This document shows, piece after piece, positions 1 through 64,000 of a stretch of DNA of 64,000 nt. Where the stretch lies: positions 2,379 to 66,378 of the forward strand of contig JBDREN010000049.1 of assembly GCA_043819795.1 (NCBI GenBank), given 5' to 3'. Made by a program: the position numbers and the translations under genes. This stretch comes from Elusimicrobiota bacterium. Its GTDB lineage: Bacteria; Elusimicrobiota; Elusimicrobia; UBA1565. The notes beneath the pieces are model-generated. The model had not been told where the DNA came from. It ran no database searches and worked only from the letters and a program-made list of their open reading frames with translations. Numbering within the stretch: position 1 is the first letter of the stretch; each line of letters begins with the position of its first letter.

Positions 1-720
1 CTGCGTTTCGAGGATAAGACCGTATTCGAGCGCGGGCCGGGCTACGCGGTCATGAGGATCGTCCATTACGTCATCATCGTCGCTTCGTCGATGGTGGCGC
101 TGCAGACGATCGGGTTCAGGCTCACCAGCGTGGCCGTCGTCGGTGGCTTCCTGGGGGTAGGCTTGGGTTTCGGCCTGAAGAACGTCACGGAAAATTTCAT
201 ATCCGGCATCATCCTGCTGCTGGAGCAGCCCATCCGCGTCGGCGACAAGGTGAGCGTCCAGGACCTCATCGGGACGGTCAAGAGGATCGGCATCCGCTCC
301 ACGGTCATCGACACCTTCGACAACATCACGCTGATCCTGCCGAACTCGGTCCTGGTCCAGGAGCAGGTCATCAACTGGTCGCACAGCGACCCGAAAATAC
401 GCATCCATGTGCCCTTCGGCGTCGCCTACGGCAGCGACATCCCCCGCCTGCGCGCCGCGGCGATCAAGACGGCCCTGGATGCGCCCCGGGTGCTCAAGAG
501 CCCGTCGCCGGAGCTGCGCTTCCTCGGGTTCGGCGATTCCTCCCTCGACTTCGACCTGCTCGTCTGGATCGACGAGCCCCTAAACCAGTTCGTGGTCAAG
601 AGCGACATCTACTACGCGCTGGAGAGGGCTTTGCGCGAAAGCGGGATCGAGATCCCGTTCCCCCAGCGCGACGTGCACATCAAGACCGCGCGCGGCCTTC
701 AAGGAGCGAAGATCGGCTGA
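1..720 (+). CDS. Mechanosensitive ion channel (MscS family), 5' end upstream of window
   Basis: Frame 1 is open from nt 1 to TGA 718-720. Product shows the MscS pore-helix/beta-domain pattern GGFLGVGLGFGLKNVTENFISGIILLLEQPIRVGDKV..GTVKRIGIRSTVIDTFDN..ILPNS..INWS. Confidence 0.85.
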   Translation: MRFEDKTVFERGPGYAVMRIVHYVIIVASSMVALQTIGFRLTSVAVVGGFLGVGLGFGLKNVTENFISGIILLLEQPIRVGDKVSVQDLIGTVKRIGIRSTVIDTFDNITLILPNSVLVQEQVINWSHSDPKIRIHVPFGVAYGSDIPRLRAAAIKTALDAPRVLKSPSPELRFLGFGDSSLDFDLLVWIDEPLNQFVVKSDIYYALERALRESGIEIPFPQRDVHIKTARGLQGAKIG

Positions 721-806
721 GGTGTGCGCTTCTCAAAATCCACGAGCTGTCCCGGGAGTTTGCTAGACTATTTTGAAGGCCAGGCCGGGCGGTTCAGGGG
801 GGGGAC

Positions 807-2240
807 ATGAGAGTCGCAGAGAAGACGAAGTCCGCGCAGGAGGTCTGGGCCAAAGGGTACGGCGTCATCAAGCACGCGCCCGAGACCCAGAGGCGCGTGC
901 GCGCCATGGCCAAGCACTTCAAGGCCACGGGAGACGGGACGCCTCTCTTCGAGATTCTGGCGGCGGCCGACCGGCTCGCGAGCGCGGCCATGTGGCTCAC
1001 GGTGCACGACACCTACGCCAGGAACGTGTACTTGGACGGGCGCAAGCTCGGCCGCGAGGACTTCAAGAAGAGCCCCGAGGGGCACACCGGAGGCTCCCTC
1101 AACATCTGCCCGGCCTACGCGGGCTATCTCGCCGCGAACGCGATCACCGGCCATACCCGGGGCTGGCTCATGGAGCAGGGGCACACGGTCTCGGCGATCG
1201 ACTCCGTGAACCTGCTCGTCGGCAACCTGACGCCGGCCCATGCGGAGCGTTACGACCTGACCAACGAGGGCCTGAGCCGTTTCGTGCGGGACTTCTACTC
1301 CTACCGGCTCAACGACAAGGGCGAGCAGGATTCCCCGCGGGGCAGCCACGTGAACGCCCACACGGCGGGGGGCATCGCCGAAGGCGGGTATCTCGGCTTC
1401 GCCGGCCTGCAGTACGCGCACCTGCCCCTGGCGGGCGAGAGGCTGGTGGCGTTCCTGAGCGACGGCGCCTTCGAGGAGCAGCGCGGCCCGGACTGGGCCC
1501 CGCGATGGTGGCGGCACGCGGACTGCGGCTTGGTCGCGCCCATCATGATCTGCAACGGCAGGCGCATCGACCAGCGCACCACCATGAGCATGTCCGGCGG
1601 CTCGGCCTGGTTCCGCAGGCATCTGGAGCTCAACAACTTCGATCCCATCGTGATCGACGGAAGGGACCCGGCGGCCTTCGCCTGGGCGATCTGGGAGACG
1701 GAGAGAAGGCTCGAGTCCGCTCCCCGGAAATATCCCGTGAGGCTTCCCTACGCGATCGCGGAGACCGTCAAGGGATACGGCTTCCCCGGGCAGGGGACGA
1801 ACGCGGCCCACGGCCTGCCTATAGGCGGCAAGGCGGACGACGAGATGATCCGCGTATTCAATGACGGCGCCGGGAAGCTGCACGTGCCCGCGCAAGAGCT
1901 CAAGGAGGCGGCGGCGAGGTTCCAGCGGCACAAGGACCGGCCCAAGGAGCGGGACCACGCCATGGCGGCGCGGGACGTGAAACTCAAGAGGACGGTCGAG
2001 CCCCCCTGGCTGCGAGTGGACGAGAAGCACATTCCCATGACGATGATCGACTACATGTTCGTCGAGACCTGCCTGGCGAACAAGCACCTCCGGCCCCGCG
2101 TGGGCAACCCGGACGAGCTCCGCTCCAACCGGATGGAGCGCACCTTGGATATCCTCAAGCACCGGGTGACGCTTCCGGAGCGGGGAATGGCGGAGGCGCT
2201 CGACGGGAAGCTGTCTCCGCACGAGGTGATCCTCCGATGA
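807..2240 (+). CDS. Phosphoketolase-like protein, short form (N-terminal TPP-binding part only; divergent motifs, possibly a truncated gene)
   Basis: 477-aa ORF with XFP N-terminal-like blocks (PEGHTGGSLN, SHVNAHTAGGIAEGGYLGF, FLSDGAFEE, VGNPDELRSNRM). It ends where the middle domain of ~800-aa phosphoketolases would start. Its stop overlaps the next start (ATGA 2237-2240). Confidence 0.7.
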   Translation: MRVAEKTKSAQEVWAKGYGVIKHAPETQRRVRAMAKHFKATGDGTPLFEILAAADRLASAAMWLTVHDTYARNVYLDGRKLGREDFKKSPEGHTGGSLNICPAYAGYLAANAITGHTRGWLMEQGHTVSAIDSVNLLVGNLTPAHAERYDLTNEGLSRFVRDFYSYRLNDKGEQDSPRGSHVNAHTAGGIAEGGYLGFAGLQYAHLPLAGERLVAFLSDGAFEEQRGPDWAPRWWRHADCGLVAPIMICNGRRIDQRTTMSMSGGSAWFRRHLELNNFDPIVIDGRDPAAFAWAIWETERRLESAPRKYPVRLPYAIAETVKGYGFPGQGTNAAHGLPIGGKADDEMIRVFNDGAGKLHVPAQELKEAAARFQRHKDRPKERDHAMAARDVKLKRTVEPPWLRVDEKHIPMTMIDYMFVETCLANKHLRPRVGNPDELRSNRMERTLDILKHRVTLPERGMAEALDGKLSPHEVILR

Positions 2241-2815
2241 GCGGCCCGGCATCCGTCGCGAGAAGACTGCTCTTTGTGGGGCTGTTGGCCGCGGTCCTGG
2301 GGCCGCTCGCCGGCTCCGCCCGCGCCGCGGTCTCCCGGGGCATGCACGTGGGCGGCTTCGCCAACGGGGCGAACTGGGGCGTGGGACGCCTCGGCCGCAT
2401 AACGGACACGGGGATCAACTTCGCGCTGCTCTACAGGTATCACATCACCGGAGCGCTCTCCGCGGGAATGGAGGTGCGCCGCATCGACTACGGGGCCACC
2501 GCGGCCTCGGGCACCGAGTCCGACGTGGAGCTGGATTCCTACGCTCTGATCGGCAGGTGGGATGTCCTGCCCAAGTCCGATCTCCGGCCGCATCTGGTCT
2601 GCGGCGTGTCCAGCAACAGGTTCAAGCGGAAGGTCGTCCTCGGCCGCTCCACCTCCGAGTCGTCCTCGTATAAGCCCGGCGGAAGCGTCGCGATCGGCCT
2701 GGACAGGGACTTCGGGAAGGGCTGGACCGTGGGCGGGCAGTTCCGCTACCTGCACGTGGGCTCGGACATCAACGCCCTCGGGCTCCGCCTGGTGATCTCC
2801 TTCAGGTTCGCGTAG
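2237..2815 (+). CDS. Outer-membrane beta-barrel protein (small OmpA/OmpW-like type)
   Basis: Signal peptide RRLLFVGLLAAVLGPLAGSARA, alternating amphipathic strands, aromatic C-terminus LVISFRFA. Confidence 0.65.
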   Translation: MSGPASVARRLLFVGLLAAVLGPLAGSARAAVSRGMHVGGFANGANWGVGRLGRITDTGINFALLYRYHITGALSAGMEVRRIDYGATAASGTESDVELDSYALIGRWDVLPKSDLRPHLVCGVSSNRFKRKVVLGRSTSESSSYKPGGSVAIGLDRDFGKGWTVGGQFRYLHVGSDINALGLRLVISFRFA

Positions 2816-2877
2816 AGAACCGGCCCACTCGCACGCCGTCCGACCGCGCCGACTGGGGAGAATCCGTCAAAACGCCG

Positions 2878-3351
2878 CTAATCCTGGCCGTGGAGGGAAG
2901 ACGACTTGTCGTCGTGCACGCCGCGGCGTAGCGTCTGAAAGAGCCGCTCGAAGTGATGGACGCTGACAAGGACCGTGACCGAAACAAGCGCCATCGCCAG
3001 GGCCAGGCCGAATTCCCGGAACCCGATGGCGCAGCCGATGGCGGCCAGGAGCCACACCACCGCCGCCGAGGTGATCCCCGTGACGAGACCTTGCCTGTGC
3101 ATCATGAGTCCGGCGCCCAGGAACCCGACGCCGGTGGCCACCTGGCCCAGCACCCGTGTCGGGTCCCCCTGACCCATATGGCGCATGCCTATGTCAATGT
3201 AGGTGAGGGTGCCGAGGCAGATGAGGATGCTGGTCCGGATGCCGATCGGCTTGCCGCGCAGCTGCCTCTCGATGCCGATGATCACGCCGCAGGCTATGGC
3301 GGCCAGGATCTGAAGCCAGAAGATGCGATCCGCGAGAACATGTGCGCCCAT
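2878..3351 (-). CDS. MgtC/SapB family membrane protein
   Basis: Internal ATG at 3351 gives MGAHVLADRIFWLQILAAIACGVIIGIERQLRGKPIGIRTSILICLG.., the typical MgtC N-terminal domain. The longer 231-aa ORF only adds an Arg/Gly-rich extension. Confidence 0.8.
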   Translation of the reverse strand: MGAHVLADRIFWLQILAAIACGVIIGIERQLRGKPIGIRTSILICLGTLTYIDIGMRHMGQGDPTRVLGQVATGVGFLGAGLMMHRQGLVTGITSAAVVWLLAAIGCAIGFREFGLALAMALVSVTVLVSVHHFERLFQTLRRGVHDDKSSSLHGQD

Positions 3352-3555
3352 CCCGGGAGTATAACTTACCCATGAACGGCCTGCAAATCGCCGAATCGCC
3401 CCACGCTCCCTTCCTCTCCCCTCACGGAGAGAATTTCGTGCACATCCGCGGCGTTTCGCCGGGCGCGCGCATCTCAGTCCGGGCCAGCTCTCCATCCCGG
3501 CAGCGTAAAAACGGGACGCCGGTGGGGAGAATATGGTTAAATTGATGCCGCTCTC

Positions 3556-5052
3556 ATGCCCGCCGATCCTCAAACGTGGGAATCCCGGAGCCCGTTGCGG
3601 AACTTTCTATTGGAAAGCGTCACGGGGCAGGTCCTGATTTCCCTGACAAGCGGGACCTTCGTGACCGCCTTCGCCGTCAAGCTCGGAGCGTCCAACGCGC
3701 AGGTCGGGATCCTGGCATCCATCGCCGCCCTGTCCCAGCTCGTGCAAATCCCCTCGATCTATCTGATCAACCGCTTGCGGGATCGCAAGATCATCGCCAT
3801 GGCCGGCTTCCTTCTCTCCAAGCTTTCCTGGCTGTTGATCGTCCTGCCCATCTTGTGGGGGGCCCGGTCCGTCCCCATGGGGCGTCTGACCGTCGCCGTG
3901 GCCTTGAGCTCCACCTTCGCGGCGGCGGCGCTCTGCAGCTGGAATTCCTGGCTTCGCGACGTGATCGGGCGCAGCCGCATGGGCGCGTTCTTCGCCAAGC
4001 GGCTGGCCTACAGCAAGGCCGTGGGCATCATCACCGGCCTGTCGGCCGGATTCTTCGTGACGGCTTGGGGGAGCTACTCCCGGGAGACGGTGCTCGCCAG
4101 CTATGCCATCCTCTTCTTGGGCGGCATCCTGTTCGGACTGATGAGCGTGTATTTCGTCTGGACCTCCCCCGAGCCGCCTCAAATCCCGATCGACGTCGGA
4201 TTCCTTTCCTCGATCCTGGAGCCGTTCCGCGACAGGAATTACCGGATGCTCATCATCTTCCTCGCGATGTGGAGCTTTTCGGTCAACCTGGCCGCCCCGT
4301 TCTTCACTGTGTACATGCTCAGGCGGCTGCACTTCACCGTGGCCTTCGTGATGTCCATGTCCGTCTTGAGCAACGTCATGAACCTCATATTCTTCCGGTT
4401 CTGGGGCGCTTTCGCCGACCAGTTCTCCAACAAAGGCGTCCTCGCCGTTTGCGCGCCGCTTTGCATCGTCAGCACCTTGTCTTGGGCTTTCACGACCTTG
4501 CCCGAGCCGCACTTCCTGACCTTGCCGATGGTGATCGCGATACATATAGTGGTGGGCGCGGCCACCGCCGGTGTCATACTGGCGTCGAGCAATATCGGCA
4601 TGAAATTGTCCCCGAAGGGGAAGTCGGCGTCGTTTCTGGCCGCGAGCTCCATCGTAAGCTCCTTGGCGGCCGGCATCGCCCCGGTCATCGGAGGGATGTC
4701 GGCGGACTACTTCGCCAGCCGGGAGCTGTCCCTCCTGCTGACATGGAAGAGTCCGGCGTTGGACCTCGGCTTGCGGGCGATCAGCTTCAGGCACTGGGAC
4801 TTCTTCTTCGCCATCGCGTTCGCGCTCGGACTCTATGCATTGCGGCGCTTGTCCTTGGTCCGGGAGGAGGGGGAGGTGCAGCAGAGGGTCGCCCTCCGGG
4901 AATTCCTCCGGCGCCTGCGCGCGAGAATGCTGGCGTTGACCACGGTCCGCGGGATGCGGCAGTTCATCCTCATGCCCGTGGAATTCCTCCGGGACTTCAC
5001 CGAGGAGGACGATATCCTGCCGCACGCGGAGTCCCGGGAAATCCCACGATGA
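3556..5052 (+). CDS. MFS transporter
   Basis: 498 aa with about 12 hydrophobic segments and an MFS-type basic loop (INRLRDRKIIAMAG). The alternative frame 3576..5075 is Arg/Pro-rich and was rejected. Confidence 0.8.
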   Translation: MPADPQTWESRSPLRNFLLESVTGQVLISLTSGTFVTAFAVKLGASNAQVGILASIAALSQLVQIPSIYLINRLRDRKIIAMAGFLLSKLSWLLIVLPILWGARSVPMGRLTVAVALSSTFAAAALCSWNSWLRDVIGRSRMGAFFAKRLAYSKAVGIITGLSAGFFVTAWGSYSRETVLASYAILFLGGILFGLMSVYFVWTSPEPPQIPIDVGFLSSILEPFRDRNYRMLIIFLAMWSFSVNLAAPFFTVYMLRRLHFTVAFVMSMSVLSNVMNLIFFRFWGAFADQFSNKGVLAVCAPLCIVSTLSWAFTTLPEPHFLTLPMVIAIHIVVGAATAGVILASSNIGMKLSPKGKSASFLAASSIVSSLAAGIAPVIGGMSADYFASRELSLLLTWKSPALDLGLRAISFRHWDFFFAIAFALGLYALRRLSLVREEGEVQQRVALREFLRRLRARMLALTTVRGMRQFILMPVEFLRDFTEEDDILPHAESREIPR

Positions 5053-5071
5053 ACGAAGAGGCGGTATCCTT

Positions 5072-7951
5072 ATGAAGCACACTGCTTGGCTGTCGATCGG
5101 CGCGATGATCCTGTTCGCGGGAGCCGGGTCCGCGGCCCCGTTTCGCCCCCTCGAGCCCAAGGAGGCCGCCGCGCTGATATCGAAGATCCAGGCCAATCCG
5201 CGCGGGCCGTACGAGCGCGTGATGTGGCACTGCCGGGACGGCTCGGTGCTGCCTCCCGCGCCCTATGCCTGCTCCGAGCGCGGCGGCGGCCGGCAATACG
5301 GCGTCCCGAACGCGGACGCGGGGAAGCTGGCTGCGGCCGGGATATACGTCGGCACGGTCTTGGCGTCATTGTCGCCCGAGGATCTGACCGCCGACGGCTA
5401 TTACCGCGCGCGGGCCATTATCGTGGAGAAATTCCTCGAGATCGCGCTGGACGGGTGGGCCTTGCGTTCGGCGAAGTCGTATCGGGGCTTCAGGCAGGCC
5501 GAAGACGAGGAGAAAGCGGCCGAAACCCTTCTGGCGGTATTGGCCCGCGAGGACGGCTGGGCCCTGCGCCATCGCTACCTCGCCGTCCGGCTCGCGCGGT
5601 CCATGCCGGGCGGAGCGGACGCGAGCCTGGCCGATGAGATCCGCGCCCTCGCCGCCAAGATAGCGGACAAGGACCCCGCGTTCCAGGGCATGCGCTCCAA
5701 GATCCACTCCATCATGGAGCCCGGAGACGCCAGCGCGGTGCTGAGCTATTCGGAAACGGCGCCGGCGGCCGCGCCGGCGGCGAGGGAGCTGGCGGAGAAA
5801 ATCCGGGCCTATTACGACCCGCGCCAGTTGCGCGACCGCCTCCGGAGGATCAGACGCTTCTTGCCGGACCGGGGGATCGCAGGCCTGATCGACGAGTTGG
5901 TTTCCGCGGAAGCCGATGTCTTCGAGCGGATACGGATCGTCGAGGAATTGCTGACCCTGGCGGACCGAGCGCTCGGCCAGGCCGCGTCCCGCACCGACGG
6001 GACCCGGCTCCACCTGATCCAACTCATGAGCGCCTTGGAGGATGTCCTGGCCTCGACGACCGCGCAGCTAAGAGGCGCGAGCATGTTCAGGCTTCAGGCG
6101 GTGGAGACCGCGCAGAGGCTGTCGCGGTGCGCCCGGGCGCTCGGGCTTCTCTCGCCGCGCGAGCTGGAGGCCGCCCGGCCGGTCATAGGGCGCATGCGGA
6201 CCGGAGGGGGAGCGGATTACGTCGCCGGGCATCGCCAGCTGATTCGGACCGCCGAATGGGCTCGTGCCCTGGTGCTGTCGGAGCTGGGCATCCCCATCGG
6301 CCGGTACGTCCTGGCCGAAGGCCGGGCGGCGCAGGTCGTGGACGAGCTGCTTCGCAGCGGGGTGATGCTGCCGCTGGCGGCGATCATCGACCGCATCGGC
6401 GCCGACCTGTACTCCCTGCGGGGAGGGAACCATCGCGTCTACGGCGTGAAGGGGGCCGCCGTGCGGGGCGAGAACCCGGGCCTGGCGATCGGGCCGCTTC
6501 GCGTCCGAGAGCATTCCCAATCGCCCAAAGGACTCAAGCGCAACGAGGTGGCGCTCCTATATGAGCTCCCTTCGGAGCTGCCTCCGGTCGCGGGGATCAT
6601 CACCGTGGGCGCGTCCGGCAGCCTATCGCATGTCGCCCTGCTGGTGCGGAATCTGGGGATTCCCTTGGTTTCCGTGGACGGGCGGACCGCCGACGCGATC
6701 AAGGCCTGGGAAGGGCGGGAGGTGGCCGTGGGCGTGAGCGCGGGCGGCCGCGTGGTCTTGGGAGAGCTTATCGCGTTCGGGGAGGAAGACCGGCGGCTGT
6801 TGGGGCGATCGTCGGCCAAGGACCAGCCTTTCCTGAGGATCCCGCGCGAGTCGCTCAACCTCCGCTTCGCGGAGGCCCTCGCGCTGGGCGAGGTGTCGGA
6901 AAAGGATTCCGGGGCGAGGGTCGGGCCCAAGGCCGCGGAGCTGGCCAGGCTCAAGCGTCTGTTCCCGGATCGCGTGAGCGACGCGGCGGTGCTGCCCTTC
7001 GGGCTGTTCGTCGAGCATGTCGACCGGCCGGGGCCGGACGGGGCTCCGTCCCCCCTGGCGAGGCTGCGGTGGGCCTATGCCCAGGCGGCCACAAAAGGCG
7101 CCGAGGAGCGGGAGCGGTTCATGCTGGAAGAGCTCGCCAGGTTCCGCAAGCGGATACTGGAGCTCCCCTTTGCGGATGGGTTCGAGCGGAAGATCGACGA
7201 GGCGCTCGCGCGCGTCGGCCGGCCGGGCGCATTCGGGGTCTTCGTCCGCAGCGACACCAACGTGGAGGACCTCAAGGAGTTCACCGGCGCCGGCCTGAAC
7301 CTGACGGTACCCAACGTCGTAGCGCGCGATTCGGTCTTCTCCGCGATCCGTTCGGTCTGGGCGTCCCCCTATTCCGAACGCTCCTACGCCTGGCGGCAGC
7401 GCATACTCCTCGATCCGGAGCATGTCTATCCGTCGGTCATTCTCCACAAGACCGTTCCCTCCGAAATATCGGGGGTCCTGGTCACGATGGACATGGAGAC
7501 GGGGGATCCGGGCCAGGTCACGGTGAGCGCGAGCGAGGGCGTGGCCGCGGTGGTGGACAGCGGCCTTCCGGAGACGATCGTCGTGCCCAGACAGGGAGGC
7601 GCCCCTCGGTGGCTCTCCTCGTCCCGGACCGCGACCAGGAAGGCGGTCCCCCCGTTGCCGAAAGAGGGGCTCGAGGTGCTCCCCGCCTCCGGCGGCGAGC
7701 CTCTGCTGGGACCGGCAAGGATCAAGGACATCCTCCATGTCGTTTCGCGTCTGGAGACGATCGAACGGGCCGACCCGGCCGTCCCCTGGGATGTGGAGTT
7801 CGGGTTCCTGGGGGATCGGATGTTCCTCATGCAGCTGCGGCCGCTCAAGGTGTCCCGCTCGGCCGTCCGCCAGCCCTATCTGCGGAAGCTCGATCGGGAG
7901 GTCTCGTCGAGGATCGGCGAGGTCGACATGAGCCGGCCGTTGGCAAGGTGA
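5072..7951 (+). CDS. Exported PEP-utilising / PPDK_N (ATP-grasp dikinase-like) protein with permuted domain order
   Basis: N-terminal signal-like MKHTAWLSIGAMILFAGAGSAAP. Swivel phosphohistidine signature GASGSLSHVALLVRNLGIPLV (His codon 6629-6631). Downstream PPDK_N-like blocks VGPKAAELARL, FVRSDTNVEDLKEFTGAGLNLTVPNV, VWASPYSERSYAWR, SGVLVTMD, PWDVEFGF..LMQLRPL. Confidence 0.8.
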   Translation: MKHTAWLSIGAMILFAGAGSAAPFRPLEPKEAAALISKIQANPRGPYERVMWHCRDGSVLPPAPYACSERGGGRQYGVPNADAGKLAAAGIYVGTVLASLSPEDLTADGYYRARAIIVEKFLEIALDGWALRSAKSYRGFRQAEDEEKAAETLLAVLAREDGWALRHRYLAVRLARSMPGGADASLADEIRALAAKIADKDPAFQGMRSKIHSIMEPGDASAVLSYSETAPAAAPAARELAEKIRAYYDPRQLRDRLRRIRRFLPDRGIAGLIDELVSAEADVFERIRIVEELLTLADRALGQAASRTDGTRLHLIQLMSALEDVLASTTAQLRGASMFRLQAVETAQRLSRCARALGLLSPRELEAARPVIGRMRTGGGADYVAGHRQLIRTAEWARALVLSELGIPIGRYVLAEGRAAQVVDELLRSGVMLPLAAIIDRIGADLYSLRGGNHRVYGVKGAAVRGENPGLAIGPLRVREHSQSPKGLKRNEVALLYELPSELPPVAGIITVGASGSLSHVALLVRNLGIPLVSVDGRTADAIKAWEGREVAVGVSAGGRVVLGELIAFGEEDRRLLGRSSAKDQPFLRIPRESLNLRFAEALALGEVSEKDSGARVGPKAAELARLKRLFPDRVSDAAVLPFGLFVEHVDRPGPDGAPSPLARLRWAYAQAATKGAEERERFMLEELARFRKRILELPFADGFERKIDEALARVGRPGAFGVFVRSDTNVEDLKEFTGAGLNLTVPNVVARDSVFSAIRSVWASPYSERSYAWRQRILLDPEHVYPSVILHKTVPSEISGVLVTMDMETGDPGQVTVSASEGVAAVVDSGLPETIVVPRQGGAPRWLSSSRTATRKAVPPLPKEGLEVLPASGGEPLLGPARIKDILHVVSRLETIERADPAVPWDVEFGFLGDRMFLMQLRPLKVSRSAVRQPYLRKLDREVSSRIGEVDMSRPLAR

Positions 7952-7958
7952 ACGGGCG

Positions 7959-9269
7959 ATGAGAGCAAGGGCGCCGAGACTTTTGACGCGGCTGGGGCTG
8001 GCTCTGGGCATGGCCTGCCTACGGCAGGGCGCGGCGGCGTACCCGACGGATTCCGGGGAGCGGACCGGCATCCGCCGGTTGTCCTGGCAGGCGCAGGTCG
8101 ACCGGGGCGAGACGCGGGGAGTCAAGAACCCGCCTGGAGGGCGCTGGGGGGAGGATCGGATACGCCTGCGGCTGCTGAGCTCGGGCGCGCGATTCCGGCT
8201 GTCCGAGGACAGCCCCAAGGACCCGGTCCTTCAGAAGGGCCTGACGGACATACTCAAACGCGGGGGTTGGGAGTCGTACGGGGCGGCGATCGTGGACATC
8301 TCCGACCCGGAAGCCCCGAGATACGCGGCCGTCAACGAGCTCAAGCGCCAGATACCGGGCAGCACGGCCAAGGTGCTGGCGGCCGCGGGCATGCTGGAGG
8401 CGCTGCGGTCCCTTTATCCCGACGACATAGCCGCCCGGGAGAGGGCTTTGCGGACGATTCGGGTTCCGGCGGACTCCTGGGCCATGCCCAACTCTCATGA
8501 TGTCCCGATCCTGACGGCCGAGGGGATGTCGATGCGCCCCATCCGCCCCGGCGACGTCTTCTCACTGTGGGAGTGGCTGGACCACGCACTCTCCCCGAGC
8601 TCCAACGCCGCGGGGACCATGGTGTGGCGCGAGGCGGCGCTGCTGCGCTTGTTGGGGCGGGAATATCCCCCGGCGGCTTGGGACGGAAAGCTCTTCGCAC
8701 GGTGGAGCAGGCAGGATTTCACCAAGGCCGCGTTCGATGCGGTCGACGCTCCGCAGGCCGGGGCCGGGCTCGATACGGACCTGTTGCGGATACGTACATT
8801 CTTCACGGCGGGCGCTTCCCGCCACATCCTTTCGTCGAGCAGCGTCGGGACTCCCTTGGGCCTGGCGCAATGGCTGCTCAGCATGGAGCAGGGCAGGATC
8901 GTGGACCCTTGGTCCAGCCTCGAGCTCAAGCGCCTCCTCTACGTCACGCGCAGGCGCATCCGGTCCGCCGCGGCCCCGGAGCTGGCGGAATGCGCCGTAT
9001 ACTTCAAGAGCGGAAGTCTCTACAAGTGCAGACCCGAGGAGGGCTTCGTCTGCAAGAAGTATATGGGCAACGATCAGAACCTGCTCAACTCGCTGGCCTT
9101 GGTCGAAGTCCCGTCCGCGGAGCCCGATGAGGGCGGTCGACACCGCATTTCAGGGGCGTATATCGTGGCCGTGACGTCGAACGTGCTCAAGCGGAACTCG
9201 GCCGACGATCACGCGCGCCTCGCGGGCGCCATCCATCGCTTGCTGACGGGCCGGCAAAAAAAGAAATGA
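7959..9269 (+). CDS. Exported serine hydrolase, class-A beta-lactamase/PBP-like fold
   Basis: Signal-like N-terminus. SxxK (PGSTAKVLAAAGMLEAL), SxN (SPSSNAAG) and KxG (YFKSGSLY) motifs in the expected order. Confidence 0.7.
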   Translation: MRARAPRLLTRLGLALGMACLRQGAAAYPTDSGERTGIRRLSWQAQVDRGETRGVKNPPGGRWGEDRIRLRLLSSGARFRLSEDSPKDPVLQKGLTDILKRGGWESYGAAIVDISDPEAPRYAAVNELKRQIPGSTAKVLAAAGMLEALRSLYPDDIAARERALRTIRVPADSWAMPNSHDVPILTAEGMSMRPIRPGDVFSLWEWLDHALSPSSNAAGTMVWREAALLRLLGREYPPAAWDGKLFARWSRQDFTKAAFDAVDAPQAGAGLDTDLLRIRTFFTAGASRHILSSSSVGTPLGLAQWLLSMEQGRIVDPWSSLELKRLLYVTRRRIRSAAAPELAECAVYFKSGSLYKCRPEEGFVCKKYMGNDQNLLNSLALVEVPSAEPDEGGRHRISGAYIVAVTSNVLKRNSADDHARLAGAIHRLLTGRQKKK

Positions 9270-10267
9270 CCAAAAATGGCGCCGTGCTCGCCGTGTCCGC
9301 CTTTCTGCTGAGCGTCTTCCCGCATGCCTCGCCGGCGGGAGAGGAAGCCCCGCCGCCCGTCGAGCTGGACTCCAACGGCAATCCCATCGGAGAGGCGGCC
9401 CTCAACTGCAGGGCGAACTATCCTCTTTTGCGCAAGAACGCGGACCTCATGGCCGCGCTCGCGGCGGCGCTGGAGAAGGCCGGATACAGCGAGGCGATAC
9501 GGAAAAGGAAGATGGCGGTTTCCATCGTCGATCTGACGGCCAAGAACCGCGTCTATTACGCGGGCATCAACGGCAACCACATGATGTACGCCGCCAGCCT
9601 CCCGAAGATAGCCGCGCTTCTGGCGTACGTCGAGGCGGTCAAGGACGGCCGGCTGCCCTGGAATGACGATGTCCGGAGGCGGCTCTCGCGCATGATCAAC
9701 GCATCGAGCAACAAGGACGCCACGTGGGCCATCGAGCAGGTGGGCCTCGATTACATCGAAAAGGTCCTGCGCAAGCAGGGCCGGTGTTTCTACGGCGACC
9801 GGTATGGAGGGCAATGGCTGGGCAAGCCGTACCGGAAGGAAAGCAAGGCGAAGAGGGACCCTTTGCGGGGATTGTCTCACGGCGCCACGACCCGCCAGAC
9901 CGCGAGATGGTTCGTTCTGCTGGACAAGGGTTTGCTCGCGGATCCGGTGGGGAGCAGGCGGATGATGGGGGTGATGAGTCCCCCGCAAAAGCGCCACAAA
10001 TTCGTCAAAGGGCTGAAGCCTCTCGGGGACGTCCGTATTCTGGCCAGAAAAAGCGGGACTTGGCGGACCTACCACTCCGACAGCATCCTGGTGGAGCATG
10101 AGAGCGGCGTCCGCTATGTGGCCGTCGGGATGCTGGACCACCCAAGGGGCGGGAGAATCCTCGTCGATCTGATAAGGATCGTCGACCGGCTGATGGTGGG
10201 AGGGAAACACCGCGTTCCTCGGGCGGAGCCCGGCGGGGGCGCCGGATCGCCCGAGATCCCGCGGTGA
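9266..10267 (+). CDS. Exported class-A beta-lactamase-like serine hydrolase (paralogue of preceding gene)
   Basis: ATGA overlap with the upstream gene (9266-9269). Signal peptide AVLAVSAFLLSVFPHASPA. SxxK (AASLPKIAALL), SxN (NASSNKDAT), KxG (ARKSGTW). Confidence 0.75.
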   Translation: MTKNGAVLAVSAFLLSVFPHASPAGEEAPPPVELDSNGNPIGEAALNCRANYPLLRKNADLMAALAAALEKAGYSEAIRKRKMAVSIVDLTAKNRVYYAGINGNHMMYAASLPKIAALLAYVEAVKDGRLPWNDDVRRRLSRMINASSNKDATWAIEQVGLDYIEKVLRKQGRCFYGDRYGGQWLGKPYRKESKAKRDPLRGLSHGATTRQTARWFVLLDKGLLADPVGSRRMMGVMSPPQKRHKFVKGLKPLGDVRILARKSGTWRTYHSDSILVEHESGVRYVAVGMLDHPRGGRILVDLIRIVDRLMVGGKHRVPRAEPGGGAGSPEIPR

Positions 10268-10334
10268 GGGTCCGTCCCCGTCCGGACCGGTAGCTTTTCA
10301 GCTCGACCGGCGACGATCCTTCATCGGAGCTCGG

Positions 10335-10622
10335 TCAGTCGGTCCATTCCCGCGACCGAAGGGCCCGGACCTCGTCCTCGAGCTCGGACACCCGGTCTCT
10401 GAGGGTCAGCATCAAGTGGGCTATCCCGACGTCGACGCCGAGGGCGCGGCAGACGCGCTCTATGCGCCGCAGGCGCGGGAGGGCCCGCCGGTCCAGCTCG
10501 ACCCCCTCATCGGTCTCGCGGACCTCGATGACGGACTCTTCGATGGACCGCTGCAGGAAATCCGGCTCGATGAGCAGCGTCTCCGAAAGTCTGAGGATCT
10601 GCGACCGCCTAACCCGCCGCAT
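10335..10622 (-). CDS. cbpM: Chaperone-modulator CbpM-like (MerR-type HTH-like small protein)
   Basis: 95 aa, directly downstream of and overlapping (14 nt) the CbpA-like J-protein gene. C-terminal pattern LPRLRRIERVCRALGVDVGIAHLMLTLRDRVSELEDEV is typical of CbpM. Confidence 0.65.
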   Translation of the reverse strand: MRRVRRSQILRLSETLLIEPDFLQRSIEESVIEVRETDEGVELDRRALPRLRRIERVCRALGVDVGIAHLMLTLRDRVSELEDEVRALRSREWTD

Positions 10623-11595
10623 TCTGGTGCTCCTTCTTCAGCTCCCCCATCAGAGCCTCCGCCTTGTGCGACAGCTCGGACGGGATGTCGACCTCGATGC
10701 GGGCGTAGAGGTCACCGCGGCCCCGCCGCCCGCCGCCGAGTCCCTTGCCCGGGATGCGAAGCCGCGTACCGGCTCTGGTCCCTTTGGGAACGCGGATGCG
10801 CACCCGGCCGAGAGGAGTGGGGACCAGGACCTCCGCTCCGAGCGCGGCGTCCCACGGCATCACCCGGACGGCGGTCTCGATGTCGGAGCCGCTCACCTTG
10901 AACCTCGGATCGGGCTTGAGCCGGACGGTCAAATAAAGATCGCCCGGAGGCTGGCCGTCCCCCGACTTGTTGCCCTGGCCTTTGAGCCTGATCCTGCTGC
11001 CGTCGCGCAGGTCGGAAGGAAGGCGCGAGCGTATCTCCCGAGCGCTTCGCGTCTCTCCCGCGCCCCCGCAGGCCGGGCAGAACGCCTTCCCGGCGTGCCC
11101 CGCGCCCAGGCATTTCGGGCACACTCCCGTGACGGACATTGAAAAAGAGCGCTCTCCTCCCCGGACAGCCTCTTCCAGGGAAAGCTCGATGACCGCCTCG
11201 ATGTCCAGCGAGGCGGGCGGCGCGCTCCATCGCCCCCCAGCGTGGCCGCCGCCGAAGAAGCTTCGGAAGAAGTCGCTGAATATCTCGTCTCCCGAAGCGC
11301 CCGTCTCGAACCTGAAGGAGTCCCGGGCTCTCTCCTGGGCCGGCGGCGGGCGGAAGGCCTGCCCGTCCTTCCAGTGCTCGCCGAGCTGATCGTACTTCGC
11401 CCGGTTCTCGGCGCTGCCCAGGACCTCGTACGCCTCGTTGATCACCTGGAACGCCTTGGTGTGCTCGGCCTTGTCCTTGTCGGGATGAAGGTCGGGATGA
11501 TGCTCCCGGGCAAGACGCCGGTAAGCCTGCTTGATCTCGTCGGAGCTCGCGCCGCGCGGCACGCCCAGGATCTTGTAGTAGTCCTTGTATTTCAC
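10609..11595 (-). CDS. cbpA: DnaJ-class co-chaperone (CbpA-like J-domain protein with a half zinc-finger)
   Basis: J-domain KDYYKILGVPRGASSDEIKQAYRRLAREHHPDLHPD. Two CxxCxGxG repeats (CPKCLGAG, CPACGGAG) and C-terminal DnaJ_C-like beta domains. Start is uncertain: GTG 11595 gives M-KYKDYY, with alternatives TTG 11616 and GTG 11625. Confidence 0.8.
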   Translation of the reverse strand: MKYKDYYKILGVPRGASSDEIKQAYRRLAREHHPDLHPDKDKAEHTKAFQVINEAYEVLGSAENRAKYDQLGEHWKDGQAFRPPPAQERARDSFRFETGASGDEIFSDFFRSFFGGGHAGGRWSAPPASLDIEAVIELSLEEAVRGGERSFSMSVTGVCPKCLGAGHAGKAFCPACGGAGETRSAREIRSRLPSDLRDGSRIRLKGQGNKSGDGQPPGDLYLTVRLKPDPRFKVSGSDIETAVRVMPWDAALGAEVLVPTPLGRVRIRVPKGTRAGTRLRIPGKGLGGGRRGRGDLYARIEVDIPSELSHKAEALMGELKKEHQNAAG

Positions 11596-11743
11596 CAGTA
11601 CCTGCGATGGTATCAAAACCTGCACGACTCCGCCACCAGAAGGACATGCTCCTGGGCGCGGCTCTCCAAGCGAAATGCTAGAGTATCCGCGTCCCCGCGG
11701 ATACCCGCGTCGGATCGGATCGAAAAGTCTTAAGGAGGCGGCG

Positions 11744-12586
11744 ATGGAAATAACCTTCTGGGGATGTCGCGGATCGATCGCGTCTCCGGGGCAGGACACT
11801 CTTCGCTATGGGGGCAACAGCACCTGCCTGGAGATCCGTCCCCGCGAGGGCGGGGTCATCATCCTGGATGCGGGTTCCGGGATGCGTCATCTCGGCAAGA
11901 AGTTGGCGAAGGACGCGGGGATCAACGAGCTCTATCTGTTGCTGACGCACTCGCATTGGGACCATCTGTCGGGCTTCCCGTTCTTCGCGCCCGCCTACAT
12001 GGAGCGGTTCAAGATCAACGTCTATGGGGGGCCCAAGGCTCGGGAATCCCTTAAGCGCTATCTATCGCACCAGATGAGCGCGCCGTACTTCCCCATCGAA
12101 TTCCGCCACTTGAAGGCGACGTTCAACTTCGGCGACGAGTGCCCCCGCATGGAGGAAATAGGCCTCGTGGAGTTCAGCGCGATCCCTCTCAACCATCCCA
12201 ACGGCGGTTATGGATTCAAGCTTTCGAAGCTCGGCAAGAGCCTCGTCTTTCTCACGGACAACGAGCTCGATGGCCGGCATCCCGGCGGGCTCGGATGGAA
12301 GGACTACCTGGACTTCTGCCGCGGGACCGATTTGCTGATCCACGACGCCCAATACACGGACCAGGAGTACGAGAAGACCAGGGGGTGGGGCCACTCCTCA
12401 TATTCCAGCGCCACGCGCTTCGCCATCGAGTCCGGGGCGAGGAGATTCTGCATTTTCCATCACGATCCCGACAGGACCGACGACGACCTTGACCGCCAGG
12501 TGGAATACTGCGCTCGCCTAATACGGGAGGCAGGCGCATCCGTAGAGTGTTTCGCCGCCAGGGAGGGGATGTCGATCCGTCTCTAG
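11744..12586 (+). CDS. MBL-fold metallo-hydrolase
   Basis: ATG 11744 preceded by AAGGAGG (11732-11738). THSHWDHLSGFPFF (HxHxDH) motif with upstream ILDAGSG. Confidence 0.8.
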   Translation: MEITFWGCRGSIASPGQDTLRYGGNSTCLEIRPREGGVIILDAGSGMRHLGKKLAKDAGINELYLLLTHSHWDHLSGFPFFAPAYMERFKINVYGGPKARESLKRYLSHQMSAPYFPIEFRHLKATFNFGDECPRMEEIGLVEFSAIPLNHPNGGYGFKLSKLGKSLVFLTDNELDGRHPGGLGWKDYLDFCRGTDLLIHDAQYTDQEYEKTRGWGHSSYSSATRFAIESGARRFCIFHHDPDRTDDDLDRQVEYCARLIREAGASVECFAAREGMSIRL

Positions 12587-12709
12587 GACGGATCTTCCGC
12601 CTCGGCGTCGCCGCGCTCGGGCTCCGCCCGGCGGTCGGCTCGCGCCCTTCGTGGCCGAGAGCGGGCGGAAAGGCTTCCCATGCGGCGACGGCCCGGCCAG
12701 GAAGCCCGC

Positions 12710-13045
12710 CTACCTGGACCCGGGCCTCTCCGTCACTTCCCGGTCTTCGGGAAAATTCGAGTTGAAGGAATACGACTTGACCGTCCCATCCGCGCTGAAT
12801 CGGACGTAGAGATCCCGGGTGTCGCGGGCTCCGAGCAGCCGCAGTCTATAGTGGACCCAAGTCGCCGTGGCGTCCCCGTCATCGAGGCCTCTGCGGTATG
12901 GTCCGCCGAGCTCGCGCAGGAGATCCTGCTCCGTGGTCTTCCCCGTCCGGATCTCCGGGACGCGGGAAACATCGAAGGGCCGCCCGATGGTCACGCATCC
13001 GACGGACATGAATGGAATCGCCAGCAATATCAAGAGCGCGCGCAT
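12710..13045 (-). CDS. Lipoprotein with SmpA/OmlA (BamE-like) domain
   Basis: Internal ATG 13045 with GGGAGG 4 nt upstream. Lipobox MRALLILLAIPFMSVGC, then RTGKTTEQDLLRELGGP..VRFSADGTVKSYSF typical of BamE-like proteins. Confidence 0.6.
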   Translation of the reverse strand: MRALLILLAIPFMSVGCVTIGRPFDVSRVPEIRTGKTTEQDLLRELGGPYRRGLDDGDATATWVHYRLRLLGARDTRDLYVRFSADGTVKSYSFNSNFPEDREVTERPGSR

Positions 13046-13441
13046 ACCGCCTCCCGGTCGGCTTCCCGCCGTTGTGCAGAGCCTCCCGCAGCTATCCCCG
13101 TCTGCGCCAAGATGGTACACTTTTGCGCAAGGCTCTTCCAGCTCACCGACGACGGCGCCATCGACGGCGGGAAGAGCGACGGCGTTCTCGCGGCGGAGAT
13201 CCCGATAGCGCCGGGGAGCCGGCGACGCGGGGCAAGCCTTGCGGCGCCGGGTTGACCCGCCGCAGGGGCGCGCGGCCGGCCGGAGAGACTCCATTAAAAG
13301 AAGCGGCCGGAACCGGCGGATTGTGCGCTATGCTGCGGCCCGCGGCGCCCCCCGGCCTATCGACGCGCGGGAGCGGCGCGGGCTAATAGGAGACGTGACT
13401 CCCGTGGATAGGCGACGCGGCGCCCTTCCGCCCAAAGGCGA

Positions 13442-15985
13442 ATGACTTTCCGGCGCGTCGGGCGATTGCTTCTCGTCGCTCTCGGCCTTGCCATGCTCTT
13501 GACCGCGGGAGGCATCGCCCTCCGCCTTCGCGATATGGCCGCCGAGCTCCGCCCCCGGCTGGAGAAAGCCGCATCCAAGCATCTGCGCAGGGAATTGACC
13601 ATCGGGGCCCTGGAGTGGCGCGCGTTTCCAGGGCCCGCCTTGATCGGCAGGAACGTCCTGCTGTTCGAGAAGGACGGCTCCCTTCTGGCGTCGAGCCCCG
13701 AGGTCGTCCTGGAGGCGGCCGTTGGGGAACTGTTGGGCGGGATGGTCGAGATCGAACAGATGACGATCTCTCGGCTGCAGACGCATCTGCTCCGCCGTTC
13801 GGACGGTCTCTGTCCGGTGGCCGAGATGGTGGGGGAGATCGCGCAGGGAGATGCGCCTTCCGGGGCCGACTCCGCGCTCTTCGGGGTCGGGTTCGGGATC
13901 CGCCGGATCGAGCTCACAACGGCGGACATACGCGCTTGGAAGGAAGACGCGCCGCTCGCGCGCACCAGGCTTCTGGCCGACGGCTTCGTCGTGCTCGGCG
14001 GATCGATGCCGTTCCGGCTGGCCGGTCGTTTGGAGCGGGCCGAATCGGGCGGCGACTTGGAGCTGGCGGGGACGTTCGTCCCCGGCCTGGCCGTCCACGC
14101 GAGATCGGAGGGGATGCCGCTGGACGCGCTCCGTGAGATCGCTCCCTCCATCGAGGGATGGACGGGAATGGCCGCGGGCGAGGCCGGCTTGCGGGACGAC
14201 GGCGCGGGGCTTCGCTGGGATGCGGCCGGCACCGTCAAGGGCCTTCGTCCGCCGGGGGAGGCCTCCCTCCCGGAGCTGACCGGCTCCTACGCGCTGTCGT
14301 CCCGTTCGACGTCCACGCTCGTGCTGGCCGCTTCGCATCCTGCGATCCGCGGATCGGCGCGGATGACGTGGGGGGACCCGGCTCGTCCGGGAGTGCGTGT
14401 GGATGTCGACGCGGACCACGTCGACGTCGGGGCGATCCGGGAGATGCTGCTTCGGCCGGCGGGCGAGGCCGGCGTCCCGAGCGACGCGTCGTTCAGGCCC
14501 CCTCCATGGAGACTGTCCGCGCGGATCGGCGGTCTCAGATGGGGCGAGGAGGTCTTGAGACATGCCGTCTTCGAGGGGGCGGGCGCTTCCGACGGCTCGC
14601 TGAAGGCGGGGCCGATCAGCGCCGAGGGATTCGGAGGGCGGTTGCGGGCGGAGATATCGGTCCAGCCGTCCTCCGGACCGGCCGCGGGCTGGAGCGCGCG
14701 CCATGCGCGGCTGGAATGGAGAGCGCGGGACATGCGGCTCGAGCGGGTCCTCCGCGCGCGCGGGTGGCCGCTGAGGGCTTCAGGCACGGTCTCCGGAAGG
14801 GGACGATGGGAGGGGCCGCTGGGGGGACTGCCCGATCTCCATGGCTCGGGACGGGCCGAGCTGATTCTGCGAGAGATCTTTTCCGCGGATATAAGCAGCA
14901 CCACCCCCTTGCTGCCTGAGGTGCGGGGCAAGATCGCGTGGGAGCCGCGGGAGCCCTGGAGCATCGAGCTGAATGCGGGCGACGACTGGTCGGTCCGGGC
15001 CCATGCGCACCCGCCCCCCCTGCGTCGTCTCTCGGCCGAGATCGAGGGGAAGACGCTGGACTTCGAACGCCTCTCCGGATGGACCGCGCTTGTGCGCGAG
15101 GCCGAGGCGCCGGACCCCGGCCGCCCCGCCGATGACGGGTGGGCCATAGACGCTCAGGTGAAGTTCCAGCAGGCCCGATTTCGCGAGGTCCAGCTCGAGG
15201 AGCTGGCCTTGGTGCTGGAGAAGAGGCCGGAGGGACCTGTCCGCATCTCGGGCTTGCGCGCCCGGGGTATGGGAGGCGTTCTGGAGGCCGATCTGGAGCT
15301 ATCCCTCCCCGCGCGGGGAGACCCGCCTGGGCCCGCGTTCTACGGCATCCGATGGAGCACCGATGGAATGGACGTGGAGAGACTCCTGCGCTCTTTCGGC
15401 GCGAAATACATGATATCGGGCGTCGGACGGACCAGCGGCCGCCTGAGAGGGCCCTTGGATCGGCTGAAATGGGGGCATGCAACGGGGACTATCGACATCG
15501 AGGTCGGGGATGGGAACGTCTGGCAGGCTCCCGCCCTCGTCAAAGCCCTATCGACGCTGAGCGTCACATCGGCCTTGCGCAGAATAGGACGAAAGGCCGA
15601 TGTCGGCTTCCCTTTCCGCACTGGGCGGGCTCAGATCGAGCTGGGCGGCGGCAAAGCGGTCATCCGCGCTCCTGCGCACCTTGAGAACCCCAGCCTCAAG
15701 ATCGCCTTCATCGGAACCTACGACCTGGCTGAAGAGACGATAGACGGACGCTTTGTGATCTATTTCCTCACGGTCGTGGACGAGGTCCTGCGCGTAGTCC
15801 CCGGCGTACGCAGACTGCTGTTCAACAAGCGCATGGGGCTGGTGCCCATCTGGGTCGAGGTGAAGGGTCCCCGCCAGGACCCGAAAGTCACGATCCTCCC
15901 GGCAAGGTCGATCTCCGATGCTCTCTGGCAGCCGGTGAGCAGCGTCTTCCACCTCCCGCTGGACCTCATCAAGAAAGCCGAATAG
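13442..15985 (+). CDS. AsmA family protein (outer-membrane/lipid-transport associated)
   Basis: 847 aa with an N-terminal signal-anchor RLLLVALGLAMLLTAGGIAL, a long repetitive beta-rich body, and a C-terminal AsmA-type block (IDGRFVIYFLTVVDEVL..VKGPRQDPKVTILP). Confidence 0.7.
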   Translation: MTFRRVGRLLLVALGLAMLLTAGGIALRLRDMAAELRPRLEKAASKHLRRELTIGALEWRAFPGPALIGRNVLLFEKDGSLLASSPEVVLEAAVGELLGGMVEIEQMTISRLQTHLLRRSDGLCPVAEMVGEIAQGDAPSGADSALFGVGFGIRRIELTTADIRAWKEDAPLARTRLLADGFVVLGGSMPFRLAGRLERAESGGDLELAGTFVPGLAVHARSEGMPLDALREIAPSIEGWTGMAAGEAGLRDDGAGLRWDAAGTVKGLRPPGEASLPELTGSYALSSRSTSTLVLAASHPAIRGSARMTWGDPARPGVRVDVDADHVDVGAIREMLLRPAGEAGVPSDASFRPPPWRLSARIGGLRWGEEVLRHAVFEGAGASDGSLKAGPISAEGFGGRLRAEISVQPSSGPAAGWSARHARLEWRARDMRLERVLRARGWPLRASGTVSGRGRWEGPLGGLPDLHGSGRAELILREIFSADISSTTPLLPEVRGKIAWEPREPWSIELNAGDDWSVRAHAHPPPLRRLSAEIEGKTLDFERLSGWTALVREAEAPDPGRPADDGWAIDAQVKFQQARFREVQLEELALVLEKRPEGPVRISGLRARGMGGVLEADLELSLPARGDPPGPAFYGIRWSTDGMDVERLLRSFGAKYMISGVGRTSGRLRGPLDRLKWGHATGTIDIEVGDGNVWQAPALVKALSTLSVTSALRRIGRKADVGFPFRTGRAQIELGGGKAVIRAPAHLENPSLKIAFIGTYDLAEETIDGRFVIYFLTVVDEVLRVVPGVRRLLFNKRMGLVPIWVEVKGPRQDPKVTILPARSISDALWQPVSSVFHLPLDLIKKAE

Positions 15986-16280
15986 AATCGGATCGCCGGG
16001 GATCGTGTCGCCTGCGCGCTCCCCGCGGTCCGCGCCGCCGCGCAGTGGTCAAGACAGGACCCGTTCCCGGCTCGTTGGAATTCCCGCTGCGCGGCAGACC
16101 CATGGGATTTCCGGGCGCGTCAATCGCCCCGGAACCGCCAATGGAAAGCGCGGCACCGCGGGACGATGAGACAGGTGCGGCTTGATACGATGACGCAGGA
16201 GATGCCGGCTCCCGCGCTTCGCAAGGGGTTTTTCAGCACCCTGCTGGCGGGCCGGAGAATTCGGGCGCCGGCCGTGCGGC

Positions 16281-17759
16281 TCAGAGATAGGGGGAGAGCA
16301 GCCGGACGGCGGCGTCCCTGAGCCTCGCGGCGCGATTGCGCAGCATAAGATCCGCGAGTTTGAGCTCCCTCGCGGAGCGGCGTTTGCGGGCCGCGATCCG
16401 CTCCAGCGCGGCGGCCAGGCCCGGGCTGTAGCATTCCAGGTTGAATTCGAAGTTCAGAGCCAGGCTCCTGGGGTCCCAGTTCCCCGATCCGAGAAGGGCC
16501 CAGGACGAATCAACGAGCATCAGCTTGCTGTGGTCGAACGGAGGCGGCGAAAGCCATATCCTGCACCCGCGGGCGAGCAGCTCCGGCAGCAGGGGGTAGG
16601 AGGCCCACTGGACCAGCCGCAGGTTGGAGCGCTCCGGCAGGAGGATGTCCACGCGTACGCCGGCCATGGCCGCCACGCACAGCGCCGTGACCAGCGCCTC
16701 GTCCGGGAGGAAATAGGGCGTCACGACGATCACCGAGCGCCCGGCGCACTCGATCGCGCCCAAGAGCGTCCAGCGCAGCTTGTCGAAATCCTCGTCGGGG
16801 CCGTCGGCGATGCCGCGGGCGAGGACTCCCCCGGCCTCGGCGAGCGGCGGGAACCAGGCCTCTTCCGAAAGACGCTCGCCCGTGCAGAAGAACCAGTCCT
16901 CCGCGAAGACCTCCTGCAGGTCGGCCACCACCGGCCCCTCGACCCGGAAGTGCAGGTCTCGGATCCGCGGGGGCTCCGCGTCCCGCCCTTGGTAGGACTG
17001 GCCGATGTTCAGGCCGCCCGTGAAGCCGGTCCGTCCGTCGGCGACCAGGATCTTCCTGTGGCTGCGCAGGTTCACGTAGGGCATGCCCCACGGGATCATC
17101 GTGGGCATGAAATGCGCGACCCGCACGCCGGCGCGGCGGAGCGAGGACGTGATGGGAGGGACCGAGTAGCGCGCGCCCACGTCGTCTATCAGGACGCGGA
17201 CCTGGACCCCGCGCCGCACGGCGCGGCCGAGGGCCTCCCGGAACGTCGCCCCGACCGCGTCGTTGGAGAAGATATAGGAAGCCAGCGATACGGACCGTTC
17301 GGCCTCGTCGACGGCGCGCAACATCGCCGGGTAGGCCTGCGAGCCGTCTTGAAGCGGGAGTATCCGGTTTCCCGCGAGCAGCGGCCTTCGCGTCACATTG
17401 TCCATCACCCTCGCCAACGGAAGAAGGTGGCGCCGATCGGGCCCCAGGACGGCTCGCAGCGCTTCCGTCCCGGCGGCCTCGCGGCGGCGCGCGAACCGGA
17501 GCTTGCTCGCCCCCTTGCGCAGGCGCACGGCCTTCCTGCGGATCCGGTTGATGCCGAGCAGCATATAGACGCCGGCTCCGATCACCGGGGCGAGCCAGAT
17601 GAGGCCGATCCATCCCGTCGCCGCCCTGGAGTCCCGTTTGTTGACGAGGACGTGGACGGACGCCGCCACGGTGATCGCGAGGGTGAGGGCCCCGGCGATG
17701 TGGGGCTGAAACTGCCGGATCGTCTCGAGAATCGTCGCCGCGATGAGACCTGAGTTCAT
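16281..17759 (-). CDS. cls: Cardiolipin synthase (PLD superfamily)
   Basis: Two N-terminal TM helices and two HKD motifs (HRKILVADGRTGFTGGLNIG and HSKLMLVDSSWALLGSGNWDPRS). Confidence 0.9.
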   Translation of the reverse strand: MNSGLIAATILETIRQFQPHIAGALTLAITVAASVHVLVNKRDSRAATGWIGLIWLAPVIGAGVYMLLGINRIRRKAVRLRKGASKLRFARRREAAGTEALRAVLGPDRRHLLPLARVMDNVTRRPLLAGNRILPLQDGSQAYPAMLRAVDEAERSVSLASYIFSNDAVGATFREALGRAVRRGVQVRVLIDDVGARYSVPPITSSLRRAGVRVAHFMPTMIPWGMPYVNLRSHRKILVADGRTGFTGGLNIGQSYQGRDAEPPRIRDLHFRVEGPVVADLQEVFAEDWFFCTGERLSEEAWFPPLAEAGGVLARGIADGPDEDFDKLRWTLLGAIECAGRSVIVVTPYFLPDEALVTALCVAAMAGVRVDILLPERSNLRLVQWASYPLLPELLARGCRIWLSPPPFDHSKLMLVDSSWALLGSGNWDPRSLALNFEFNLECYSPGLAAALERIAARKRRSARELKLADLMLRNRAARLRDAAVRLLSPYL

Positions 17760-17888
17760 CCGGATGGCGAAGGCTGCGGGCTCATGGTCTTCTCCAGGAA
17801 AAGTATATCTCTTTTCATCGAGGCGGCCGCACGCATGGCCGGGCCCGGGAACTTCCGCCCGGCGGCCGCGTAGTGAAGGACGGGGAGG

Positions 17889-18827
17889 GTGGCAGCCAGT
17901 CCATCGTCATCGATGAGCCTTTCTTTGGGCCGCATCACGGCCGGCCTTCGCGTCCGCGATCGCTCTCACGACGCGCTGCGCCGGCGCGTGCTCCGGCTTT
18001 CATCCCCGTTCAGTATCCGGCGTCAGTTGCGCCGCCTGGCCCAAGCGCGCGCGGATCCCGGCAAGACCGTCCGGTTCGCGGTCCTGGGAGACTGCGAGCC
18101 GGGGCGGTTCCGGGTCACGCGGGCCCTGTTCGGCTCGCCGGGGGCCTTTCAGCGGCTGATGGCCGCGATCGCCGAGAGGGAGCCGGAGTTCCTCCTACAG
18201 CTCGGCGACATGGTCAGCCGGGGCACCCTGCGCAACTATGAGCGCCTTTTCGAGACCCTCGCGGAGCTCGATCCGGCCTTCCCGTTCCTCCCCGTGCCCG
18301 GGAACCACGAACGGAGGTCTCCGCATCTGCGGTCGGATTCGCGGCTGTTCCGCGCCTGCTTCGGGAAGAGCAACTACGCGTTCGACCACGGTCCGGCGCG
18401 CTTCGTGGCGGTCGATACCAGCGACCGGCGGCTGACGCGATTGCAGCTGTCCTGGCTGGACCGCGTTCTGCGCACCCCCCTTCGAAAGCTCGTCTTCACC
18501 CACTTCCCGCCGCGTCCCCTGAGGGAATGGACTTCCGTGCTCCGCGTCCCGATGGCGGCCGGCTTCCGCAAGGGGGCGGAGGCGTTCGTCAGGCTCGCGT
18601 CCGCTCATCGGGTGGACCGGGTGTACGTCGGCCACATCCACGCGCTGGCCTCGACGCGCCACGGGGGCGTGGGATACGTCCTCTCCGGCGCCGGGGGTTC
18701 CCCGCTCTATCCCTGGCCGGTGGGCGAGAGAAGGCATCACTTTCTGATCGTACGAGCCGGTCCGCGCGGGATCCGGGAGGAGGTCCGCTACCTCGACGGA
18801 AGCTCGAAGCCGCTGGTCCCGTCCTGA
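17889..18827 (+). CDS. Metallophosphoesterase (calcineurin-like)
   Basis: VRFAVLGDCEPG, LQLGDMVSRG, VPGNHE and VGHIHAL motifs. Start is uncertain (GTG 17889 or ATG 17913). Confidence 0.75.
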   Translation: MAASPSSSMSLSLGRITAGLRVRDRSHDALRRRVLRLSSPFSIRRQLRRLAQARADPGKTVRFAVLGDCEPGRFRVTRALFGSPGAFQRLMAAIAEREPEFLLQLGDMVSRGTLRNYERLFETLAELDPAFPFLPVPGNHERRSPHLRSDSRLFRACFGKSNYAFDHGPARFVAVDTSDRRLTRLQLSWLDRVLRTPLRKLVFTHFPPRPLREWTSVLRVPMAAGFRKGAEAFVRLASAHRVDRVYVGHIHALASTRHGGVGYVLSGAGGSPLYPWPVGERRHHFLIVRAGPRGIREEVRYLDGSSKPLVPS

Positions 18828-18830
18828 GCG

Positions 18831-19823
18831 TCACTTCCATCTGGCGCGCCAGCCCCGGGCGTCTATATGGACGAAGGGCGGGTGGCCGGGGTTTCTACGG
18901 TAGCGCGCCAGGCCGCCCGTCAGGCGGCTCAAGACCGGCTTCCCGAACAGCTCGTCGACCAGGCGGTGAAGGACGTCCGCGTCCCTCCAGTCGGACCTGC
19001 CGTCTCCGTTGAGATCGTCCATGTCGCCGTCTTTCGGCGACTGGTCGACGAAGATGTCCGCGCCCCCGCCCCAGAGATGCCTGCTGTGCTTGACCCGGCC
19101 GATCGCGCGGTTGTGGTGGGGGGTGCGGTAGCCGCTCATGATGTGGAAGGTGTCGGCCCGGTGCCCCTTTTTGTTGAGGGCTTCGAGCAGGAGCTCGAGC
19201 TTGAGCAATAGACGCTCCCGCAGCACGAGGTACTTGGGGAAACCGGACTTCTGCTTGCAGAGGAACTGTCCGAGCGAGAAGTGCGGCGAGACGGGGCGCG
19301 CCATGTTCTCGGCGGTCACCTCCACGAAGCCCGCGGGGGGCTTGTAGATGGGAAGGCCCCGGAAAGGCTTGGCCGGATACTCCCCGATGCGGTATCCGTT
19401 CAGGACTCCTTTGCTGACGCGTGAGTAAGGGACCATCACGAAGGCGTTCAGGAGGATGTCGTCCCCGGACTTCACGCGCGACACGCGGAGCGCGAAGGAG
19501 CCGTGCGTCGATGGGGCCTTCCAGACCCACTTCCGCGGCTCTTTGCGGACCACGTCCCCGGCCTCCGCCCACAGCGTGAACTCCTGCGCGTCCTCCCCGT
19601 CCAGCGCCTCGACGTCCAGACTCTCTCCCGGCAGCACGAATACCGCGAAGACCCGGTATGGGACCGGCTCGCCTTTGACCCTGACCACGAACCCGGCCCG
19701 GCCCGGATCGAAGGGGGGATCGGAGCCGGCCGAGATCGGCGCAGGACGAGACAGGGATGCGAGGACGCATACGACAGGCAGAAGCGGAAGCAGCCGCGAG
19801 CTTCGGCCGAGGCGGATGCTCAT
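18831..19823 (-). CDS. Peptidase M15A / DUF882 (MepK/YcbK-like cell-wall peptidase), exported
   Basis: Signal peptide. C-terminal M15-type block HIMSGYRTPHHNRAIGRVKHSRHLWGGGADIF...FVHIDARG. The 4-nt overlap (19820-19823) with the upstream L,D-transpeptidase gene indicates one operon. Confidence 0.8.
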   Translation of the reverse strand: MSIRLGRSSRLLPLLPVVCVLASLSRPAPISAGSDPPFDPGRAGFVVRVKGEPVPYRVFAVFVLPGESLDVEALDGEDAQEFTLWAEAGDVVRKEPRKWVWKAPSTHGSFALRVSRVKSGDDILLNAFVMVPYSRVSKGVLNGYRIGEYPAKPFRGLPIYKPPAGFVEVTAENMARPVSPHFSLGQFLCKQKSGFPKYLVLRERLLLKLELLLEALNKKGHRADTFHIMSGYRTPHHNRAIGRVKHSRHLWGGGADIFVDQSPKDGDMDDLNGDGRSDWRDADVLHRLVDELFGKPVLSRLTGGLARYRRNPGHPPFVHIDARGWRARWK

Positions 19824-21556
19824 GGCTCAGGCGGCGTCGAGAGTAGAGCCAGCGCGACGGCTTCGTCCCGTTCGTAGACGTCGCGCCGGAAGTGGACCGC
19901 GCCATCGCCTTCGGCCCACGCGGTCCAGTAGAGGAGATGGACCGGTATGGGCCGTGGAAGCCGCACCGTCCGCTCCTCGCCGGCCTCGATGGCGGCAAGG
20001 ATGCTCTCGCGGCTCCACGCGGGATCGTCCTCGAGCGCCCGCACGGCGAGCTCCAGGGGTCTCTCCACGCGGATGCAGCCCGAGCTGAACGTGCGCGTCC
20101 CTTCGGCGAACAGGCGTCTATCCGGCGTGTCGTGCAGGTAGACGCTGAACTCGTTCGGGAGCATGAATTTGATGCGGCCGAGGGCGTTGAGCGGGCCGGG
20201 CTCCTGCACGAGGCGGTACGGGAAGTCCTCCTCATTGAGGGAGGCCCAGCCGACGGAGTCCGGGTCCACCTCCACCGTCTCGCCCCCGCGGCTTTCATAG
20301 ACCCGCATCCGTTGGCGCTTCAGATAGCGAGGATCCCTTTGGATCTCCGGGAGCTTGTCCGCCACCGCGATGCTGCGCGGGACGTTCCATGAGGGGTTGA
20401 GCACCAGGTACGTCATCCTGTCGCTGAACATGGGAGTGCGCCGGTAGGCGCGGCCGATGATGACGCTCATCCTCAGCGCCTCACGGCCGTCTTCCTGCAT
20501 GCGCAGGCTGAAATCCGGGACATTGACCAGGATGTGCCGGTCCCCGAAGTCCTGCGGCATCCATCGCCACCGCTCCATGTTCACGACGATCTGCTGCGCC
20601 CGGCGCGCCGGGGATACGTTGATCTCCGCGATCGTCCGGGCGCCCGCCACCCCGTCCGCGTCGAGCCCGTGGCGCGCTTGGAAGCGGCGGACCGCCCGTT
20701 CCAGCTCTTCGTCATACAGTTCCGGCGCGGCCGTGCCGGTCCGCTCGATGTCGCCCAAGACCGCCAGCCTGCGGCGCAGCAGAGCGACCGCCGCCCGGCG
20801 GGCGCCGGGGCGCAGGACGGGCGCGGAGGGGATGGCCGTCCACTTGGTCCGCGAGCCCAGACTCCGGTAATGCGCCAGAGCCTCGCGCAGCTTCCAGTAT
20901 CCCGGATCCCTCGGCAGAAGGCCTCTAAGGGCGGCGGAGACCTCCCCCGACGCGAGCGCGTCCTCGAGCACCCTCTCGACGTCGCCTTCCCGCCCGTGGA
21001 CATGCCACTCGGCGTCCAGGGACTGCGGGTTCAGCCGGCCGGACAGGAGGTGCGACGCGTAGACCAGAAAGGCGTCCGTCATGAGGATGTCCGCTTCGGC
21101 CGCCATGTCCCGTGCCCGAGGGGATGCCGGGAGATTTTCGGGCGGCAAAGCCTCGATGGCGCTCAGGTGGTAGTCCTCGGGACGCAGCCCTTCCCGATCC
21201 GCATCGCGCAGGGCCGCGAGCAGCCGGCGTCCGCCCGCATTGAGGCCTCCCTCGGCGACCCACGCCGGCAGGAAGCCTCGCCGCTCATAGAAGGCGGGCA
21301 GGGCAAGCCTGGCGTGCACGCGCTCGTGCCGGGAGGATATCCTCGCGGGCAGGCCCGCGGTCTCGATACGGCGCCTTATCCCCTCGGCGACGCGCTGCTC
21401 CCGATCCGCCTGGGCGGCGGCCGGGACGCGGATCGCGCAGAGCGCGCCGAGGCACAGGCCGGCGAGGATGGCGCGGCGGCGCCCCATCTTCGAGGAGATC
21501 CCGGGGCAGGGAAGACGCCGCCGCCCGTCGGCGGGGTCACTGCGCGCGGCGGGCAT
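19820..21556 (-). CDS. L,D-transpeptidase, YcbB/LdtD-like (PG-binding + YkuD domains)
   Basis: PG_binding_1-like LERAVRRFQARHGLDADGVAGARTIAEINV. YkuD catalytic block VYLHDTPDRRLFAEGTRTFSSGCIRVERP. An alternative start at 21487 gives the signal peptide MGRRRAILAGLCLGALCAIRVPAAAQA. Confidence 0.85.
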   Translation of the reverse strand: MPAARSDPADGRRRLPCPGISSKMGRRRAILAGLCLGALCAIRVPAAAQADREQRVAEGIRRRIETAGLPARISSRHERVHARLALPAFYERRGFLPAWVAEGGLNAGGRRLLAALRDADREGLRPEDYHLSAIEALPPENLPASPRARDMAAEADILMTDAFLVYASHLLSGRLNPQSLDAEWHVHGREGDVERVLEDALASGEVSAALRGLLPRDPGYWKLREALAHYRSLGSRTKWTAIPSAPVLRPGARRAAVALLRRRLAVLGDIERTGTAAPELYDEELERAVRRFQARHGLDADGVAGARTIAEINVSPARRAQQIVVNMERWRWMPQDFGDRHILVNVPDFSLRMQEDGREALRMSVIIGRAYRRTPMFSDRMTYLVLNPSWNVPRSIAVADKLPEIQRDPRYLKRQRMRVYESRGGETVEVDPDSVGWASLNEEDFPYRLVQEPGPLNALGRIKFMLPNEFSVYLHDTPDRRLFAEGTRTFSSGCIRVERPLELAVRALEDDPAWSRESILAAIEAGEERTVRLPRPIPVHLLYWTAWAEGDGAVHFRRDVYERDEAVALALLSTPPEP

Positions 21557-21593
21557 GGCTCCTTTTGGGCCTCCGGATCACGCCGCCGGCGGC

Positions 21594-21977
21594 TCAGGAG
21601 GCGGATCGGGGCTTGAGCAAAAACTCGATCCGTGTCGTCAGATCGGCCGGGGAGAACGGCTTGGTGATCCAGGAGTCGCACCCGGCTGAGAGCCCTTTGA
21701 TGTATTCCTCGTCGTCGTGGAGCGCGGTCAAAAACAGGATGGGGATGTCCCGGCTCGACGCCCTGGCCCGGAGCTGCCGGCAGACGGATATGCCGTCCGG
21801 CCCCGGCATCATGACGTCGAGGATGATGAGGTCGGGCTCGAAATCCGAGACCGCCTCGTCGATGTCGTCCGCCATGTCGAGCGTGCTGACATCGTAGCGT
21901 CTTCCCAGGCATTCCTGGAGCATCGCGCGGACGCCGGGGTCGTCGTCCACGGCAAGTATTCTCTGTTTTGTCGCCAC
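21594..21977 (-). CDS. Single-domain response regulator (receiver only)
   Basis: GTG start with GAGGAGG 10 nt upstream. ILAVDDDP...DLIILDVMMPGPDG...ITKPF receiver motifs and no output domain. Confidence 0.85.
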   Translation of the reverse strand: MATKQRILAVDDDPGVRAMLQECLGRRYDVSTLDMADDIDEAVSDFEPDLIILDVMMPGPDGISVCRQLRARASSRDIPILFLTALHDDEEYIKGLSAGCDSWITKPFSPADLTTRIEFLLKPRSAS

Positions 21978-22144
21978 CGGGTGAGGACCTCCTCTCTGGA
22001 TATGTATACTACGGGGAGCTCAGAAGAAAGTTCCCGAAGGCGGGGCCCGAAAGCGACCAGGAGAGGGGCCCGTCGGGAAAGCGATGCCGGGAGGGGCCCA
22101 TGCCGGATAGGCGCTCCGCCCGTCTTGGAGAGGGAGATTAAGAC

Positions 22145-22687
22145 ATGGAAGCCGTAAACGCTTTGTTCGCCGGGCCGTGGGGACCCCTCATCATCTTCGC
22201 GCTCCGCATCTGCGACGTGTCGATCGCGACCATCCGGATGCTATTGATGATGCGGAGCGCGAAAATGATCGTGCCGATCCTCGCGTTCTTCGAGATCCTC
22301 ATCTGGATATTCGCGATAGGCAGCGCCATCAAGAACCTCAACAGCCCCTGGCATATCCTGGGCTACGCCGGAGGCTTCGCCACAGGGACCGTCGTGGGGA
22401 TGTGGATCGAGGAGAAGCTCGCCTACGGCTATGCCACGGCCCGCTTCATCTCGAAGAAATCCGGAGCCGAGCTGGGCGCGATCCTCAGGGAGAGGGGGTT
22501 CGGCGTCACCGAGCTCTCGGGCCGGGGCCGCGAGGGCGAGGTGGCCGTCTTCGTCAGCGTTGTCCGGCGCAAAGAGCTTGAGGACCTCGTAGCGGCGGCT
22601 CAGCAGGCGGACCCGGACATCTTCGTGACGGTCGAGGAAACGCGGTCGATCGCCCGGGGATGGCTGTTTCCCAGGAGACGGAAGTAA
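22145..22687 (+). CDS. UPF0316/DUF2179 family membrane protein
   Basis: Three N-terminal TM helices (LIIFALRICDVSIATIRMLLMMR..) followed by a soluble DUF2179-like domain (GFGVTELSGRGREGEVAVFVSVVRRKE). Confidence 0.7.
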   Translation: MEAVNALFAGPWGPLIIFALRICDVSIATIRMLLMMRSAKMIVPILAFFEILIWIFAIGSAIKNLNSPWHILGYAGGFATGTVVGMWIEEKLAYGYATARFISKKSGAELGAILRERGFGVTELSGRGREGEVAVFVSVVRRKELEDLVAAAQQADPDIFVTVEETRSIARGWLFPRRRK

Positions 22688-22893
22688 CGCGTGAAGGCGG
22701 TGAGGAAAGGGCGAATGCCTCTCAGGCTCGGGAACTATCTTGCCGGCGCTCCGTAATGTAAGGGACGACATATGAGGGCCGTTGCCGTGGCGAGAACAGC
22801 GGGGATACTGTCCGCGGGGGAGCGCTCCGATATGGGTGCGGCTCTCCCGCTGAGCCTCGCCGGGCGCTACGGGCGCGGCTGGTCCGGGACAAG

Positions 22894-24000
22894 ATGACGG
22901 ACCCCGGCCAGCCGGCGCAGGGCGACCCCGCCGCCTTCAACCCCCTCGACGGGGCCGAGGGGGATCCTTCCGTCTTCTGGGAGGAGGTCGCCGGACTCCG
23001 GAGAGTGGCCGCGGATCGCGCCGAGCCGCTGGAGCGCCGCCTCGAAGCCTTCGAGGACATTATGGAGTCCGAGGTCGGGGACACGTCGTTCTTGCGCGCC
23101 CGCAAGCTGGAGAGCGAGTTCTCCCTGCGCCAGATCTACCTCAAGTTCGAGGGGGGCAACCCCACCGGCACGCAGAAGGACCGCATCGCTTTCTCCCAGG
23201 TGCTCGACGCCATGCGCCGGGGCTTCGACGCCATCACCCTCGCCACCTGCGGGAACTACGGCGTCGCGGCCGCCCTCGCCGCCTCCATGTGCCGGCTGCG
23301 CTGCATCGTGTACGTCCCGGAGACCTACCGCCCGAGCCGGCTGGGCGAGATCCAGGATCTCGGCGCGGAGGTCGTGCGCGCCGGCGGGGACTACGAGGCG
23401 GCGGTGGCCCTTTCCAGCGAGCGCGCCGCCAAGGAGGAGCTCTACGACGCCAATCCAGGAGGCCAGAACACCCTGCTCCAGCTGCGGGCCTACGGGGAGA
23501 TCTCCTATGAGATCTACGACGAGCTGCGCGACGCTCCCGCCGCCGTGGCCGTGCCCGTGTCCAACGGCACCACCCTCGCCGGGATCTACAAGGGCTTCCT
23601 GAGCCTTTACCGCCGGGGCAAGACCTCCCGGATGCCCAGGCTCGTGGCCGGCTCGGCTTTCAACAAGAATCCCATCGTCCTGGCCTTCCGGAGGGGCAGG
23701 CCCGTCTGCGAGGACCTTCCTCCCCATGTGGTCCGGGAGTCCCGGGTCAACGAGCCGCTGATCAACTGGCATTCCAGCGACGGCGACCACGCGCTGGAAG
23801 CCCTCAGGAAGAGCCATGGCTGGGCGCACAACGCCACGGACCGGATGATGACCGACTTCTGCCGCCTGCTCCGCGAGAAGGAGGGCTACCACGTGCTGCC
23901 CGCCTCCACCGCGGGCCTCATCGCCCTGCTGGAGAGGAACAAAAGCGAGCGGCTCCCGAGCGACCGCTACGTGGCCGTCCTGACGGGTAAGAAGGCATGA
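22894..24000 (+). CDS. PLP-dependent enzyme, threonine-synthase-like (fold type II, PALP)
   Basis: LKFEGGNPTGTQKDRIAF (PLP-lysine motif), ATCGNYG, and the VSNGTTLAG glycine-rich phosphate loop. Confidence 0.75.
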   Translation: MTDPGQPAQGDPAAFNPLDGAEGDPSVFWEEVAGLRRVAADRAEPLERRLEAFEDIMESEVGDTSFLRARKLESEFSLRQIYLKFEGGNPTGTQKDRIAFSQVLDAMRRGFDAITLATCGNYGVAAALAASMCRLRCIVYVPETYRPSRLGEIQDLGAEVVRAGGDYEAAVALSSERAAKEELYDANPGGQNTLLQLRAYGEISYEIYDELRDAPAAVAVPVSNGTTLAGIYKGFLSLYRRGKTSRMPRLVAGSAFNKNPIVLAFRRGRPVCEDLPPHVVRESRVNEPLINWHSSDGDHALEALRKSHGWAHNATDRMMTDFCRLLREKEGYHVLPASTAGLIALLERNKSERLPSDRYVAVLTGKKA

Positions 24001-25091
24001 CCGGGTTTCCCGAGGGCCGCGCGGTCGTCTACTGCCAGGGAGCCTTCGCCACCCCCAACGGGAAGACGGCGCACGGGCTGGTCCGCTTCACGCGGCGCTA
24101 CGAGGTCCTCTCCGTCGTGGACGGTTCCTGCGCGGGGCGGGACGCCGGCGTGGTGCTGGACGGCAGGCATCGGGGCATCCCCGTCCTGGCGACCCTGGAG
24201 GAGGCCCTGAAGCACGGCAAAGACGCCGGCCGGCCGGCCACCCACCTGGTGGTCGGGCTCGCGCCCGACGGAGGCCGCCTGCCCCCTTCCGCCAAAGATG
24301 ACATGGCGGCGGCCATCCGGGCCGGGCTGCACGTGGACAGCGGGCTGCACGACTTCCTGAGCGAGGACCCGCTGCTGAGCCGGCTGGCCGCGGAGCGGGG
24401 GGTGCGGATCCGCGACGTGCGCAAGCCCCCGTCGCGCAACGAGCTGAGCTCCTTCAGCGGCCGCATCCGCCAAGTCCGCGCCCCGCGGCTCGCGGTGCTC
24501 GGCACGGACTCGGCGCTCGGCAAACGCACGACAGCCGTGCTCCTGACGGAGGCCCTCCGGGGGCTCGGCTGCAACGCGGAGTTCATCGGGACGGGGCAGA
24601 CGTCGTGGCTGCAGGGGGCGCGCCACTGCATCGTGCTGGATTCCATCATCAACGATTTCGTCGCGGGGGAGATCGAGCGCGTCGTCTGCCTCGCGGACGA
24701 GCGCGAGAACCCCGACGTGATCGTCATCGAGGGCCAGGGCAGCCTGCTCAACCCCGCCTATCCGGGGGGCTTCGAGATACTGGCCGCCGCGCGTCCGGAG
24801 CTGATCGTCCTGCAGCACGCCCCGGCCAGGACGCACTACGACGGCTTCCCGGACTGTCCGATGGACCCGCTCGACCGGCAGATCCAGGCGGTCGAGCTCA
24901 TCGGCAGGAGGCCGCCGGCGGCGATCACGCTCAACCACGAGGGATTGGACGAAGGCCGGATCCCGGCCGTCTGCGAGGATATCTCCCGGAGGACCGGCCT
25001 CCCCGTGTTCGACGTCCTGCTCCAGGGCGCGCAGCCGCTCGCCCGGAGGATCCTCTCCGAAGCCAAGTCGCTATGCCGGCCGTCCGCATGA
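23997..25091 (+). CDS. DUF1611 domain protein (DgcN-like)
   Basis: ATGA overlap with the upstream gene. N-terminal AVVYCQGAFATPNGKTAHGLVR, P-loop-like VLGTDSALGKRTTAVLL, IVIEGQGSLLNPAYPG. Confidence 0.75.
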   Translation: MTGFPEGRAVVYCQGAFATPNGKTAHGLVRFTRRYEVLSVVDGSCAGRDAGVVLDGRHRGIPVLATLEEALKHGKDAGRPATHLVVGLAPDGGRLPPSAKDDMAAAIRAGLHVDSGLHDFLSEDPLLSRLAAERGVRIRDVRKPPSRNELSSFSGRIRQVRAPRLAVLGTDSALGKRTTAVLLTEALRGLGCNAEFIGTGQTSWLQGARHCIVLDSIINDFVAGEIERVVCLADERENPDVIVIEGQGSLLNPAYPGGFEILAAARPELIVLQHAPARTHYDGFPDCPMDPLDRQIQAVELIGRRPPAAITLNHEGLDEGRIPAVCEDISRRTGLPVFDVLLQGAQPLARRILSEAKSLCRPSA

Positions 25092-25110
25092 CGGGGCAGG
25101 AGGTTTTAAG

Positions 25111-27492
25111 ATGACTTCTAGGGACGCGGCCGGCGACGCCCCTAAGCCGCGCCGCAGGGCCGGCGCCGAGCCTTCGAGCCATCTCGCCGCCCTGCTCTGT
25201 CTCGACGAGCTCCGGGTGGGCCCCCCCAGGCTCGAGCCCCGGAGACTGACGGTGCCCTATGCCGCGACCCGCGACGGCCGCGCCGAGAGCCTGGAGCTCG
25301 TCTACAAGTACGACGAGGACGTCTTCGACCCCGAGGACGAAGGCCACCGCAACCTGGCTTCCATGATCGGCGCCCAGGTGGCGCTGAACTACGGCCTGTT
25401 CTGCCGGGGCATCCGCTTCGACGGGACCTACTCGGAGGCGGACCGCCGGTTCATCGTGGAGATGGCCGAGAACACGGCGCGGGAGATCCTGGTAAAGAAG
25501 CTGCTCCAGCCGAACCCGTTCCTCGTGCCGGACTTCGCCCCGCTGCGGCCGGGGAAGCTCGATACGTACTCCCAGGCCCGAATCCGGTTCTCCTCCCCCG
25601 TGACGGGGGACCGTCAGGTGCCCTGGCAATCCTGGGAGACGAGCCACGAGCGGCTCGCGGTGCTCTCCAGCGGCGGCAAGGACAGCCTCCTGAGCTTCGG
25701 CCTGCTCCAGGAGCTCGGCCGGGAGACGCATCCCATCTTCATCAACGAGTCCGGCCGGCACTGGTTCACCGCGTTCAACGCCTTCAAGCGGTTCAAGGAG
25801 GATGTGCCCCTCACGGCCAAGGTCTGGACCAACGCGGACCAGATGTTCTCCTGGATGCTGCGGCGGCTGCCGTTCATCCGCCGGGACTTCTCCGAGGTGC
25901 GCTCCGACGACTACCCGATCCGTCTGTGGACGGTGGCCGTATTCCTGTTCGGCGCCCTTCCGCTCTTGCGCCGGCGCGGCATCGGCCGCCTCGTCATCGG
26001 CGACGAGTACGACACGACGCGCCGCAGGCGGCATCTCGGCATCCGGCACTACGACGGCCTTTTCGACCAGAGCCGCTACTTCGACAATTATGTGTCGCGC
26101 TACTTCCTGGGCAAGGGCTGGGCCGTGAGCCAGTTCTCCCTGCTGCGCCCCTTGTCCGAGCTTCTGGTCCAGAAGACGCTGGTCGAGCGCTATCCCGATC
26201 TCCAGAGGCTGCAGGTCTCCTGCCACGCCGCCCACATGCGGGAGGGGGCGGCGCGGCCCTGCGGCGGCTGCGAGAAGTGCCGCCGCGTGGTCGGGATGCT
26301 CCTGGCCGCGGACGCGGACCCCTCGCGCTGCGGCTACACCCCGGCGCAGGTCGAAAGCTGTCTCTCCCAGATGGGCAGCAAGGGCGTGCATCAGGAGGAA
26401 GCCTGCTGGCGGCACGTGCTGTTCCTGCTGCGATCCAAGGGGCTCCTCCGCCGGGAAGGGCCCCTGATCGCGCGGGCGGAGGAGAAGCCCGAGGCGCTCA
26501 GCCTGCGCTTCGACGGCGAACGCGCGCCCCTGGACGCCGTCCCCGTGGACCTGCGCCGCCCCCTCTACCGCATCCTCCTGGGCCACGCCGCGGGCGCGAT
26601 GAGGCGGGTGGAGCGGCGCTGGGCGCCCTTCGACCTGCTGGCCGACCGCGGTCTCGCGAAGACCTACCCCTTCGAGTTCGAGACCAAGCGTCAGCCGGGG
26701 GAAGGCGCTCCCCGCAGCTATCTTTACGGCGAGCTGACCTGGCCCGAGATGACGGAGAGGCTGCGGAAGGTCGACCTCGCCCTCCTCCCCGTGGGCGCGA
26801 TCGAGCAGCACGGGCCGCACCTGCCGCTCGACACCGACGCATTCGACGCCGCCTACCTGGCGAGCCGGGTCGCCGAGGCGTGCGGCAAGCCCCAGCCCCT
26901 GGTCCTTCCGGGCATCCCATACGGCGTCTCGTATCACCACGACGAATTCAAGGGCACCGTGAGCATCCGGAACGGCACGCTCTCCGGCCTCGTCTACGAC
27001 GTCGGCATGAGCCTGGCCCGCAACGGCATCCGGAAGCTCGTCATCATCAACGGCCACGGCGGGAACAGCCCGGCGCTCAACTACGCCGCGCAGATGATCA
27101 ACCGCGACGCCCGCATCTTCGTCTGCGTCGATACCGGCGAGACCAGCGACGTGGACATCAACGAGCTGATCGAGACGCCCAACGACGTGCACGCCGGCGA
27201 GATCGAGACCAGCACGGCCCTGGCGGTCCGGCCGGAGCTGGTCCGGATGCGCCTGGCCAAGCGCTCCGTCCCGAGGTTCTCCAGCCGCTATCTCGACTTC
27301 AGCTCGAAGCGCAGCATCTCCTGGCACGCCCACACCAAAAGGATCTCCGAGAGCGGCGTGATGGGCGACCCCACGCGCGCGAGCCGGGAGAAGGGCCGGC
27401 GTATCTGGGAGATCATGGTCGCCCACCTGGTCAACCTGGTGGAGGAGCTGAAATCCTTGAGCCTCGAAGAGATATGCCAGCGCCGCTACTGA
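25111..27492 (+). CDS. Fusion protein: PP-loop ATP pyrophosphatase-like domain + creatininase-family amidohydrolase domain
   Basis: SGGKDS PP-loop at 25669-25686 (LAVLSSGGKDSLLSFG) and a CGGCEKC motif in the N-terminal half. The C-terminal ~250 aa carry creatininase blocks LPVGAIEQHGPHLPLDTD, INGHGGN, HAGEIETS. Confidence 0.75.
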   Translation: MTSRDAAGDAPKPRRRAGAEPSSHLAALLCLDELRVGPPRLEPRRLTVPYAATRDGRAESLELVYKYDEDVFDPEDEGHRNLASMIGAQVALNYGLFCRGIRFDGTYSEADRRFIVEMAENTAREILVKKLLQPNPFLVPDFAPLRPGKLDTYSQARIRFSSPVTGDRQVPWQSWETSHERLAVLSSGGKDSLLSFGLLQELGRETHPIFINESGRHWFTAFNAFKRFKEDVPLTAKVWTNADQMFSWMLRRLPFIRRDFSEVRSDDYPIRLWTVAVFLFGALPLLRRRGIGRLVIGDEYDTTRRRRHLGIRHYDGLFDQSRYFDNYVSRYFLGKGWAVSQFSLLRPLSELLVQKTLVERYPDLQRLQVSCHAAHMREGAARPCGGCEKCRRVVGMLLAADADPSRCGYTPAQVESCLSQMGSKGVHQEEACWRHVLFLLRSKGLLRREGPLIARAEEKPEALSLRFDGERAPLDAVPVDLRRPLYRILLGHAAGAMRRVERRWAPFDLLADRGLAKTYPFEFETKRQPGEGAPRSYLYGELTWPEMTERLRKVDLALLPVGAIEQHGPHLPLDTDAFDAAYLASRVAEACGKPQPLVLPGIPYGVSYHHDEFKGTVSIRNGTLSGLVYDVGMSLARNGIRKLVIINGHGGNSPALNYAAQMINRDARIFVCVDTGETSDVDINELIETPNDVHAGEIETSTALAVRPELVRMRLAKRSVPRFSSRYLDFSSKRSISWHAHTKRISESGVMGDPTRASREKGRRIWEIMVAHLVNLVEELKSLSLEEICQRRY

Positions 27493-27508
27493 GCCGGCCG
27501 GGGCCGCG

Positions 27509-28579
27509 ATGAGGATCGCCCGCTGCGAGGCCTGGCTCGTGGAGATGCCCCTGTCCGAGCCCTACGAGATCGCCTATGAGAAGGTCGACAAGGCTCGAAA
27601 CGTGTTCCTGCGCGTCGAGACCACCCGGGGGACCTCGGGCTTCGGCTGCGCGGCGCCGGACCCGAACATCACCGGCGAGACCGTCGAGCAGGCGCTGGCC
27701 GCTCTGCGGGACGCGGCCCCGCCCGTCCTGAAAGGGCTCGATCCCCTGCGCCCGGTCATGGTCATGGAGCGGTTCAAGGTGTCTCTTCAGGCCTTCCCCT
27801 CCGCTCGCGCTGCGATCGACATGGCGCTCCACGACATCTTGGGAAAGGAAGCGGGGCTCCCCCTGTGGAAGCTCCTGGGCGGGTTCCGTTCATCCTTCCG
27901 GACCACCGTCACGCTGGGGATCATGGGCGTCCGCGAGTCCGTCGATAGGTCCCTGGAGATGGCGGCCCGCGGCTTCAAGGCGCTGAAGATCAAGGGGGGG
28001 CTGGACGCGGAGCAGGACGTCGAGCGGCTGGTCCGTATCCGGGAAGCGGTGGGGCCCAGGATCGAGCTGCGATTCGACGCCAACCAGGGCTATACGGCCG
28101 AGCAGACGGCGCGGTTCCTCCGCCGGACGCGCCCGGTCAAGCTGGAGCTCATCGAGCAGCCCACGCCGAGCAAGGACCTCGACCAGCTGGAGCGCGCGAC
28201 CCGGATGGCCTCGATCCCCGTGATGGCCGACGAGAGCCTCATCAACCTCCGGGACGCCTTCCGCCTCGTCCGCAGGGGCATCGCGGACATGGTGAACATC
28301 AAGCTGATGAAGTGCGGCGGCATCACGGAGGCTCTCAACATCAACTCGGTGGCCAAGGCCGGGGGCTACGAGGCGATGGTCGGCTGCATGGACGAGTCGG
28401 CCCTTGCGATCGCGGCCGGCCTGGCTTTCGCCCTGTGCCGGCCGAACGTCGCCTATGCGGACCTGGACGGACACCTGGGCCTGGCGGGCGATCCGTTCGA
28501 GGGGTCGGTCGTGCTGAAGGAAGGAGTGCTCTATCCCACCGGGGCTCCGGGCCTGGGCTGCAAGGCGCCGCGGTCATGA
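27509..28579 (+). CDS. Enolase-superfamily dipeptide epimerase / N-acyl-amino-acid racemase-like enzyme
   Basis: MR/MLE-type pattern: ALKIKGG, RFDANQGYT, ELIEQP, MADESL, NIKLMKCGGI, GCMDES (catalytic Lys pair and Asp/Glu/Asp metal ligands). Confidence 0.85.
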   Translation: MRIARCEAWLVEMPLSEPYEIAYEKVDKARNVFLRVETTRGTSGFGCAAPDPNITGETVEQALAALRDAAPPVLKGLDPLRPVMVMERFKVSLQAFPSARAAIDMALHDILGKEAGLPLWKLLGGFRSSFRTTVTLGIMGVRESVDRSLEMAARGFKALKIKGGLDAEQDVERLVRIREAVGPRIELRFDANQGYTAEQTARFLRRTRPVKLELIEQPTPSKDLDQLERATRMASIPVMADESLINLRDAFRLVRRGIADMVNIKLMKCGGITEALNINSVAKAGGYEAMVGCMDESALAIAAGLAFALCRPNVAYADLDGHLGLAGDPFEGSVVLKEGVLYPTGAPGLGCKAPRS

Positions 28580-28616
28580 AGAAACACGACACCTCCTCCT
28601 GCCCGCGCCGCGCGGC

Positions 28617-28814
28617 CTAATCCTTTCGATCCAGATCCTCTTCGGCCACGTCCTTCTCCTGCGCCCCCTCGTCCTCCTCGGCGGCATATTCGTCCGCCGT
28701 CTGCTCCTCCTCCTGCGGCGTGTCGTCGTACGCTTCCTCCGCCGGGCCGCGCGCGCAGCCCCAGGAGGCGGACATCAAGACCCACATCGCGAACAACACT
28801 CCAAGCTTCCTCAT
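28617..28814 (-). CDS. Small exported protein / possible lipoprotein with highly acidic C-terminal tail
   Basis: ATG 28814 preceded by GGAGGAGGAG. MRKLGVLFAMWVLMSASWGC then a Glu/Asp-rich tail (EEAYDDTPQEEEQTADEYAAEEDEGAQEKDVAEEDLD). Confidence 0.5.
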   Translation of the reverse strand: MRKLGVLFAMWVLMSASWGCARGPAEEAYDDTPQEEEQTADEYAAEEDEGAQEKDVAEEDLDRKD

Positions 28815-28833
28815 CCTCGATTCTCCTCCTCCT

Positions 28834-29202
28834 TCAGAGGGGGGCTCTGGCGCCGTGCTTGCGGCGCGGCGCGGGCCGGCCGCCCTTCTTGTTTCTCGCC
28901 GGCCCGGCATCCGAGACGGTCCCGACGCGGAAATACCTCGACTTAGTCCTGCATGATCGGCCGTCTCCGCCTCCGGCCATCCGGGCCGCCAGCTTGTGCC
29001 TTCCGGGCCGCCCCGCCATCCAGTCGAACCACCAGTAGCCCACGGAAGGCCGGCAGTCCTGCCACGGCCCGTCATCGATAGATACCTCCACCGGCTTCCC
29101 GCCGGGGGAGTCGATGCGGACGGTGTAGTCGCCCGGGGCCACCATCTCGTTGAACCTCGGATAATCCACGCGGATCGTCCCGCGCGCCGCTACCTCTTCC
29201 AT
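28834..29202 (-). CDS. Hypothetical protein, beta-sandwich-like core with basic C-terminal tail
   Basis: ATG 29202 sits 6 nt after GAGGAGG. Non-GC-artefact composition (GDYTVRIDSPGGKPVEVSIDDGPWQDCRPSVGYWWFDW). Lys/Arg-rich tail NKKGGRPAPRRKHGARAPL. Confidence 0.5.
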   Translation of the reverse strand: MEEVAARGTIRVDYPRFNEMVAPGDYTVRIDSPGGKPVEVSIDDGPWQDCRPSVGYWWFDWMAGRPGRHKLAARMAGGGDGRSCRTKSRYFRVGTVSDAGPARNKKGGRPAPRRKHGARAPL

Positions 29203-29286
29203 CGGCATCCTCCTCGCCTCCTTATGCGGCCTTGCGCGACGGCTTCCGCCGTCCCTGAAATCACGTCGCGGTCCGGCTCCCCTGAT

Positions 29287-29979
29287 TCACAGCGTCCTCT
29301 CCGGAGGTCCCTCTTTGCCCTCCTCTTGGGGCGGAGGCTCTCGGTCCTGGCCGCCGCGCGGCTGGCGTTTCTTGACGGGGACGGGCGGACGGTCCCGCGG
29401 GCGGTCATCGGGAGCCGGTTGCGCGGAAGACGGCGCCGCGGGCTTTAAGGGGATCCTTTGGTGGTCCGCCCCGTAGCCGAATCGTTCCTCGCCGTCCACG
29501 CTGAAGAGCGCCTTGTCGGCCACGCGCCATGCCCCGTCCGTCCGGGCCAACGTGAAGTCCACCACCGCGCGGACGGGACGGTCGTCCAGCTCCAGGTCGC
29601 TGGGCTCCATGAACTCCGCGCGGAGGATGTACTTGTCCGCGCTTACCCGGCGCATCCCCGCGGGATCGATCCTCTTGAACTCCAGGAAGTACGTCTGATC
29701 GAAGGCGCCATCGTCGACGGGGAATAGTCCGCTGCCCTCGTCGACGGCATTCCGGATATGGGCGAGAAGTTCTTTGCGCAGGCTTCGCCGCAATTCCGAG
29801 TCCTCCGCGTTCGGCATCGGCGCGGGCTCTTTGACCGGGCTCCGTCCGGCGCCGCCGTCCGGCGCGGGCGCCGGACTCCGGGCGTCACCGTCGCGGGCTC
29901 GGGCATCGCCGCCGGGGAGCGCCTGCTGCCCCGCCACGGCGGCCGCGAGCACGGCGATCACGACGAGGCGATTCTTCAT
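29287..29979 (-). CDS. Secreted hypothetical protein
   Basis: MKNRLVVIAVLAAAVAG signal peptide (ATG 29979), a central globular region (FLEFKRIDPAGMRRVSADKYILRAEF..VVDFTLARTDGAWRV) and Pro-rich termini. Confidence 0.5.
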   Translation of the reverse strand: MKNRLVVIAVLAAAVAGQQALPGGDARARDGDARSPAPAPDGGAGRSPVKEPAPMPNAEDSELRRSLRKELLAHIRNAVDEGSGLFPVDDGAFDQTYFLEFKRIDPAGMRRVSADKYILRAEFMEPSDLELDDRPVRAVVDFTLARTDGAWRVADKALFSVDGEERFGYGADHQRIPLKPAAPSSAQPAPDDRPRDRPPVPVKKRQPRGGQDREPPPQEEGKEGPPERTL

Positions 29980-30046
29980 TGCGCGCCGCTGTTTCCCGAT
30001 GTGCATATTTACACTACGCGGTTGACGGCGGGAAGTTCCGGAGCGG

Positions 30047-30083
30047 CCTGCCGGTCAGCCTGCCGGTCAGGCCTGCCGGTCAG
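30047..30083. repeat. Three tandem copies of the 12-mer CCTGCCGGTCAG
   Basis: Copies at 30047-30058, 30059-30070 and 30072-30083 (one extra G at 30071), read directly. Intergenic, just upstream of a sigma-70-like promoter. Confidence 0.8.
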
Positions 30084-30099
30084 GGCGCAGGGCACAGGG

Positions 30100-30128
30100 T
30101 TGCCAAGCCGCTCCCGCAAGGTTAGAAT
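30100..30128 (+). promoter_or_regulatory. Putative sigma-70 promoter for the DUF502 gene
   Basis: TTGCCA (30100-30105), 17-nt spacer, TAGAAT (30123-30128), 68 nt upstream of ATG 30196. Confidence 0.45.
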
Positions 30129-30195
30129 CCGGGGGACGGCGAACGGGGTCTATGGCGAGCCCTGAGCCCGCGCCTTCCGGCGCAGGAGGAATACG

Positions 30196-30825
30196 ATGTT
30201 CATGAAGTTCAAGAAAGCCCTCTATAAAAATTTCATGGCCGGACTGCTGGTGGTCGTGCCGATCGGCGCGACCTGGATGATCCTGCGGTTCGTGGCGCGC
30301 AGGCTGGACGCCGTGCTGCCCCTGCCCGTCCCGGGCCTGGGCGTGGTGGTCGTCCTGGTCGTGATCGTGCTCGTCGGCGCGCTCGGCAGGCTGTTCGCCG
30401 TGCGCAGGGCGATCGACCTTGGCAACCGCTTCCTGGCCAGCGTGCCGCTGGTCAATAAGATATACGAGCCCTTGCGGCAGATCCTGCACTTTCTGCTGGC
30501 CAAGAAGCCCCATGCCTTCGGGCAGCCGGCCCTCATCGAGTTCCCGCGCAGGGGCATGCGCAGCCTGTGCTTCGTGACCGGGGCCGCTTCCGGGTCCGTC
30601 CGGGAAGCCATGGGCGAGGACTCCGTGCACGTGTTCTGTCCGACCTCGCCCAATCCCACCTCGGGCTTTCTCCTCGTCGTCCCCCGTAGGGACGTGGTCC
30701 TTCTGAGGATGGGCGTGGAGGAGGCGCTGCGCCTGATCCTCTCCGGGGGCATGGTCGGCGCCCAAGCCGCGCAGCCCAGGGCTCAAGCCGCAGGCGAGGA
30801 GCGCTCGCACGAGAAGCCCGATTGA
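30196..30825 (+). CDS. DUF502 domain membrane protein
   Basis: Two N-terminal TM helices (GLLVVVPIGATWMILRFV..) and the conserved C-terminal block TSPNPTSGFLLVVPR. Confidence 0.75.
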   Translation: MFMKFKKALYKNFMAGLLVVVPIGATWMILRFVARRLDAVLPLPVPGLGVVVVLVVIVLVGALGRLFAVRRAIDLGNRFLASVPLVNKIYEPLRQILHFLLAKKPHAFGQPALIEFPRRGMRSLCFVTGAASGSVREAMGEDSVHVFCPTSPNPTSGFLLVVPRRDVVLLRMGVEEALRLILSGGMVGAQAAQPRAQAAGEERSHEKPD

Positions 30826-30941
30826 CGGGCCCGTGGTTGGGCCGGCTCGTCCGTTGTCCGCCCGTCGGGAACTTCTTCACCGAGGCTCCGTAGTGCAGGC
30901 AGGACGCCTTCGGAGCGGGATGATTATCAGGGAGGATCCAT

Positions 30942-32255
30942 ATGCCCACGCGCACGTTGGCCGTTGCCGCCGTCCGGCAGCTGATCGAAGCCGATCCTAG
31001 ACGGGCCGCGTTCTTCCTAGAGGGCCTCGACATCAATGATGCGGGAGCCATGCTGGCCGCCTTGCCGCCGTCCTCCGCGCGCCGCCTCTTCAAGCACCTC
31101 CAGCCCGCCTTCGCGGGCAGGATGCTGAGCGCCTTGCGGCCGGACAGTGTCGCCGCGGTCCTGGAGAGTGTCGAGCCCGAAGCCGCGGTCGATGCCTTCC
31201 GCTCCATGGAGAACGGGGTCCGTCAGACGGTGCTGGGCGCTCTTTCCGAGCAGAGGAAGATCGCGCTTCAGGAGCTGTTGGCCTATCCGGAAGGGAGCGC
31301 GGGCAGGCTCATGAGCACCGACGTCGTGTCCTTCATCCAGGGGACCAAGGTGCGCGAAGTCATCCAGAGGCTGCGCGCGGCCGTCAGGAAGGGCTCGTCG
31401 CCGACGTACGCCTACGTCGTCGATGAGGACCGGAAGCTCAAGGGGGTCCTGGTGATGCGGGACCTGCTCTTCGCGGATTCGGGCGCGCCGATCGAGAGCG
31501 TGATGAGCCCGGGGGTCAAGGCCGTATCCGGCTTCACGGACCGCGAGGATTTGGTCCAGCTGGCCAAGGAGAGACGCTACCTCTCGGTGCCGGTGGTGGA
31601 CGCGGACGGACGGATCCTCGGCTCGGTGCGCATGGCCGAGCTCCTGGAGTCCAGCCAGGAGGAGGCCGGCGAGGACATCCAGCTCATGTTCGGCGGGAGC
31701 GCGGACGAGAGGCCGTTCTCTCCGGTCTCGTTCAAGCTGGCGCGAAGGCTGCCGTGGCTCCATGTGAACCTCGTTACGGCCTTCATGGCCGGGGCGGTGG
31801 TGGCCCTCTTCGAGGGACTGATCAGCCAGCTGGCCGTGCTCGCGGTGTTCCTGCCGATCATCGCGGGGCAGGGGGGCAACGCCGGGACCCAGACGCTGTC
31901 CGTGGTCCTGCGCGGCCTCATCATGCGGGAGATCCGGCCCCGGGACGCTTGGCGCGCGATCGTCAGGGAGTCGGGGGTGGGCGCGATCACCGGCCTGGTC
32001 ACGGGCGTGGTGACCGCAGGCGTGGCGTGGCTGTGGAAGGGGAACCTGTTTCTGGGGCTCGTCGTGGGGCTCGCCATGATCGTGAACCTGGTCGCGGCGG
32101 GGGCCGCGGGCGCGGTCATACCGCTGGCCATGAAGAGGCTCGGCTTCGACCCGGCCCAATCCTCGGGCATCATCCTTACCACGGTGACGGACGTCGTCGG
32201 TTTCTTCGCCTTCCTGGGCTTCGCGTTCCTGTTCCGGAGCCGGCTCATCGGATGA
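30942..32255 (+). CDS. mgtE: Magnesium transporter MgtE
   Basis: N-domain, tandem CBS region (PVVDADGRILGSVRMAELL) and TM domain with IAGQGGNAGTQTLSVVLRGL. Confidence 0.9.
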   Translation: MPTRTLAVAAVRQLIEADPRRAAFFLEGLDINDAGAMLAALPPSSARRLFKHLQPAFAGRMLSALRPDSVAAVLESVEPEAAVDAFRSMENGVRQTVLGALSEQRKIALQELLAYPEGSAGRLMSTDVVSFIQGTKVREVIQRLRAAVRKGSSPTYAYVVDEDRKLKGVLVMRDLLFADSGAPIESVMSPGVKAVSGFTDREDLVQLAKERRYLSVPVVDADGRILGSVRMAELLESSQEEAGEDIQLMFGGSADERPFSPVSFKLARRLPWLHVNLVTAFMAGAVVALFEGLISQLAVLAVFLPIIAGQGGNAGTQTLSVVLRGLIMREIRPRDAWRAIVRESGVGAITGLVTGVVTAGVAWLWKGNLFLGLVVGLAMIVNLVAAGAAGAVIPLAMKRLGFDPAQSSGIILTTVTDVVGFFAFLGFAFLFRSRLIG

Positions 32256-32268
32256 GCGCGCGCCGCGA

Positions 32269-35200
32269 TCACCGGAAGGCGAAGTTGAGCAGGATGTCGA
32301 TGACGTACGTGCCGTCGCTCGAGTCGCGGCCCTCCAGGCTCCAGCGGGGCGAGAGCGTGTAACGCGCCTCGACGCGCCTCTGCCCCGCGGGTCCCAGCGT
32401 CTGGCCGTAGGTCACGAAGAGCCGCTTCGTGAGATACTTCCCGGCGGTCACGTCCGCTTCCCGCGCCCCCCTGGCACGCACCTGGAAGGTGTCGATCTTG
32501 GCCTTGCGGATGACGTGCCGATGGAGGCTCCGGGAGACGTACTCGGTGAACAGCCGGGCCGCTTCCTCCCGCTTCTTCTTGGAGTCGCTCTCCGATCCCA
32601 GATCGTAGACGGGCTTTCCCAGGGTGAGCATGGAGATGATGTCGCGCTGCTCCATGGGGGGCTCCGAGCTCAGAGACACGACGGGCCGGCTGGCCGTGCC
32701 GCTCAGGTCAAGGAAGACCTTGGCCCGCGTGCCCTGGTCCACGTAGACGGCTCGGACGTCGATGGTGGGATCCGGGGGAGCCGCGCCCGAGAACTCGGCG
32801 CGCCCTTCCCGGATATCGAACGGCCGGCCGTAGATGACGTAGCGGCCCTGCAGGGTCCGCACCGCGCCCAGGATCCGGGCGGGCTCGCTTTGCTCTTTCT
32901 TCACGAGGAGCTCGCCTTTGGTCTCTATGTCGCTCGCGCCCTGCCGGAACCAGGCGTTCCTGTCGAAGCGCACGCGCAGGTCGAGCTGCAGCGGGGACAT
33001 CTCCGCCCGCGCGGAAGCCTTCAACTCCCGGGCCCCGCGCGCGGGGGCGCGCGGGGAGGCCGGAGCCTCGGGCTTCTTGGGGGGCGGCATGAATTCGGCC
33101 TCGGAGAGCGCGATCGTCCCTCCCACCCGGAGGGCTTTCCAGGCTCCTTTCAGGCCGACGTCGAGGTCCGCCTCTCCCGAGAGGCCGGCCTCGGAGCGGA
33201 AAGGAAGGTTCCGCGCCGAGACGAGTAGATCAGGCCCGTCCAGCCCGGCCTCGCCGGACAGCGTCAGGGTCCCGCGCGGCTCCTCTATCTTCCGTTCGAA
33301 TATCCCGGAGAGCCTTCGGGCGACGCGCCGCAGCAGGCCGGCCAGCGGCGGCTCCTGTCCCAGAGGGACCGCCGATCCCCGCAACGACAGGGCCGGTCGT
33401 CCTTCTCCAACGGCGCTTAGGGTCACGCCGGTCAGCGTTATCCCGGCCGCGGGGATGCGGACGGCTTCCGCGCGCAGAGCCGCCTCGCCGTCGCAGAACG
33501 GCGCGCCGGCGCGCCGGCCGACGCGCATCCGCCCCGAGAGCCGGCTTGACTCCGGAACGATCGCGTCGGACCAAGCGGCCAGGGGAGCGGGATCGAACCC
33601 GTCCGCTTCCAGGTCCACGAGGAAGTCGGGGGTCTCGCCCCCGCCGAAAGCCAGCGGCGCCGTGCCGCGGAGGGTCAGCGTTCCCCCTCCGGATTCCCAG
33701 AGCAGAGTCTCGACGCGCAGGGTCTTCCCGTCGGAGGAGAGCCTGCCAGAAATGTCGCCCAGCGGCCGTCTCCGCCAATGCCCGTCTCGGAGCCGGAAGG
33801 CCGCCTTCCCCGACGGCGCGGACAGCGCGCCTTTCAGCTCGATCGCGGCGTCCACCTCTCCGTCCAATGGGACCGTGCGGACGCCTATGTGCCGCAGAAA
33901 GGCGGGGTCGAAGCCGGACGCGGTCATCCGGAGGCGCTCGAAGATGGTCCCCCTCGCGGCCGCGTCGACCGCGAGCCGCGCCTTCCCATCCGAGACCGCG
34001 AGGCTCGAGACCGACCAGGCGCCGGACCCGATCTCGGTCTTGAACGGCGTCGAGCTGCGGTATACCCGCCCCGCGTATGCTTGAAGCTCTTTCCAACGCA
34101 CGGTCCAGACGCCGCCGGCGAGCGCGCCGCTCCCTCTCGCCGCCAAAGTACCGCCGGAGACCGCCGCCTCCCAATCGGTCGTGTGCGAGGAGGTCGAGCC
34201 TGAGAGGGATACCCGCGCCTCATCCAGGGAGACCGCCCCGGCGCGCAGTCCCGCCGCGACCACCCGCACGTCCATGACGGCCGGCCGCAAGCCGCGGCCC
34301 GCGGCGGTGAATGCCGCGCTGGAGAGGCGGATGGTTTCGTGGTCCAGGCCTTCCATCCGGCCTTCGGCCCGCCATCGCAAGGCCGGCCACGTTCCGGAGA
34401 CCGATCCCGCGGCCCGCATCCCCGCCGCCCAGGTCCCGGCCAGGCGTCGGATCGCGGCCGCGTCCGCCTCCAGCGTCCAGGTCGCCCGAACGACGCCGGA
34501 CTCGAAGGAGCCTAGGGAGGAGGCGGAGGCTCCCGCCGTGGAGAGCTCCACGCGCCAGTCCGTTCTTCCCTCCGCCGTATGTCCCTTCGCCTGGAGGCGG
34601 AGGCCTCCCTCCTCTTGCAGATCGAACAGGCCCGCGGATATTCCTCCCGGACCGGGACCGCCGCCCTTTGCCTGGAGGTCGCCGGAGACGGGCGCGATCC
34701 GGAAAGGCAGGGCGATCATCAAGTCGGCCGGGTCCAGCCGGGCCAGGTTCCCCTGGAAATGCCAGGCGTTCTCCTTGTCCGAGCGGGCGGCGACAGAGAG
34801 CGACGGTTTCCGTCGCTTCTTGATCTCGGCGTTGGCCTTCCAGCCTTCCGCATCGCGGGTCCACCGGAAGGACCCCTCGATGTCGCGGTCCCAGCGCAGG
34901 GTCGTGTTCACGGAGAGAGGGGCAAAACCGACCGTGCCTGTGGCATTCATCTCCCGCCCCGCCATGCGCCACGTGGCTGATTCGAGGTGAACGCGCTCTT
35001 CGTCCACGCGCAGGCGGGCGTCCAGACGTTCGATCCGGCCGGGCAGGATCGCGGAAGGGGGCTCCCATATGATGGCCCCCTCCTGGATGCTGGCTCGGAG
35101 GAGGGATATGATCCAGGCCGGCTTCTTGCGCGCGGAAGAATCCGGCAGGGATGTTTCCCCGGGCGGTTTGAGCCGCAGGGTCGGCCGGGTCAGCGCCAGC

Positions 35201-35493
35201 GATGTCACGATCACGCGCTTGCGCAACAAAGACTTCGCGTCTACCTTCATGGCCAAGCGGGGAACCGCGAGGACGCCTGCGGGCCAGCTCAGCTCGACGT
35301 CGTGGAGCACGAGGCCTTCGGCGGGGCTTCCCGATACGCCGCCGACTTCCACGCGCACGCCCGTCCGGGCCTCGAGCCAGGAGGCCGCTTTTTCGACGAA
35401 CGGTCCCGGAATCCTGAGCGCCGCGGTCGCCGGCCCGGCGACGGCCGCCATCGCCGCCGCGAGGAGCGCAAAGTGAAGGGGCTTGCGGCCCAT
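32269..35493 (-). CDS. tamB: Translocation and assembly module subunit TamB-like (DUF490)
   Basis: ATG 35493 shares its A with the tamA stop (TGATG). Signal-anchor MGRKPLHFALLAAAMAAVAGPATA and C-terminal DUF490-type block LFVTYGQTLGPAGQRRVEARYTLSPRWSLEGRDSSDGTYVIDILLNFAF. The upstream part of the 1314-aa ORF overlaps tamA and is not coding. Confidence 0.8.
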   Translation of the reverse strand: MGRKPLHFALLAAAMAAVAGPATAALRIPGPFVEKAASWLEARTGVRVEVGGVSGSPAEGLVLHDVELSWPAGVLAVPRLAMKVDAKSLLRKRVIVTSLALTRPTLRLKPPGETSLPDSSARKKPAWIISLLRASIQEGAIIWEPPSAILPGRIERLDARLRVDEERVHLESATWRMAGREMNATGTVGFAPLSVNTTLRWDRDIEGSFRWTRDAEGWKANAEIKKRRKPSLSVAARSDKENAWHFQGNLARLDPADLMIALPFRIAPVSGDLQAKGGGPGPGGISAGLFDLQEEGGLRLQAKGHTAEGRTDWRVELSTAGASASSLGSFESGVVRATWTLEADAAAIRRLAGTWAAGMRAAGSVSGTWPALRWRAEGRMEGLDHETIRLSSAAFTAAGRGLRPAVMDVRVVAAGLRAGAVSLDEARVSLSGSTSSHTTDWEAAVSGGTLAARGSGALAGGVWTVRWKELQAYAGRVYRSSTPFKTEIGSGAWSVSSLAVSDGKARLAVDAAARGTIFERLRMTASGFDPAFLRHIGVRTVPLDGEVDAAIELKGALSAPSGKAAFRLRDGHWRRRPLGDISGRLSSDGKTLRVETLLWESGGGTLTLRGTAPLAFGGGETPDFLVDLEADGFDPAPLAAWSDAIVPESSRLSGRMRVGRRAGAPFCDGEAALRAEAVRIPAAGITLTGVTLSAVGEGRPALSLRGSAVPLGQEPPLAGLLRRVARRLSGIFERKIEEPRGTLTLSGEAGLDGPDLLVSARNLPFRSEAGLSGEADLDVGLKGAWKALRVGGTIALSEAEFMPPPKKPEAPASPRAPARGARELKASARAEMSPLQLDLRVRFDRNAWFRQGASDIETKGELLVKKEQSEPARILGAVRTLQGRYVIYGRPFDIREGRAEFSGAAPPDPTIDVRAVYVDQGTRAKVFLDLSGTASRPVVSLSSEPPMEQRDIISMLTLGKPVYDLGSESDSKKKREEAARLFTEYVSRSLHRHVIRKAKIDTFQVRARGAREADVTAGKYLTKRLFVTYGQTLGPAGQRRVEARYTLSPRWSLEGRDSSDGTYVIDILLNFAFR

Positions 35494-37022
35494 CAGAAGG
35501 CCTCCCCCAGGCTGAAGTGGACGCGCCAGTCCGAGCCGTCGGCGGGCTGCCGGCTGAGCTTGTAGCCCGCGTCCAGCCGCAGCGGGCCGACCGGCGTCCT
35601 CAGGCGCAGCCCGAAGCCCGTCCCGTAGCGCCACTGGCCCGGGACCGCGAGGTCCTCGTGCGCGGCTACTTGGCCGCCGTCCACGAACACCGCCCCCCAG
35701 AACCGCCATGCGAGGGGGAAGCGCAGCTCCGCGTTGGCGCCCGTCATCACGTTCCCGCCCAGGGGCGCGCCCAGGCTGTCCACGGGCCCCACGCCGCGCT
35801 CGCGGTAGCCGCGGACCGTGTTCGCGCCCCCCATGAAGAAGCGCTCGTAGACCGGGACCTCCGACGCGCGTCCGAACTGACGTACGACTCCGGCGCGAGC
35901 CGAGAAGGCGGCGGTGAGCCTCTTCCATGGCGTCCAGTAACGGGACGCTTCCAGGCTCGCCCGGTTGAGGTGGACGTCGCCGCCCAGCACGCCGCCGGAG
36001 CGCTCGATGCGTCCCTGCAGGAGAGCCCCCTTGGTCGGGAAGAAGGGATCGTCGGTCGTGTCCCGGTTGGCGAGCAGGGCGACGGAGCTGGCCAGGTCGT
36101 GACGCCGCGCGGACGCGGCGGTTTCCGGGTTCAGGTTGAAGAGCGCCGAGCGCTGGAGCTTGTACAGGAAGGTCCCCCGGAGCCGGTAAGGCAGCGCCCG
36201 GCCCAGGCTGCACTGCCCCCCGGCCCTTTCGATGTCGTAGCCGCGGCGGTCTTCCCTGCGCCAGGAGGCCTGAAGGCGGTTCTCGATATCGGTTCCGAGG
36301 AGGTGGCGGTTGACGAACTCGCCGCGGTACTCCAGCCAGATGCGGGAGTAGAGGGCGCCGAACTCGGTCCGGTAGGCGCGTCCCAGGAAGTTGCCGTGCG
36401 TGAGCCGGGCCGAGAAGCGCTCCTGCTCTTCGGACCCGTAACCGACGCCGGTGTTGACCGACTTCATCGGCTTCTCTTGAAGCCCGATGAGGACCTCCGC
36501 CGTTTTCGCCGCCGTCGTGGAGGCGCGGATGCTCAGGTCCTCGAAGAAGCCGAGGCCGTAGAGACGGCTCTGGGCCGTGAAGAGGAGCGGCCTCTCGTAC
36601 GGGTCGCCCGGGCGGTAGGGCAGTTCCCTGCGGACATGCTTCTCCTTGACGGCGCTGAGCCCTTCGATGCGTGTCTCCCCGAAGCGGTAGAGGGGGCCTT
36701 CCGTCGACCGGAGCGTCAGCTCGAACGCTCCCTCCCGCCGGACCACCCGGCTCTCCACCGAGGCCTCCAGGTATCCGCTGTTCTGCAGAAGAGAGAGGAG
36801 GCTCTCGGTCGCGAAGTCCACCTTGGCGGGTTCGTAGGGATCGCCCGCGTGGACCGCGACCGCCGCGTCCACTCTGGACCGCGGGAGCGAAGGCGCGCCT
36901 TCGATCAGGACCGACGAGAAGGTGGTGGTGGATGCGGGAGCGGCGTCGGCGCCGGCCCAGGAAGGACTCCGTGCCGAGAGAGCGCCGATGACGGCCGCGG
37001 CTAGGAAGAGAGAGCGCGTCAT
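35493..37022 (-). CDS. tamA: Omp85-family outer-membrane protein, TamA-like
   Basis: ATG 37022 gives the signal peptide MTRSLFLAAAVIGALSARSPSWA. POTRA-like repeats, an Omp85 barrel and the C-terminal WRVHFSLGEAF. Confidence 0.8.
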   Translation of the reverse strand: MTRSLFLAAAVIGALSARSPSWAGADAAPASTTTFSSVLIEGAPSLPRSRVDAAVAVHAGDPYEPAKVDFATESLLSLLQNSGYLEASVESRVVRREGAFELTLRSTEGPLYRFGETRIEGLSAVKEKHVRRELPYRPGDPYERPLLFTAQSRLYGLGFFEDLSIRASTTAAKTAEVLIGLQEKPMKSVNTGVGYGSEEQERFSARLTHGNFLGRAYRTEFGALYSRIWLEYRGEFVNRHLLGTDIENRLQASWRREDRRGYDIERAGGQCSLGRALPYRLRGTFLYKLQRSALFNLNPETAASARRHDLASSVALLANRDTTDDPFFPTKGALLQGRIERSGGVLGGDVHLNRASLEASRYWTPWKRLTAAFSARAGVVRQFGRASEVPVYERFFMGGANTVRGYRERGVGPVDSLGAPLGGNVMTGANAELRFPLAWRFWGAVFVDGGQVAAHEDLAVPGQWRYGTGFGLRLRTPVGPLRLDAGYKLSRQPADGSDWRVHFSLGEAF

Positions 37023-37075
37023 GAAGGGCAACCCTTTGGATCCTCCGCTCGGGCCGTGGGCCGAGATCGCGCGCT

Positions 37076-38254
37076 TCAGGACCTTTCGGCCCCGGCGCCG
37101 AATGCGTGCATCTTGTCCACGACCGCGGGGATCTCCTCCGCCGACACGTTTCCCAGGGCTAACCGGACGCAGCGCTCTTGTCCGGGACCGAAGAAGGTCC
37201 CCGGCAGCATGATGATGTTCTCTTTCCGGAGGAAGCCGCGGCAGATCTCGTCGGCCGAGGCGCACATGTCGGACTCCAGGTAGACGAAGAAGGCGCCGGC
37301 GGCGCGCAGGCGGAAGCGCGATGGCCGGCTCGCGAAAGCGTCTTGGAAGGCCTTCAGCCGGGCGCGCATCATCTCGATCTTCCCCTCGAGCCAGGCCCTG
37401 GAGGCGCGCAAGCCCCCGAGCGCCGCGGCCTGGCCTATGCTCGGGGCGCAGATGACGTTGGTGTCGTGGACCTTCATGAACTCGCGGAGGAACCGCGTGG
37501 AGGCCGCTACGAAGCCCACGCGCAAGCCCGTCAGGCTGAAGGTCTTGGAGTAGGAATGGACGGCGACCGCGTGCTCCTCGAAGCCCTCGATGTTCAGTAC
37601 CGAGGCGGGCCGAGGATAGGCGTCGTGGAAGTAGTTGTAGACCTCGTCGGAGATGAGGACGACCCCGCGCTCGCGGCACAGCGCGAAGAGGGCGTCGACC
37701 TCCTCCTGAGCGCTGGACCTCCCGGTGGGGTTGCAGGGATTGACCAGGACGACGGCCCGGGTTCTGGGGCCCAGGGCCCTCTCGATCTCAGCCAAGGGCA
37801 GGGGGAAGCCGGCCGCGGGGTCCCGCACGATCTCCACCGGCTTGAGGCCGCGGATGACCGCCGCCATGTAGTAGTTGAAATAGTAAGGCGCCAGGAATAC
37901 GATCTCGTCGCCCGCCTCGGCCAGGGTGTTCAGGACGGAGAAGAACGCGTTATTGGCTCCGGCCGTGAGGCAGATGCTCTCCGCCGCGGGGGGGCGGGCG
38001 TAGAGCCTTCCTAGCTCCTGGGCGATGGCCTCTCTGAGCTCTCGCGTGCCCTCGTCCGCGGTGTAGTGCGAGTAGTCGTCCGTGTTCAGGAACCTCTTGA
38101 GAGCGAGGCGGATCTCTTCGGGAGGGGGGTAGTCGGGTACGGCCTGGCTCAGGTCGTAGACCTTCTTGGCCGGGTCCGTCGTCTTCTCGGCCAGGTCCTT
38201 GAAGTCGCAGATGGGAGGATAGTATAGGTCTCGGATGGCTTTGGGCAGGTCCAT
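37076..38254 (-). CDS. Pyridoxal-phosphate-dependent aminotransferase (class I/II)
   Basis: ATG 38254 (MDLPKAIRDLYYP..). VLVNPCNPTG and SYSKTFSLTGLRVGF (PLP lysine). Confidence 0.85.
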   Translation of the reverse strand: MDLPKAIRDLYYPPICDFKDLAEKTTDPAKKVYDLSQAVPDYPPPEEIRLALKRFLNTDDYSHYTADEGTRELREAIAQELGRLYARPPAAESICLTAGANNAFFSVLNTLAEAGDEIVFLAPYYFNYYMAAVIRGLKPVEIVRDPAAGFPLPLAEIERALGPRTRAVVLVNPCNPTGRSSAQEEVDALFALCRERGVVLISDEVYNYFHDAYPRPASVLNIEGFEEHAVAVHSYSKTFSLTGLRVGFVAASTRFLREFMKVHDTNVICAPSIGQAAALGGLRASRAWLEGKIEMMRARLKAFQDAFASRPSRFRLRAAGAFFVYLESDMCASADEICRGFLRKENIIMLPGTFFGPGQERCVRLALGNVSAEEIPAVVDKMHAFGAGAERS

Positions 38255-38351
38255 AGCTGATGGCCAGTATATTAAAAAAACGCGGCCATAGCTCAGCTTC
38301 TCGTCGCACGGTTTTGTATTATGCTGGACCGACGCATCGCAGTCCGGAGGC

Positions 38352-39686
38352 GTGCCCATGACCGCAGCGATCAGCCGTTTTTTCGAGCTCGAGGAGCGGA
38401 ACACGAACGTCCGCACGGAGCTGGCCGCGGGGCTGACCACGTTCATGACCATGGCCTATATCATCTTCGTCCAGCCCCAGGTCTTGGGAGCGGCCGGGAT
38501 GGACAAGGGGGCGGTCCTGGTGGCCACGTGCCTCTCCAGCGCCTTGGCGTGCTTTCTGATGGGCATCCTGGCCAACTATCCCATCGCCCAGGCCCCGCTG
38601 ATGGGCGAGAACTTCTTCTTCGCCTACACGGTGATCCTGGGTATGGGGATACCCTGGGAGAAGGCCCTGGGGCTGGTATTCCTGTCGGGCGTGCTTTTCT
38701 TGGCCCTGACGCTGACCCAGGTGCGCGAGATGATCGTGAACTCCGTGCCGGAGGGGCTCAAGTACGGGATCGCGGTGGGGATAGGCTTCTTCGTCACGCT
38801 GATCGGCTTGAAAGAGGCCGGAGTGGTGGTGTTCACCGAGGCCGCCCCGAAGCTGGGGCCCGTCACGAGCCTTCCCGTGGCCCTCTCCTTGGCGGGCTTC
38901 ACGCTGATGGCCGTCTTGACGGCCCGGCGGGTGAAGGGCGCCGTGCTCATCGGGATCCTGGCCACTGGAGTCGCGGCCTGGGCCTGCGGCCTGGTCGTCT
39001 ACGAGGGGCTCGTCAGCGCGCCTCCCTCGCTGTCCCCGACGTTCCTGAAGTTCGATCTCGCGGGGCTGTGGCGCTGGGAGTACCTCTCCCTGATCATCGT
39101 ATTCCTCTACATGACCCTCTTCGATACCGTGGGCACCCTCCTCGGCGTGAGCATTCAGGCGGACCTCCTCAAGGACGGCAAGCTCCCCCGGGCCTCCCGG
39201 GCGCTCATGGCGGACGCCGTGGCCACCACCGTGGGCGCGTGTCTGGGGACCTCCACGGTCTCGAGCTACATCGAGAGCAGCACGGGGGTAAGGGTGGGAG
39301 GCAGGACGGGGCTCACCGCCGTGACGGTCGGAGGCTTGTTCCTGGCGGCGCTCTTCGCGTTCCCGCTGGTGCGCATGATCAGCGGGGGCGTTGAGATCGC
39401 GGGCGGCCACATGATCCATCCCATCACGGCCCCGGCGTTGATCCTCGTCGGAGCCTTCATGGTGGAGGGCCTGCGGCGCATCGACTGGAAGGACTTCACC
39501 GAGTCCATGCCCGCCTTCCTGACGATCGTATGCATCCCCTTCACGTTCAGCATCGCCGAGGGCATCGCGATCGGGTTCATCTCCTATCCGATCCTCAAGG
39601 CCGCCGCCGGCCGGCCGCGGGACGCCAGCCCCCTGGTCTGGGTCATGGCGACGTTGTTCGTGCTGCGCTACGTCTTTCTTGATTAG
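38352..39686 (+). CDS. NCS2 family purine (adenine/guanine/hypoxanthine) permease, AzgA/PurP-like
   Basis: RFFELEERNTNVRTELAAGLTTFMTMAYIIFVQPQVL, YIESSTGVRVGGRTGLTA, and about 12-13 TM segments. Confidence 0.85.
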   Translation: MPMTAAISRFFELEERNTNVRTELAAGLTTFMTMAYIIFVQPQVLGAAGMDKGAVLVATCLSSALACFLMGILANYPIAQAPLMGENFFFAYTVILGMGIPWEKALGLVFLSGVLFLALTLTQVREMIVNSVPEGLKYGIAVGIGFFVTLIGLKEAGVVVFTEAAPKLGPVTSLPVALSLAGFTLMAVLTARRVKGAVLIGILATGVAAWACGLVVYEGLVSAPPSLSPTFLKFDLAGLWRWEYLSLIIVFLYMTLFDTVGTLLGVSIQADLLKDGKLPRASRALMADAVATTVGACLGTSTVSSYIESSTGVRVGGRTGLTAVTVGGLFLAALFAFPLVRMISGGVEIAGGHMIHPITAPALILVGAFMVEGLRRIDWKDFTESMPAFLTIVCIPFTFSIAEGIAIGFISYPILKAAAGRPRDASPLVWVMATLFVLRYVFLD

Positions 39687-40126
39687 GCGGGGCGGATGTA
39701 CTTCGCGGGGACTTCGCCGGTGAGCCAGGTCCCGCTCGCGTTGAAGAATCGGTAGCGGTCCTTGAACATCCCCCCGGAGTCCACCCTCAGCACCGCCGGT
39801 GTGCCGCGCCTGCGTCCGACACTGCGGGCGGTCTTCGTATCCGGTGAGAGATGCACGTACTGCCTGCGCATGGGCTTGATGCCGTGCGCCAGGATCGAGG
39901 CCACGCTGGACTGCGCGGTTCCATGGAAGAGCGTCGAAGGAGGGCGCGCGGGCTCGTATTGGAGGTCCACCGGCGCCGAGTGGCCGTAGTTGGCCCTGAT
40001 ATGCCTGCCGTCCATCGACAGGGAGAGCCTAGGCTTATCCCCGTCGACGACCACTCCCTCGACGTCCCGCCCGGTGAGAGGGAAATCGTGGCGCTTACAG
40101 GCATCGAGCAAGGCCTTGAGTTCCAC
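39683..40126 (-). CDS. kptA: RNA 2'-phosphotransferase KptA/Tpt1
   Basis: LFHGT..GIKPMRRQYVHLS..A..VG.RRG. Homology continues upstream of the GTG at 40126 (SKYLSRHLRHHPERLGLRLAPGGWV, to about 40225), where no ATG/GTG/TTG exists. See findings. Confidence 0.8.
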   Translation of the reverse strand: MELKALLDACKRHDFPLTGRDVEGVVVDGDKPRLSLSMDGRHIRANYGHSAPVDLQYEPARPPSTLFHGTAQSSVASILAHGIKPMRRQYVHLSPDTKTARSVGRRRGTPAVLRVDSGGMFKDRYRFFNASGTWLTGEVPAKYIRPA

Positions 40127-40461
40127 CCAGCCGCCCGGAGCCAGACGGAGCCCCAGGCGCTCCGGGTGATGCCTCAGGTGCCTGCTCAGGTACTTGCTTA
40201 TCTTGACGAGGCGTGAGCTGCGCAGAGACTACCTCTTCTTGTGTCCGCAGTCCGACCGGCCGGCCTCGCCGTCGCATTCGTTGTCCGAGCCGTCGCAGGC
40301 TTCGGCGGACGGCGCCACGGGAAATTGTACATTGTCCGGAGCGCGGGGCTCAAGGCCGCCGGGAGGGGCCGCCGGGAGGGGCGCTCAAGGTGGCGGGTGG
40401 TTTGCGGGCCCGGCATTTTCTGGTATAGTTTCAAGTATACACCCCGTTTCTGGAGGCGGAT

Positions 40462-41577
40462 ATGGCTGACATCAGGCTGATAAGACTCGCGAAGATACTT
40501 GTCGAATATTCGCTTGGGATCAAGAAGGGCGATTATCTGGCGATCCAGGGCGCGGTCGTGGCGCAGCCCCTCATGAAAGAGGTGACGCGCCTTGCCGCGC
40601 GCAAGGGCGCCATGGTCGACGTCTACACCAATCTGCCCGAGATCAAGAGGGTCTTCCTGGAGAACGCCGGTCCCGACCAGCTGAAGCGGACGCCGCTTCT
40701 GATGAAGACGTTCCTCGGGGACTACGACAAGAACCTGACGCTCTTCGGCGAGACGAACACCCGGGAGCTCAACAGCCTCCCGCCCCAGAAGCTGAAGGCG
40801 TCCATGCAGGGGGTCAAGAAGATCCGCGAGAAGTTCTTCAAGCGGATGGGGGAGAACAAGGTCAGCTGGTGCGGCAGCATATTCCCCACCAACCCGCTCG
40901 CCCAGGAGGCGGGGATGGCGCTCGAGGAGTACGAGGATTTCGTCTATGGCGCGTGCTTCTGCGATAAGCCGGATCCCGTGGCCCTCTGGAAGAAGATGTC
41001 CCGGAAGCAGGAGAAGGTGGCGGCTTTCCTCAACAGGGCCAAAGAGATCCATATCATGGCCCCGGGCACCGATCTCAGGGCGAGCGTCAAAGGGCGCAGG
41101 TGGGTGAACTGCGACGGCAAAGTAAACCTGCCCGACGGAGAGGTCTTCACCGGCCCGGTCGAGACGAGCATCAACGGGCATATCCGGTTCTCTTTCCCGG
41201 GGATCTATATGTCCAAAGAGGTCGACGACATCTACCTGGAGTTCAAGGACGGCAAGGTGGTCAAGGCCCGGGCCGCGAAGGGAGAGGGACTGCTGCACCA
41301 GCTTCTGAAGACCGACGCGGGCGCGCCGTTCGTGGGCGAGCTGGCCGTCGGGACGAACCACGGGATCCAGACCTTCACGCGCAACATGCTCTTCGACGAA
41401 AAGATCGGGGGCACGGTCCACCTCGCCATCGGCGCCGGGTTCCCCGAGACCGGCTCGAAGAACAGGTCCTCGCTCCACTGGGACATGCTCTGCGACATGC
41501 GCAAGGGCGGGAGGCTCTCCGTCGACGGCAAGCTCGCCTACAAGAACGGCAAGTTCGTCGACAATCGTTTGAACTGA
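40462..41577 (+). CDS. Aminopeptidase, M29 family (aminopeptidase T/PepS-like)
   Basis: LAKILVEYSLGIKKGD.., GTDLRASVKGRRWVNCDGKVNLPDGEVFTGP, ELAVGTN, GGTVHLAIGAGF, HWDM. Confidence 0.85.
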   Translation: MADIRLIRLAKILVEYSLGIKKGDYLAIQGAVVAQPLMKEVTRLAARKGAMVDVYTNLPEIKRVFLENAGPDQLKRTPLLMKTFLGDYDKNLTLFGETNTRELNSLPPQKLKASMQGVKKIREKFFKRMGENKVSWCGSIFPTNPLAQEAGMALEEYEDFVYGACFCDKPDPVALWKKMSRKQEKVAAFLNRAKEIHIMAPGTDLRASVKGRRWVNCDGKVNLPDGEVFTGPVETSINGHIRFSFPGIYMSKEVDDIYLEFKDGKVVKARAAKGEGLLHQLLKTDAGAPFVGELAVGTNHGIQTFTRNMLFDEKIGGTVHLAIGAGFPETGSKNRSSLHWDMLCDMRKGGRLSVDGKLAYKNGKFVDNRLN

Positions 41578-41705
41578 GGCGCGGAGGAATACCGCCGTCC
41601 GCCGTCCGTTCGTCGGCGGGGCGCTCTGCTCGGCATCTCCACCTTCCGGAAATCCCGGCGGCGTTCTCGCGACTTTAATGCCAAAATAGAACGTCATCCG
41701 CACGG

Positions 41706-44700
41706 TTGGCGGCGGCGCTTGATGACAAGCGGGGACGTAACTTCTTACACTACATCAAGGACATGAGAGCGGGAAGAGCGGGCAGCGAAAAGGCCAGGCT
41801 CGCGGCCGCGGCCGAGTCGGGGCTGCTCGATACGCCGCCGGAGGAGCGTTTCGACCGCATCACGCGGATCGCCCGGCGGCATTTCGGGACCTCGGTGGCC
41901 TACATCTCCCTGGTGGACGCCGACCGCGAGTGGTTCAAGTCCCGGCAGGGACTGCGCCTGCGGTCCGTCCCGCGGGAAGTCTCGTTCGGCGCGCGGGTCG
42001 TCCGGAAGAGCGGGGTATTCTCTCTCGTGGACGCCCGCAAGGACCCGAAGTTCTCCGAGCATCCCCTGGTGGCCGGAGGGCCGCGCGTCCGGTTCGTGGC
42101 GGCATGCCCGCTTTCCACATCGGACGGAAGCCGGGTCGGCGCTCTGGCGATCGCGGACCGGAAGCCCAGACGGCTGGGGAAAGGGGATCTCGGCGCGCTG
42201 CGCGACCTGGCCCGGATCGCCGAGGCGGAGCTGCGCGCTTCCGGGGCTCATGATCCGGCCGCCGGGACGCTCCGGCGGGTCCGGGACCTGCAGGACTTCG
42301 TGGACAACGTGCCCGAGCTCATCCAAAGCGTCGCTCCCGACGGGAGTTTCCGGTACGTGAACCGGGCCTGGCGCCGGGCCCTGGGCTACGACGAGGATGA
42401 TGTCGCGCGGCTCAACCTCTTCGACATCATCGCCCCGGAGAGTTTCGCGCATTGCCAGGACGTCTTTAAAAGGGTGATGTCCGGGGAGTACGTCCAAGAC
42501 ATGGAGGCGGTGTTCCTCGCCAAGGGCGGGGGCAAGGTATTCCTTTCCGGGAGCGCGAACTGCCACATGGAAAGCGGCAAGCCCACGCACACCCGGGCCA
42601 TTTTCAGAGACGTCACGGAGCAGAAGCGCGCGGAGGCCGAGTTGCGGAAGCGGACGTATGAGCTCGGCGAACGGGTCAAGGAGCTGAACTGCCTCTACGG
42701 GATCTCGGCTCTGTCCGAGAGGGCGGATATCTCGTTGGAGGAGTTCCTCCAGGAGACCGCGGAGCTCATCCTCCGTTCGTGGCAGTATCCGGAGGTCACC
42801 TGCGCGCGCATCACTTTGGAGGGCCGGGAGTTCAGGACGAGGAACTTCCGCGAGAGTCCCTGGAAACAAACCGCGGACCTCCAGGCGCGCGGCGCGCGGT
42901 TCGGCTCCGTCGAGGTGTATTACCTCGAGAAACGGCCGCGGCGCTACGAAGGCCCCTTTCTCAAGGAGGAGCGGAGGCTGCTCAACGCTATCGCGGAGCG
43001 GTTGGGGAAGATCGCGCAGCGCCGGCGAGTGGAGGACGCTCTCAGGAAGGGCGAGGCCGGTTACAGGACGCTCGTGGACAACCTGCCGCAGAAGGTTTTC
43101 CTGAAGGACGAAAATTCCGTCTACCTGTCCTGCAATGAGAGGTACGCGCGCGACCTGAAGATCCGTCCCGAGGAGATCCTGGGAAGGACGGACTACGAGT
43201 TCTTCCCCCGGGAGCTCGCCGAGAAATACAGGACCGACGACAAGAGGATCATGGAGTCGGGCAGGATCGAGGATCTGGAGGAGGAGTACATAGAGGACGG
43301 CCGGCGGGCGATCATCCAGACCGTAAAGACGCCGATCAAGGACGACTCGGGCGTCGTCGTCGGGGTGCTGGGCATCTTCTGGGACATCACGGAGCGCAAG
43401 CGGGCGGAGCAGAAGCTGCGCCAGCTGTCGCTCGCCGTCGAGCACAGCCCGAACATCGTGATGATCACCGATCCCGAGGGCAAGATCGAATACGTCAATC
43501 CGGCGTTCTCCTCGGTGGCCGGATACGCGCCCGAGGACGTGCTCGGGCGGGGCGCGGGGGAGCTGGGCGAGCAGTCCGCCGAGGAGCAGGGGCGGATGTG
43601 GGCCGCCATCAGGTCCGGCACGGTATGGCGGGGAGAGTTCCCGAACAAGACCAAGTCCGGCGGGTCCTACTGGGAGCTGGCCTCGATCGCTCCGATCAAG
43701 GACGAGGACGGGAATATCACTCATTTCGTCAAGGTCGCGCAGGACATCACCGAGCGCAAGCGCATGGAGGCCGAGCTGGCCAAGGCCCGGGACCAGGCCC
43801 TGGCGGCGGCCAAGGCCAAGGCCCAGTTCCTGGCCAAGATGAGCCACGAGCTTCGCACGCCCCTCAACGCCATCATCGGCATGAGCGACCTGCTCTTGGA
43901 TACCCCGCTCAAGCACCAGCAGCGGGAATACGCGTCCACGGTCCACGATTCCGGCGAGGTGCTGCTGTCCTTGATCAACGACGTCCTGGACTTCTCCAAG
44001 CTCGAGGTCGGGAAGCTCCAGCTGGAAAGCGTCGAGTTCGACCTTCGCTTGCTCTTAGAGGAGGCGGCCCAGCTCTGCTCGTTCCAGGCCCACGCGAAGG
44101 GGCTGGAGGTGCTGCTCGCCATGCCCGACGACGTGCCGAGCGCCCTGCGCGGGGATTCGGGCCGGCTGCGCCAGATCCTGATGAATTTCCTGGGCAACGC
44201 CGTGAAGTTCACGGAGAAGGGCCAGGTGGTCCTGCTCGCGTCCAAGGAAGAGGAGGACGAGCGGCGCGCGATGCTGCGGCTGGCGGTGGCGGATACGGGC
44301 CTCGGGATCGAGCCCGAGACGCAGGCCCGCCTGTTCGAGGCCTTCACCCAGGCGGACGCCTCGACCACCAGGAGGTTCGGCGGGACGGGTCTCGGGCTGG
44401 CCATCTCGCGGCAGATCATCGAGCGGATGGGAGGAGAGTTCGGGGTCGAGAGTTCTCCGGGCATCGGCTCGACCTTCTGGTGCCGGGTTCCTTTCGAGAA
44501 GGCGCCGGGCGAGGGCTCCGCCGAGGCCGCGCGCAAGCCGGATTTCTCGGGCGCGCGGGTGCTCGTGGTCGACGACAACGCGGCCAACCGCGAGATCATG
44601 CGCGAGCGGCTCTCGGGCTGGGGGATGCGGCCGGATGTGGCCGCGGGAGCCCCCGAGGCGCTGGACAGGCTGCGGCGGGAGGCGGCGGGACCGGACCCGC

Positions 44701-45680
44701 ACCGTCTCCTGCTCACGGACATGCGGATGCCGGAGACGGACGGCGCGGACCTGGCGCGGGAGGTGCGCCGGGACCCGGCCTTGGCGGACGTTCCGATCGT
44801 GGTGATGACCTCGCTGGGGCAGTCGCTTCCCGCGGACCAGGCGCGCGAGGCCGGGATCGTGGGCTGGCTCTACAAGCCGGTCCGGTCGGCGGAGCTTCTC
44901 GCCTGTCTCGCCTTGGTCCTGGGCAAGGGCGGGCGGGAGCCCGCGGGGCCGGCGCCCGCACCTCCTCGATGGCGCGCGCGACGCAGACAGCGTCTTCGCG
45001 TGCTTCTCGTCGAGGATAACCCCGTGAACCGGAAAGTAGCCCTGATCCAGCTCGACAGGCTGGGGTACCAGGCCGACGCGGCGGCCAACGGCCTGGAGGC
45101 GCTCCGCGCGTTCGAGAAGGGCTCCTATGACCTGGTGCTCATGGACTGCGAGATGCCGGAGATGGACGGCTATCAGGCGACCGCGGAGATCCGCCGCCGC
45201 GAGGGGGCCCAGGATCGCGTCCCCATCATCGCCATGACGGCGCACGCGCTGAAAGGGGACCGCGAGAAGTGTCTGGCGGCCGGGATGGACGACTACGTCT
45301 CCAAGCCGGTCCGGTTCAAGGACCTGTCGGCGGCGCTGGCGCGCTGGGAGGATCCGCTGGACCGTTCCGTCGTGGACGATCTGCGCGAGGTCGCCGGCGA
45401 TGTGAGCGAGGTGGCCGGCGTCTTCCTGGAGGACGCCCCGAAGCGGATCGCGGCGATGCGCGGAGCCGTCTCGGCGGGCGATTCCCATAAGCTCGCTTTC
45501 GAGAGCCACCAGCTCAAGGGCGCGAGCGGCAGCATTGGCGCGAGGCGTCTGCGCCGGCTCTGCGCCCGGATCGAGGCGATCGCCAAGTCGGGCGCCGTCT
45601 CCGAGGTCGAGGGGCTCCTCAGCGGGCTGGAGGACGAGTTCCAGGAGGTTCAGGCGGGGCTCGAGAGGAATACTAGATAG
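41706..45680 (+). CDS. Soluble hybrid sensor histidine kinase (GAF, PAS repeats, HisKA, HATPase_c, 2x REC, HPt)
   Basis: No TM segment. GAF-like N-terminus and PAS repeats (FRDVTEQKRAE, FWDITERKRAE, VAQDITERKRME boundaries). H-box MSHELRTPLNAIIGMSDLL, G-boxes DTGLGI / GGTGLGLAI, receivers VLVVDDN..LLLTDMRMPETDG and VLLVEDNPVN..LVLMDCEMPEMDG, HPt ESHQLKGASGSIGA. TTG start at 41706 (alternative ATG 41763). Confidence 0.9.
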   Translation: MAAALDDKRGRNFLHYIKDMRAGRAGSEKARLAAAAESGLLDTPPEERFDRITRIARRHFGTSVAYISLVDADREWFKSRQGLRLRSVPREVSFGARVVRKSGVFSLVDARKDPKFSEHPLVAGGPRVRFVAACPLSTSDGSRVGALAIADRKPRRLGKGDLGALRDLARIAEAELRASGAHDPAAGTLRRVRDLQDFVDNVPELIQSVAPDGSFRYVNRAWRRALGYDEDDVARLNLFDIIAPESFAHCQDVFKRVMSGEYVQDMEAVFLAKGGGKVFLSGSANCHMESGKPTHTRAIFRDVTEQKRAEAELRKRTYELGERVKELNCLYGISALSERADISLEEFLQETAELILRSWQYPEVTCARITLEGREFRTRNFRESPWKQTADLQARGARFGSVEVYYLEKRPRRYEGPFLKEERRLLNAIAERLGKIAQRRRVEDALRKGEAGYRTLVDNLPQKVFLKDENSVYLSCNERYARDLKIRPEEILGRTDYEFFPRELAEKYRTDDKRIMESGRIEDLEEEYIEDGRRAIIQTVKTPIKDDSGVVVGVLGIFWDITERKRAEQKLRQLSLAVEHSPNIVMITDPEGKIEYVNPAFSSVAGYAPEDVLGRGAGELGEQSAEEQGRMWAAIRSGTVWRGEFPNKTKSGGSYWELASIAPIKDEDGNITHFVKVAQDITERKRMEAELAKARDQALAAAKAKAQFLAKMSHELRTPLNAIIGMSDLLLDTPLKHQQREYASTVHDSGEVLLSLINDVLDFSKLEVGKLQLESVEFDLRLLLEEAAQLCSFQAHAKGLEVLLAMPDDVPSALRGDSGRLRQILMNFLGNAVKFTEKGQVVLLASKEEEDERRAMLRLAVADTGLGIEPETQARLFEAFTQADASTTRRFGGTGLGLAISRQIIERMGGEFGVESSPGIGSTFWCRVPFEKAPGEGSAEAARKPDFSGARVLVVDDNAANREIMRERLSGWGMRPDVAAGAPEALDRLRREAAGPDPHRLLLTDMRMPETDGADLAREVRRDPALADVPIVVMTSLGQSLPADQAREAGIVGWLYKPVRSAELLACLALVLGKGGREPAGPAPAPPRWRARRRQRLRVLLVEDNPVNRKVALIQLDRLGYQADAAANGLEALRAFEKGSYDLVLMDCEMPEMDGYQATAEIRRREGAQDRVPIIAMTAHALKGDREKCLAAGMDDYVSKPVRFKDLSAALARWEDPLDRSVVDDLREVAGDVSEVAGVFLEDAPKRIAAMRGAVSAGDSHKLAFESHQLKGASGSIGARRLRRLCARIEAIAKSGAVSEVEGLLSGLEDEFQEVQAGLERNTR

Positions 45681-45712
45681 TATAAGGCGCAGTTTCCGGA
45701 GGAGGCCGCCAT

Positions 45713-47005
45713 ATGACATCCGAAACCCGTGGGTACGCGATCGTCTTGAGCGCGCTCCTGCTTCTGGCCGGGGGAGCCGGGGCCGGTCATGCGGCGCCGG
45801 ACAAGCTGGGGAAGGTCAACGTCCTGGGCGTCTGGAAAGGCGAGGAGCTGCGCAGCTTCCGGGCCGTGGTGAAGCCGTGGGAAAAGGAGACGGGCGGCAA
45901 GATGCGTTTCGAGGGCAGCCGGGACCTGTCGGCCGTCTTGACGGCTCGGGCGGCGAAGGGCGACGCGCCCGACGTCGCCATCCTGCCCAATCCCGGCCTC
46001 ATGGTCCAGCTGGCGAAGACGAAGAAGCTCGTCCCCCTCGACGGGATGCTGGATATGACGCATTTCGAGGCGGAGTACGCGCGGACCTGGATCGAGCTGG
46101 GATCGGTGGAGGGCAGCCTCTACGGCGTCTTCTACAAGGCCGCCAACAAGAGCACGCTTTGGTACAGCCCCCAGCAGTTCTCCGACCACCAGTGGCCGAT
46201 CCCGCGGACCTGGAAGAGCCTCCTGGCGGTGTCGGAAAGGATCCACGAGGAGGGCAAGACCCCCTGGGCCCTGGGCCTGGAAAGCGGGGATGCGAGCGGC
46301 TGGCCGGCCACCGACTGGATCGGCGAGATCCTGCTCAAGGAGTACGGCCCGGAGAAATACGACGCGTGGGTCGCGCATGAGATCCCCTGGACCGACGAAG
46401 CCGTGCGCTCGGCGTGGGAGAATTTCGGGCGGATCGCGCACGGCGAGGGATACGTGGCGGGAGGCGCTTCCGGGATATTGACCACCGGCTTCCGGGAAGC
46501 GGCGTACCGGGTCTTCCGGAAGCCACCGAAGGCGTATCTCTACTTCCTCGGGAGCTTTACCAAGAAATTCATCACCGAGCGGTTCTCCGGCCTGATGCCG
46601 GCGAAGGACTATTCCTTCATCCCGTTCCCGGCCTTGAACCCCGCATACAGCGGGGCCGTGACCGGCGGGGCGGACGTGGTCGTCGTGTTCAAGGACAACG
46701 CGACCACGCGCTCGTTCATCAACTATCTCGCCTCGGCCGAGGCTCAGGAGATCTGGGTCGAGCGCGGGGGCTTCACGGCCGTCAACCGGAAGGTCAGGCT
46801 CCACAGCTATCCCGACTGGGTCTCCGCGCGGATCGCCTTGCAGCTGTCGAACGCCAAGGTCTTCCGCTTCGACGCCGACGACCAGATGCCGGCCGAGGTC
46901 CAGAAGGCCTTCTGGAAGGGAGCGCTCGACTACGTCCGTGATCAGGCGAGCCTGGACCGCGTCCTCGAAGACATCGAAGCCGTCGCCCGGAAGGCCTACC
47001 GGTAG
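45713..47005 (+). CDS. ABC transporter extracellular solute-binding protein (family 1, sugar-type), orphan
   Basis: Signal peptide YAIVLSALLLLAGGAGAGHA and family-1 SBP pattern (VNVLGVWKGEE..DVAILPNPGLM..YKAANKSTLWY). No permease or ATPase genes follow. Confidence 0.85.
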   Translation: MTSETRGYAIVLSALLLLAGGAGAGHAAPDKLGKVNVLGVWKGEELRSFRAVVKPWEKETGGKMRFEGSRDLSAVLTARAAKGDAPDVAILPNPGLMVQLAKTKKLVPLDGMLDMTHFEAEYARTWIELGSVEGSLYGVFYKAANKSTLWYSPQQFSDHQWPIPRTWKSLLAVSERIHEEGKTPWALGLESGDASGWPATDWIGEILLKEYGPEKYDAWVAHEIPWTDEAVRSAWENFGRIAHGEGYVAGGASGILTTGFREAAYRVFRKPPKAYLYFLGSFTKKFITERFSGLMPAKDYSFIPFPALNPAYSGAVTGGADVVVVFKDNATTRSFINYLASAEAQEIWVERGGFTAVNRKVRLHSYPDWVSARIALQLSNAKVFRFDADDQMPAEVQKAFWKGALDYVRDQASLDRVLEDIEAVARKAYR

Positions 47006-47177
47006 CGTTGAAGCGGCCCGCTCGTAATGGGAAGGCCGTTCCCAAGCGAATCCGCGAGAGAGTGAGCGTCCTGGCCGGGTCGCCGCGTCTGTGTCTCCCC
47101 GGAAGGAACGAATGAATGCGTAGGCCGCGGGGCGAGCTTGCGGCGCTGGAAAGAATCCGCCGGTGTTGAACGCCGGT

Positions 47178-47220
47178 CCGCACGGCTGGGGATAGATCGG
47201 GAAAGTCCCCAGCCGTGCGG
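47178..47220. other. Perfect 15-bp stem hairpin (CCGCACGGCTGGGGA / TCCCCAGCCGTGCGG, 13-nt loop)
   Basis: Arms at 47178-47192 and 47206-47220 are exact reverse complements, followed by TGCTTTG. Possible weak terminator of the SBP transcript or a structured RNA element. Confidence 0.6.
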
Positions 47221-47470
47221 TGCTTTGAGGCCTGCCCGAGTATCCTAGCCCGAATTCCCCGTCTGGATCGCTGGATTCGACGCAAGATGCCGGGACTTTT
47301 CTGTGCGAAATGTCTCGACCGCACGGTTTCCTGACAGGGAGTGGAAGCGGCATTTCCTCGTGGTGACGCTTGGTCATGCCGCAGCGGGTACGCTCTCCAA
47401 ATTCCGCGTTGAACTGGCCTCGGCCTCTTGCATCTCGGTCCCACGCGCCCAACTGGGGAATCCGGGCCAG

Positions 47471-47771
47471 GTGTAGTGAACCATAAATCCCTTGACATTC
47501 GGGCGATCGATTTCGGCCTCCGGCTAGGCGCGGGGAGCGCGCATGCCCGCAGGTATGTAAGCGACGAGCAACGACGCCGGAAGCCAAAAGCGCCCGCCCC
47601 CTCCTCCTTGACGCGGACAGCGGCGAAATTCTATGGAAAGGGGAGGCCCGATCCCGGCCGATTCCCACGTTGCTCCTCGGTTGCATAGCTTAAGCCATGC
47701 GCCCTCATCGCGCCTCGAAATCGACTCGGGCTCGGGCCTCCAAATGACAAGGGATTTATGATTCACTACAC
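47471..47771. mobile_element. MITE-like non-autonomous element (~300 bp) bounded by 29-bp terminal inverted repeats
   Basis: GTGTAGTGAACCATAAATCCCTTGACATT (47471-47499) versus the reverse complement of 47743-47771 (GTGTAGTGAATCATAAATCCCTTGTCATT) matches at 27/29. Imperfect complementarity continues inward (CGATCGATTTCGG / CGAAATCGACTCG). No ORF inside. Confidence 0.45.
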
Positions 47772-47941
47772 TAGCGATGGCCACTTACTGATTCGGATGG
47801 GGCAAATCCTTTCTATAGCGCAGTATTGTTAAATATGAAACATGTGGCGCTGCTAAACGTTGCAAAAGAGAAACTAGAAGCAGTTTGGAGGCATTCTGAA
47901 CTGGTCAAAAAGAACGAAAAAAACGCAACTATTGGTGGCTA

Positions 47942-47970
47942 TTGCAAAATGGAACGATATCTGCTATAAT
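47942..47970 (+). promoter_or_regulatory. Promoter of the PAS/AAA+ regulator gene (sigma-70 TTGCAA-17-TATAAT, overlapping a sigma-54-like GG-N10-GC element)
   Basis: TTGCAA 47942-47947, 17-nt spacer, TATAAT 47965-47970 with TG at 47962-47963. Also TGGAACGATATCTGCT (47950-47965). RBS GGGAG lies 7 nt before ATG 48011. Confidence 0.5.
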
Positions 47971-48010
47971 AGAACCATAGCATACGTTTCCAGCCGCCGG
48001 GAGTTGATAT

Positions 48011-49369
48011 ATGCAGTTTGAAGGCCAAGGTCGTTTTTTCGAGACCATCCTCCGTTGTGTCGCTGACGGCGTGTTCACGGTGGACCGCGACTGGCGTATC
48101 ACCTCCTTCAATAAGGCGGCCGAGCGCATCACGGGCATGAGCGCCCGGCAGGCCATGGGCAAGAGATGCTCCGAAGTCTTTCACGCGGACCTCTGCGGTG
48201 ACGGCTGCGCCATCAGGCGGGCTCTCGAGACCAAACGCGAGGTCATCGAGCAGCCGGCCAATATCCGCGACCAGCGCGGCAGGGCGATCCCGATAAGCAT
48301 CAGCGCGGCCGTGCTTCGGGGGGAGGACGGGACCGTCCTCGGCGGGGTCGAGACGTTCCGCGACCTGTCGGCCATCGAGCAGCTCAGGCGCGAGATCCGG
48401 AGCCAGTACACCTTCGAGGAGATCGTCGGCAAGAGCGAGGCTTTCCAGAAGGTGTTCTCCATCCTGCCGGACGTCGCCGCCAGCGAGAGCACGGTCCTCA
48501 TCGAAGGCCCGAGCGGCTCCGGCAAACAGCTCCTGGCGCGGACCATACACAACCTGAGCCCCCGCCGGGATCGGCCTTACGTCGTGGCGAACTGCGGGAT
48601 GATGCCGTCCGGCCGCTGCGCGTCCGAGCTTTTCGGCCACGTGCGAGGCGCCTTCAAGGACGCCAAGGGGGACCGGCTCGGCCGCATCGCGCAGGCCGAA
48701 GGGGGGACCATCTTCCTGGACGAGATCGGCGACCTGTCGATGGAGAGCCAGGTCAGGCTCCTCAAGGTCCTTCGGGACGGAGAATACGAGCCGCTGGGCG
48801 GCGTCAGTCCCCGGCGCGCCGATGTGCGCGTGGTCGCTGCCACGAGCAAGAGCCTGCCGGATCTGGTCGGGCGGGGGCTTTTCCGCGACGATCTCTACTT
48901 CCGCCTGGCGGTGGTGCGGCTGAGCATACCGCCCCTGTCCGAGCGGCGCGAGGACATCCCCTGCCTGGTCGAGCACTTCGTCCAGCGCTTCAACGCCAAG
49001 CGCGGCAAGAGCATCCAGGGGGTGACGCCCGCGGCCATGGAGCTTCTCATGCGCCATGGTTTTCCCGGGAACGTGCGCGAGCTGGAGAACCTGATCGAAT
49101 GCGGCTTCGCTCTATGCCACGGCGGATGGATGGACGTCGGCCATCTGCCCGAGGATCTGAGGCCGTCGCGGCGGCCGGGCGCCGCCGGGCGCCGCCTCGA
49201 GGGCGCGTCCCTGCTCCGGCACATCGAGGCGGACGCGGTCCGCGCCTCCTTGGGGCGGAACGCGGGCCATCTCGGCCGCACGGCCGAGGAGCTGGGCATC
49301 AGCCGGACCACGTTGTGGCGCAAGATGAACAAGTACGCCATCGAAGCGGACGAGTTCCGGGCCGGTTGA
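48011..49369 (+). CDS. PAS-domain AAA+ enhancer-binding-protein-type transcriptional regulator (NtrC family, no receiver domain; GAFTGA replaced by GAFKDA)
   Basis: N-terminal PAS (ILRCVADGVFTVDRDWRITSFNKAAERITG), Walker A GPSGSGKQ, ELFGHVRGAFKDA, GGTIFLDEIGDL, RVVAAT, FRDDLYFRL, GNVRELEN, C-terminal Fis-type HTH GISRTTLWRKMNKY. Confidence 0.9.
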   Translation: MQFEGQGRFFETILRCVADGVFTVDRDWRITSFNKAAERITGMSARQAMGKRCSEVFHADLCGDGCAIRRALETKREVIEQPANIRDQRGRAIPISISAAVLRGEDGTVLGGVETFRDLSAIEQLRREIRSQYTFEEIVGKSEAFQKVFSILPDVAASESTVLIEGPSGSGKQLLARTIHNLSPRRDRPYVVANCGMMPSGRCASELFGHVRGAFKDAKGDRLGRIAQAEGGTIFLDEIGDLSMESQVRLLKVLRDGEYEPLGGVSPRRADVRVVAATSKSLPDLVGRGLFRDDLYFRLAVVRLSIPPLSERREDIPCLVEHFVQRFNAKRGKSIQGVTPAAMELLMRHGFPGNVRELENLIECGFALCHGGWMDVGHLPEDLRPSRRPGAAGRRLEGASLLRHIEADAVRASLGRNAGHLGRTAEELGISRTTLWRKMNKYAIEADEFRAG

Positions 49370-49388
49370 CCCGGGGGGAGAGAACGCG

Positions 49389-50762
49389 GTGAGCACCCAA
49401 AGGAAATACAGCTACTTCGTCGAGCCCAAGGCGCTCGAGGTCGCGGAGCGTCCGCGAAAATTCCTCATGGCATTCGCGGCCGTGCTGAAGAACGCCAGCT
49501 ACGGGCTGGCGCTCGATACGTACGCGCGCCTGAGCACCAAATGCGGGCGTTGCGTGGCCTCCTGTCAGCTCTATCAGACCACGCGCGAGGAGCGGGACAT
49601 CCCCTGCCATCGCTCCGAGCTCCTGCTGCGGGTGTACCGGCGGTACTTCACGCATTCGGGCCGCCTCAAGGCCAAGATATTCAGCGGTTTCGAGTTGACG
49701 GACGCCTACTTGGACGAGATGGGCGAGGCCTACTACCGCTGCACCGCCTGCCGGCGGTGCAAGGCCACCTGCCCCATGGGCATCGACCACGCCCTGGTCA
49801 CTCATCTGGCCCGGTGGCTGCTCTCGGAGATCGACGTCATCCCCAAGGCGCTGTTGGTGGCGACGCGCGAGCAGCTCGAGGGCGTCGGCAATACCTCGGC
49901 CATCCCGGTCCCCGCGCTCAAGGACACCTGCGAGTTTCTGGAGGAGGAGCTCAAGGAGATCACCGGCGTGGACATCAAGTTCCCCATGGATGTCGAGGGC
50001 GCCGAGTACGTCTTCTTCCCGGCGGTCTCGGACTATCTGCTCGAGGCGGACACCCTCATGGGCAACGCGGCCGTCATGCACGTCACCGGCGGGTCGTGGA
50101 CCATCGGCACGGGCAACTACGACGGCATCAACTACGGCCTGTTCTACAGCGATCGCATGATGGAGCGGATCGTCAACAACGTCGTCAAGGAGGTCCGCCG
50201 CCTCAAGGGGAGGAAGGTCCTCGTCGGCGAATGCGGCCACGCCACTCGCAGCGCCTGGTACGTGCCGGCCTTCGGCGGCCCGGACGCGCCGCCGGTGGTC
50301 AATTGCTTGCAGTACGCCCACCGGATGCTCGAGGCCGGGAAGCTCCCCCTGAAGAAAGAGCTTATCAAGGAGCGGGTCACCTATCACGATCCGTGCAATA
50401 TCGCCAGGAGCGGGCGGATCACCGAGGAGCCTCGGGAGCTCCTTAAGGCTATCTGCGGGGACTTCGTGGAGATGACGCCGAACCGCGCGGAGAACTACTG
50501 CTGCGGCGGAGGCGGCGGCACGGTCTCCATCGACGAGATCCGGGCTTTCCGCACGGGTCTCATGGGAAAGCGCAAGGCGGATCAGATCCGCGCGACCGGC
50601 GCCAAATACGTCGTGTCGCCCTGCGCCAACTGCAAGAAACAGCTCCGCGAGGTCTGCGAGGACAACGGCCTCAACGAGGTCGAGGTCGTGGGCCTGCACG
50701 ACCTGCTGCTGAAGGCGATCGACTTCGGGGTCCCCGAGAAGAAAGGAGAGGACGATGGGTGA
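49389..50762 (+). CDS. HdrD/DsrK/HmcF-like iron-sulfur protein (2x 4Fe-4S + CCG domain), cytoplasmic
   Basis: CGRCVASCQLY and CTACRRCKATCPMGIDH ferredoxin motifs. CCG-domain signatures YHDPCNIARS and NYCCGGGGG. Confidence 0.85.
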   Translation: MSTQRKYSYFVEPKALEVAERPRKFLMAFAAVLKNASYGLALDTYARLSTKCGRCVASCQLYQTTREERDIPCHRSELLLRVYRRYFTHSGRLKAKIFSGFELTDAYLDEMGEAYYRCTACRRCKATCPMGIDHALVTHLARWLLSEIDVIPKALLVATREQLEGVGNTSAIPVPALKDTCEFLEEELKEITGVDIKFPMDVEGAEYVFFPAVSDYLLEADTLMGNAAVMHVTGGSWTIGTGNYDGINYGLFYSDRMMERIVNNVVKEVRRLKGRKVLVGECGHATRSAWYVPAFGGPDAPPVVNCLQYAHRMLEAGKLPLKKELIKERVTYHDPCNIARSGRITEEPRELLKAICGDFVEMTPNRAENYCCGGGGGTVSIDEIRAFRTGLMGKRKADQIRATGAKYVVSPCANCKKQLREVCEDNGLNEVEVVGLHDLLLKAIDFGVPEKKGEDDG

Positions 50763-51465
50763 GCTAGAGATCTGGACCGAGTGGGCGCGCGGGCCGCTGT
50801 TCAGGGCCGCGCTGGCGTTCATGATCCTGGGCCTTCTGCGTCACGCGGCGTTGACCATATGGGAGCTGGCGGGGATCATGTACCGCGCCGGCGACAAGGC
50901 CTTCCCGTGGAGGCGGGCATTCTCCGCCACGCTAAAATGGCTTTTCCCGGTGGGGCAGATCAAGAACCGTGTCCTCTACAGCCTGACCACGCTCGGCTTC
51001 CATGCCGCCGTCATCATCGTTCCCGTTTTTCTCGCGGGCCACGTCGCGCTCTGGGAGCGGGGCACGGGCCTGTGCTGGCCGACCATCCCCAACGGCGTGG
51101 CGGACGTGCTGACGATCATGGCCGTGCTCGCGGCGGCCTTGCTCGTGGCGGAGCGCGCGGCCGCGCGGGACTCCCGGGCGCTGAGCCGCTTCCAGGACTA
51201 CGCCTTGCCCCTGCTCGTGGCCGCGCCCTTCGCGACCGGCTTCCTGGTCATGCATCCGGCTTTAAACCCGTTCGGCCATGAAGCGACGATTCTGGTCCAC
51301 GTGTTGAGCGCGGATATTCTGTTCATCCTCATCCCGCTGACCAAGCTGAGCCACATGATCCTGCTCCCGGGCACGCAGATCATCTCCGAGCTGTCCTGGC
51401 ATTTCCCGCCGGACGCCGGCAGGAAAGTGGGCGTCGATCTCGGGAAGGAGAAGCAACCCATATGA
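50755..51465 (+). CDS. NarI/DsrM/HmcE-like membrane cytochrome b subunit
   Basis: 8-nt overlap with the upstream gene. About 5 TM helices with conserved His (LLRHAAL, GFHAAVIIVP, GHVALWE, HVLSADILF, KLSHMILLP). Confidence 0.7.
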   Translation: MGELEIWTEWARGPLFRAALAFMILGLLRHAALTIWELAGIMYRAGDKAFPWRRAFSATLKWLFPVGQIKNRVLYSLTTLGFHAAVIIVPVFLAGHVALWERGTGLCWPTIPNGVADVLTIMAVLAAALLVAERAAARDSRALSRFQDYALPLLVAAPFATGFLVMHPALNPFGHEATILVHVLSADILFILIPLTKLSHMILLPGTQIISELSWHFPPDAGRKVGVDLGKEKQPI

Positions 51466-52595
51466 AGAAGCCCGTCGCCATCCTTACGGACACGACGCTC
51501 TGCACCGGCTGCGAGGAATGCGTCGCGGCGTGCAAGAAGGAGAACGGCCTGGGCGAGGATCGCCGGTGGCGCTGGCAAAGCTCCGTGAGCGAGCTTTCCG
51601 CGTCGCGCTTCACCGCAATCATCCGTCGGCCCGGCAACCGCTACGTCCGCCAGCAGTGCCGGCACTGCGTGGACCCGGCGTGCGTGAGCGCCTGCATCGT
51701 GGGCGCGCTGCGGAAGACGGAAGAAGGCGCGGTGGTCTACGACCAGGATAAGTGCATCGGCTGCCGTTACTGCATGCTGGCCTGCCCCTACGGGATCCCG
51801 CGCTACGATTGGGAGAAGCCGATCCCGTACATCAGGAAGTGCACGCTCTGCTATGACAGGCTTGAGGAGGGAAAGGCCCCCGCCTGCGTGGAGGCCTGCC
51901 CCGAGAAGGCGACGATATTCGGCTCCCGCTCCGATATGCTGGCCGAGGCCCATCGGCGCCTGAAACGGCATCCCGGGAAGTACGTCCAGAAGGTCTACGG
52001 GGAACGCGAGGTGGGGGGGACGTCGGTCCTCTACATCTCGGACATACCCCTTGATTTCCTCGGCTGGCAGACCGATCCCGGCGAGCGGCCGCTGCCGGAC
52101 CTCACGTGGGCCGCCCAAAGGAAGATCCCGGCCGCGGCTCTGGGGGTGTTCGGGCTCATGGGCGGCACCTACTGGGTCATCGGCCGGAGGATGCAGGCCG
52201 CGGCGCGGGCGGGCCTGAAAGACGCGCCCCGGGAAGGGGACGCCCCGTCCGTGGGGCACGGGCATCCGGAGCAGGGAGGGGCCCTCTCCGGCCTGAAGAC
52301 GGCCCTGTGGATGCCTCTCGGCGTGGTGGCGGCCGTGACCATCGTGCGTTTCGCGCGGAATCTGGACGCGGCCGCGAGCCTCGGGGACGGAGCCCTCTGG
52401 ACCCTGTGGCTCGCCCTCGGCGTGGCGGGAGGCACCGGTCTCGGGGCGGGGATCCATTGGCTCGCCGCCCGCCGCAAGAAGGCGCCGGAGGAGGACGCGG
52501 AGCCCGAGGAAGGAACTCCCACCCCGCCCGTCCAGGCGTCGAAGACTTCCGTTCCCAAGCAGATCGCGGGCGACGGCGGCCCGAAGGAGCGATAG
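51462..52595 (+). CDS. Four-cluster 4Fe-4S ferredoxin subunit (HybA/HmcB/DsrO/NrfC-like) with C-terminal TM helices and no signal peptide
   Basis: ATGA overlap. CTGCEECVAAC, CRHCVDPACVSAC, CIGCRYCMLACP, CTLCYDR..CVEACP. The first Cys is residue 14 (MKKPVAILTDTTLC). Three hydrophobic segments lie after residue ~215. Confidence 0.85.
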   Translation: MKKPVAILTDTTLCTGCEECVAACKKENGLGEDRRWRWQSSVSELSASRFTAIIRRPGNRYVRQQCRHCVDPACVSACIVGALRKTEEGAVVYDQDKCIGCRYCMLACPYGIPRYDWEKPIPYIRKCTLCYDRLEEGKAPACVEACPEKATIFGSRSDMLAEAHRRLKRHPGKYVQKVYGEREVGGTSVLYISDIPLDFLGWQTDPGERPLPDLTWAAQRKIPAAALGVFGLMGGTYWVIGRRMQAAARAGLKDAPREGDAPSVGHGHPEQGGALSGLKTALWMPLGVVAAVTIVRFARNLDAAASLGDGALWTLWLALGVAGGTGLGAGIHWLAARRKKAPEEDAEPEEGTPTPPVQASKTSVPKQIAGDGGPKER

Positions 52596-52599
52596 GGCG

Positions 52600-54561
52600 A
52601 TGATGCCTCTGAGAAGAATCAAGAGCCTGCTCTGGTTCGTCCTGGGCGCGGGCATGGTGACCATCGCCGCGCGGCTGCTCACCGGGCTCGGCGCGGTCAC
52701 CAACCTGTCCCACAACGTTTCCTGGGGCCTGTGGAACGCGGTCAAGATCAGCATCGTGCCCCTCTCGGCCGGAGGGTTCGTTTTGGCTGCGATCGTCTAC
52801 GTCTTCCATATGGAGAGGTTCCGTCCCGTGCTCCGTTTGGCCATCCTTACGGGGTTTTTGGGCTACTCGACCTTCGCCACGATGCTCATGTTCGATATCG
52901 GGGTGCCCTACCGGATATGGCATCCCATGGTCTACTGGCAGCACCATTCCGTGCTCTTCGAAGTGGCGTGGTGCGTGATGCTGTATCTGACCGTGCTGGC
53001 CCTCGAGTTCTTGCCCAACGTGCTGGAGCATCCTCTGCTGAAGCACCCCCTGCTCCAGAAGGGATACAAGCTCCTGAAGAGCGCGACCGTACCCCTGGTG
53101 ACCGCGGGGATCGTGCTGTCCACGCTGCACCAGTCGTCGTTGGGCTCGCTGTTTTTGATCGTCCCCCACCGTCTCGATCCCTTATGGTACAGCCCGCTGA
53201 TACACGCGCTCTTCCTGGTCTCCGCCGTCGGGATGGGGCTTCTGGTGATCGCCGTGGAGGCGGTCCTGATCGAGCGTCTCTACGGCGTCAAGGCGCCGCT
53301 GGACGTCCTCGCCCCTTTGGCCCGCGCGGGCGCGGTGGTGATGGCCCTCTTCTTGGCCGTCAGGCTGGCCGACCAGGTCGCTCGCGGGGTGCTCCCGGGT
53401 GCTCTGAGCACATCTCCGATGGCGGCGGCATTCGTCCTTGAGACTCTGATCGCCTCGATCGTGCCGCTGCTGCTTCTGCGCAGGAGCGTCCGCGAGAGCC
53501 GCGGGGGCCTGTTCGCCTGCTCTCTTTCCGCGGTGCTGGGAGTCGTCTGGTACAGGTCGAACGTCGCCTTGCTGGCCATCGACTGGGGCGAGGCGGCCTA
53601 TTTCCCGGCGTGGACCGAGTTCGCCCTGTGCTTCGGCATACTGGCCGGGTCGGGCTTGGTGTTCTTCTTGCTGCTGGAGAACCTGGACATTTATTACGGG
53701 CCGGCCGCATCCGGCCGTGACCGCGAGCCGCAGGTGCCGGGGTTGGCGTTCGAGGCTTGGCTGGCGGACGCGAGGATCACCGCGGCCAGGCGCTATTCCC
53801 TGTTCATCGTGGCGGGCGCGGCGGCGGCCGTCTTGTTTCTCCCCGAGGGCACGGTGTTCGGAGCCAGGCCCGCGGACACGCCGGCGGCGCAGGCCCGGCG
53901 GGTCCGGGGCTTGTCGGTCCGGACCGGCGGCGGACGCGTCAGCACGCTGCGCCTCGGCGAGAGGCCGGTCCCCGCTAAGGGCCGAGTGAAGCGCCTGCCG
54001 CTTTACCTGATTGACGGCGACCGCGATGAGGACGCGGTCCTCTTCGATCACGCGGGCCATGTCAAGCGGGCGGGCGGCGAGAAGCGCTGCGGGGTGTGCC
54101 ATCACCTGAACATGCCGCTCGACGAGAACACCTCCTGCCATGAATGTCATCGCGACATGTACGAGCCCGCCTCCGTGTTCAGCCACGCATCGCATGTGCG
54201 CGAACTCGGGGGGAACGCGGGCTGCGTCAAGTGCCATGAGGATCCTCTCGTGGTGAAGGACCGCCGGACGGCCGTCGCTTGCGGGGAATGCCACTCCGAT
54301 TCGGCGGCAAAGGGCTCCTTCGTCGAGGCGCCGGGGCCGAGGTGGGGGGCCGCGCCGGGCTACGCGGACGCGATGCACGGCCTCTGCGAGAGTTGTCATA
54401 AGAAGAAGGCGAAAGAAGAGCCGGGCCGTTATCCCGCGGCGCTGGGGCGTTGCGCCGCCTGCCACGATACGGACCGCCCCATGGATATCCGTCGGATGGC
54501 GCCGCGAAGTGATAGAATGCGGGCCATGCGCGCCGAGGAACGCGGGCTCTCGGGCGGCTGA
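52600..54561 (+). CDS. NrfD/DsrP/HmcC-like quinone-interacting membrane subunit fused to a C-terminal hexahaem cytochrome c domain
   Basis: NrfD hallmark GLGAVTNLSHNVSWGLWNAVKISIV plus multiple TM helices, then an extra TM (RRYSLFIVAGAAAAVLFL). Six CxxCH motifs lie between 54088 and 54465 (CGVCH, CHECH, CVKCH, CGECH, CESCH, CAACH). Confidence 0.85.
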   Translation: MMPLRRIKSLLWFVLGAGMVTIAARLLTGLGAVTNLSHNVSWGLWNAVKISIVPLSAGGFVLAAIVYVFHMERFRPVLRLAILTGFLGYSTFATMLMFDIGVPYRIWHPMVYWQHHSVLFEVAWCVMLYLTVLALEFLPNVLEHPLLKHPLLQKGYKLLKSATVPLVTAGIVLSTLHQSSLGSLFLIVPHRLDPLWYSPLIHALFLVSAVGMGLLVIAVEAVLIERLYGVKAPLDVLAPLARAGAVVMALFLAVRLADQVARGVLPGALSTSPMAAAFVLETLIASIVPLLLLRRSVRESRGGLFACSLSAVLGVVWYRSNVALLAIDWGEAAYFPAWTEFALCFGILAGSGLVFFLLLENLDIYYGPAASGRDREPQVPGLAFEAWLADARITAARRYSLFIVAGAAAAVLFLPEGTVFGARPADTPAAQARRVRGLSVRTGGGRVSTLRLGERPVPAKGRVKRLPLYLIDGDRDEDAVLFDHAGHVKRAGGEKRCGVCHHLNMPLDENTSCHECHRDMYEPASVFSHASHVRELGGNAGCVKCHEDPLVVKDRRTAVACGECHSDSAAKGSFVEAPGPRWGAAPGYADAMHGLCESCHKKKAKEEPGRYPAALGRCAACHDTDRPMDIRRMAPRSDRMRAMRAEERGLSGG

Positions 54562-54565
54562 AACC

Positions 54566-55681
54566 ATGGCCCCCAAAGAGATAGAAAGCTGGCTTCGATC
54601 GAGCCTCTTTAACGAGGTCCCGGTGAGCATCTGCGTGATCGACCGGGGTTTCCGGATCATCGAGGCGAACCGGAGGTTCAGGGAGGAATACGGCCCCTGG
54701 AAGGACCGGGCGTGCCACGAGGTCTGCAAGGGTCTGGAGGAGCCCTGCGAGCGTTGCGGCGCGGTCAAGACCTTCTCGGACGGGCGCGTGCGCAACCGGG
54801 AGGAGACGGGAGCGGGCGGGAAGCACTACCTGGTGCACATGGTCCCCATCACCACCGACGGCGGGGATATCTCCTACGTCATCGAGACGTTCACGGATAT
54901 CACGCAGGTGAAGCAGCTGGAGGGCGAGAAGCGCGAAGCCGAGCGTCTGGCCGCCGTCGGCGAGACCGTGGCCGGCATCGCCCACGGCATGAAGAACGTG
55001 CTTACCGGGCTCGAAGGCGGCGTCTATGCCGTCAATACGGGCATCCAGCATGGCGACGACGAGAGGATCACCGAAGGCTGGGCCATGCTCGAGGAGAATA
55101 TCGCGCGCATCTCGGAGTTTGTCAAGGAGTTCCTGGCTTTCTCCAAGGGGCGCATCGCGCGGGTGGCCTTCGTGGACCCCAACGCCCCGGCGCGGGCGGT
55201 CTTTGAGCTCTTCCGGGAGAAGGCCGCGCAGGCGGGCATCGAGCTGAAGGCGGACCTGCAAGAGGGGATTCCTCCCGCGCCCCTGGACGAGCAGGGGATC
55301 CACGCCTGCCTGGCCAACCTCGTATCGAACGCCCTGGACGCCTGCTCCATGGGCGAGCAGCGGCGCGCGTGCGTGGTGACGATTCGCTCCCGGGAGCGCA
55401 GCGGGACGCTAGTGTACGAGGTTGCGGACAACGGCCGCGGGATGGACTACGAGATCAGTAGGAAAGTGTTTTCGAGGTTCTTCAGCACGAAGGGCTCGGA
55501 CCGGGGCACGGGTCTGGGGCTGCTCACCACTAAGAAGACCATCCACCAGCACGGCGGCCGGGTCTCGTTCAGCTCCGAGGAGAGCAGGGGCTCGGTGTTC
55601 CGCATCGAGCTTCCCCGGGAAAGACTGCCCAAGCCGGGCGGGAAGCCCGCCCAACGACAGGCCGCGGAAGGAGACGCCTGA
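54566..55681 (+). CDS. Cytoplasmic PAS sensor histidine kinase
   Basis: ATG 54566 (MAPKEIESWL..). PAS with a four-Cys cluster, H-box LAAVGETVAGIAHGMKNVL, N/G boxes LVSNALDA, DNGRGM, GTGLGL. Confidence 0.85.
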   Translation: MAPKEIESWLRSSLFNEVPVSICVIDRGFRIIEANRRFREEYGPWKDRACHEVCKGLEEPCERCGAVKTFSDGRVRNREETGAGGKHYLVHMVPITTDGGDISYVIETFTDITQVKQLEGEKREAERLAAVGETVAGIAHGMKNVLTGLEGGVYAVNTGIQHGDDERITEGWAMLEENIARISEFVKEFLAFSKGRIARVAFVDPNAPARAVFELFREKAAQAGIELKADLQEGIPPAPLDEQGIHACLANLVSNALDACSMGEQRRACVVTIRSRERSGTLVYEVADNGRGMDYEISRKVFSRFFSTKGSDRGTGLGLLTTKKTIHQHGGRVSFSSEESRGSVFRIELPRERLPKPGGKPAQRQAAEGDA

Positions 55682-56229
55682 TGGACAAAGAGAACGCCAA
55701 AGGACGCGCCGAGGATAAGACCGTACTCGTGGTCGATGACGAGCCGAACGTGCGCCGCCACCTGGCCCACATCCTAGAGGACGCCGGCTTCAAGGTCCTT
55801 ACGGCCTCCGATGGGGATGAGGCCCTGAAGACCATCCGGGAGCGGCGCCCGGACATCATCTCGCTCGACCTGGTCATGCCGCGCAAGAGCGGGCGCCGGC
55901 TGCTCTACGAGCTGAAGAAGGATAAGGAGCTCTCCCGCATCCCGGTGGTCATCGTCACCGCGCACGCCCAGGACGAGCTGGGCCAGAGCGACATGGAAGC
56001 CATCAGGGAGAGCATGATCATATCGGGCCCGGGCTTCTATCTGGAGAAGCCGGTTAGGCCCATGGACTACGTGCGCTGCATCCAGGAAGCCCTGGGCATC
56101 GAAGTGGCGGATCAAGCCGCGGACAAAGTCAGCCTCAAGGACGAGCTGAAGCGGCAGATGCAGGGGGCGGAGCCGCACGCGCTGCGCCGCGCCCTCGAGG
56201 CGTTGAGAAAGAAAGGCCCGCCGCGCTAG
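55681..56229 (+). CDS. Response regulator, receiver domain with short C-terminal extension (no recognised output domain)
   Basis: TGATG overlap with the kinase gene. VLVVDDEPNVR..DIISLDLVMPRKSG..VVIVTAH..LEKP. Confidence 0.85.
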   Translation: MDKENAKGRAEDKTVLVVDDEPNVRRHLAHILEDAGFKVLTASDGDEALKTIRERRPDIISLDLVMPRKSGRRLLYELKKDKELSRIPVVIVTAHAQDELGQSDMEAIRESMIISGPGFYLEKPVRPMDYVRCIQEALGIEVADQAADKVSLKDELKRQMQGAEPHALRRALEALRKKGPPR

Positions 56230-56248
56230 AGGGCCGAGGAGACCTGCG

Positions 56249-56602
56249 ATGGCGAAGAAGATCCTGATCGTCGAAGACGAGCCGCACGTCGTGAAGTATC
56301 TCGAGATGTTCCTCCACGACGCGGGCTTCCAGACGGTATCCGCGAGCGACGGTCAGACGGGTCTGGAGCTGGCCAAGCGCGAGAAGCCGGACCTGGTGAT
56401 CCTGGACCTTATGATGCCGAAGAAGACGGGGACGGACTTCTACCGGAAGCTCTCCAGGGACAAGGAGCTCGGCGATACCCCCGTCATCGTGGTCAGCGGT
56501 CTGGCCGGCCGAGATCTCGTCGTCAGGAAGCCTGCGGCGGTGTTCGACAAGCCCCCGGACCGCGAGGGGCTCATCGCCGCCATCAAGAAAGCCCTCCCGT
56601 AG
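56249..56602 (+). CDS. Single-domain response regulator (receiver only)
   Basis: KILIVEDEPHV..DLVILDLMMPKKTG..VIVVSG..FDKP. Confidence 0.85.
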   Translation: MAKKILIVEDEPHVVKYLEMFLHDAGFQTVSASDGQTGLELAKREKPDLVILDLMMPKKTGTDFYRKLSRDKELGDTPVIVVSGLAGRDLVVRKPAAVFDKPPDREGLIAAIKKALP

Positions 56603-56651
56603 AGCCCCGGCTTCTGGAGCTTGCCCGGAGCAGGTATCCGGGCGACCGCCC

Positions 56652-56676
56652 CGGCAGGAACGTTGCGTGCTATAAT
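56652..56676 (+). promoter_or_regulatory. Promoter of the hydrogenase operon: sigma-54-like -24/-12 (GG-N10-GC) overlapping an extended -10 TGCTATAAT
   Basis: CGGCAGGAACGTTGCG (56652-56667) and AGGAACGTTGCGTGCT (56656-56671) both fit GG-N10-GC. TGCTATAAT at 56668-56676. 33 nt upstream of ATG 56709. Confidence 0.45.
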
Positions 56677-56708
56677 CCTGTGAGAACGCGGCGCCGGGGG
56701 GAAGTCCG

Positions 56709-57752
56709 ATGCTGTACAAGGTGATCACGAAGGCCGAGTTTCGGAAGTTCGTCGACGGCCTGATCCAGGACAACCAGACTATAGGCCCCAAGCGGGTCGC
56801 CACGGACGCGAAAGGCAAGCCCGTCTACCAGTTTGTCGAGGTCCGCTCCTTCGACGAGTTGGACCTCGACTACACGATCACCTACTCCTCGGTGAAGAAT
56901 TTCTTCCACCCCTTCCGCGAGGAGCTGTCTCGTTTCAAGCTGAAAGATGACGATTGGGAGCAGGAGATCGAATACCGCGTCAATCCGAGGGTCATCATCG
57001 GCGTGCGGCCGTGCGACATCAACGCCTTGGCGATCCTGGACAAGGTGTTCTTGAGCGGGAGATTCCCCTCGCCGTACTACATCGCCCGGCGCCGGAACAC
57101 CTTCCTGATCGGAATGGACCATCTGCCCCTGGATGACTGCTTCTGCGAGTCCCTGAACCGGCACGCCCCGCGCGAGGGGTTCAACCTCTACTGCTCGGAC
57201 ATCGGGGACAGATACTATCTCTCGATCCTTTCCTCAAAGGCCTTCAGCTTCCTCAAGAACGTGAGGACGAGCGAGCCCTCCAAGGCGGACAACAAAAGAT
57301 ACATCGAGAGAAGAAAGCTCATCAAACGGAGCTTCAAGACCAAGGTGGAGGTCTCGGGCCTGCCGAGCTTCCTGGACATCGAGTTCAAGTCCCCGATATG
57401 GGATAAATGGGGGGACAAGTGCCTGAACTGCGGGACATGCGCCATGGTCTGCCCCACGTGCTACTGCTACGGGGTGGAGCAGTCCGTGGACGTGGACCTG
57501 AAGACCGCCCGCAAGGAGCGCATGCTGTACTCCTGCAACGTCGTGGATTTCGCGGAGGTGGCCGGAGGGCACAACTTCAGGCCGAAGAAGGCGGACAGGC
57601 TGAAGTACCGGTTCTATCACCATTACAGGGGTTTCGAGGAGAACGCCGACGAGCAGATCTGCGTTGGCTGCAACCGGTGCGGCAGGGCCTGCCTGGCGGG
57701 GATCAACCCGAAGGACGTGATCAACGACTTGAGGCTGGAGACCGGAGAATGA
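56709..57752 (+). CDS. [NiFe] hydrogenase group 3b-type beta subunit (AsrA/HydB-like Fe-S protein)
   Basis: [37 protein letters not shown]. First gene of the beta-gamma-delta-alpha order known from sulfhydrogenases. Confidence 0.8.
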
Positions 57753-58663
57753 AGGCGGGATTCAAAATACCCAGGCAGGACATCAATCTCGAGCCGTTCA
57801 TGACGGCGCCTCCCCAGTTCAACCGCAAGACCATCGTCATGCGCACGGACAAGGTCTACAAGTGCGAGCTCATCAACATCGTCGAGCTGACCTCCATGGA
57901 GAAGCTCTTCCATCTCAAGATCATCGACCCCCGCGAGAGGAAGCTGTTCTCCTTCCGGCCGGGACAGTTCGTGATGGTCCAGGTGCCCGGCTCCGGGGAG
58001 GTCCCGGTCTCCATATCGAGCTCGAGCAACAACCGGGAGTTCCTGGAGCTGTGCGTCCGCAGGGCGGGGCGCACCACCGGCATGCTGCACCGGGCCCGGA
58101 TCGGCGCGAAGGTGGGGATCCGCGGGCCCTTCGGCTCGTCTTTCCCCATGGAGGAGATGGCTGGCCACAACGTCCTGCTGATCGCCGGAGGGCTCGGCCT
58201 GGCCCCCCTGCGCGCCCCCATCTGCTGGGTCAACGAGCGCCGGGACCAGTACGGCGACGTCCACATCCTCTACGGCGCCAAAGAGCCTTCCCAGATGCTC
58301 TTCACGTACGAATTCAAGGAATGGGAACGGGTGAACCACATCAATCTGCTGACCATCGTCGAGAAGGCGGACAAGGCCTGGAAGGGCGGGACGGGCCTCA
58401 TCACCGAGCTCTTCAGGGATTTCTCCATCAAGCCGCTCGACACCTACGCGATCGTGTGCGGGCCGCCCGTCATGTTCAAGTTCGTGTGCGGGCATCTGGA
58501 CTCCATCGGGGTTCCCATGAACCGCATGTTCGTCTCCCTGGAGCGGCGGATGCACTGCGGCATGGGCAAGTGCTGCCGGTGCATGGTGGGCTCGACGTTC
58601 ACCTGCGTGGAAGGCCCCGTGTTCGACTACTGGAGCGTCATGAATTTGAAGGAGGCGATTTGA
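57749..58663 (+). CDS. [NiFe] hydrogenase group 3b-type gamma subunit (FAD/NAD(P)-binding, 2Fe-2S; AsrB/HydG-like)
   Basis: ATGA overlap (57749-57752). [36 protein letters not shown]-terminal [10 protein letters not shown] cluster. Confidence 0.85.
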
Positions 58664-59415
58664 GATACCTCGGCATCGAGCTCAAGAAGCCCAGGATCGC
58701 CGTCTTCGACTTCACCTGCTGCGAGGGCTGCGAGCTGCAGCTGGCGAACAAGGAGGAGACCCTGGTCGATTTCCTCTCCCTTGTCGAGGTCGTGAACTTC
58801 CGGGAGGTGTCCTCGGACAAGAGCGAGGACTACGAGATCGCCTTCGTGGAGGGGGCGGTCTCGAGGGAGGATGAGGTCGCTCGCCTGAAGAAGATCAGGG
58901 TGAACGCGAAGGTCCTCGTGGCTTTCGGCGCCTGCGCCTGCTTCGGCGGCGTGAACCAGATCAAGAACAAGTTCCCGCTCAAGTCGGTCGTCCGAGAGGT
59001 GTACGGCAGGCACCGCGTGGCCACGTCCAAGGTGCGGAAGATCAGCGAAGTGGTCAAAGTGGATCTCGAGATCCCGGGCTGTCCGGTCTCCAAGAAAGAG
59101 GTGGAAAGGATCGTCGTCGCTCTGGTCACGGGCGCGGGCATCAGCCTGCCGAAGTACCCCGTCTGCCTCGAGTGCAAGGCGAAGTGCAACGTCTGCGTCC
59201 TGGACCTCGGGCAGATCTGCCTGGGTCCGATCACGCGCGCGGGCTGCGATTCGCCCTGCCCATCCGGGGGGACCGCGTGCCTGGGCTGCAGGGGGCCGGC
59301 GCCCGAGGCCAATTACGAGTCGTTCCTGCGGATATTGAAAGACCGGGGCTTCAAGGCCCCGGAGATCAAGGAGAGGCTCGAGTTCTACGGCGCCTTCAAC
59401 GGGGTCATGAGATGA
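58660..59415 (+). CDS. [NiFe] hydrogenase small (delta) subunit, group 3 type
   Basis: TTG 58660 overlaps the gamma stop, with GAAGGAGG upstream. [28 protein letters not shown], and distal cluster cysteines [12 protein letters not shown]. Confidence 0.85.
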
Positions 59416-60686
59416 AGCGCGCCAGGGAGATCACCGTACGCCATGTGACCCGGGTCGAGGGCCACGGCGACATCCATATCAAGGTGAAAGACGGCCGGCT
59501 CGTGGATGCGCGGTGGGCCGTGGTGGAGACCCCGCGTTTCTTCGAGGCCATGCTCAAGGGCATGTCCCATGATCTGGCGCCCATACTGACGGCCAGGATC
59601 TGCGGCATCTGCTCCATAGGCCACTGCCTGGCGAGCCTGAGGGCGGTGGAGAGGGCCATGGACGTCAAGGTCCCGGAGACCGCGCGGCTGTTGCGCCTGC
59701 TCGCCAAGCACGGCGAGACCCTTCAGAGCCACGCGCTCCACGTGTTCTTCCTGTCCGCGCCCGATCTCTTCAAGGTGGGGAGCGTCATCCCCCTGATCAA
59801 GTCCCATCCCGAGGTCGTCGGCATCGCGGCCAGGCTCAAGAAGCTGGGAAACGACGCTTGCGACCTGATCGCGGGGCGGACCACGCACCCGGTGAGCCTG
59901 GTGGTGGGCGGGCTCAGCAGGCTGCCCACGGACAAGCAGATCGAGGAGCTGAGGGGCGCGTTCCTTGCGAGGCTGCCGGACATGCGCGCGGCCGTCGACC
60001 TCTTCAAGACGCTTCCCATGCCGGACTTCCAGCGGGAGACGGAGTTCGTGTCATTGAAGGGCCAGGGGGACTATCCCTGGATCGGGGGGGATCTCGTGTC
60101 GTCCGACGGCGTCCGCAGGCCGGAGGACGGCTACCTGGCCATGACGAACGAATACAAAGTGGAGTTCAGCACCTCGAAGTTCGCCAAGCTGAGTAGGGAG
60201 TCCTTCGCGGTCGGCGCCCTGGCGAGGTTCAACAACAATCACAAGCATCTGCGGCCGGAGGCGAAGGGAGCCGCCAAGGCGCTGGGCTTGAGTCCCCTGA
60301 GCCACAACCCTTTCATGAACAACGTGGCCCAGCTCGTGGAATGCTATCACGTGATGCTGGAGTCCATCGAGTTGCTGGACGGGCTTCTGGGCCGCCGGGG
60401 AAAGACCGCGTCCCGTCCTTATAAAGTGAAGGCCGGCCGGGGCGTCGCCGCCGTGGAGGTGCCCCGGGGCATCCTCTACCACGAATACGAGCTCGACAAG
60501 AAGGGCAAGGTCGTCAGGGCGAACTGCGTCATCCCCACCACGCAGAACCACGCCAACATCCACCACGATCTCCGGGCGCTCGCCGCGCGGCTGGTGCGGG
60601 AAGGCAAAAGCGACGGGGAGATCACTTTGCTGAGCGAGATGCTGGTCCGGTCCTACGACCCCTGCATCTCCTGCTCCGTCCACTAG
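59412..60686 (+). CDS. [NiFe] hydrogenase large (alpha) subunit, group 3b type, ending at the C-terminal His
   Basis: ATGA overlap. VTRVEGHG, L1 motif [11 protein letters not shown]-terminal DPCISCSVH followed directly by TAG (60684-60686). Confidence 0.9.
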
Positions 60687-61591
60687 AGCAGATCTTTCGC
60701 CTCGGGGAAGCTCGTCTGGGTGCCGGACGAGCGCACGCTGAGGGCGGCCACGCGGTTGGCCCGCCGTACCGCTTCGGGCAGCGCCGTGCCGGAGGCCAGG
60801 AAGAAGGCCAGGCTGCCCACGAACGCGTCCCCGGCTCCGGTCGTGTCGACGGCCTTCACGGGCTCGACGGGCACGTGCTCGGCGCCGCCGCCGGCGACTA
60901 GCAGGCTGCCCCGCTCTCCCAGGGTCAGGATCACCGTCCCCGCTCCGCGCTCCACGAGGACGCGCGCCGCGGCCTCGGCCTCCTTTGGGGTCCCCACCGG
61001 CATGCCGGTCAGGAGCTCGGTCTCGCTCTCGTTGGGGCAGAAGACGTCGCTCAGCCGGTAGAGCTCCTCCGGCAGGTCCGGACGGGCCGGCGCCGGATTG
61101 AAGATGGTCCTTACTCCTTCCTGGCGGGCGATGCGCAGGGCGGCCAAGGAGACCTCCAGGGGGATCTCCAGCTGGCAGACCAGTATCCGGGCGGCGGCGA
61201 TCGACCGGCGCCCGGCCTCGATCTCACCCTCGGTCAGCAGATCGTTGGCTCCGGTCACGATGATGATGGAGTTGCGCCCTTCCGGGTCCACGGCGATCGG
61301 GGCCACTCCCGAGAACGCCCGGTCGGTGAGATGCACATGCCGGGTGTCCACTCCCAGGGACTCGAAGTTCTTCAAGGTGTCCTTGCCGAAGACGTCGTCT
61401 CCCAGCTTGGCCACCATGGCGACGTCGCCTCCCAGTTTGGCGGCCATGACCGCCTGGTTGGCGCCCTTGCCCCCGAATCCCATGTGGAAGCGGGTCCCAT
61501 GCAGAGTCTCGCCCACGCGGGGCAGCCTCGGCACGTAACTGATCAGATCGAGATTGCATGCCCCCACGACGCAGATCTTCGGTCTATCCAT
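60683..61591 (-). CDS. rbsK: Ribokinase
   Basis: GGKGANQAV, NESE, DTTGAGDAFVGSL. GGAGGA lies 6 nt before ATG 61591. Confidence 0.9.
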   Translation of the reverse strand: MDRPKICVVGACNLDLISYVPRLPRVGETLHGTRFHMGFGGKGANQAVMAAKLGGDVAMVAKLGDDVFGKDTLKNFESLGVDTRHVHLTDRAFSGVAPIAVDPEGRNSIIIVTGANDLLTEGEIEAGRRSIAAARILVCQLEIPLEVSLAALRIARQEGVRTIFNPAPARPDLPEELYRLSDVFCPNESETELLTGMPVGTPKEAEAAARVLVERGAGTVILTLGERGSLLVAGGGAEHVPVEPVKAVDTTGAGDAFVGSLAFFLASGTALPEAVRRANRVAALSVRSSGTQTSFPEAKDLL

Positions 61592-61637
61592 GTGGCTTCC
61601 TCCTGAGCGTGCGGCCGGCCAGCTCGTAGATGGTATG

Positions 61638-61681
61638 AAAAAAAGCGGGCGGCGGACCCGGGCCCGAGTCCCGCCGGAAGC
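61638..61681 (-). terminator. Terminator-like GC hairpin + U7 in the 5' leader of rbsK (minus strand)
   Basis: Minus-strand RNA reads CUUCCGGCGGGACUCGGGCCCGGGUCCGCCGCCCGC-UUUUUUU. The A7 run on the plus strand is 61638-61644. It lies 47 nt upstream of the rbsK start codon. Confidence 0.4.
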
Positions 61682-61706
61682 ATCCTACATGTGTTCGGTC
61701 AGGTTA

Positions 61707-61735
61707 TTGATTTGGGAGTACAGTTAAGCTATACT
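61707..61735 (+). promoter_or_regulatory. Putative sigma-70 promoter of the MerR-family gene
   Basis: TTGATT (61707-61712), 17-nt spacer, TATACT (61730-61735) in an AT-rich island. The palindrome CTATATAG overlaps the -10 region. Confidence 0.4.
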
Positions 61736-61756
61736 ATATAGAGTAGCTTTGTAATA

Positions 61757-62272
61757 ATGGTAGACCCTGCAAAGGCTTTTACCGAACCTGTGATTGCGAT
61801 CGGGACGCTGGCTGAGAAGAGCGGCCTTTCCGTATCCGCGATCCGGAAGTACGAGGCGGAGGGCCTGCTCATTCCCTTTCGGACGCCTTCCGGCCATCGC
61901 CTGTTTTCTCACGAGGACATGGACCGGGTGAAGATCATCCGCCACATGATCCAGGAGCTGGGCCTGAACATCGAGGGCATCAGGAGGCTGCAGGCGCTGC
62001 TTCCGTGCTGGGAGCTGGTCCGGTGCTCGGAGGATAAGCGAAGCGAGTGCCCGGCCTACAAAGACAACTCCAAGCCGTGCTGGATGGTCCGGGGAGGGGA
62101 CTGCAGCGCGCGCGGGAACGAATGCCGCAGCTGCGCGGTGTACCGGTTCGGCTCGCAGTGCACCGAGGACATCAAGCGCGTGGTGCACAACCGGGCGGCT
62201 CCGGAGGAGCTGAGCGAGGAAGTGCGGAAGGCTTTGAACAGGCTGGAACAACCTGAGAAGGGGGATAGATGA
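61757..62272 (+). CDS. MerR family transcriptional regulator with C-terminal cysteine-rich (2x PCW) domain
   Basis: MerR HTH IGTLAEKSGLSVSAIRKYEAEGLL..RTPSGHRLFS, then LLPCWELVRCSEDKRSECPAYKDNSKPCWMVRGGDCSARGNECRSCAVYRFGSQC. Confidence 0.85.
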   Translation: MVDPAKAFTEPVIAIGTLAEKSGLSVSAIRKYEAEGLLIPFRTPSGHRLFSHEDMDRVKIIRHMIQELGLNIEGIRRLQALLPCWELVRCSEDKRSECPAYKDNSKPCWMVRGGDCSARGNECRSCAVYRFGSQCTEDIKRVVHNRAAPEELSEEVRKALNRLEQPEKGDR

Positions 62273-63156
62273 TAGTCATACTCACCTATGTCGCGTTGAT
62301 CGTGTTCGGGGCGGGATTCCTTTATAGAGGCTTAAGCATCGCGATGATGCCGGTGCATCTGCGATGGGAGCTCGCGCCCGTGCCGCACGAAAAAGGAAGA
62401 GCCCATTACGGGGGGTCTTACCTGGAGGAGTTCGAGTGGTGGACCAAGCCCAGGGAGAAGTCGCTTGTGGGCGAAGCCTTCTACATGTTCCAGGAGATCG
62501 TCTTCCTCAAGGGAGTCTGGGAGCACAACCGCTCTTTGTGGGTGTTCTCCTTCCCGTTCCATTTCGGTTTGTACCTGCTCGTCGGCATGGGGGGGTGCCT
62601 CATCCTGGCGTCTTTCGGCGTCCCATTCTTCGGCCCGGCGGCTTTGGCCCTCGGAGGAGCGGGCTACGTGCTGGGCAGCGTCGGGACCTTGGGGCTCCTT
62701 GCCAGGCGCGCCTTCGACCCCAAGCTCAAGCCCTTCACCAGCATGGCGTCGTATTTCAACCTCCTGTTCCTGGCGGCGGTGTTCGTGACCGGCTGCGTCG
62801 CGTTGTTCTCGGGGGGCTTTCTGGCGGACATGACCTCCTACCTCAAGGCCGTCGCCTTCGCCGAGGCGGGGCCGGCGCTGGGCGCCGCGATCTCGACGCA
62901 CATCGCCGTGGGGATGCTCTTCCTCGTCTACCTGCCGTTCACCTACATGATGCATTTCGTGGCCAAGTACTTCACCTACCACGAAGTGCGGTGGAACGGC
63001 GAGCCCATGTCGGGCAATGACGCCATGCAGGAAGAGGTCAAGAAGCTGCTCGGGCAGACCGTGACGTGGTCCGCTCCACACATCGGCGCCGACGGCAAGA
63101 AGAACTGGGTCGATATCGCCACCGCGGGGACAGCCAAGGAGAAAAAAGATGCCTAA
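62269..63156 (+). CDS. DsrM/HmeC/NarI-like membrane cytochrome b subunit
   Basis: ATGA overlap with the MerR gene. MPVHLRWELAPVPHEKG, FQEIVFLKGVWEHNRSLWVFSFPFHFGLYLL, YMMHFVAKYFTYH. Confidence 0.75.
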   Translation: MIVILTYVALIVFGAGFLYRGLSIAMMPVHLRWELAPVPHEKGRAHYGGSYLEEFEWWTKPREKSLVGEAFYMFQEIVFLKGVWEHNRSLWVFSFPFHFGLYLLVGMGGCLILASFGVPFFGPAALALGGAGYVLGSVGTLGLLARRAFDPKLKPFTSMASYFNLLFLAAVFVTGCVALFSGGFLADMTSYLKAVAFAEAGPALGAAISTHIAVGMLFLVYLPFTYMMHFVAKYFTYHEVRWNGEPMSGNDAMQEEVKKLLGQTVTWSAPHIGADGKKNWVDIATAGTAKEKKDA

Positions 63157-64000
63157 GCCCCTGAGAGTCGAGGATTTCGGGAAGAACGAAGGGCAGCAGC
63201 TGACCAGCGTCGACATGAGCGACCTGGTCCCCCTGCCGCCCCCTTACGACAAGATCGAGGAGCAGCCGGTATGGAAGGAGATCAAGCCGGAGGCGAAGGA
63301 GAAGATGGCCTGCAACCTCGACGGGGTGGTCGCCTGCAGCCTGCCCAAGCCCAAGGACGCCGCCGAGGAGCAGGAGATCGTCGACAAGTTCGTCTCGGGC
63401 CTTAGGAAAATCCTGACGAAAGAGAACAATTGGACCTTCCTCCAGCCGCTTATGCTGTCTTTGGAGTACTGCGCCAAGTGCCAGACCTGCAACGACGCCT
63501 GCCCGGTCTACGAATTCAGCGGCAAGAACGACCTCTACCGGCCCACTTACCGTTCCGAGGTGTGGCGGCGCCTGGTCAACAAGTACGTCAAGTCCGGCCC
63601 CAAGTGGCTGGCGAAGTTCAAGCACGGGGATATCGACCTTAACTGGACGACGGTCTCGAGGCTCTACGAGCTTGCCTACCGCTGCACCTTGTGCCGCCGC
63701 TGCGCGCAGGCCTGCCCCATGGGAGTCGACAACGGGCTCATCACCCACGAGCTGCGCAAGATCTTCAGCCAGGAGCTGGGCTGGGCCCCGAAGGAGCTCC
63801 ATGAGAAGGGCACCGTGCTGCAGCTCGATGTCGGCTCCTCGACGGGCATGAGCCCCCTGGTGGTCAAGGACAACATCGAGTTCGTGGACGAGGACTTCTC
63901 CGAGGAGTCCGGCCTGGACGCCAAGACTCCGTGGGACAAGGAGGGCGCGGAGGTCCTGCTCATCCATAACGCGGGCGAGATCATGACCTGGCCGGAGAAC
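63149..64000 (+). CDS. DsrK/HdrD/HmeD-like iron-sulfur protein, 3' end beyond window
   Basis: Not in the ORF track because no stop is reached. I translated it by hand: ATG 63149 after AAGGAG, open to nt 64000. EYCAKCQTCNDACPVY and YRCTLCRRCAQACPMGVDN. Confidence 0.8.
   Translation, partial: MPKPLRVEDFGKNEGQQLTSVDMSDLVPLPPPYDKIEEQPVWKEIKPEAKEKMACNLDGVVACSLPKPKDAAEEQEIVDKFVSGLRKILTKENNWTFLQPLMLSLEYCAKCQTCNDACPVYEFSGKNDLYRPTYRSEVWRRLVNKYVKSGPKWLAKFKHGDIDLNWTTVSRLYELAYRCTLCRRCAQACPMGVDNGLITHELRKIFSQELGWAPKELHEKGTVLQLDVGSSTGMSPLVVKDNIEFVDEDFSEESGLDAKTPWDKEGAEVLLIHNAGEIMTWPEN

Follow-up and report, generated by a model that had tools for sequence, protein, structure and literature searches.

A probable group 3b [NiFe] hydrogenase operon from Elusimicrobiota encodes a large subunit without a C-terminal extension

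Among the closest known relatives of the enzyme considered here are SHI (HydBGDA; PDB 9nez, 9e15) and SHII (ShyBCDA) of Pyrococcus furiosus and HyhL of Thermococcus kodakarensis (PDB 5yxy), which are cytoplasmic enzymes of four subunits. Group 3b enzymes are widespread, and bacterial examples include a Ca. Auribacterota enzyme published as a group 3b sulfhydrogenase (PMC9324843) and others reported in groundwater Elusimicrobia (10.1101/765248). [NiFe] enzymes whose large subunit lacks a C-terminal extension have been listed for groups 2b, 2d, 4c, 4e and 4g, a list in which group 3b does not appear (PMC7294309). We analysed a 64 kb stretch (the window, meaning the whole of that stretch) of a 91 kb contig from the MAG of an uncultured Elusimicrobiota bacterium; it contains an operon with the same subunits and gene order as the Thermococcales enzymes. 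The product of the locus is very likely a heterotetrameric [NiFe] hydrogenase of group 3b that is cytoplasmic and belongs to the bacterial part of the 'sulfhydrogenase' family, with no endopeptidase step in its maturation and with its Hyp genes elsewhere. It is another case of group 3b in a phylum where such enzymes were already known, and at the level of the enzyme it adds little: the alpha subunit is 100% identical to a protein from an Elusimicrobiota MAG that is listed at NCBI under a correct generic name.

Gene structure and classification of the operon

Four open reading frames on the forward strand encode the beta, gamma, delta and alpha subunits and make up a complete four-subunit [NiFe] hydrogenase operon (Table 1). 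The genes are co-directional and each overlaps the next, with ATGA at the beta/gamma junction (57749-57752), TTGA at gamma/delta (58660-58663) and ATGA at delta/alpha (59412-59415). An earlier note on this DNA, which had described an operon coupled by overlaps in the order of Pyrococcus hydBGDA, was therefore right in both respects, and nearly all of the 80 related genome loci, which span many phyla, keep this order. Because the gamma/delta junction is TTGA, delta must start with TTG; this codon is the sole in-frame start candidate ahead of the first CxxC motif, and AGGAGG lies 5 nt upstream of it. The overlap of gamma with beta is directly visible, and the N-terminus of gamma is conserved among its homologues. 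GC3 is 0.89-0.92 across all four genes, matching that of the neighbouring genes.

Table 1. Features of the hydrogenase operon and its surroundings in the window
Feature	Position	Strand	Details	Evidence
Promoter-like motif GGAACGTTGCGTGCTATAAT	56657..56676	+	33 nt ahead of the beta start codon
Beta subunit (HydB/ShyB-like, AsrA-like iron-sulfur protein)	56709-57752	+	347 aa	Pfam, NCBIfam, PDB matches
Gamma subunit (HydG/ShyC-like, AsrB-like FAD / NAD(P) / [2Fe-2S] protein)	57749-58663	+	304 aa	Pfam, NCBIfam, PDB matches
Delta subunit (hydrogenase small subunit)	58660-59415	+	251 aa, TTG start	Pfam, NCBIfam, PDB matches
Alpha subunit ([NiFe] large subunit)	59412-60686	+	424 aa	Pfam, NCBIfam, PDB matches
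Second exact motif copy GGAACGATATCTGCTATAAT	47951..47970	+	41 nt before the activator gene heading the upstream Hmc-like/two-component operon
Upstream operon, eight tightly packed genes	48011..56602	+	context	Pfam, NCBIfam
PAS-AAA+-HTH activator	48011-49369	+
HmcF/DsrK-like (HdrD-like)	49389-50762	+
HmcE/TmcC-like	50755-51465	+
HmcB-like	51462-52595	+
HmcC(NrfD)::cytochrome c3 fusion	52600-54561	+
PAS histidine kinase	~54566-55681	+
Receiver proteins	55681-56229 and 56249-56602	+
Downstream NarI-like + DsrK-like pair	62269-64000		cut by window end

The beta subunit (Pfam Fer4_22, 8e-28) scores 222 bits against the NCBIfam model for ShyB, 191 against HydB and 146 against AsrA, and its single PDB match is the beta subunit of P. 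furiosus SHI (9nez_B, 171 bits), with two Cys motifs aligned. Gamma combines the FAD_binding_6, NAD_binding_1 and DHODB_Fe-S_bind domains; its NCBIfam scores are 272 bits for PRK08345, 232 for ShyC, 209 for HydG and 185 for AsrB, and its residues C270, C275, C278 and C286 align with the cluster cysteines of SHI gamma (9nez_C, 207 bits). Delta (Pfam Oxidored_q6, 6e-27; HydD 183 bits, ShyD 164; SHI delta 9e15_A, 178 bits) has 15 Cys, among which all 12 cluster cysteines of the P. furiosus subunit, corresponding to three [4Fe-4S] clusters, are aligned, and no twin-arginine (Tat) motif was found at its N-terminus. Alpha (Pfam NiFeSe_Hases) reaches 255 bits against ShyA and 242 against HydA, compared with 155 for FrhA, 152 for VhuA and 145 for NiFeSe; among PDB entries it scores 221 bits against SHI and 215 against HyhL, compared with 191 for MvhA, 148/144 for HoxH, at most 134 for Frh and at most 96 for group 1. 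It carries RVEGHG at residues 14-19, the L1 motif (RxCGxCxxxH) at 62-71 and the L2 motif DPCISCSVH at 416-424. The Ni-Fe ligands of L1 and L2, which had been reported as intact, are indeed so, and both motifs are invariant in an alignment of 17 homologues.

For each of the four subunits, the 3b enzymes of P. furiosus and Thermococcus give the best NCBIfam and PDB matches, which supports the original reading of the locus as a group-3b-type, sulfhydrogenase-like enzyme; for alpha, this assignment is a ranking by similarity scores rather than a tree. Two homologues with 70% identity (P0024, P0045) come from Ca. Auribacterota MAGs whose enzyme has been published as group 3b (PMC9324843). The scores miss the NCBIfam equivalog cut-offs for SHI and SHII, which are tuned to Thermococcales (NF040828-NF040836; 255 bits for alpha with a cut-off of 700, 222 for beta with 690, 232 for gamma with 600 and 183 for delta with 500), and the window enzyme belongs to the same family but to a different orthologous subgroup. 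With scores below these cut-offs, its preference for NADP or NAD and the direction in which it works are extrapolations.

Several other assignments were considered and rejected. Group 3c (Mvh-type) does not fit an operon that has beta and gamma instead of an MvhD subunit and Hdr partner and in which MvhA scores below the 3b enzymes; the nearby HdrD-like genes are part of a separate Hmc-like operon. Group 3a (F420-reducing), a label that JGI gives to some homologues, is rejected by the lack of an FrhB-like gene and by an FrhA score (155 bits) well short of the cut-off (392). The operon is not an anaerobic sulfite reductase (AsrABC) either: delta and alpha follow gamma, there is no AsrC, and the AsrA and AsrB scores are below cut-off.

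The C-terminus of the large subunit and its maturation

The alpha subunit terminates at His424 of DPCISCSVH, with the stop codon immediately after it and zero C-terminal extension. A canonical, protease-dependent large subunit can be rejected on this ground and on that of the missing HycI homologue in the window; indeed, no endopeptidase is expected for this protein, since it has no extension. The same ending is found in all 120 of the closest homologues and in 39 of 79 related genome loci. Of the extension-less loci, 40 have sufficient DNA downstream of the operon, and none of these has an adjacent HycI gene, whereas 32 of the 38 loci with an extension do (Fisher p = 3.5e-16); the protease of locus L055 was confirmed as Pfam HycI. 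At locus L087, whose alpha is 72% identical, the operon is adjoined by a hypA-F-C-D-E cluster in divergent orientation, and the HycI gene is absent. The extension-less alpha and the absence of an adjacent protease gene are a property of the whole clade and not a peculiarity of one genome. The missing extension had been overlooked in the earlier note.

That note had stressed that the 64 kb window holds no hyp or endopeptidase genes. This absence was confirmed in three ways: a Pfam scan of about 56 open reading frames spanning the whole window returned no HypA-F or HycI family, tblastn of E. coli HypA-F and HycI against the window gave nothing below E = 0.2 (as a positive control, HycE matched alpha at 2e-10), and tblastn of twelve 3b-type HycI proteases from related loci found no match there. 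What was not borne out is that the absence is remarkable. Genes for Hyp proteins lie within 10 kb in just 6 of 79 related loci, and a stand-alone operon is also present in the cultured Chloroherpeton thalassium. Annotators should not take missing nearby hyp genes as a sign of oddity or loss of function in the 3b family.

By homology to P. furiosus SHI, we propose that the Ni-Fe site in alpha (Cys64, Cys67, Cys418, Cys421) splits or forms H2, with electrons passing through the three [4Fe-4S] clusters of delta to the iron-sulfur clusters of beta, and from these to the [2Fe-2S] cluster and FAD of gamma, the predicted binding place of NAD(P)+/NAD(P)H. Catalysis in both directions is expected, so that the enzyme may either recycle H2 into NAD(P)H or vent surplus reductant as H2 at low H2 pressure. 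Its active site would be assembled by HypA-F encoded elsewhere in the genome, and the final endopeptidase step would not be needed, because translation of alpha already stops at the His that cleavage normally exposes.

These observations describe a large, multi-phylum bacterial 3b clade whose enzyme is made without the C-terminal assembly peptide and from which the adjacent protease gene has been lost, with a sister clade that retains both. Our literature search found nothing linking group 3b with an absent C-terminal extension, and no biochemically characterised enzyme from the extension-less bacterial 3b clade. Since reviews list extension-less enzymes only in the five groups named above, the clade would offer a natural group-3 test case for the role of the peptide and the protease, and its enzymes would be simpler targets for heterologous expression, with Hyp proteins only.

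Neighbouring operons and alternative readings

The motif ahead of the beta gene (56657..56676) reads as an extended -10 element (TGcTATAAT) that a GGAACG element precedes at a distance of 5 nt, and a second copy lies ahead of the upstream operon. TGNTATAAT was found just twice in the 64 kb window, where 0.05 occurrences are expected; both sites carry the 15-position motif in full and without a mismatch, and it has no other match in the window at up to 3 mismatches. We regard both sites as putative promoter elements. Given that they are identical, the hydrogenase operon and the upstream activator/Hmc-like/two-component operon are probably switched on together.

The earlier note had placed the hydrogenase between two HdrD/DsrK-type membrane modules and suggested that it is coupled to them. 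Both modules do exist, but neither is adjacent to the operon. The upstream Hmc-like genes (49389-54561) are separated from it by the PAS histidine kinase and the two receiver proteins, and the downstream NarI/DsrK-like pair is separated by a convergent ribokinase gene and by a MerR gene of its own, and has a promoter-like site of its own. Functional coupling, with electrons moving between H2/NAD(P)H and an Hmc-like or DsrMK-like transmembrane module, is weakly supported. In its favour, the two operons belong to one same-strand cluster of 12 genes with a gap of 106 nt and no convincing terminator between them, and they have in common the motif that occurs nowhere else in the window. At locus L089, where alpha is 73% identical, the hydrogenase operon again has as neighbours, in a different arrangement, an HmcB-like gene with 56% identity and a full-length NrfD::cytochrome c3 fusion with 38%. 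Against it, Hmc/DsrK-like genes are found within 10 kb in just 2 of 80 wider loci and are absent next to the operon in the other close relatives L001, L002, L004, L044, L087 and L090; the hydrogenase already has a complete NAD(P)-linked electron exit of its own in gamma; three signalling genes intervene; and co-regulation does not entail electron transfer. What stands of the suggestion is some evidence of co-regulation with the upstream operon; nothing ties the downstream module to the hydrogenase, and we consider the coupling itself unlikely. The same doubt attaches to a more specific version, in which a protease-independent 3b hydrogenase, co-regulated through a duplicated promoter element with an Hmc-like complex (NrfD fused to a periplasmic cytochrome c3), would connect H2/NAD(P)H in the cytoplasm with electron carriers in the periplasm or at the quinone level. 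It is supported by the exact motif that the two operons share in the window and by the single recurrence of the pairing at L089. To our knowledge, the pairing of a group 3b hydrogenase with an Hmc-like NrfD::cytochrome c3 complex has not been described before.

It is also quite unlikely that the main role of the enzyme is that of a sulfhydrogenase, in which H2 or NAD(P)H would serve, through the AsrA/AsrB-like beta-gamma pair, to turn elemental sulfur or polysulfide into H2S. The name has been applied to bacterial homologues (PMC9324843). Beta and gamma do resemble AsrA and AsrB (146 and 185 bits), and modules resembling those of sulfur metabolism (DsrK-like, Hmc-like) lie near the operon. The type enzymes from archaea reduce S0 in vitro, but in P. 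furiosus this activity is generally held to be a side activity rather than a physiological one. A sulfur-specific catalytic subunit (AsrC, PsrA) is absent from the operon and, by Pfam scan, from the window, and the sequence features do not discriminate sulfur reduction from H2/NAD(P) activity.

Very improbable is the reading of the hydrogenase as an H2 or redox sensor that feeds the adjacent PAS histidine kinase, receivers and activator, in the manner of group 2b with HoxJ/HoxA or HupT/HupR. Its alpha subunit lacks the C-terminal extension, as in H2 sensors (PMC7294309). Directly upstream lie the genes for an activator of the NtrC type, a soluble PAS kinase and two receiver-only proteins, and in the sister clade alpha/HycI is followed by a receiver protein and kinase at about 16 of 40 loci. 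In the activator, GAFKDA replaces the sigma-54 contact motif GAFTGA, a degenerate form as in sigma-70-dependent, HupR-like activators. However, the full NAD(P)-binding beta/gamma module favours catalysis, the similarity is to catalytic 3b enzymes and not to group 2, and signalling genes are not found beside the operon at most of the extension-less loci; it is simpler to assume that the neighbouring regulators control the operon than that they receive its signal. That the operon is a non-functional remnant in a genome lacking the maturation machinery is just as hard to credit: the 64 kb window has no hyp gene, but none of the four genes is disrupted, the ligands are conserved without exception, the codon bias is host-like (GC3 ~0.9), stand-alone operons are the rule in the family, including in a cultured organism, and hyp genes are typically unlinked.

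Comparison with known systems

The preferred reading, a catalytic group 3b hydrogenase, places the operon beside SHI, SHII and HyhL, with which it agrees in the alignment of all Ni-Fe and iron-sulfur cysteines, in its cytoplasmic nature and in the FAD/NAD(P) and [2Fe-2S] motifs of gamma. The similarity is nevertheless distant (alpha 221 bits in the PDB search; ShyA 255 against a cut-off of 700), and the host is presumably a mesophilic bacterium, in contrast to the hyperthermophilic archaea Pyrococcus and Thermococcus. The archaeal (P. furiosus) alpha precursor has 428 aa and the mature subunit in 9e15 has 424, a 4-residue tail being cut off by a protease; the window alpha has no such tail. AsrA and AsrB are homologous to the window beta and gamma, but AsrABC has the sirohaem subunit AsrC where the window operon has the small and large hydrogenase subunits. 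The large subunits of groups 2b, 2d, 4c, 4e and 4g likewise end at the conserved His and are presumed to mature with Hyp proteins and without an endopeptidase (PMC7294309), although these are sensor, CO-linked or Ech-type enzymes, unlike the 3b enzyme of the window.

The operons of the sister clade (Bathyarchaeia, Thermotogae, Anaerolineae, Planctomycetota and others; L043-L086) have the same subunits and order, with an alpha subunit 47-53% identical to that of the window. This alpha carries a C-terminal tail of 6-9 residues, e.g. FLDVEFV; the HycI-family gene, in those 32 of 38 loci, directly follows it, and a receiver protein and kinase often come after the HycI gene. The window operon itself falls in the bacterial 3b clade that includes Chloroherpeton thalassium ATCC 35110, Ca. 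Auribacterota (PMC9324843) and groundwater Elusimicrobia lineage V (10.1101/765248). Within this clade, alpha is 65-76% identical to that of the window and typically has 424 aa ending at His, and the four genes form a stand-alone operon whose flanking genes vary by genome; the Hmc-like/two-component neighbourhood and the duplicated motif are specific to the window genome and, in part, to L089.

The hydrogenase operon and its assignment

The four co-directional, coupled hydrogenase genes described in the earlier note were confirmed by checking overlaps and codon bias: the junctions read as ATGA (beta/gamma), TTGA (gamma/delta) and ATGA (delta/alpha), and the GC3 of the four genes is 0.89-0.92, with host-like codon bias. 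We placed the start of delta at a TTG, which is preceded by AGGAGG, because no other in-frame start lies ahead of the first cluster motif. In alpha, the Ni-Fe ligand motifs given in that note occupy residues 62-71 and 416-424. The stop codons of alpha and of a convergent ribokinase gene (its stop at 60683-60685, - strand) overlap, and an intergenic terminator between the two genes is impossible.

Features of the hydrogenase operon and its neighbourhood (window coordinates)
Feature	Position	Strand	Remarks
GGAACG-N5-TGCTATAAT, copy 1	47951-47970		41 nt before activator gene
PAS-AAA+-HTH activator	48011-49369
Hmc-like four-gene redox module	49389-54561		HmcF/DsrK-like CCG protein, HmcE/TmcC-like membrane protein, HmcB-like 4x[Fe-S] protein, HmcC/NrfD
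HmcC (NrfD)::multihaem cytochrome c3/c7 fusion	52600-54561		653 aa; C-terminal haem domain in place of separate HmcA
Soluble PAS histidine kinase, then two receiver proteins	last ends 56602
GGAACG-N5-TGCTATAAT, copy 2	56657-56676		33 nt before beta
beta	56709-57752	+
gamma	57749-58663	+
delta	58660-59415	+	TTG start
alpha	59412-60686	+	TAG stop 60684-60686
Sigma-70-like promoter of MerR/NarI/DsrK-like operon	61707-61735
MerR-family regulator, NarI/DsrM-like membrane protein, DsrK-like protein (cut by window end)	61757-64000		separate small operon

To classify the enzyme, we ranked its subunits against curated profiles and PDB chains instead of using a labelled phylogeny. The Pfam domains are Fer4_22 in beta, FAD_binding_6, NAD_binding_1 and DHODB_Fe-S_bind in gamma, Oxidored_q6 in delta and NiFeSe_Hases in alpha. 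For every subunit the top NCBIfam model is that of the Thermococcales sulfhydrogenase (ShyB/HydB, PRK08345/ShyC/HydG, HydD/ShyD and ShyA/HydA), with AsrA and AsrB as weaker relatives of beta and gamma; alpha scores 255 bits with ShyA vs 155 with FrhA and 152 with VhuA. All scores fall below the equivalog cut-offs, and the enzyme is therefore not the archaeal orthologue itself. The best PDB match of each subunit is the Pyrococcus furiosus soluble hydrogenase I (SHI) holoenzyme (9nez/9e15), and in delta, beta and gamma the cluster cysteines line up with those of SHI. The ranking for alpha is SHI (221 bits), Thermococcus kodakarensis HyhL (215), MvhA (191), HoxH (148), Frh (at most 134) and group 1 enzymes (at most 96). 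The predicted group 3b identity, as proposed in the earlier note, rests on this profile and structure ranking together with the diagnostic beta and gamma subunits.

Maturation genes and the C-terminus of alpha

No Hyp or HycI families turned up when about 56 ORFs spanning the whole window were scanned with Pfam, and tblastn searches of the window with E. coli HypA-F and HycI produced no match below E = 0.2; the HycE control did hit alpha. Since both searches were negative, the absence of hyp and endopeptidase genes within the 64 kb is real, as had been claimed. A six-frame regular-expression search for Hyp/HycI signature motifs returned only meaningless short HypA-like matches and was superseded by tblastn. 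As a noteworthy trait the absence did not hold up: in a sample of 80 related loci from many phyla, drawn from a one-genome-per-species scan, any hyp gene lies within 10 kb in just 6 of 79, and the stand-alone operon also occurs in the cultured Chloroherpeton thalassium and in loci L001-L004.

The missing endopeptidase has a more specific basis. In canonical enzymes, a HycI/HybD-type endopeptidase removes the residues that follow the L2 His of the large subunit. Here translation ends at His424 of DPCISCSVH, with the stop codon directly behind it. In P. furiosus the precursor has 428 aa vs 424 aa in the mature chain of 9e15, and the window alpha is therefore made in an "already processed" form. 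Homologues of alpha number thousands; the best 120 are 64-76% identical, nearly all are about 424 aa long, and every one (120/120) ends at the same His. Among genome loci the extension is absent in 39, comprising all those with at least 55% identity plus two Dehalococcoidales, and the other 40 (47-53% identity) carry a tail of 6-9 residues.

The presence of a protease gene tracks that of the tail. The E. coli HycI probe by itself found 3b-type proteases in too few loci (10 of 38), and the final probes were HycI-family proteases from the related loci themselves, one of them Pfam-confirmed. With these, a HycI-family gene is found in 33 of the 40 extension-bearing loci, in 32 of them directly after alpha; none is adjacent in the 45 extension-less loci, window included, where 778 kb held only two weak distant matches. 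The difference in adjacent protease genes (0/40 extension-less vs 32/38 extension-bearing loci) is strong (p = 3.5e-16). The missing endopeptidase of the window is thus explained by the loss, across this clade, of the assembly peptide together with its protease.

One extension-less 3b operon (L087, alpha 72% identical) has a divergent hypA-hypF-hypC-hypD-hypE cluster (L087 682-5836), and no HycI gene was found in that locus. The called gene upstream of gamma in L087 encodes 295 aa on the opposite strand, and tblastn places beta in two frames; this beta may be frameshifted or mis-assembled.

Tail loss has happened more than once, the tail being absent in 33 of 136 of the 50%-identity representatives with a recognisable L2 motif. 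Eight of the representatives (P0144, P0218, P0230, P0242, P0249, P0253, P0261 and P0262) instead extend 130-200 residues beyond the L2 His, with a GNxxxxDD(G/A) endopeptidase motif in the tail of at least three (P0253, P0261 and P0262), which suggests natural hydrogenase-protease fusions. In the sister clade (L043-L086, e.g. L055 8258-11845), a conserved gene string runs downstream: alpha with its 6-9 aa tail, then a HycI protease and, in about 16 of 40 loci, a receiver-only response regulator paired with a histidine kinase. The regulator pair suggests that these hydrogenases are under dedicated two-component control.

Neighbouring redox modules and a promoter-like motif

The earlier note placed the operon between two HdrD/DsrK-type modules and proposed coupling to them. 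The description is right, but neither module is adjacent to the operon. Upstream, the activator, Hmc-like, kinase and receiver genes are tightly packed on the same strand as the hydrogenase; downstream, the MerR, NarI-like and DsrK-like genes lie beyond the convergent ribokinase gene. Conservation does not support a general coupling, as Hmc/DsrK-like genes occur within 10 kb in only 2 of 80 loci, and most close relatives lack them.

A lineage-specific link with the upstream module is kept alive by recurrence in one related locus and by a pair of motifs. In L089 (alpha 73% identical), the operon is flanked, convergently, by an HmcB-like gene (56% identical) and an NrfD::cytochrome c3 fusion (38% identical), the latter a full-length homologue at L089 5727-7496. 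In the window, TGNTATAAT occurs only at the two motif sites (0.05 expected), and there are no further full-motif matches at up to three mismatches. Related strings precede beta in L089 (GGAACGATAT at -56) and L004 (GGAACGTT at -101); GGAACG is present ahead of beta in both loci, in L089 with a 10-mer identical to the first window copy. As a conserved operator, GGAACG was rejected, not being enriched over 68 loci (5 found vs 3.8 expected).

We read GGAACG-N5-TGCTATAAT as a putative extended -10 promoter whose upstream element is shared by the two sites. The GG-N10-GC spacing of the motif makes a sigma-54 reading possible, which is weakened because TGGCACG-N4-TTGCW shows no enrichment in the window when up to three mismatches are allowed (57 found vs 74 expected), strong -24/-12 sites precede beta in just two loci (L031 and L055) among about 65 related ones, and the local "sigma-54 activator", which lacks a receiver domain, has GAFKDA where the contact loop GAFTGA is expected. 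Sigma-54 dependence is not claimed, and the activator may act without it. Between the upstream operon and beta, we found no significant terminator or structured RNA (fold z-score -1.4), and terminator-like matches equal chance expectation. Co-regulation of the hydrogenase and the upstream operon is plausible. Electron-transfer coupling to the Hmc-like module is a low-probability lead, and the enzyme comes with an NAD(P) exit module of its own.

Upstream of the activator gene lies about 1 kb (47005-48008) of lower G+C (0.61) with no convincing ORF; no Rfam family or tRNA was detected in the window, this stretch included. Elsewhere, a TamB/YhdP-like protein of about 1630 aa (32269-37158, - strand) and a second gene of its kind, AsmA/DUF748-like (13412-15985), encode outer-membrane lipid-transport-type proteins with no relation to the hydrogenase.

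Comparison with known hydrogenases

Groups 2b, 2d, 4c, 4e and 4g, but not 3b, appear in a review-style list of enzymes without the extension (PMC7294309), and we found no paper in the literature searched that ties group 3b to a missing extension. The lack of both extension and protease across the clade is a tidy point, perhaps under-reported, and of moderate interest to specialists.

Going by its homology to SHI, the enzyme would activate H2 at the Ni-Fe site of alpha, and electrons would pass along the three [4Fe-4S] clusters of delta and then the clusters of beta to the [2Fe-2S]/FAD of gamma and on to NAD(P), with the direction presumably set by H2 pressure and the NAD(P)H/NAD(P)+ ratio. The annotation of the locus is correct but ordinary, a further member of a known bacterial group 3b clade. 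Its alpha matches, at 100% identity, a protein of an Elusimicrobiota MAG at NCBI, and group 3b enzymes have already been described in groundwater Elusimicrobia (10.1101/765248). The 120 best alpha homologues include proteins of C. thalassium and Ca. Auribacterota, and the Ca. Auribacterota homologues have been published as group 3b sulfhydrogenases (PMC9324843).

Follow-up and report, generated by a model that had tools for sequence, protein, structure and literature searches.

Transcription factors that report the redox state by means of Cys residues are well known and include SoxR as well as regulators of the Rrf2 and WhiB types. MerR, CueR and SoxR activate transcription by untwisting the DNA at promoters with over-long spacers of 19-20 bp, in which the operator dyad is centred, and in the ars and cad operons the repressor gene is the first gene of its own operon. 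Sulfate reducers and archaea have the membrane modules DsrMK, HmeCD, TmcBC and HmcEF. In Desulfovibrio vulgaris, the Cys-containing regulator TmcR (DVU0269), which belongs to the Rrf2 family, is tied to an operon of the HdrD/cytochrome b type (bioRxiv 10.1101/2024.09.27.615472).

Here, we describe a locus at the end of a 64-kb window (i.e. the whole stretch of DNA analysed; G+C content 66.7%), in which a MerR-type regulator with a Cys-rich domain, MerR-CW, is encoded directly upstream of a NarI/HdrD-type membrane module. Literature searches on MerR together with DsrMK, HmeCD or HdrD, and on DVU0259-0262, returned nothing on this system; similarly, no paper on the two-CW domain was found in a literature search.

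Results

merR-CW overlaps the genes for a NarI/HdrD-type module

The gene merR-CW (61757..62272, plus strand) encodes a regulator of 171 aa with a winged helix-turn-helix (HTH) head (residues ~11-80), a two-CW-like Cys domain (residues 83-136) and C-terminal helices (residues 127-164). Its stop codon overlaps by 4 nt (ATGA, 62269-62272) with the start of the narI-like gene (62269..63156, plus strand), which is preceded by a GGGGGA Shine-Dalgarno sequence and encodes an integral membrane protein of 295 aa with five hydrophobic segments and conserved His residues. The hdrD(dsrK)-like gene (63149..>64000, plus strand), which has an AAGGAG Shine-Dalgarno sequence, in turn overlaps the narI-like gene by 8 nt (ATGCCTAA, 63149-63156) and is open at the end of the window, giving the N-terminal 284 aa of its product. 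The ATGA overlap between the regulator gene and a cytochrome b gene, as described in the sequence-only reading, is therefore real, and matches to Pfam and NCBIfam models together with the two overlaps confirm that the downstream genes are of the NarI and the HdrD/DsrK types and tightly coupled. A relative with 99% identity (P0001) is present in an Elusimicrobiota MAG.

The narI-like product contains Nitrate_red_gam (Pfam PF02665; 33.5 bits, cutoff 22.9); by contrast, it scored 15.3 bits with the DsrM model (NF038037) against a cutoff of 300, and its scores with HmcE (23.2) and TmcC (21.2) were also far below the cutoffs. Of the His residues that are candidates for binding two haems b, H98 and H229 are conserved in all of 41 orthologues, H30, H238 and H271 in 40, H86 in 37 and H211 in 22. 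The protein is presumed to be a dihaem cytochrome b and quinone-interacting subunit.

The hdrD-like fragment contains two CxxCxxCxxxCP motifs, CAKCQTCNDACP and CTLCRRCAQACP, corresponding to a 4Fe-4S dicluster domain (Pfam Fer4_8, 51.2 bits), and its top model is DsrK (NCBIfam NF045796) with 138.9 bits on the partial protein. The CCG part of this gene lies beyond the window end and is inferred from orthologues, which at full length comprise 533-536 aa and have a C-terminal CCG domain with the motifs NYCCGGG...CAPCSNC. Taken with these orthologues, the protein has the two ferredoxin motifs and the CCG domain of the HdrD/DsrK type. One full-length orthologue, from locus L001, scored 318.7 bits with DsrK (cutoff 400), 193 with TmcB and 184 with HmcF. 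Because neither subunit reaches its equivalog cutoff and the operon lacks dsr neighbours, we rejected an assignment as bona fide DsrMK.

The regulator directly precedes the membrane pair in 44 loci

The regulator gene directly precedes the NarI/HdrD pair in 44 non-redundant loci, which come from MAGs and one single-cell genome of Elusimicrobiota, Planctomycetota, Gemmatimonadota and other taxa. The gap between the regulator and the NarI gene does not exceed 21 nt in 39 of the 44 loci, and in 31 of 39 the NarI and HdrD genes overlap. Since spurious ORFs in the G+C-rich DNA made an all-against-all clustering of the raw ORFs noisy, we kept only those neighbour clusters that Pfam or NCBIfam confirmed. 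According to gene calls, the operon ends after hdrD in five relatives, and no further conserved substrate gene was detected in the operon in the relatives' loci.

MerR-CW paralogues precede two other modules: one with a Macro protein, a TmcC/HmcE-like protein and a 454-aa HdrD-like protein, and one with a PD40-repeat protein, a 215-aa membrane protein and a 439-aa HdrD-like protein. Thus, across three module types, an HdrD-type gene adjoins every MerR-CW gene for which there is enough flanking sequence. Moreover, in Elusimicrobiota, Gemmatimonadota and Thermoguttaceae the cassette is flanked by a regulator-kinase-regulator set that consists of a PAS histidine kinase and two DVU0259/DivK-like response regulators, and in some relatives receiver-fused HdrD-like proteins adjoin it.

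In the reciprocal test, which started from the NarI-like protein, HdrD followed NarI in 62 of 63 metagenome loci; among the 59 metagenome loci with at least 520 nt of upstream sequence, MerR-CW was upstream in ~10-14, and in 23 a C_GCAxxG_C_C protein took its place. Because the pair usually occurs without MerR-CW, the regulator is no intrinsic part of how the module functions. This test also led us to reject an obligate complex of regulator and module. The idea of a regulator co-translated with the module that it controls reduces to ordinary operon coupling.

MerR-CW has a short MerR-type head

A MerR-type HTH had been claimed from the sequence, and MerR_1 (Pfam PF13411) indeed matches residues 15-79 with 58.6 bits (cutoff 21.6). 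The standard dimerisation helix described along with it is, by contrast, absent from the AlphaFold model, in which the helix of residues 72-80 alone precedes P83-C84-W85; this model is a prediction with a pLDDT of 87 at residues 71-80 and 64 at residues 81-90. If the usual MerR coiled coil is missing, something else must make MerR-CW oligomerise. In a fold search, the nearest structural relatives of the model were GlnR, TnrA, CarH and RacA. The top family model was HspR (NCBIfam NF047375), with 53 bits against a cutoff of 105, and HspR was ahead of all other models in each of 22 MerR-CW family members, every time below cutoff. The equivalog models for MerR, CueR, ZntR, CadR and SoxR gave 34-41 bits with cutoffs of 117-168, e.g. 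40.1 bits for SoxR (TIGR01950; cutoff 116.9). As judged from these scores and the predicted fold, the head of MerR-CW is of the short MerR-superfamily type and GlnR/TnrA/HspR-like.

Kinship of the Cys region with the two-CW domain

The eight Cys residues of MerR-CW (C84, C90, C98, C108, C116, C123, C126 and C135) follow the pattern PCW-x4-C-x7-C-x9-C(W)-x7-C-x6-C-x2-C-x8-C. The spacing given in the sequence-only reading agrees with this in all gaps except one, i.e. C90 and C98 are separated by seven residues and not six. The region encoding the domain (62003..62164, plus strand; residues 83-136) thus contains eight conserved Cys residues and two P-C-W motifs.

Conservation of the Cys region in orthologues, on which that reading had made its proposal depend, was found: the gap pattern 5,7,9,7,6,2,8 is present in 79 of 107 homologues and 5,7,9,7,7,2,8 in 17 more. 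In an alignment of 65 sequences, P83, C84, W85, C90, P107, C108, W109, C116, C123 and C126 do not vary, and the conservation of C98 and C135 is 90% or higher. Across 22 homologues at 55-73% identity, seven Cys residues are invariant and C135 is at least 90% conserved. The near-fixed spacing of the eight Cys residues in the homologues places the pattern far beyond chance.

The two-CW model NF045718 matched MerR-CW with 14.3 bits (E 0.039), below its cutoff of 35, and weak matches were found in 21 of 22 relatives (best E 0.0092). A search with a profile of the MerR-CW domain recovered P0132 and P0133 at E ~1e-13; the bona fide two-CW proteins among those retrieved had NF045718 scores of 39 to 93 bits (90.8 for P0132, 93.4 for P0133 and 78.2 for P0192). 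A word-indexed search with a canonical two-CW domain gave only two matches. The contigs encoding the canonical two-CW proteins P0211 and P0130 did not extend far enough to reveal neighbouring genes, and cluster look-ups yielded almost no taxonomy. Moreover, seven Cys residues and both CW dipeptides of MerR-CW align by eye with bona fide two-CW proteins. The kinship with a two-CW domain, which the sequence-only reading had suggested with reserve, was therefore borne out by the recovery of bona fide NF045718 members, and we conclude from sequence comparison that the Cys region is a divergent, shortened relative of the NCBIfam two-CW domain. With the DVU0259-like response regulators flanking the cassette as an indirect hint, we speculate that a protein of the Desulfovibrio tmc locus may have been the source of NF045718.

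Domains of the two-CW type also occur in MCPsignal, GGDEF, HD_5 (HD-GYP), HisKA/HATPase, LysR and receiver-MerR architectures. In several chemoreceptors, GGDEF proteins and HD-GYP proteins, the domain is the sole recognisable candidate input module, often in tandem copies. The MerR-CW domain has a single CxxC pair and no classical Fe-S motif; a SoxR-like [2Fe-2S] site was rejected because the CIGCGCxxxxxC motif is absent. The pLDDT of the domain was 60-77 in the full-length AlphaFold model and 52 when modelled alone, and no solved relative was found either with a sequence profile in the PDB or by fold.

A conserved candidate operator overlaps the merR-CW promoter

A sigma-70-type promoter-like site (61707..61735, plus strand), consisting of a -35 hexamer TTGATT (61707-61712), a 17-bp spacer and a -10 hexamer TATACT (61730-61735), precedes merR-CW. 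It is the sole such site in 61400-62400, where shuffled sequences gave an expectation of 0.3, and lies in a stretch of ~32% G+C within the G+C-rich window. The inverted repeat GTACAG-TTAAG-CTATAC (61718..61734), whose right arm overlaps the -10 hexamer, is a candidate operator.

The family consensus of this operator is GTATAG-nTTTn-CTATAC, in which the 5-nt spacer is fixed; with this spacer, no fewer than 10 of the 12 positions are matched in 38 of 63 upstream regions, and the motif is conserved across phyla. A TTG-type hexamer is located at the position of a 17-bp spacer in 20 of these 38 loci. In the Gemmatimonadota loci, there is no obvious TTGAC -35 element, and the promoter geometry is therefore clear in only part of the family. 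A third half-site, GAGTAG (61741..61746, plus strand; consensus (G)TGTAG), follows the inverted repeat by 6-7 nt, and TGTAG is present at the fixed offset +7 in 31 of the 38 loci. Together with CTATAC, the third half-site forms a second palindrome, AAGCTATACTAT/ATAGAGTAGCTT (61726-61749; 83% complementary).

With up to one mismatch, GTRYAG-N5-CTRYAC has one match in the 64-kb window, i.e. the one at the merR-CW promoter. In 580 kb of related loci there are 37 operator matches, all upstream of a merR-CW start, compared with 2.65 expected from shuffles. Similarly, 367 kb of NarI/HdrD loci contain three matches, each ~87 nt before a merR-CW start, and in the same 367 kb the motif is absent at NarI/HdrD loci lacking MerR-CW. 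Phylogenetic footprinting alone thus points to MerR-CW as the presumed occupant of the operator. With regard to binding at unrelated promoters, which had been named as evidence against regulation of this operon, the conserved candidate operator sits at the promoter of the regulator itself.

Discussion

With moderate confidence, we propose that MerR-CW is an autoregulated repressor that carries a metal-thiolate or Fe-S redox sensor and controls a DsrMK-like operon. The proposal builds on the gene structure, domain homology, conservation and synteny, and on the position and specificity of the operator; from these we infer that MerR-CW is the protein at the operator and that it represses, as well as what kind of cofactor and signal it uses. 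MerR-CW would bind three GTATAG-type half-sites in the arrangement -> <- ->, which would span both the -35/-10 spacer and the -10 hexamer as well as the transcription start; the promoter, with its 17-bp spacer, is otherwise near-consensus. Bound in this way, it would repress its own operon, i.e. merR-CW, narI-like and hdrD(dsrK)-like. MerR-CW would be released by an altered state of the metal-thiolate centre in its CW domain, either an Fe-S cluster or a redox switch of the Zn-Cys kind, when the cell needs the membrane module, which may function as a menaquinol:(protein-)disulfide or sulfur-carrier oxidoreductase of the DsrMK/HmeCD/TmcBC type. Direct redox or Fe-S sensing by MerR-CW, as suggested in the sequence-only reading, is plausible.

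A spacer of 17 bp together with an operator dyad shifted onto the -10 box looks like repression and not like classical MerR activation. For a classical activator, which would bind between -35 and -10 and upon a signal untwist the DNA to activate a poor promoter, one can point to the left operator arm inside the spacer and to the MerR-type HTH, which the SoxR, CueR and MerR models match at E ~1e-10. However, the spacer is not of 19-20 bp, the third half-site lies over the start region, the AlphaFold model lacks the long antiparallel coiled coil on which the torsion mechanism depends, and the closest structures (GlnR, TnrA, CarH and RacA) and family model (HspR) lie elsewhere; we rejected this mechanism on the spacer length and hold it to be decidedly unlikely. 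In another reading, the CW domain is only a structural module for zinc binding or oligomerisation, the signal coming by some other route, e.g. from the flanking DivK-like response regulators and PAS kinase or from a small-molecule ligand. The presence of this regulator-kinase-regulator set around the cassette, the need for another oligomerisation part in a protein without the usual MerR coiled coil, and the single CxxC pair without a classical Fe-S motif would all be compatible with such a module. By contrast, the domain is the sole candidate input on several chemoreceptors, GGDEF proteins and HD-GYP proteins, often in tandem, so that a sensor fits better than a scaffold, and a purely structural role is rather unlikely.

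A further reading is a direct redox relay. The HdrD-like CCG subunit, fed from the quinone pool through the NarI-like subunit, could itself oxidise or reduce the CW cysteines or a cluster, and the operon would then be a device for signalling from the quinone pool to transcription rather than a regulated enzyme; we regard this as very unlikely. Such a relay would agree with the HdrD-type gene beside every sufficiently flanked MerR-CW gene in all three module types, with the operon holding no additional conserved substrate gene, and with the adjoining receiver-fused HdrD-like proteins, which show that these lineages employ CCG proteins for signalling. However, MerR-CW precedes just ~10-14 of the 59 NarI-like genes and the C_GCAxxG_C_C protein 23, and the module therefore works without the regulator; moreover, a repressor heading its own operon, as in ars and cad, accounts for the synteny without a relay. 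More broadly, the two-CW domain might be a widespread cytoplasmic input domain for redox or Fe-S sensing, present in anaerobes on chemoreceptors, c-di-GMP enzymes, kinases and regulators of the LysR and MerR types. In the MerR-CW family, it would be wired directly to HdrD-type CCG proteins, and the membrane module would pass on to the cysteines of the regulator the redox state of either the quinone pool or a sulfur carrier; we consider this decidedly unlikely.

The two-CW domain is represented by a database model, with no literature found, and the MerR-CW family makes it amenable to study, since the protein is small and soluble and both a candidate operator of 30 bp and the target operon are defined. 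Were the cofactor and the signal worked out in MerR-CW, chemoreceptors, GGDEF proteins, HD-GYP proteins and kinases with two-CW domains could be annotated. Moreover, knowing the switch would help to assign a role to the DsrMK-like pairs in uncultured Elusimicrobiota, Planctomycetota and Gemmatimonadota.

MerR-CW shares with NF045718 two-CW proteins the order of seven Cys residues and both C-W dipeptides (CW-x5-C-x7-C(PAY)-x7-9-CW-x6-C-...-CxxC-xVY); it differs from them in having a loop of 6-7 residues instead of ~15 from the fifth Cys to the CxxC pair, and in the extra eighth Cys (C135). Like GlnR, TnrA and HspR, it has a winged HTH head without a long coiled coil and is predicted to bind short inverted repeats at promoters. 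It differs in that it scores below the cutoffs for HspR (105) and TnrA (140), in the operator sequence, and in its C-terminus, which is a Cys domain and not a glutamine-synthetase-binding tail or a chaperone-responsive region. With SoxR, it has in common a MerR-type head followed by a C-terminal Cys cluster and, presumably, a redox input, but it lacks CIGCGCxxxxxC and, in the model, the coiled coil, and the promoter spacer is 17 bp instead of 19 bp. The membrane module resembles DsrMK, HmeCD, TmcBC and HmcEF in combining a NarI-type membrane subunit with a cytoplasmic HdrD-type subunit that has two ferredoxin-like motifs and CCG; it differs from DsrMK in that the operon contains no dsrJOP, dsrAB or dsrC. 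Finally, TmcR and the Rrf2 regulator of the hmc operon in D. vulgaris have an Rrf2 fold instead of a MerR fold and another cysteine motif, and are similar to MerR-CW as Cys-containing regulators linked with operons of the HdrD/cytochrome b type.

Gene organization and conservation of the merR-CW operon

Three ORFs on the + strand occupy all of 61757-64000, i.e. merR-CW (61757..62272; 171 aa; Pfam MerR_1 at residues 15-79), a NarI-like gene (62269..63156; 295 aa; Nitrate_red_gam) and an HdrD/DsrK-like gene (63149..>64000; truncated by the window end after 284 aa). As noted in the sequence-only reading, the merR-CW stop codon overlaps the next start codon (ATGA); the second junction overlaps by 8 nt. 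Good Shine-Dalgarno sequences were read for the NarI-like (GGGGGA) and HdrD-like (AAGGAG) genes, and none upstream of merR-CW. Moreover, the predicted transcription start lies only about 13-15 nt from the merR-CW ATG (61735-61759), and together these two features suggest that the merR-CW mRNA is nearly leaderless. Long ORFs are also present on the opposite strand (62332..63216 and 63038..63967); antisense ORFs are a usual by-product of G+C-rich DNA, and the window has 66.7% G+C. The + strand products have many homologues, and MerR-CW is 99% identical to the Elusimicrobiota MAG protein P0001 in a protein search, which makes an origin of the window in this phylum very probable.

The protein search with MerR-CW retrieved 595 homologues, the best 120 of which share 55-73% identity over near full length. 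In a locus scan using one genome per species, we obtained 56 loci, all from MAGs or single-cell genomes, in Elusimicrobiota, Planctomycetota, Gemmatimonadota, Riflebacteria, Ignavibacteria and a small number of other groups. The 44 non-redundant loci have the regulator followed by a NarI-like gene (38-67% identity) and a 533-536-aa HdrD-like gene (57-82%), and the regulator-NarI gap does not exceed 21 nt in 39 of the 44, with an overlapping NarI/HdrD junction in 31 of 39. Which genes lie downstream (dsrC, for example) had been asked earlier. Gene calls in five relatives place the operon end after hdrD, with variable genes beyond it that encode response regulators, a Fic protein, a membrane protein of YeiH type or a lactamase-fold protein.

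The cysteine-rich region of MerR-CW resembles a two-CW domain

MerR-CW contains eight Cys within residues 83-135. Conservation of this region in orthologues, on which the sequence-only reading depended, was extensive: the Cys spacing (5, 7, 9, 7, 6 or 7, 2, 8) is identical in 96 of 107 homologues. An alignment of 65 sequences shows no variation in either P-C-W motif or at C90, C116, C123 and C126, while C98 and C135 are each retained in at least 90%. MerR-CW scored 14.3 bits against NF045718 (two_CW_domain; cutoff 35), and 21 of 22 relatives matched equally weakly. A profile of the domain (65 positions), run against 1.84 billion representative proteins, matched 320 proteins at E ≤ 1e-3, including the NF045718 members P0133 (93.4 bits), P0132 (90.8), P0192 (78.2) and P0130 (38.9). 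Thus, the tentative two-CW assignment was correct in kind. Among the matches, the domain is partnered with MCP signalling, GGDEF, HD-GYP, HisKA/HATPase, LysR and receiver domains, frequently in tandem, and also stands alone in 60-100-aa proteins. Compared with the canonical form (CW-x5-C-x7-CPAY-x7-9-CW-x6-C-x~15-CxxC-xVY, seven Cys), the MerR-CW version has the long loop cut to 6-7 residues and C135 in addition. Sequence and fold searches found no related solved structure, the domain modelled by itself was unreliable (pLDDT 52), and no paper on the two-CW domain was found. In total, the sequence comparisons support that this region is a shortened two-CW domain, a divergent relative rather than a scoring member of NF045718.

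MerR-CW has a short MerR-type head

The top NCBIfam model for the MerR-CW head was HspR, at 53 bits well short of membership (cutoff 105). The MerR, CueR, ZntR, CadR and SoxR models gave 34-41 bits against cutoffs of 117-168, and MerR-CW accordingly failed the membership tests for SoxR and for the classical MerR activators. In the AlphaFold model (mean pLDDT 76.6; >90 at residues 11-70), a helix spans residues 72-80, P83-C84-W85 come after it and there is no long coiled coil of the classical MerR kind. The sequence and the model therefore indicate a MerR-type head of the short kind; from the earlier description of a standard HTH with a dimerisation helix, the MerR-type HTH stands and the long helix is not supported by the model.

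A candidate operator overlaps the merR-CW promoter

The 57 nt upstream of the merR-CW start codon have about 32% G+C and contain the sole promoter-like site in the region (TTGATT, 17 bp, TATACT). Alignment of 63 upstream regions gave the pattern CTTnA-N7-GTATAG-nTTTn-CTATAC-N7-TGTAG-nnTT, in which the CTATAC arm overlaps the -10 hexamer. The inverted repeat has a spacer fixed at 5 nt in 38 loci (at least 10 of 12 matches); among these, the third half-site has a fixed offset in 31 and a TTG-type hexamer is placed for a 17-bp spacer in 20. When no more than one mismatch was allowed, a search of 580 kb of related loci gave 37 copies of the repeat (2.65 expected from shuffling), all upstream of merR-CW starts; the 64-kb window has a single copy (61718-61734). 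Across 367 kb of loci retrieved with NarI, it was found three times, each about 87 nt 5' of a merR-CW start, and not in the loci lacking MerR-CW. Altogether, there is strong comparative evidence for assigning the candidate operator to MerR-CW and for autoregulation of the operon.

The operator-to-start-codon distance is 60-80 nt in Planctomycetota and Gemmatimonadota and 22-27 nt in close Elusimicrobiota relatives. A terminator-like G+C-rich hairpin with a T-run (61646-61660, - strand) lies upstream of the start of a pfkB-family (ribokinase-like) sugar kinase gene (60683-61591, - strand). No - strand gene ends there, the hairpin is part of an 18-nt G+C palindrome (61645-61674), and it may be a chance product.

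The membrane module is DsrMK-like in architecture

The NarI-like protein has five hydrophobic segments and a loop of strong conservation (HLRWELxPVPHE...YGGSYxEExxWWTKPR). Of its His residues, H98 and H229 occur in every one of 41 orthologues, H30, H238 and H271 in 40, H86 in 37 and H211 in only 22. It scores above the Pfam NarI cutoff and only 15-23 bits on DsrM, HmcE and TmcC. The HdrD-like protein has two ferredoxin-type 4Fe-4S motifs, CAKCQTCNDACP and CTLCRRCAQACP, and DsrK as its top NCBIfam model. Full-length orthologues have a CCG domain in addition and score 318.7 bits on DsrK (cutoff 400), 193 on TmcB and 184 on HmcF. Neither protein thus passes as DsrM or DsrK, and dsrAB, dsrC and dsrJOP are absent from the operon. 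These scores indicate a DsrMK-like architecture and not a DsrMK equivalog; the family resemblances proposed earlier hold.

A supposed first DsrMK-type module upstream (48011-56229) proved to be different. It comprises genes for a sigma-54 activator with a PAS domain (48011-49369), an HdrD-like CCG protein (49389-50762), a TmcC/HmcE-like membrane protein (50755-51465; sub-cutoff scores of 126 and 117 bits), an HmcB-like 4Fe-4S protein (51462-52595), a fusion of an NrfD-type membrane protein with a multihaem cytochrome c (52600-54561), a PAS histidine kinase (ORF 54509-55681, true start probably later) and a DVU0259/DivK-like response regulator (55681-56229). By its gene content the set is Tmc/Hmc-like, and it contains neither merR-CW nor the GTATAG operator. 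Between it and the merR-CW operon lies a four-gene NiFe hydrogenase of sulfhydrogenase (group 3-like) layout (56709-60686), with Fer4_22, FAD/NAD-binding (DHODB-type Fe-S domain), small (Oxidored_q6) and large subunits, the last ending in DPCISCSVH; the sugar kinase gene separates it from the operon. A hybrid sensor kinase of 1324 aa (41706-45680) has GAF, three PAS, HisKA, HATPase, two receiver and Hpt domains.

Genomic neighbourhood in relatives

The cassette neighbourhood varies between lineages. At the Elusimicrobiota locus L001 (4348-7925), the cassette is immediately preceded by the APS reductase genes aprB and aprA together with genes for a protein of 88 aa and a CxxCxxCC (PF03692) protein, with no qmo genes nearby; the NarI/HdrD pair might be an electron donor to AprBA in this lineage. 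At a second Elusimicrobiota locus, L063, the strand opposite the cassette encodes, a few kb downstream (15223-18504), a CxxCxxCC protein, an Ogr_Delta protein of 89 aa and an FAD_binding_2 protein of 622 aa, the length of the L001 AprA-like product; no AprB was seen. Gemmatimonadota neighbours include siroheme-synthesis genes, a YeiH-type protein and, in 12 loci (e.g. L057 176-823, L004 1125-1772), a 215-aa protein in which the TusE/DsrC fold (TIGR03342, 107 bits) is duplicated in tandem. Each repeat keeps its internal Cys; the penultimate C-terminal Cys, the defining feature of DsrC, is missing. Also in Gemmatimonadota, HdrD-like proteins (4Fe-4S motifs and CCG) are fused to a C-terminal receiver (L004 3394-5013, L005 3259-5013 and a further contig, 480-2258) and their genes adjoin those for a PAS kinase and single-domain response regulators as well as the merR-CW cassette, an unusual case of a CCG redox protein apparently under phosphorelay control.

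The module commonly occurs without the regulator

An HdrD-type gene adjoins merR-CW in every close family member with enough flanking sequence. This includes paralogues upstream of genes for a Macro-domain protein, a 225-242-aa TmcC/HmcE-like membrane protein and a 454-aa HdrD-like protein, or for a 413-aa protein (weak PD40 repeat match), a 215-aa membrane protein and a 439-aa HdrD-like protein. Reciprocally, metagenome contigs were queried with motifs of the NarI-like protein. Among the best 80 loci (42-71% identity), 63 extend far enough downstream, and in 62 of these HdrD comes after NarI; of the 59 that extend far enough upstream, only about 10-14 have MerR-CW there. Hence, MerR-CW always occurs with an HdrD-type module and the module commonly occurs without MerR-CW, favouring an ordinary regulated enzyme and disfavouring an obligate regulator-module sensor complex. 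In 23 loci among L067-L146, a C_GCAxxG_C_C protein (PF09719, 209 aa, 56.5 bits) is encoded instead of MerR-CW, e.g. at L093 (2135-2764) on the same strand about 136 nt upstream of the NarI/HdrD pair; this 'putative redox-active protein' may act as a partner for the module or as its substrate.

Discussion

We consider it reasonably likely that MerR-CW acts at the three-half-site operator as a repressor of its own operon, and that a change at a metal-thiolate centre in the CW domain would release it. Autoregulation is the firmest element and very probable. Repression is the likelier mode of action, because the promoter is well spaced and the operator lies over its -10 hexamer and start site; the same arrangement makes activation by DNA untwisting, as in classical MerR proteins, improbable despite the MerR-type head. 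The chance that sensing takes place in the CW domain, by Fe-S or Zn-Cys chemistry, is a little better than even. It is unlikely that the Cys domain is purely structural and that signalling passes through neighbouring two-component proteins, as might be imagined from the DivK-like response regulators and PAS kinase near the cassette in many lineages. More doubtful still is a direct redox relay in which the HdrD-like subunit acts on MerR-CW. For the favoured self-repression with release through the CW domain, the nature of the target module suggests thiol/disulfide state, sulfur species or oxygen/redox stress as candidate signals.

The searchable literature yielded no description of the MerR-CW family, its operator or CW-domain function, and MerR-CW offers a simple system for characterising two-CW, an unstudied presumed sensor domain. 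Among known systems, MerR-CW is like SoxR in idea and like GlnR, TnrA and HspR in its DNA-binding head, its operon is like ArsR-type operons in having the putative repressor gene first, and MerR-CW has functional analogues in the Rrf2-type regulators of the tmc and hmc operons in Desulfovibrio.
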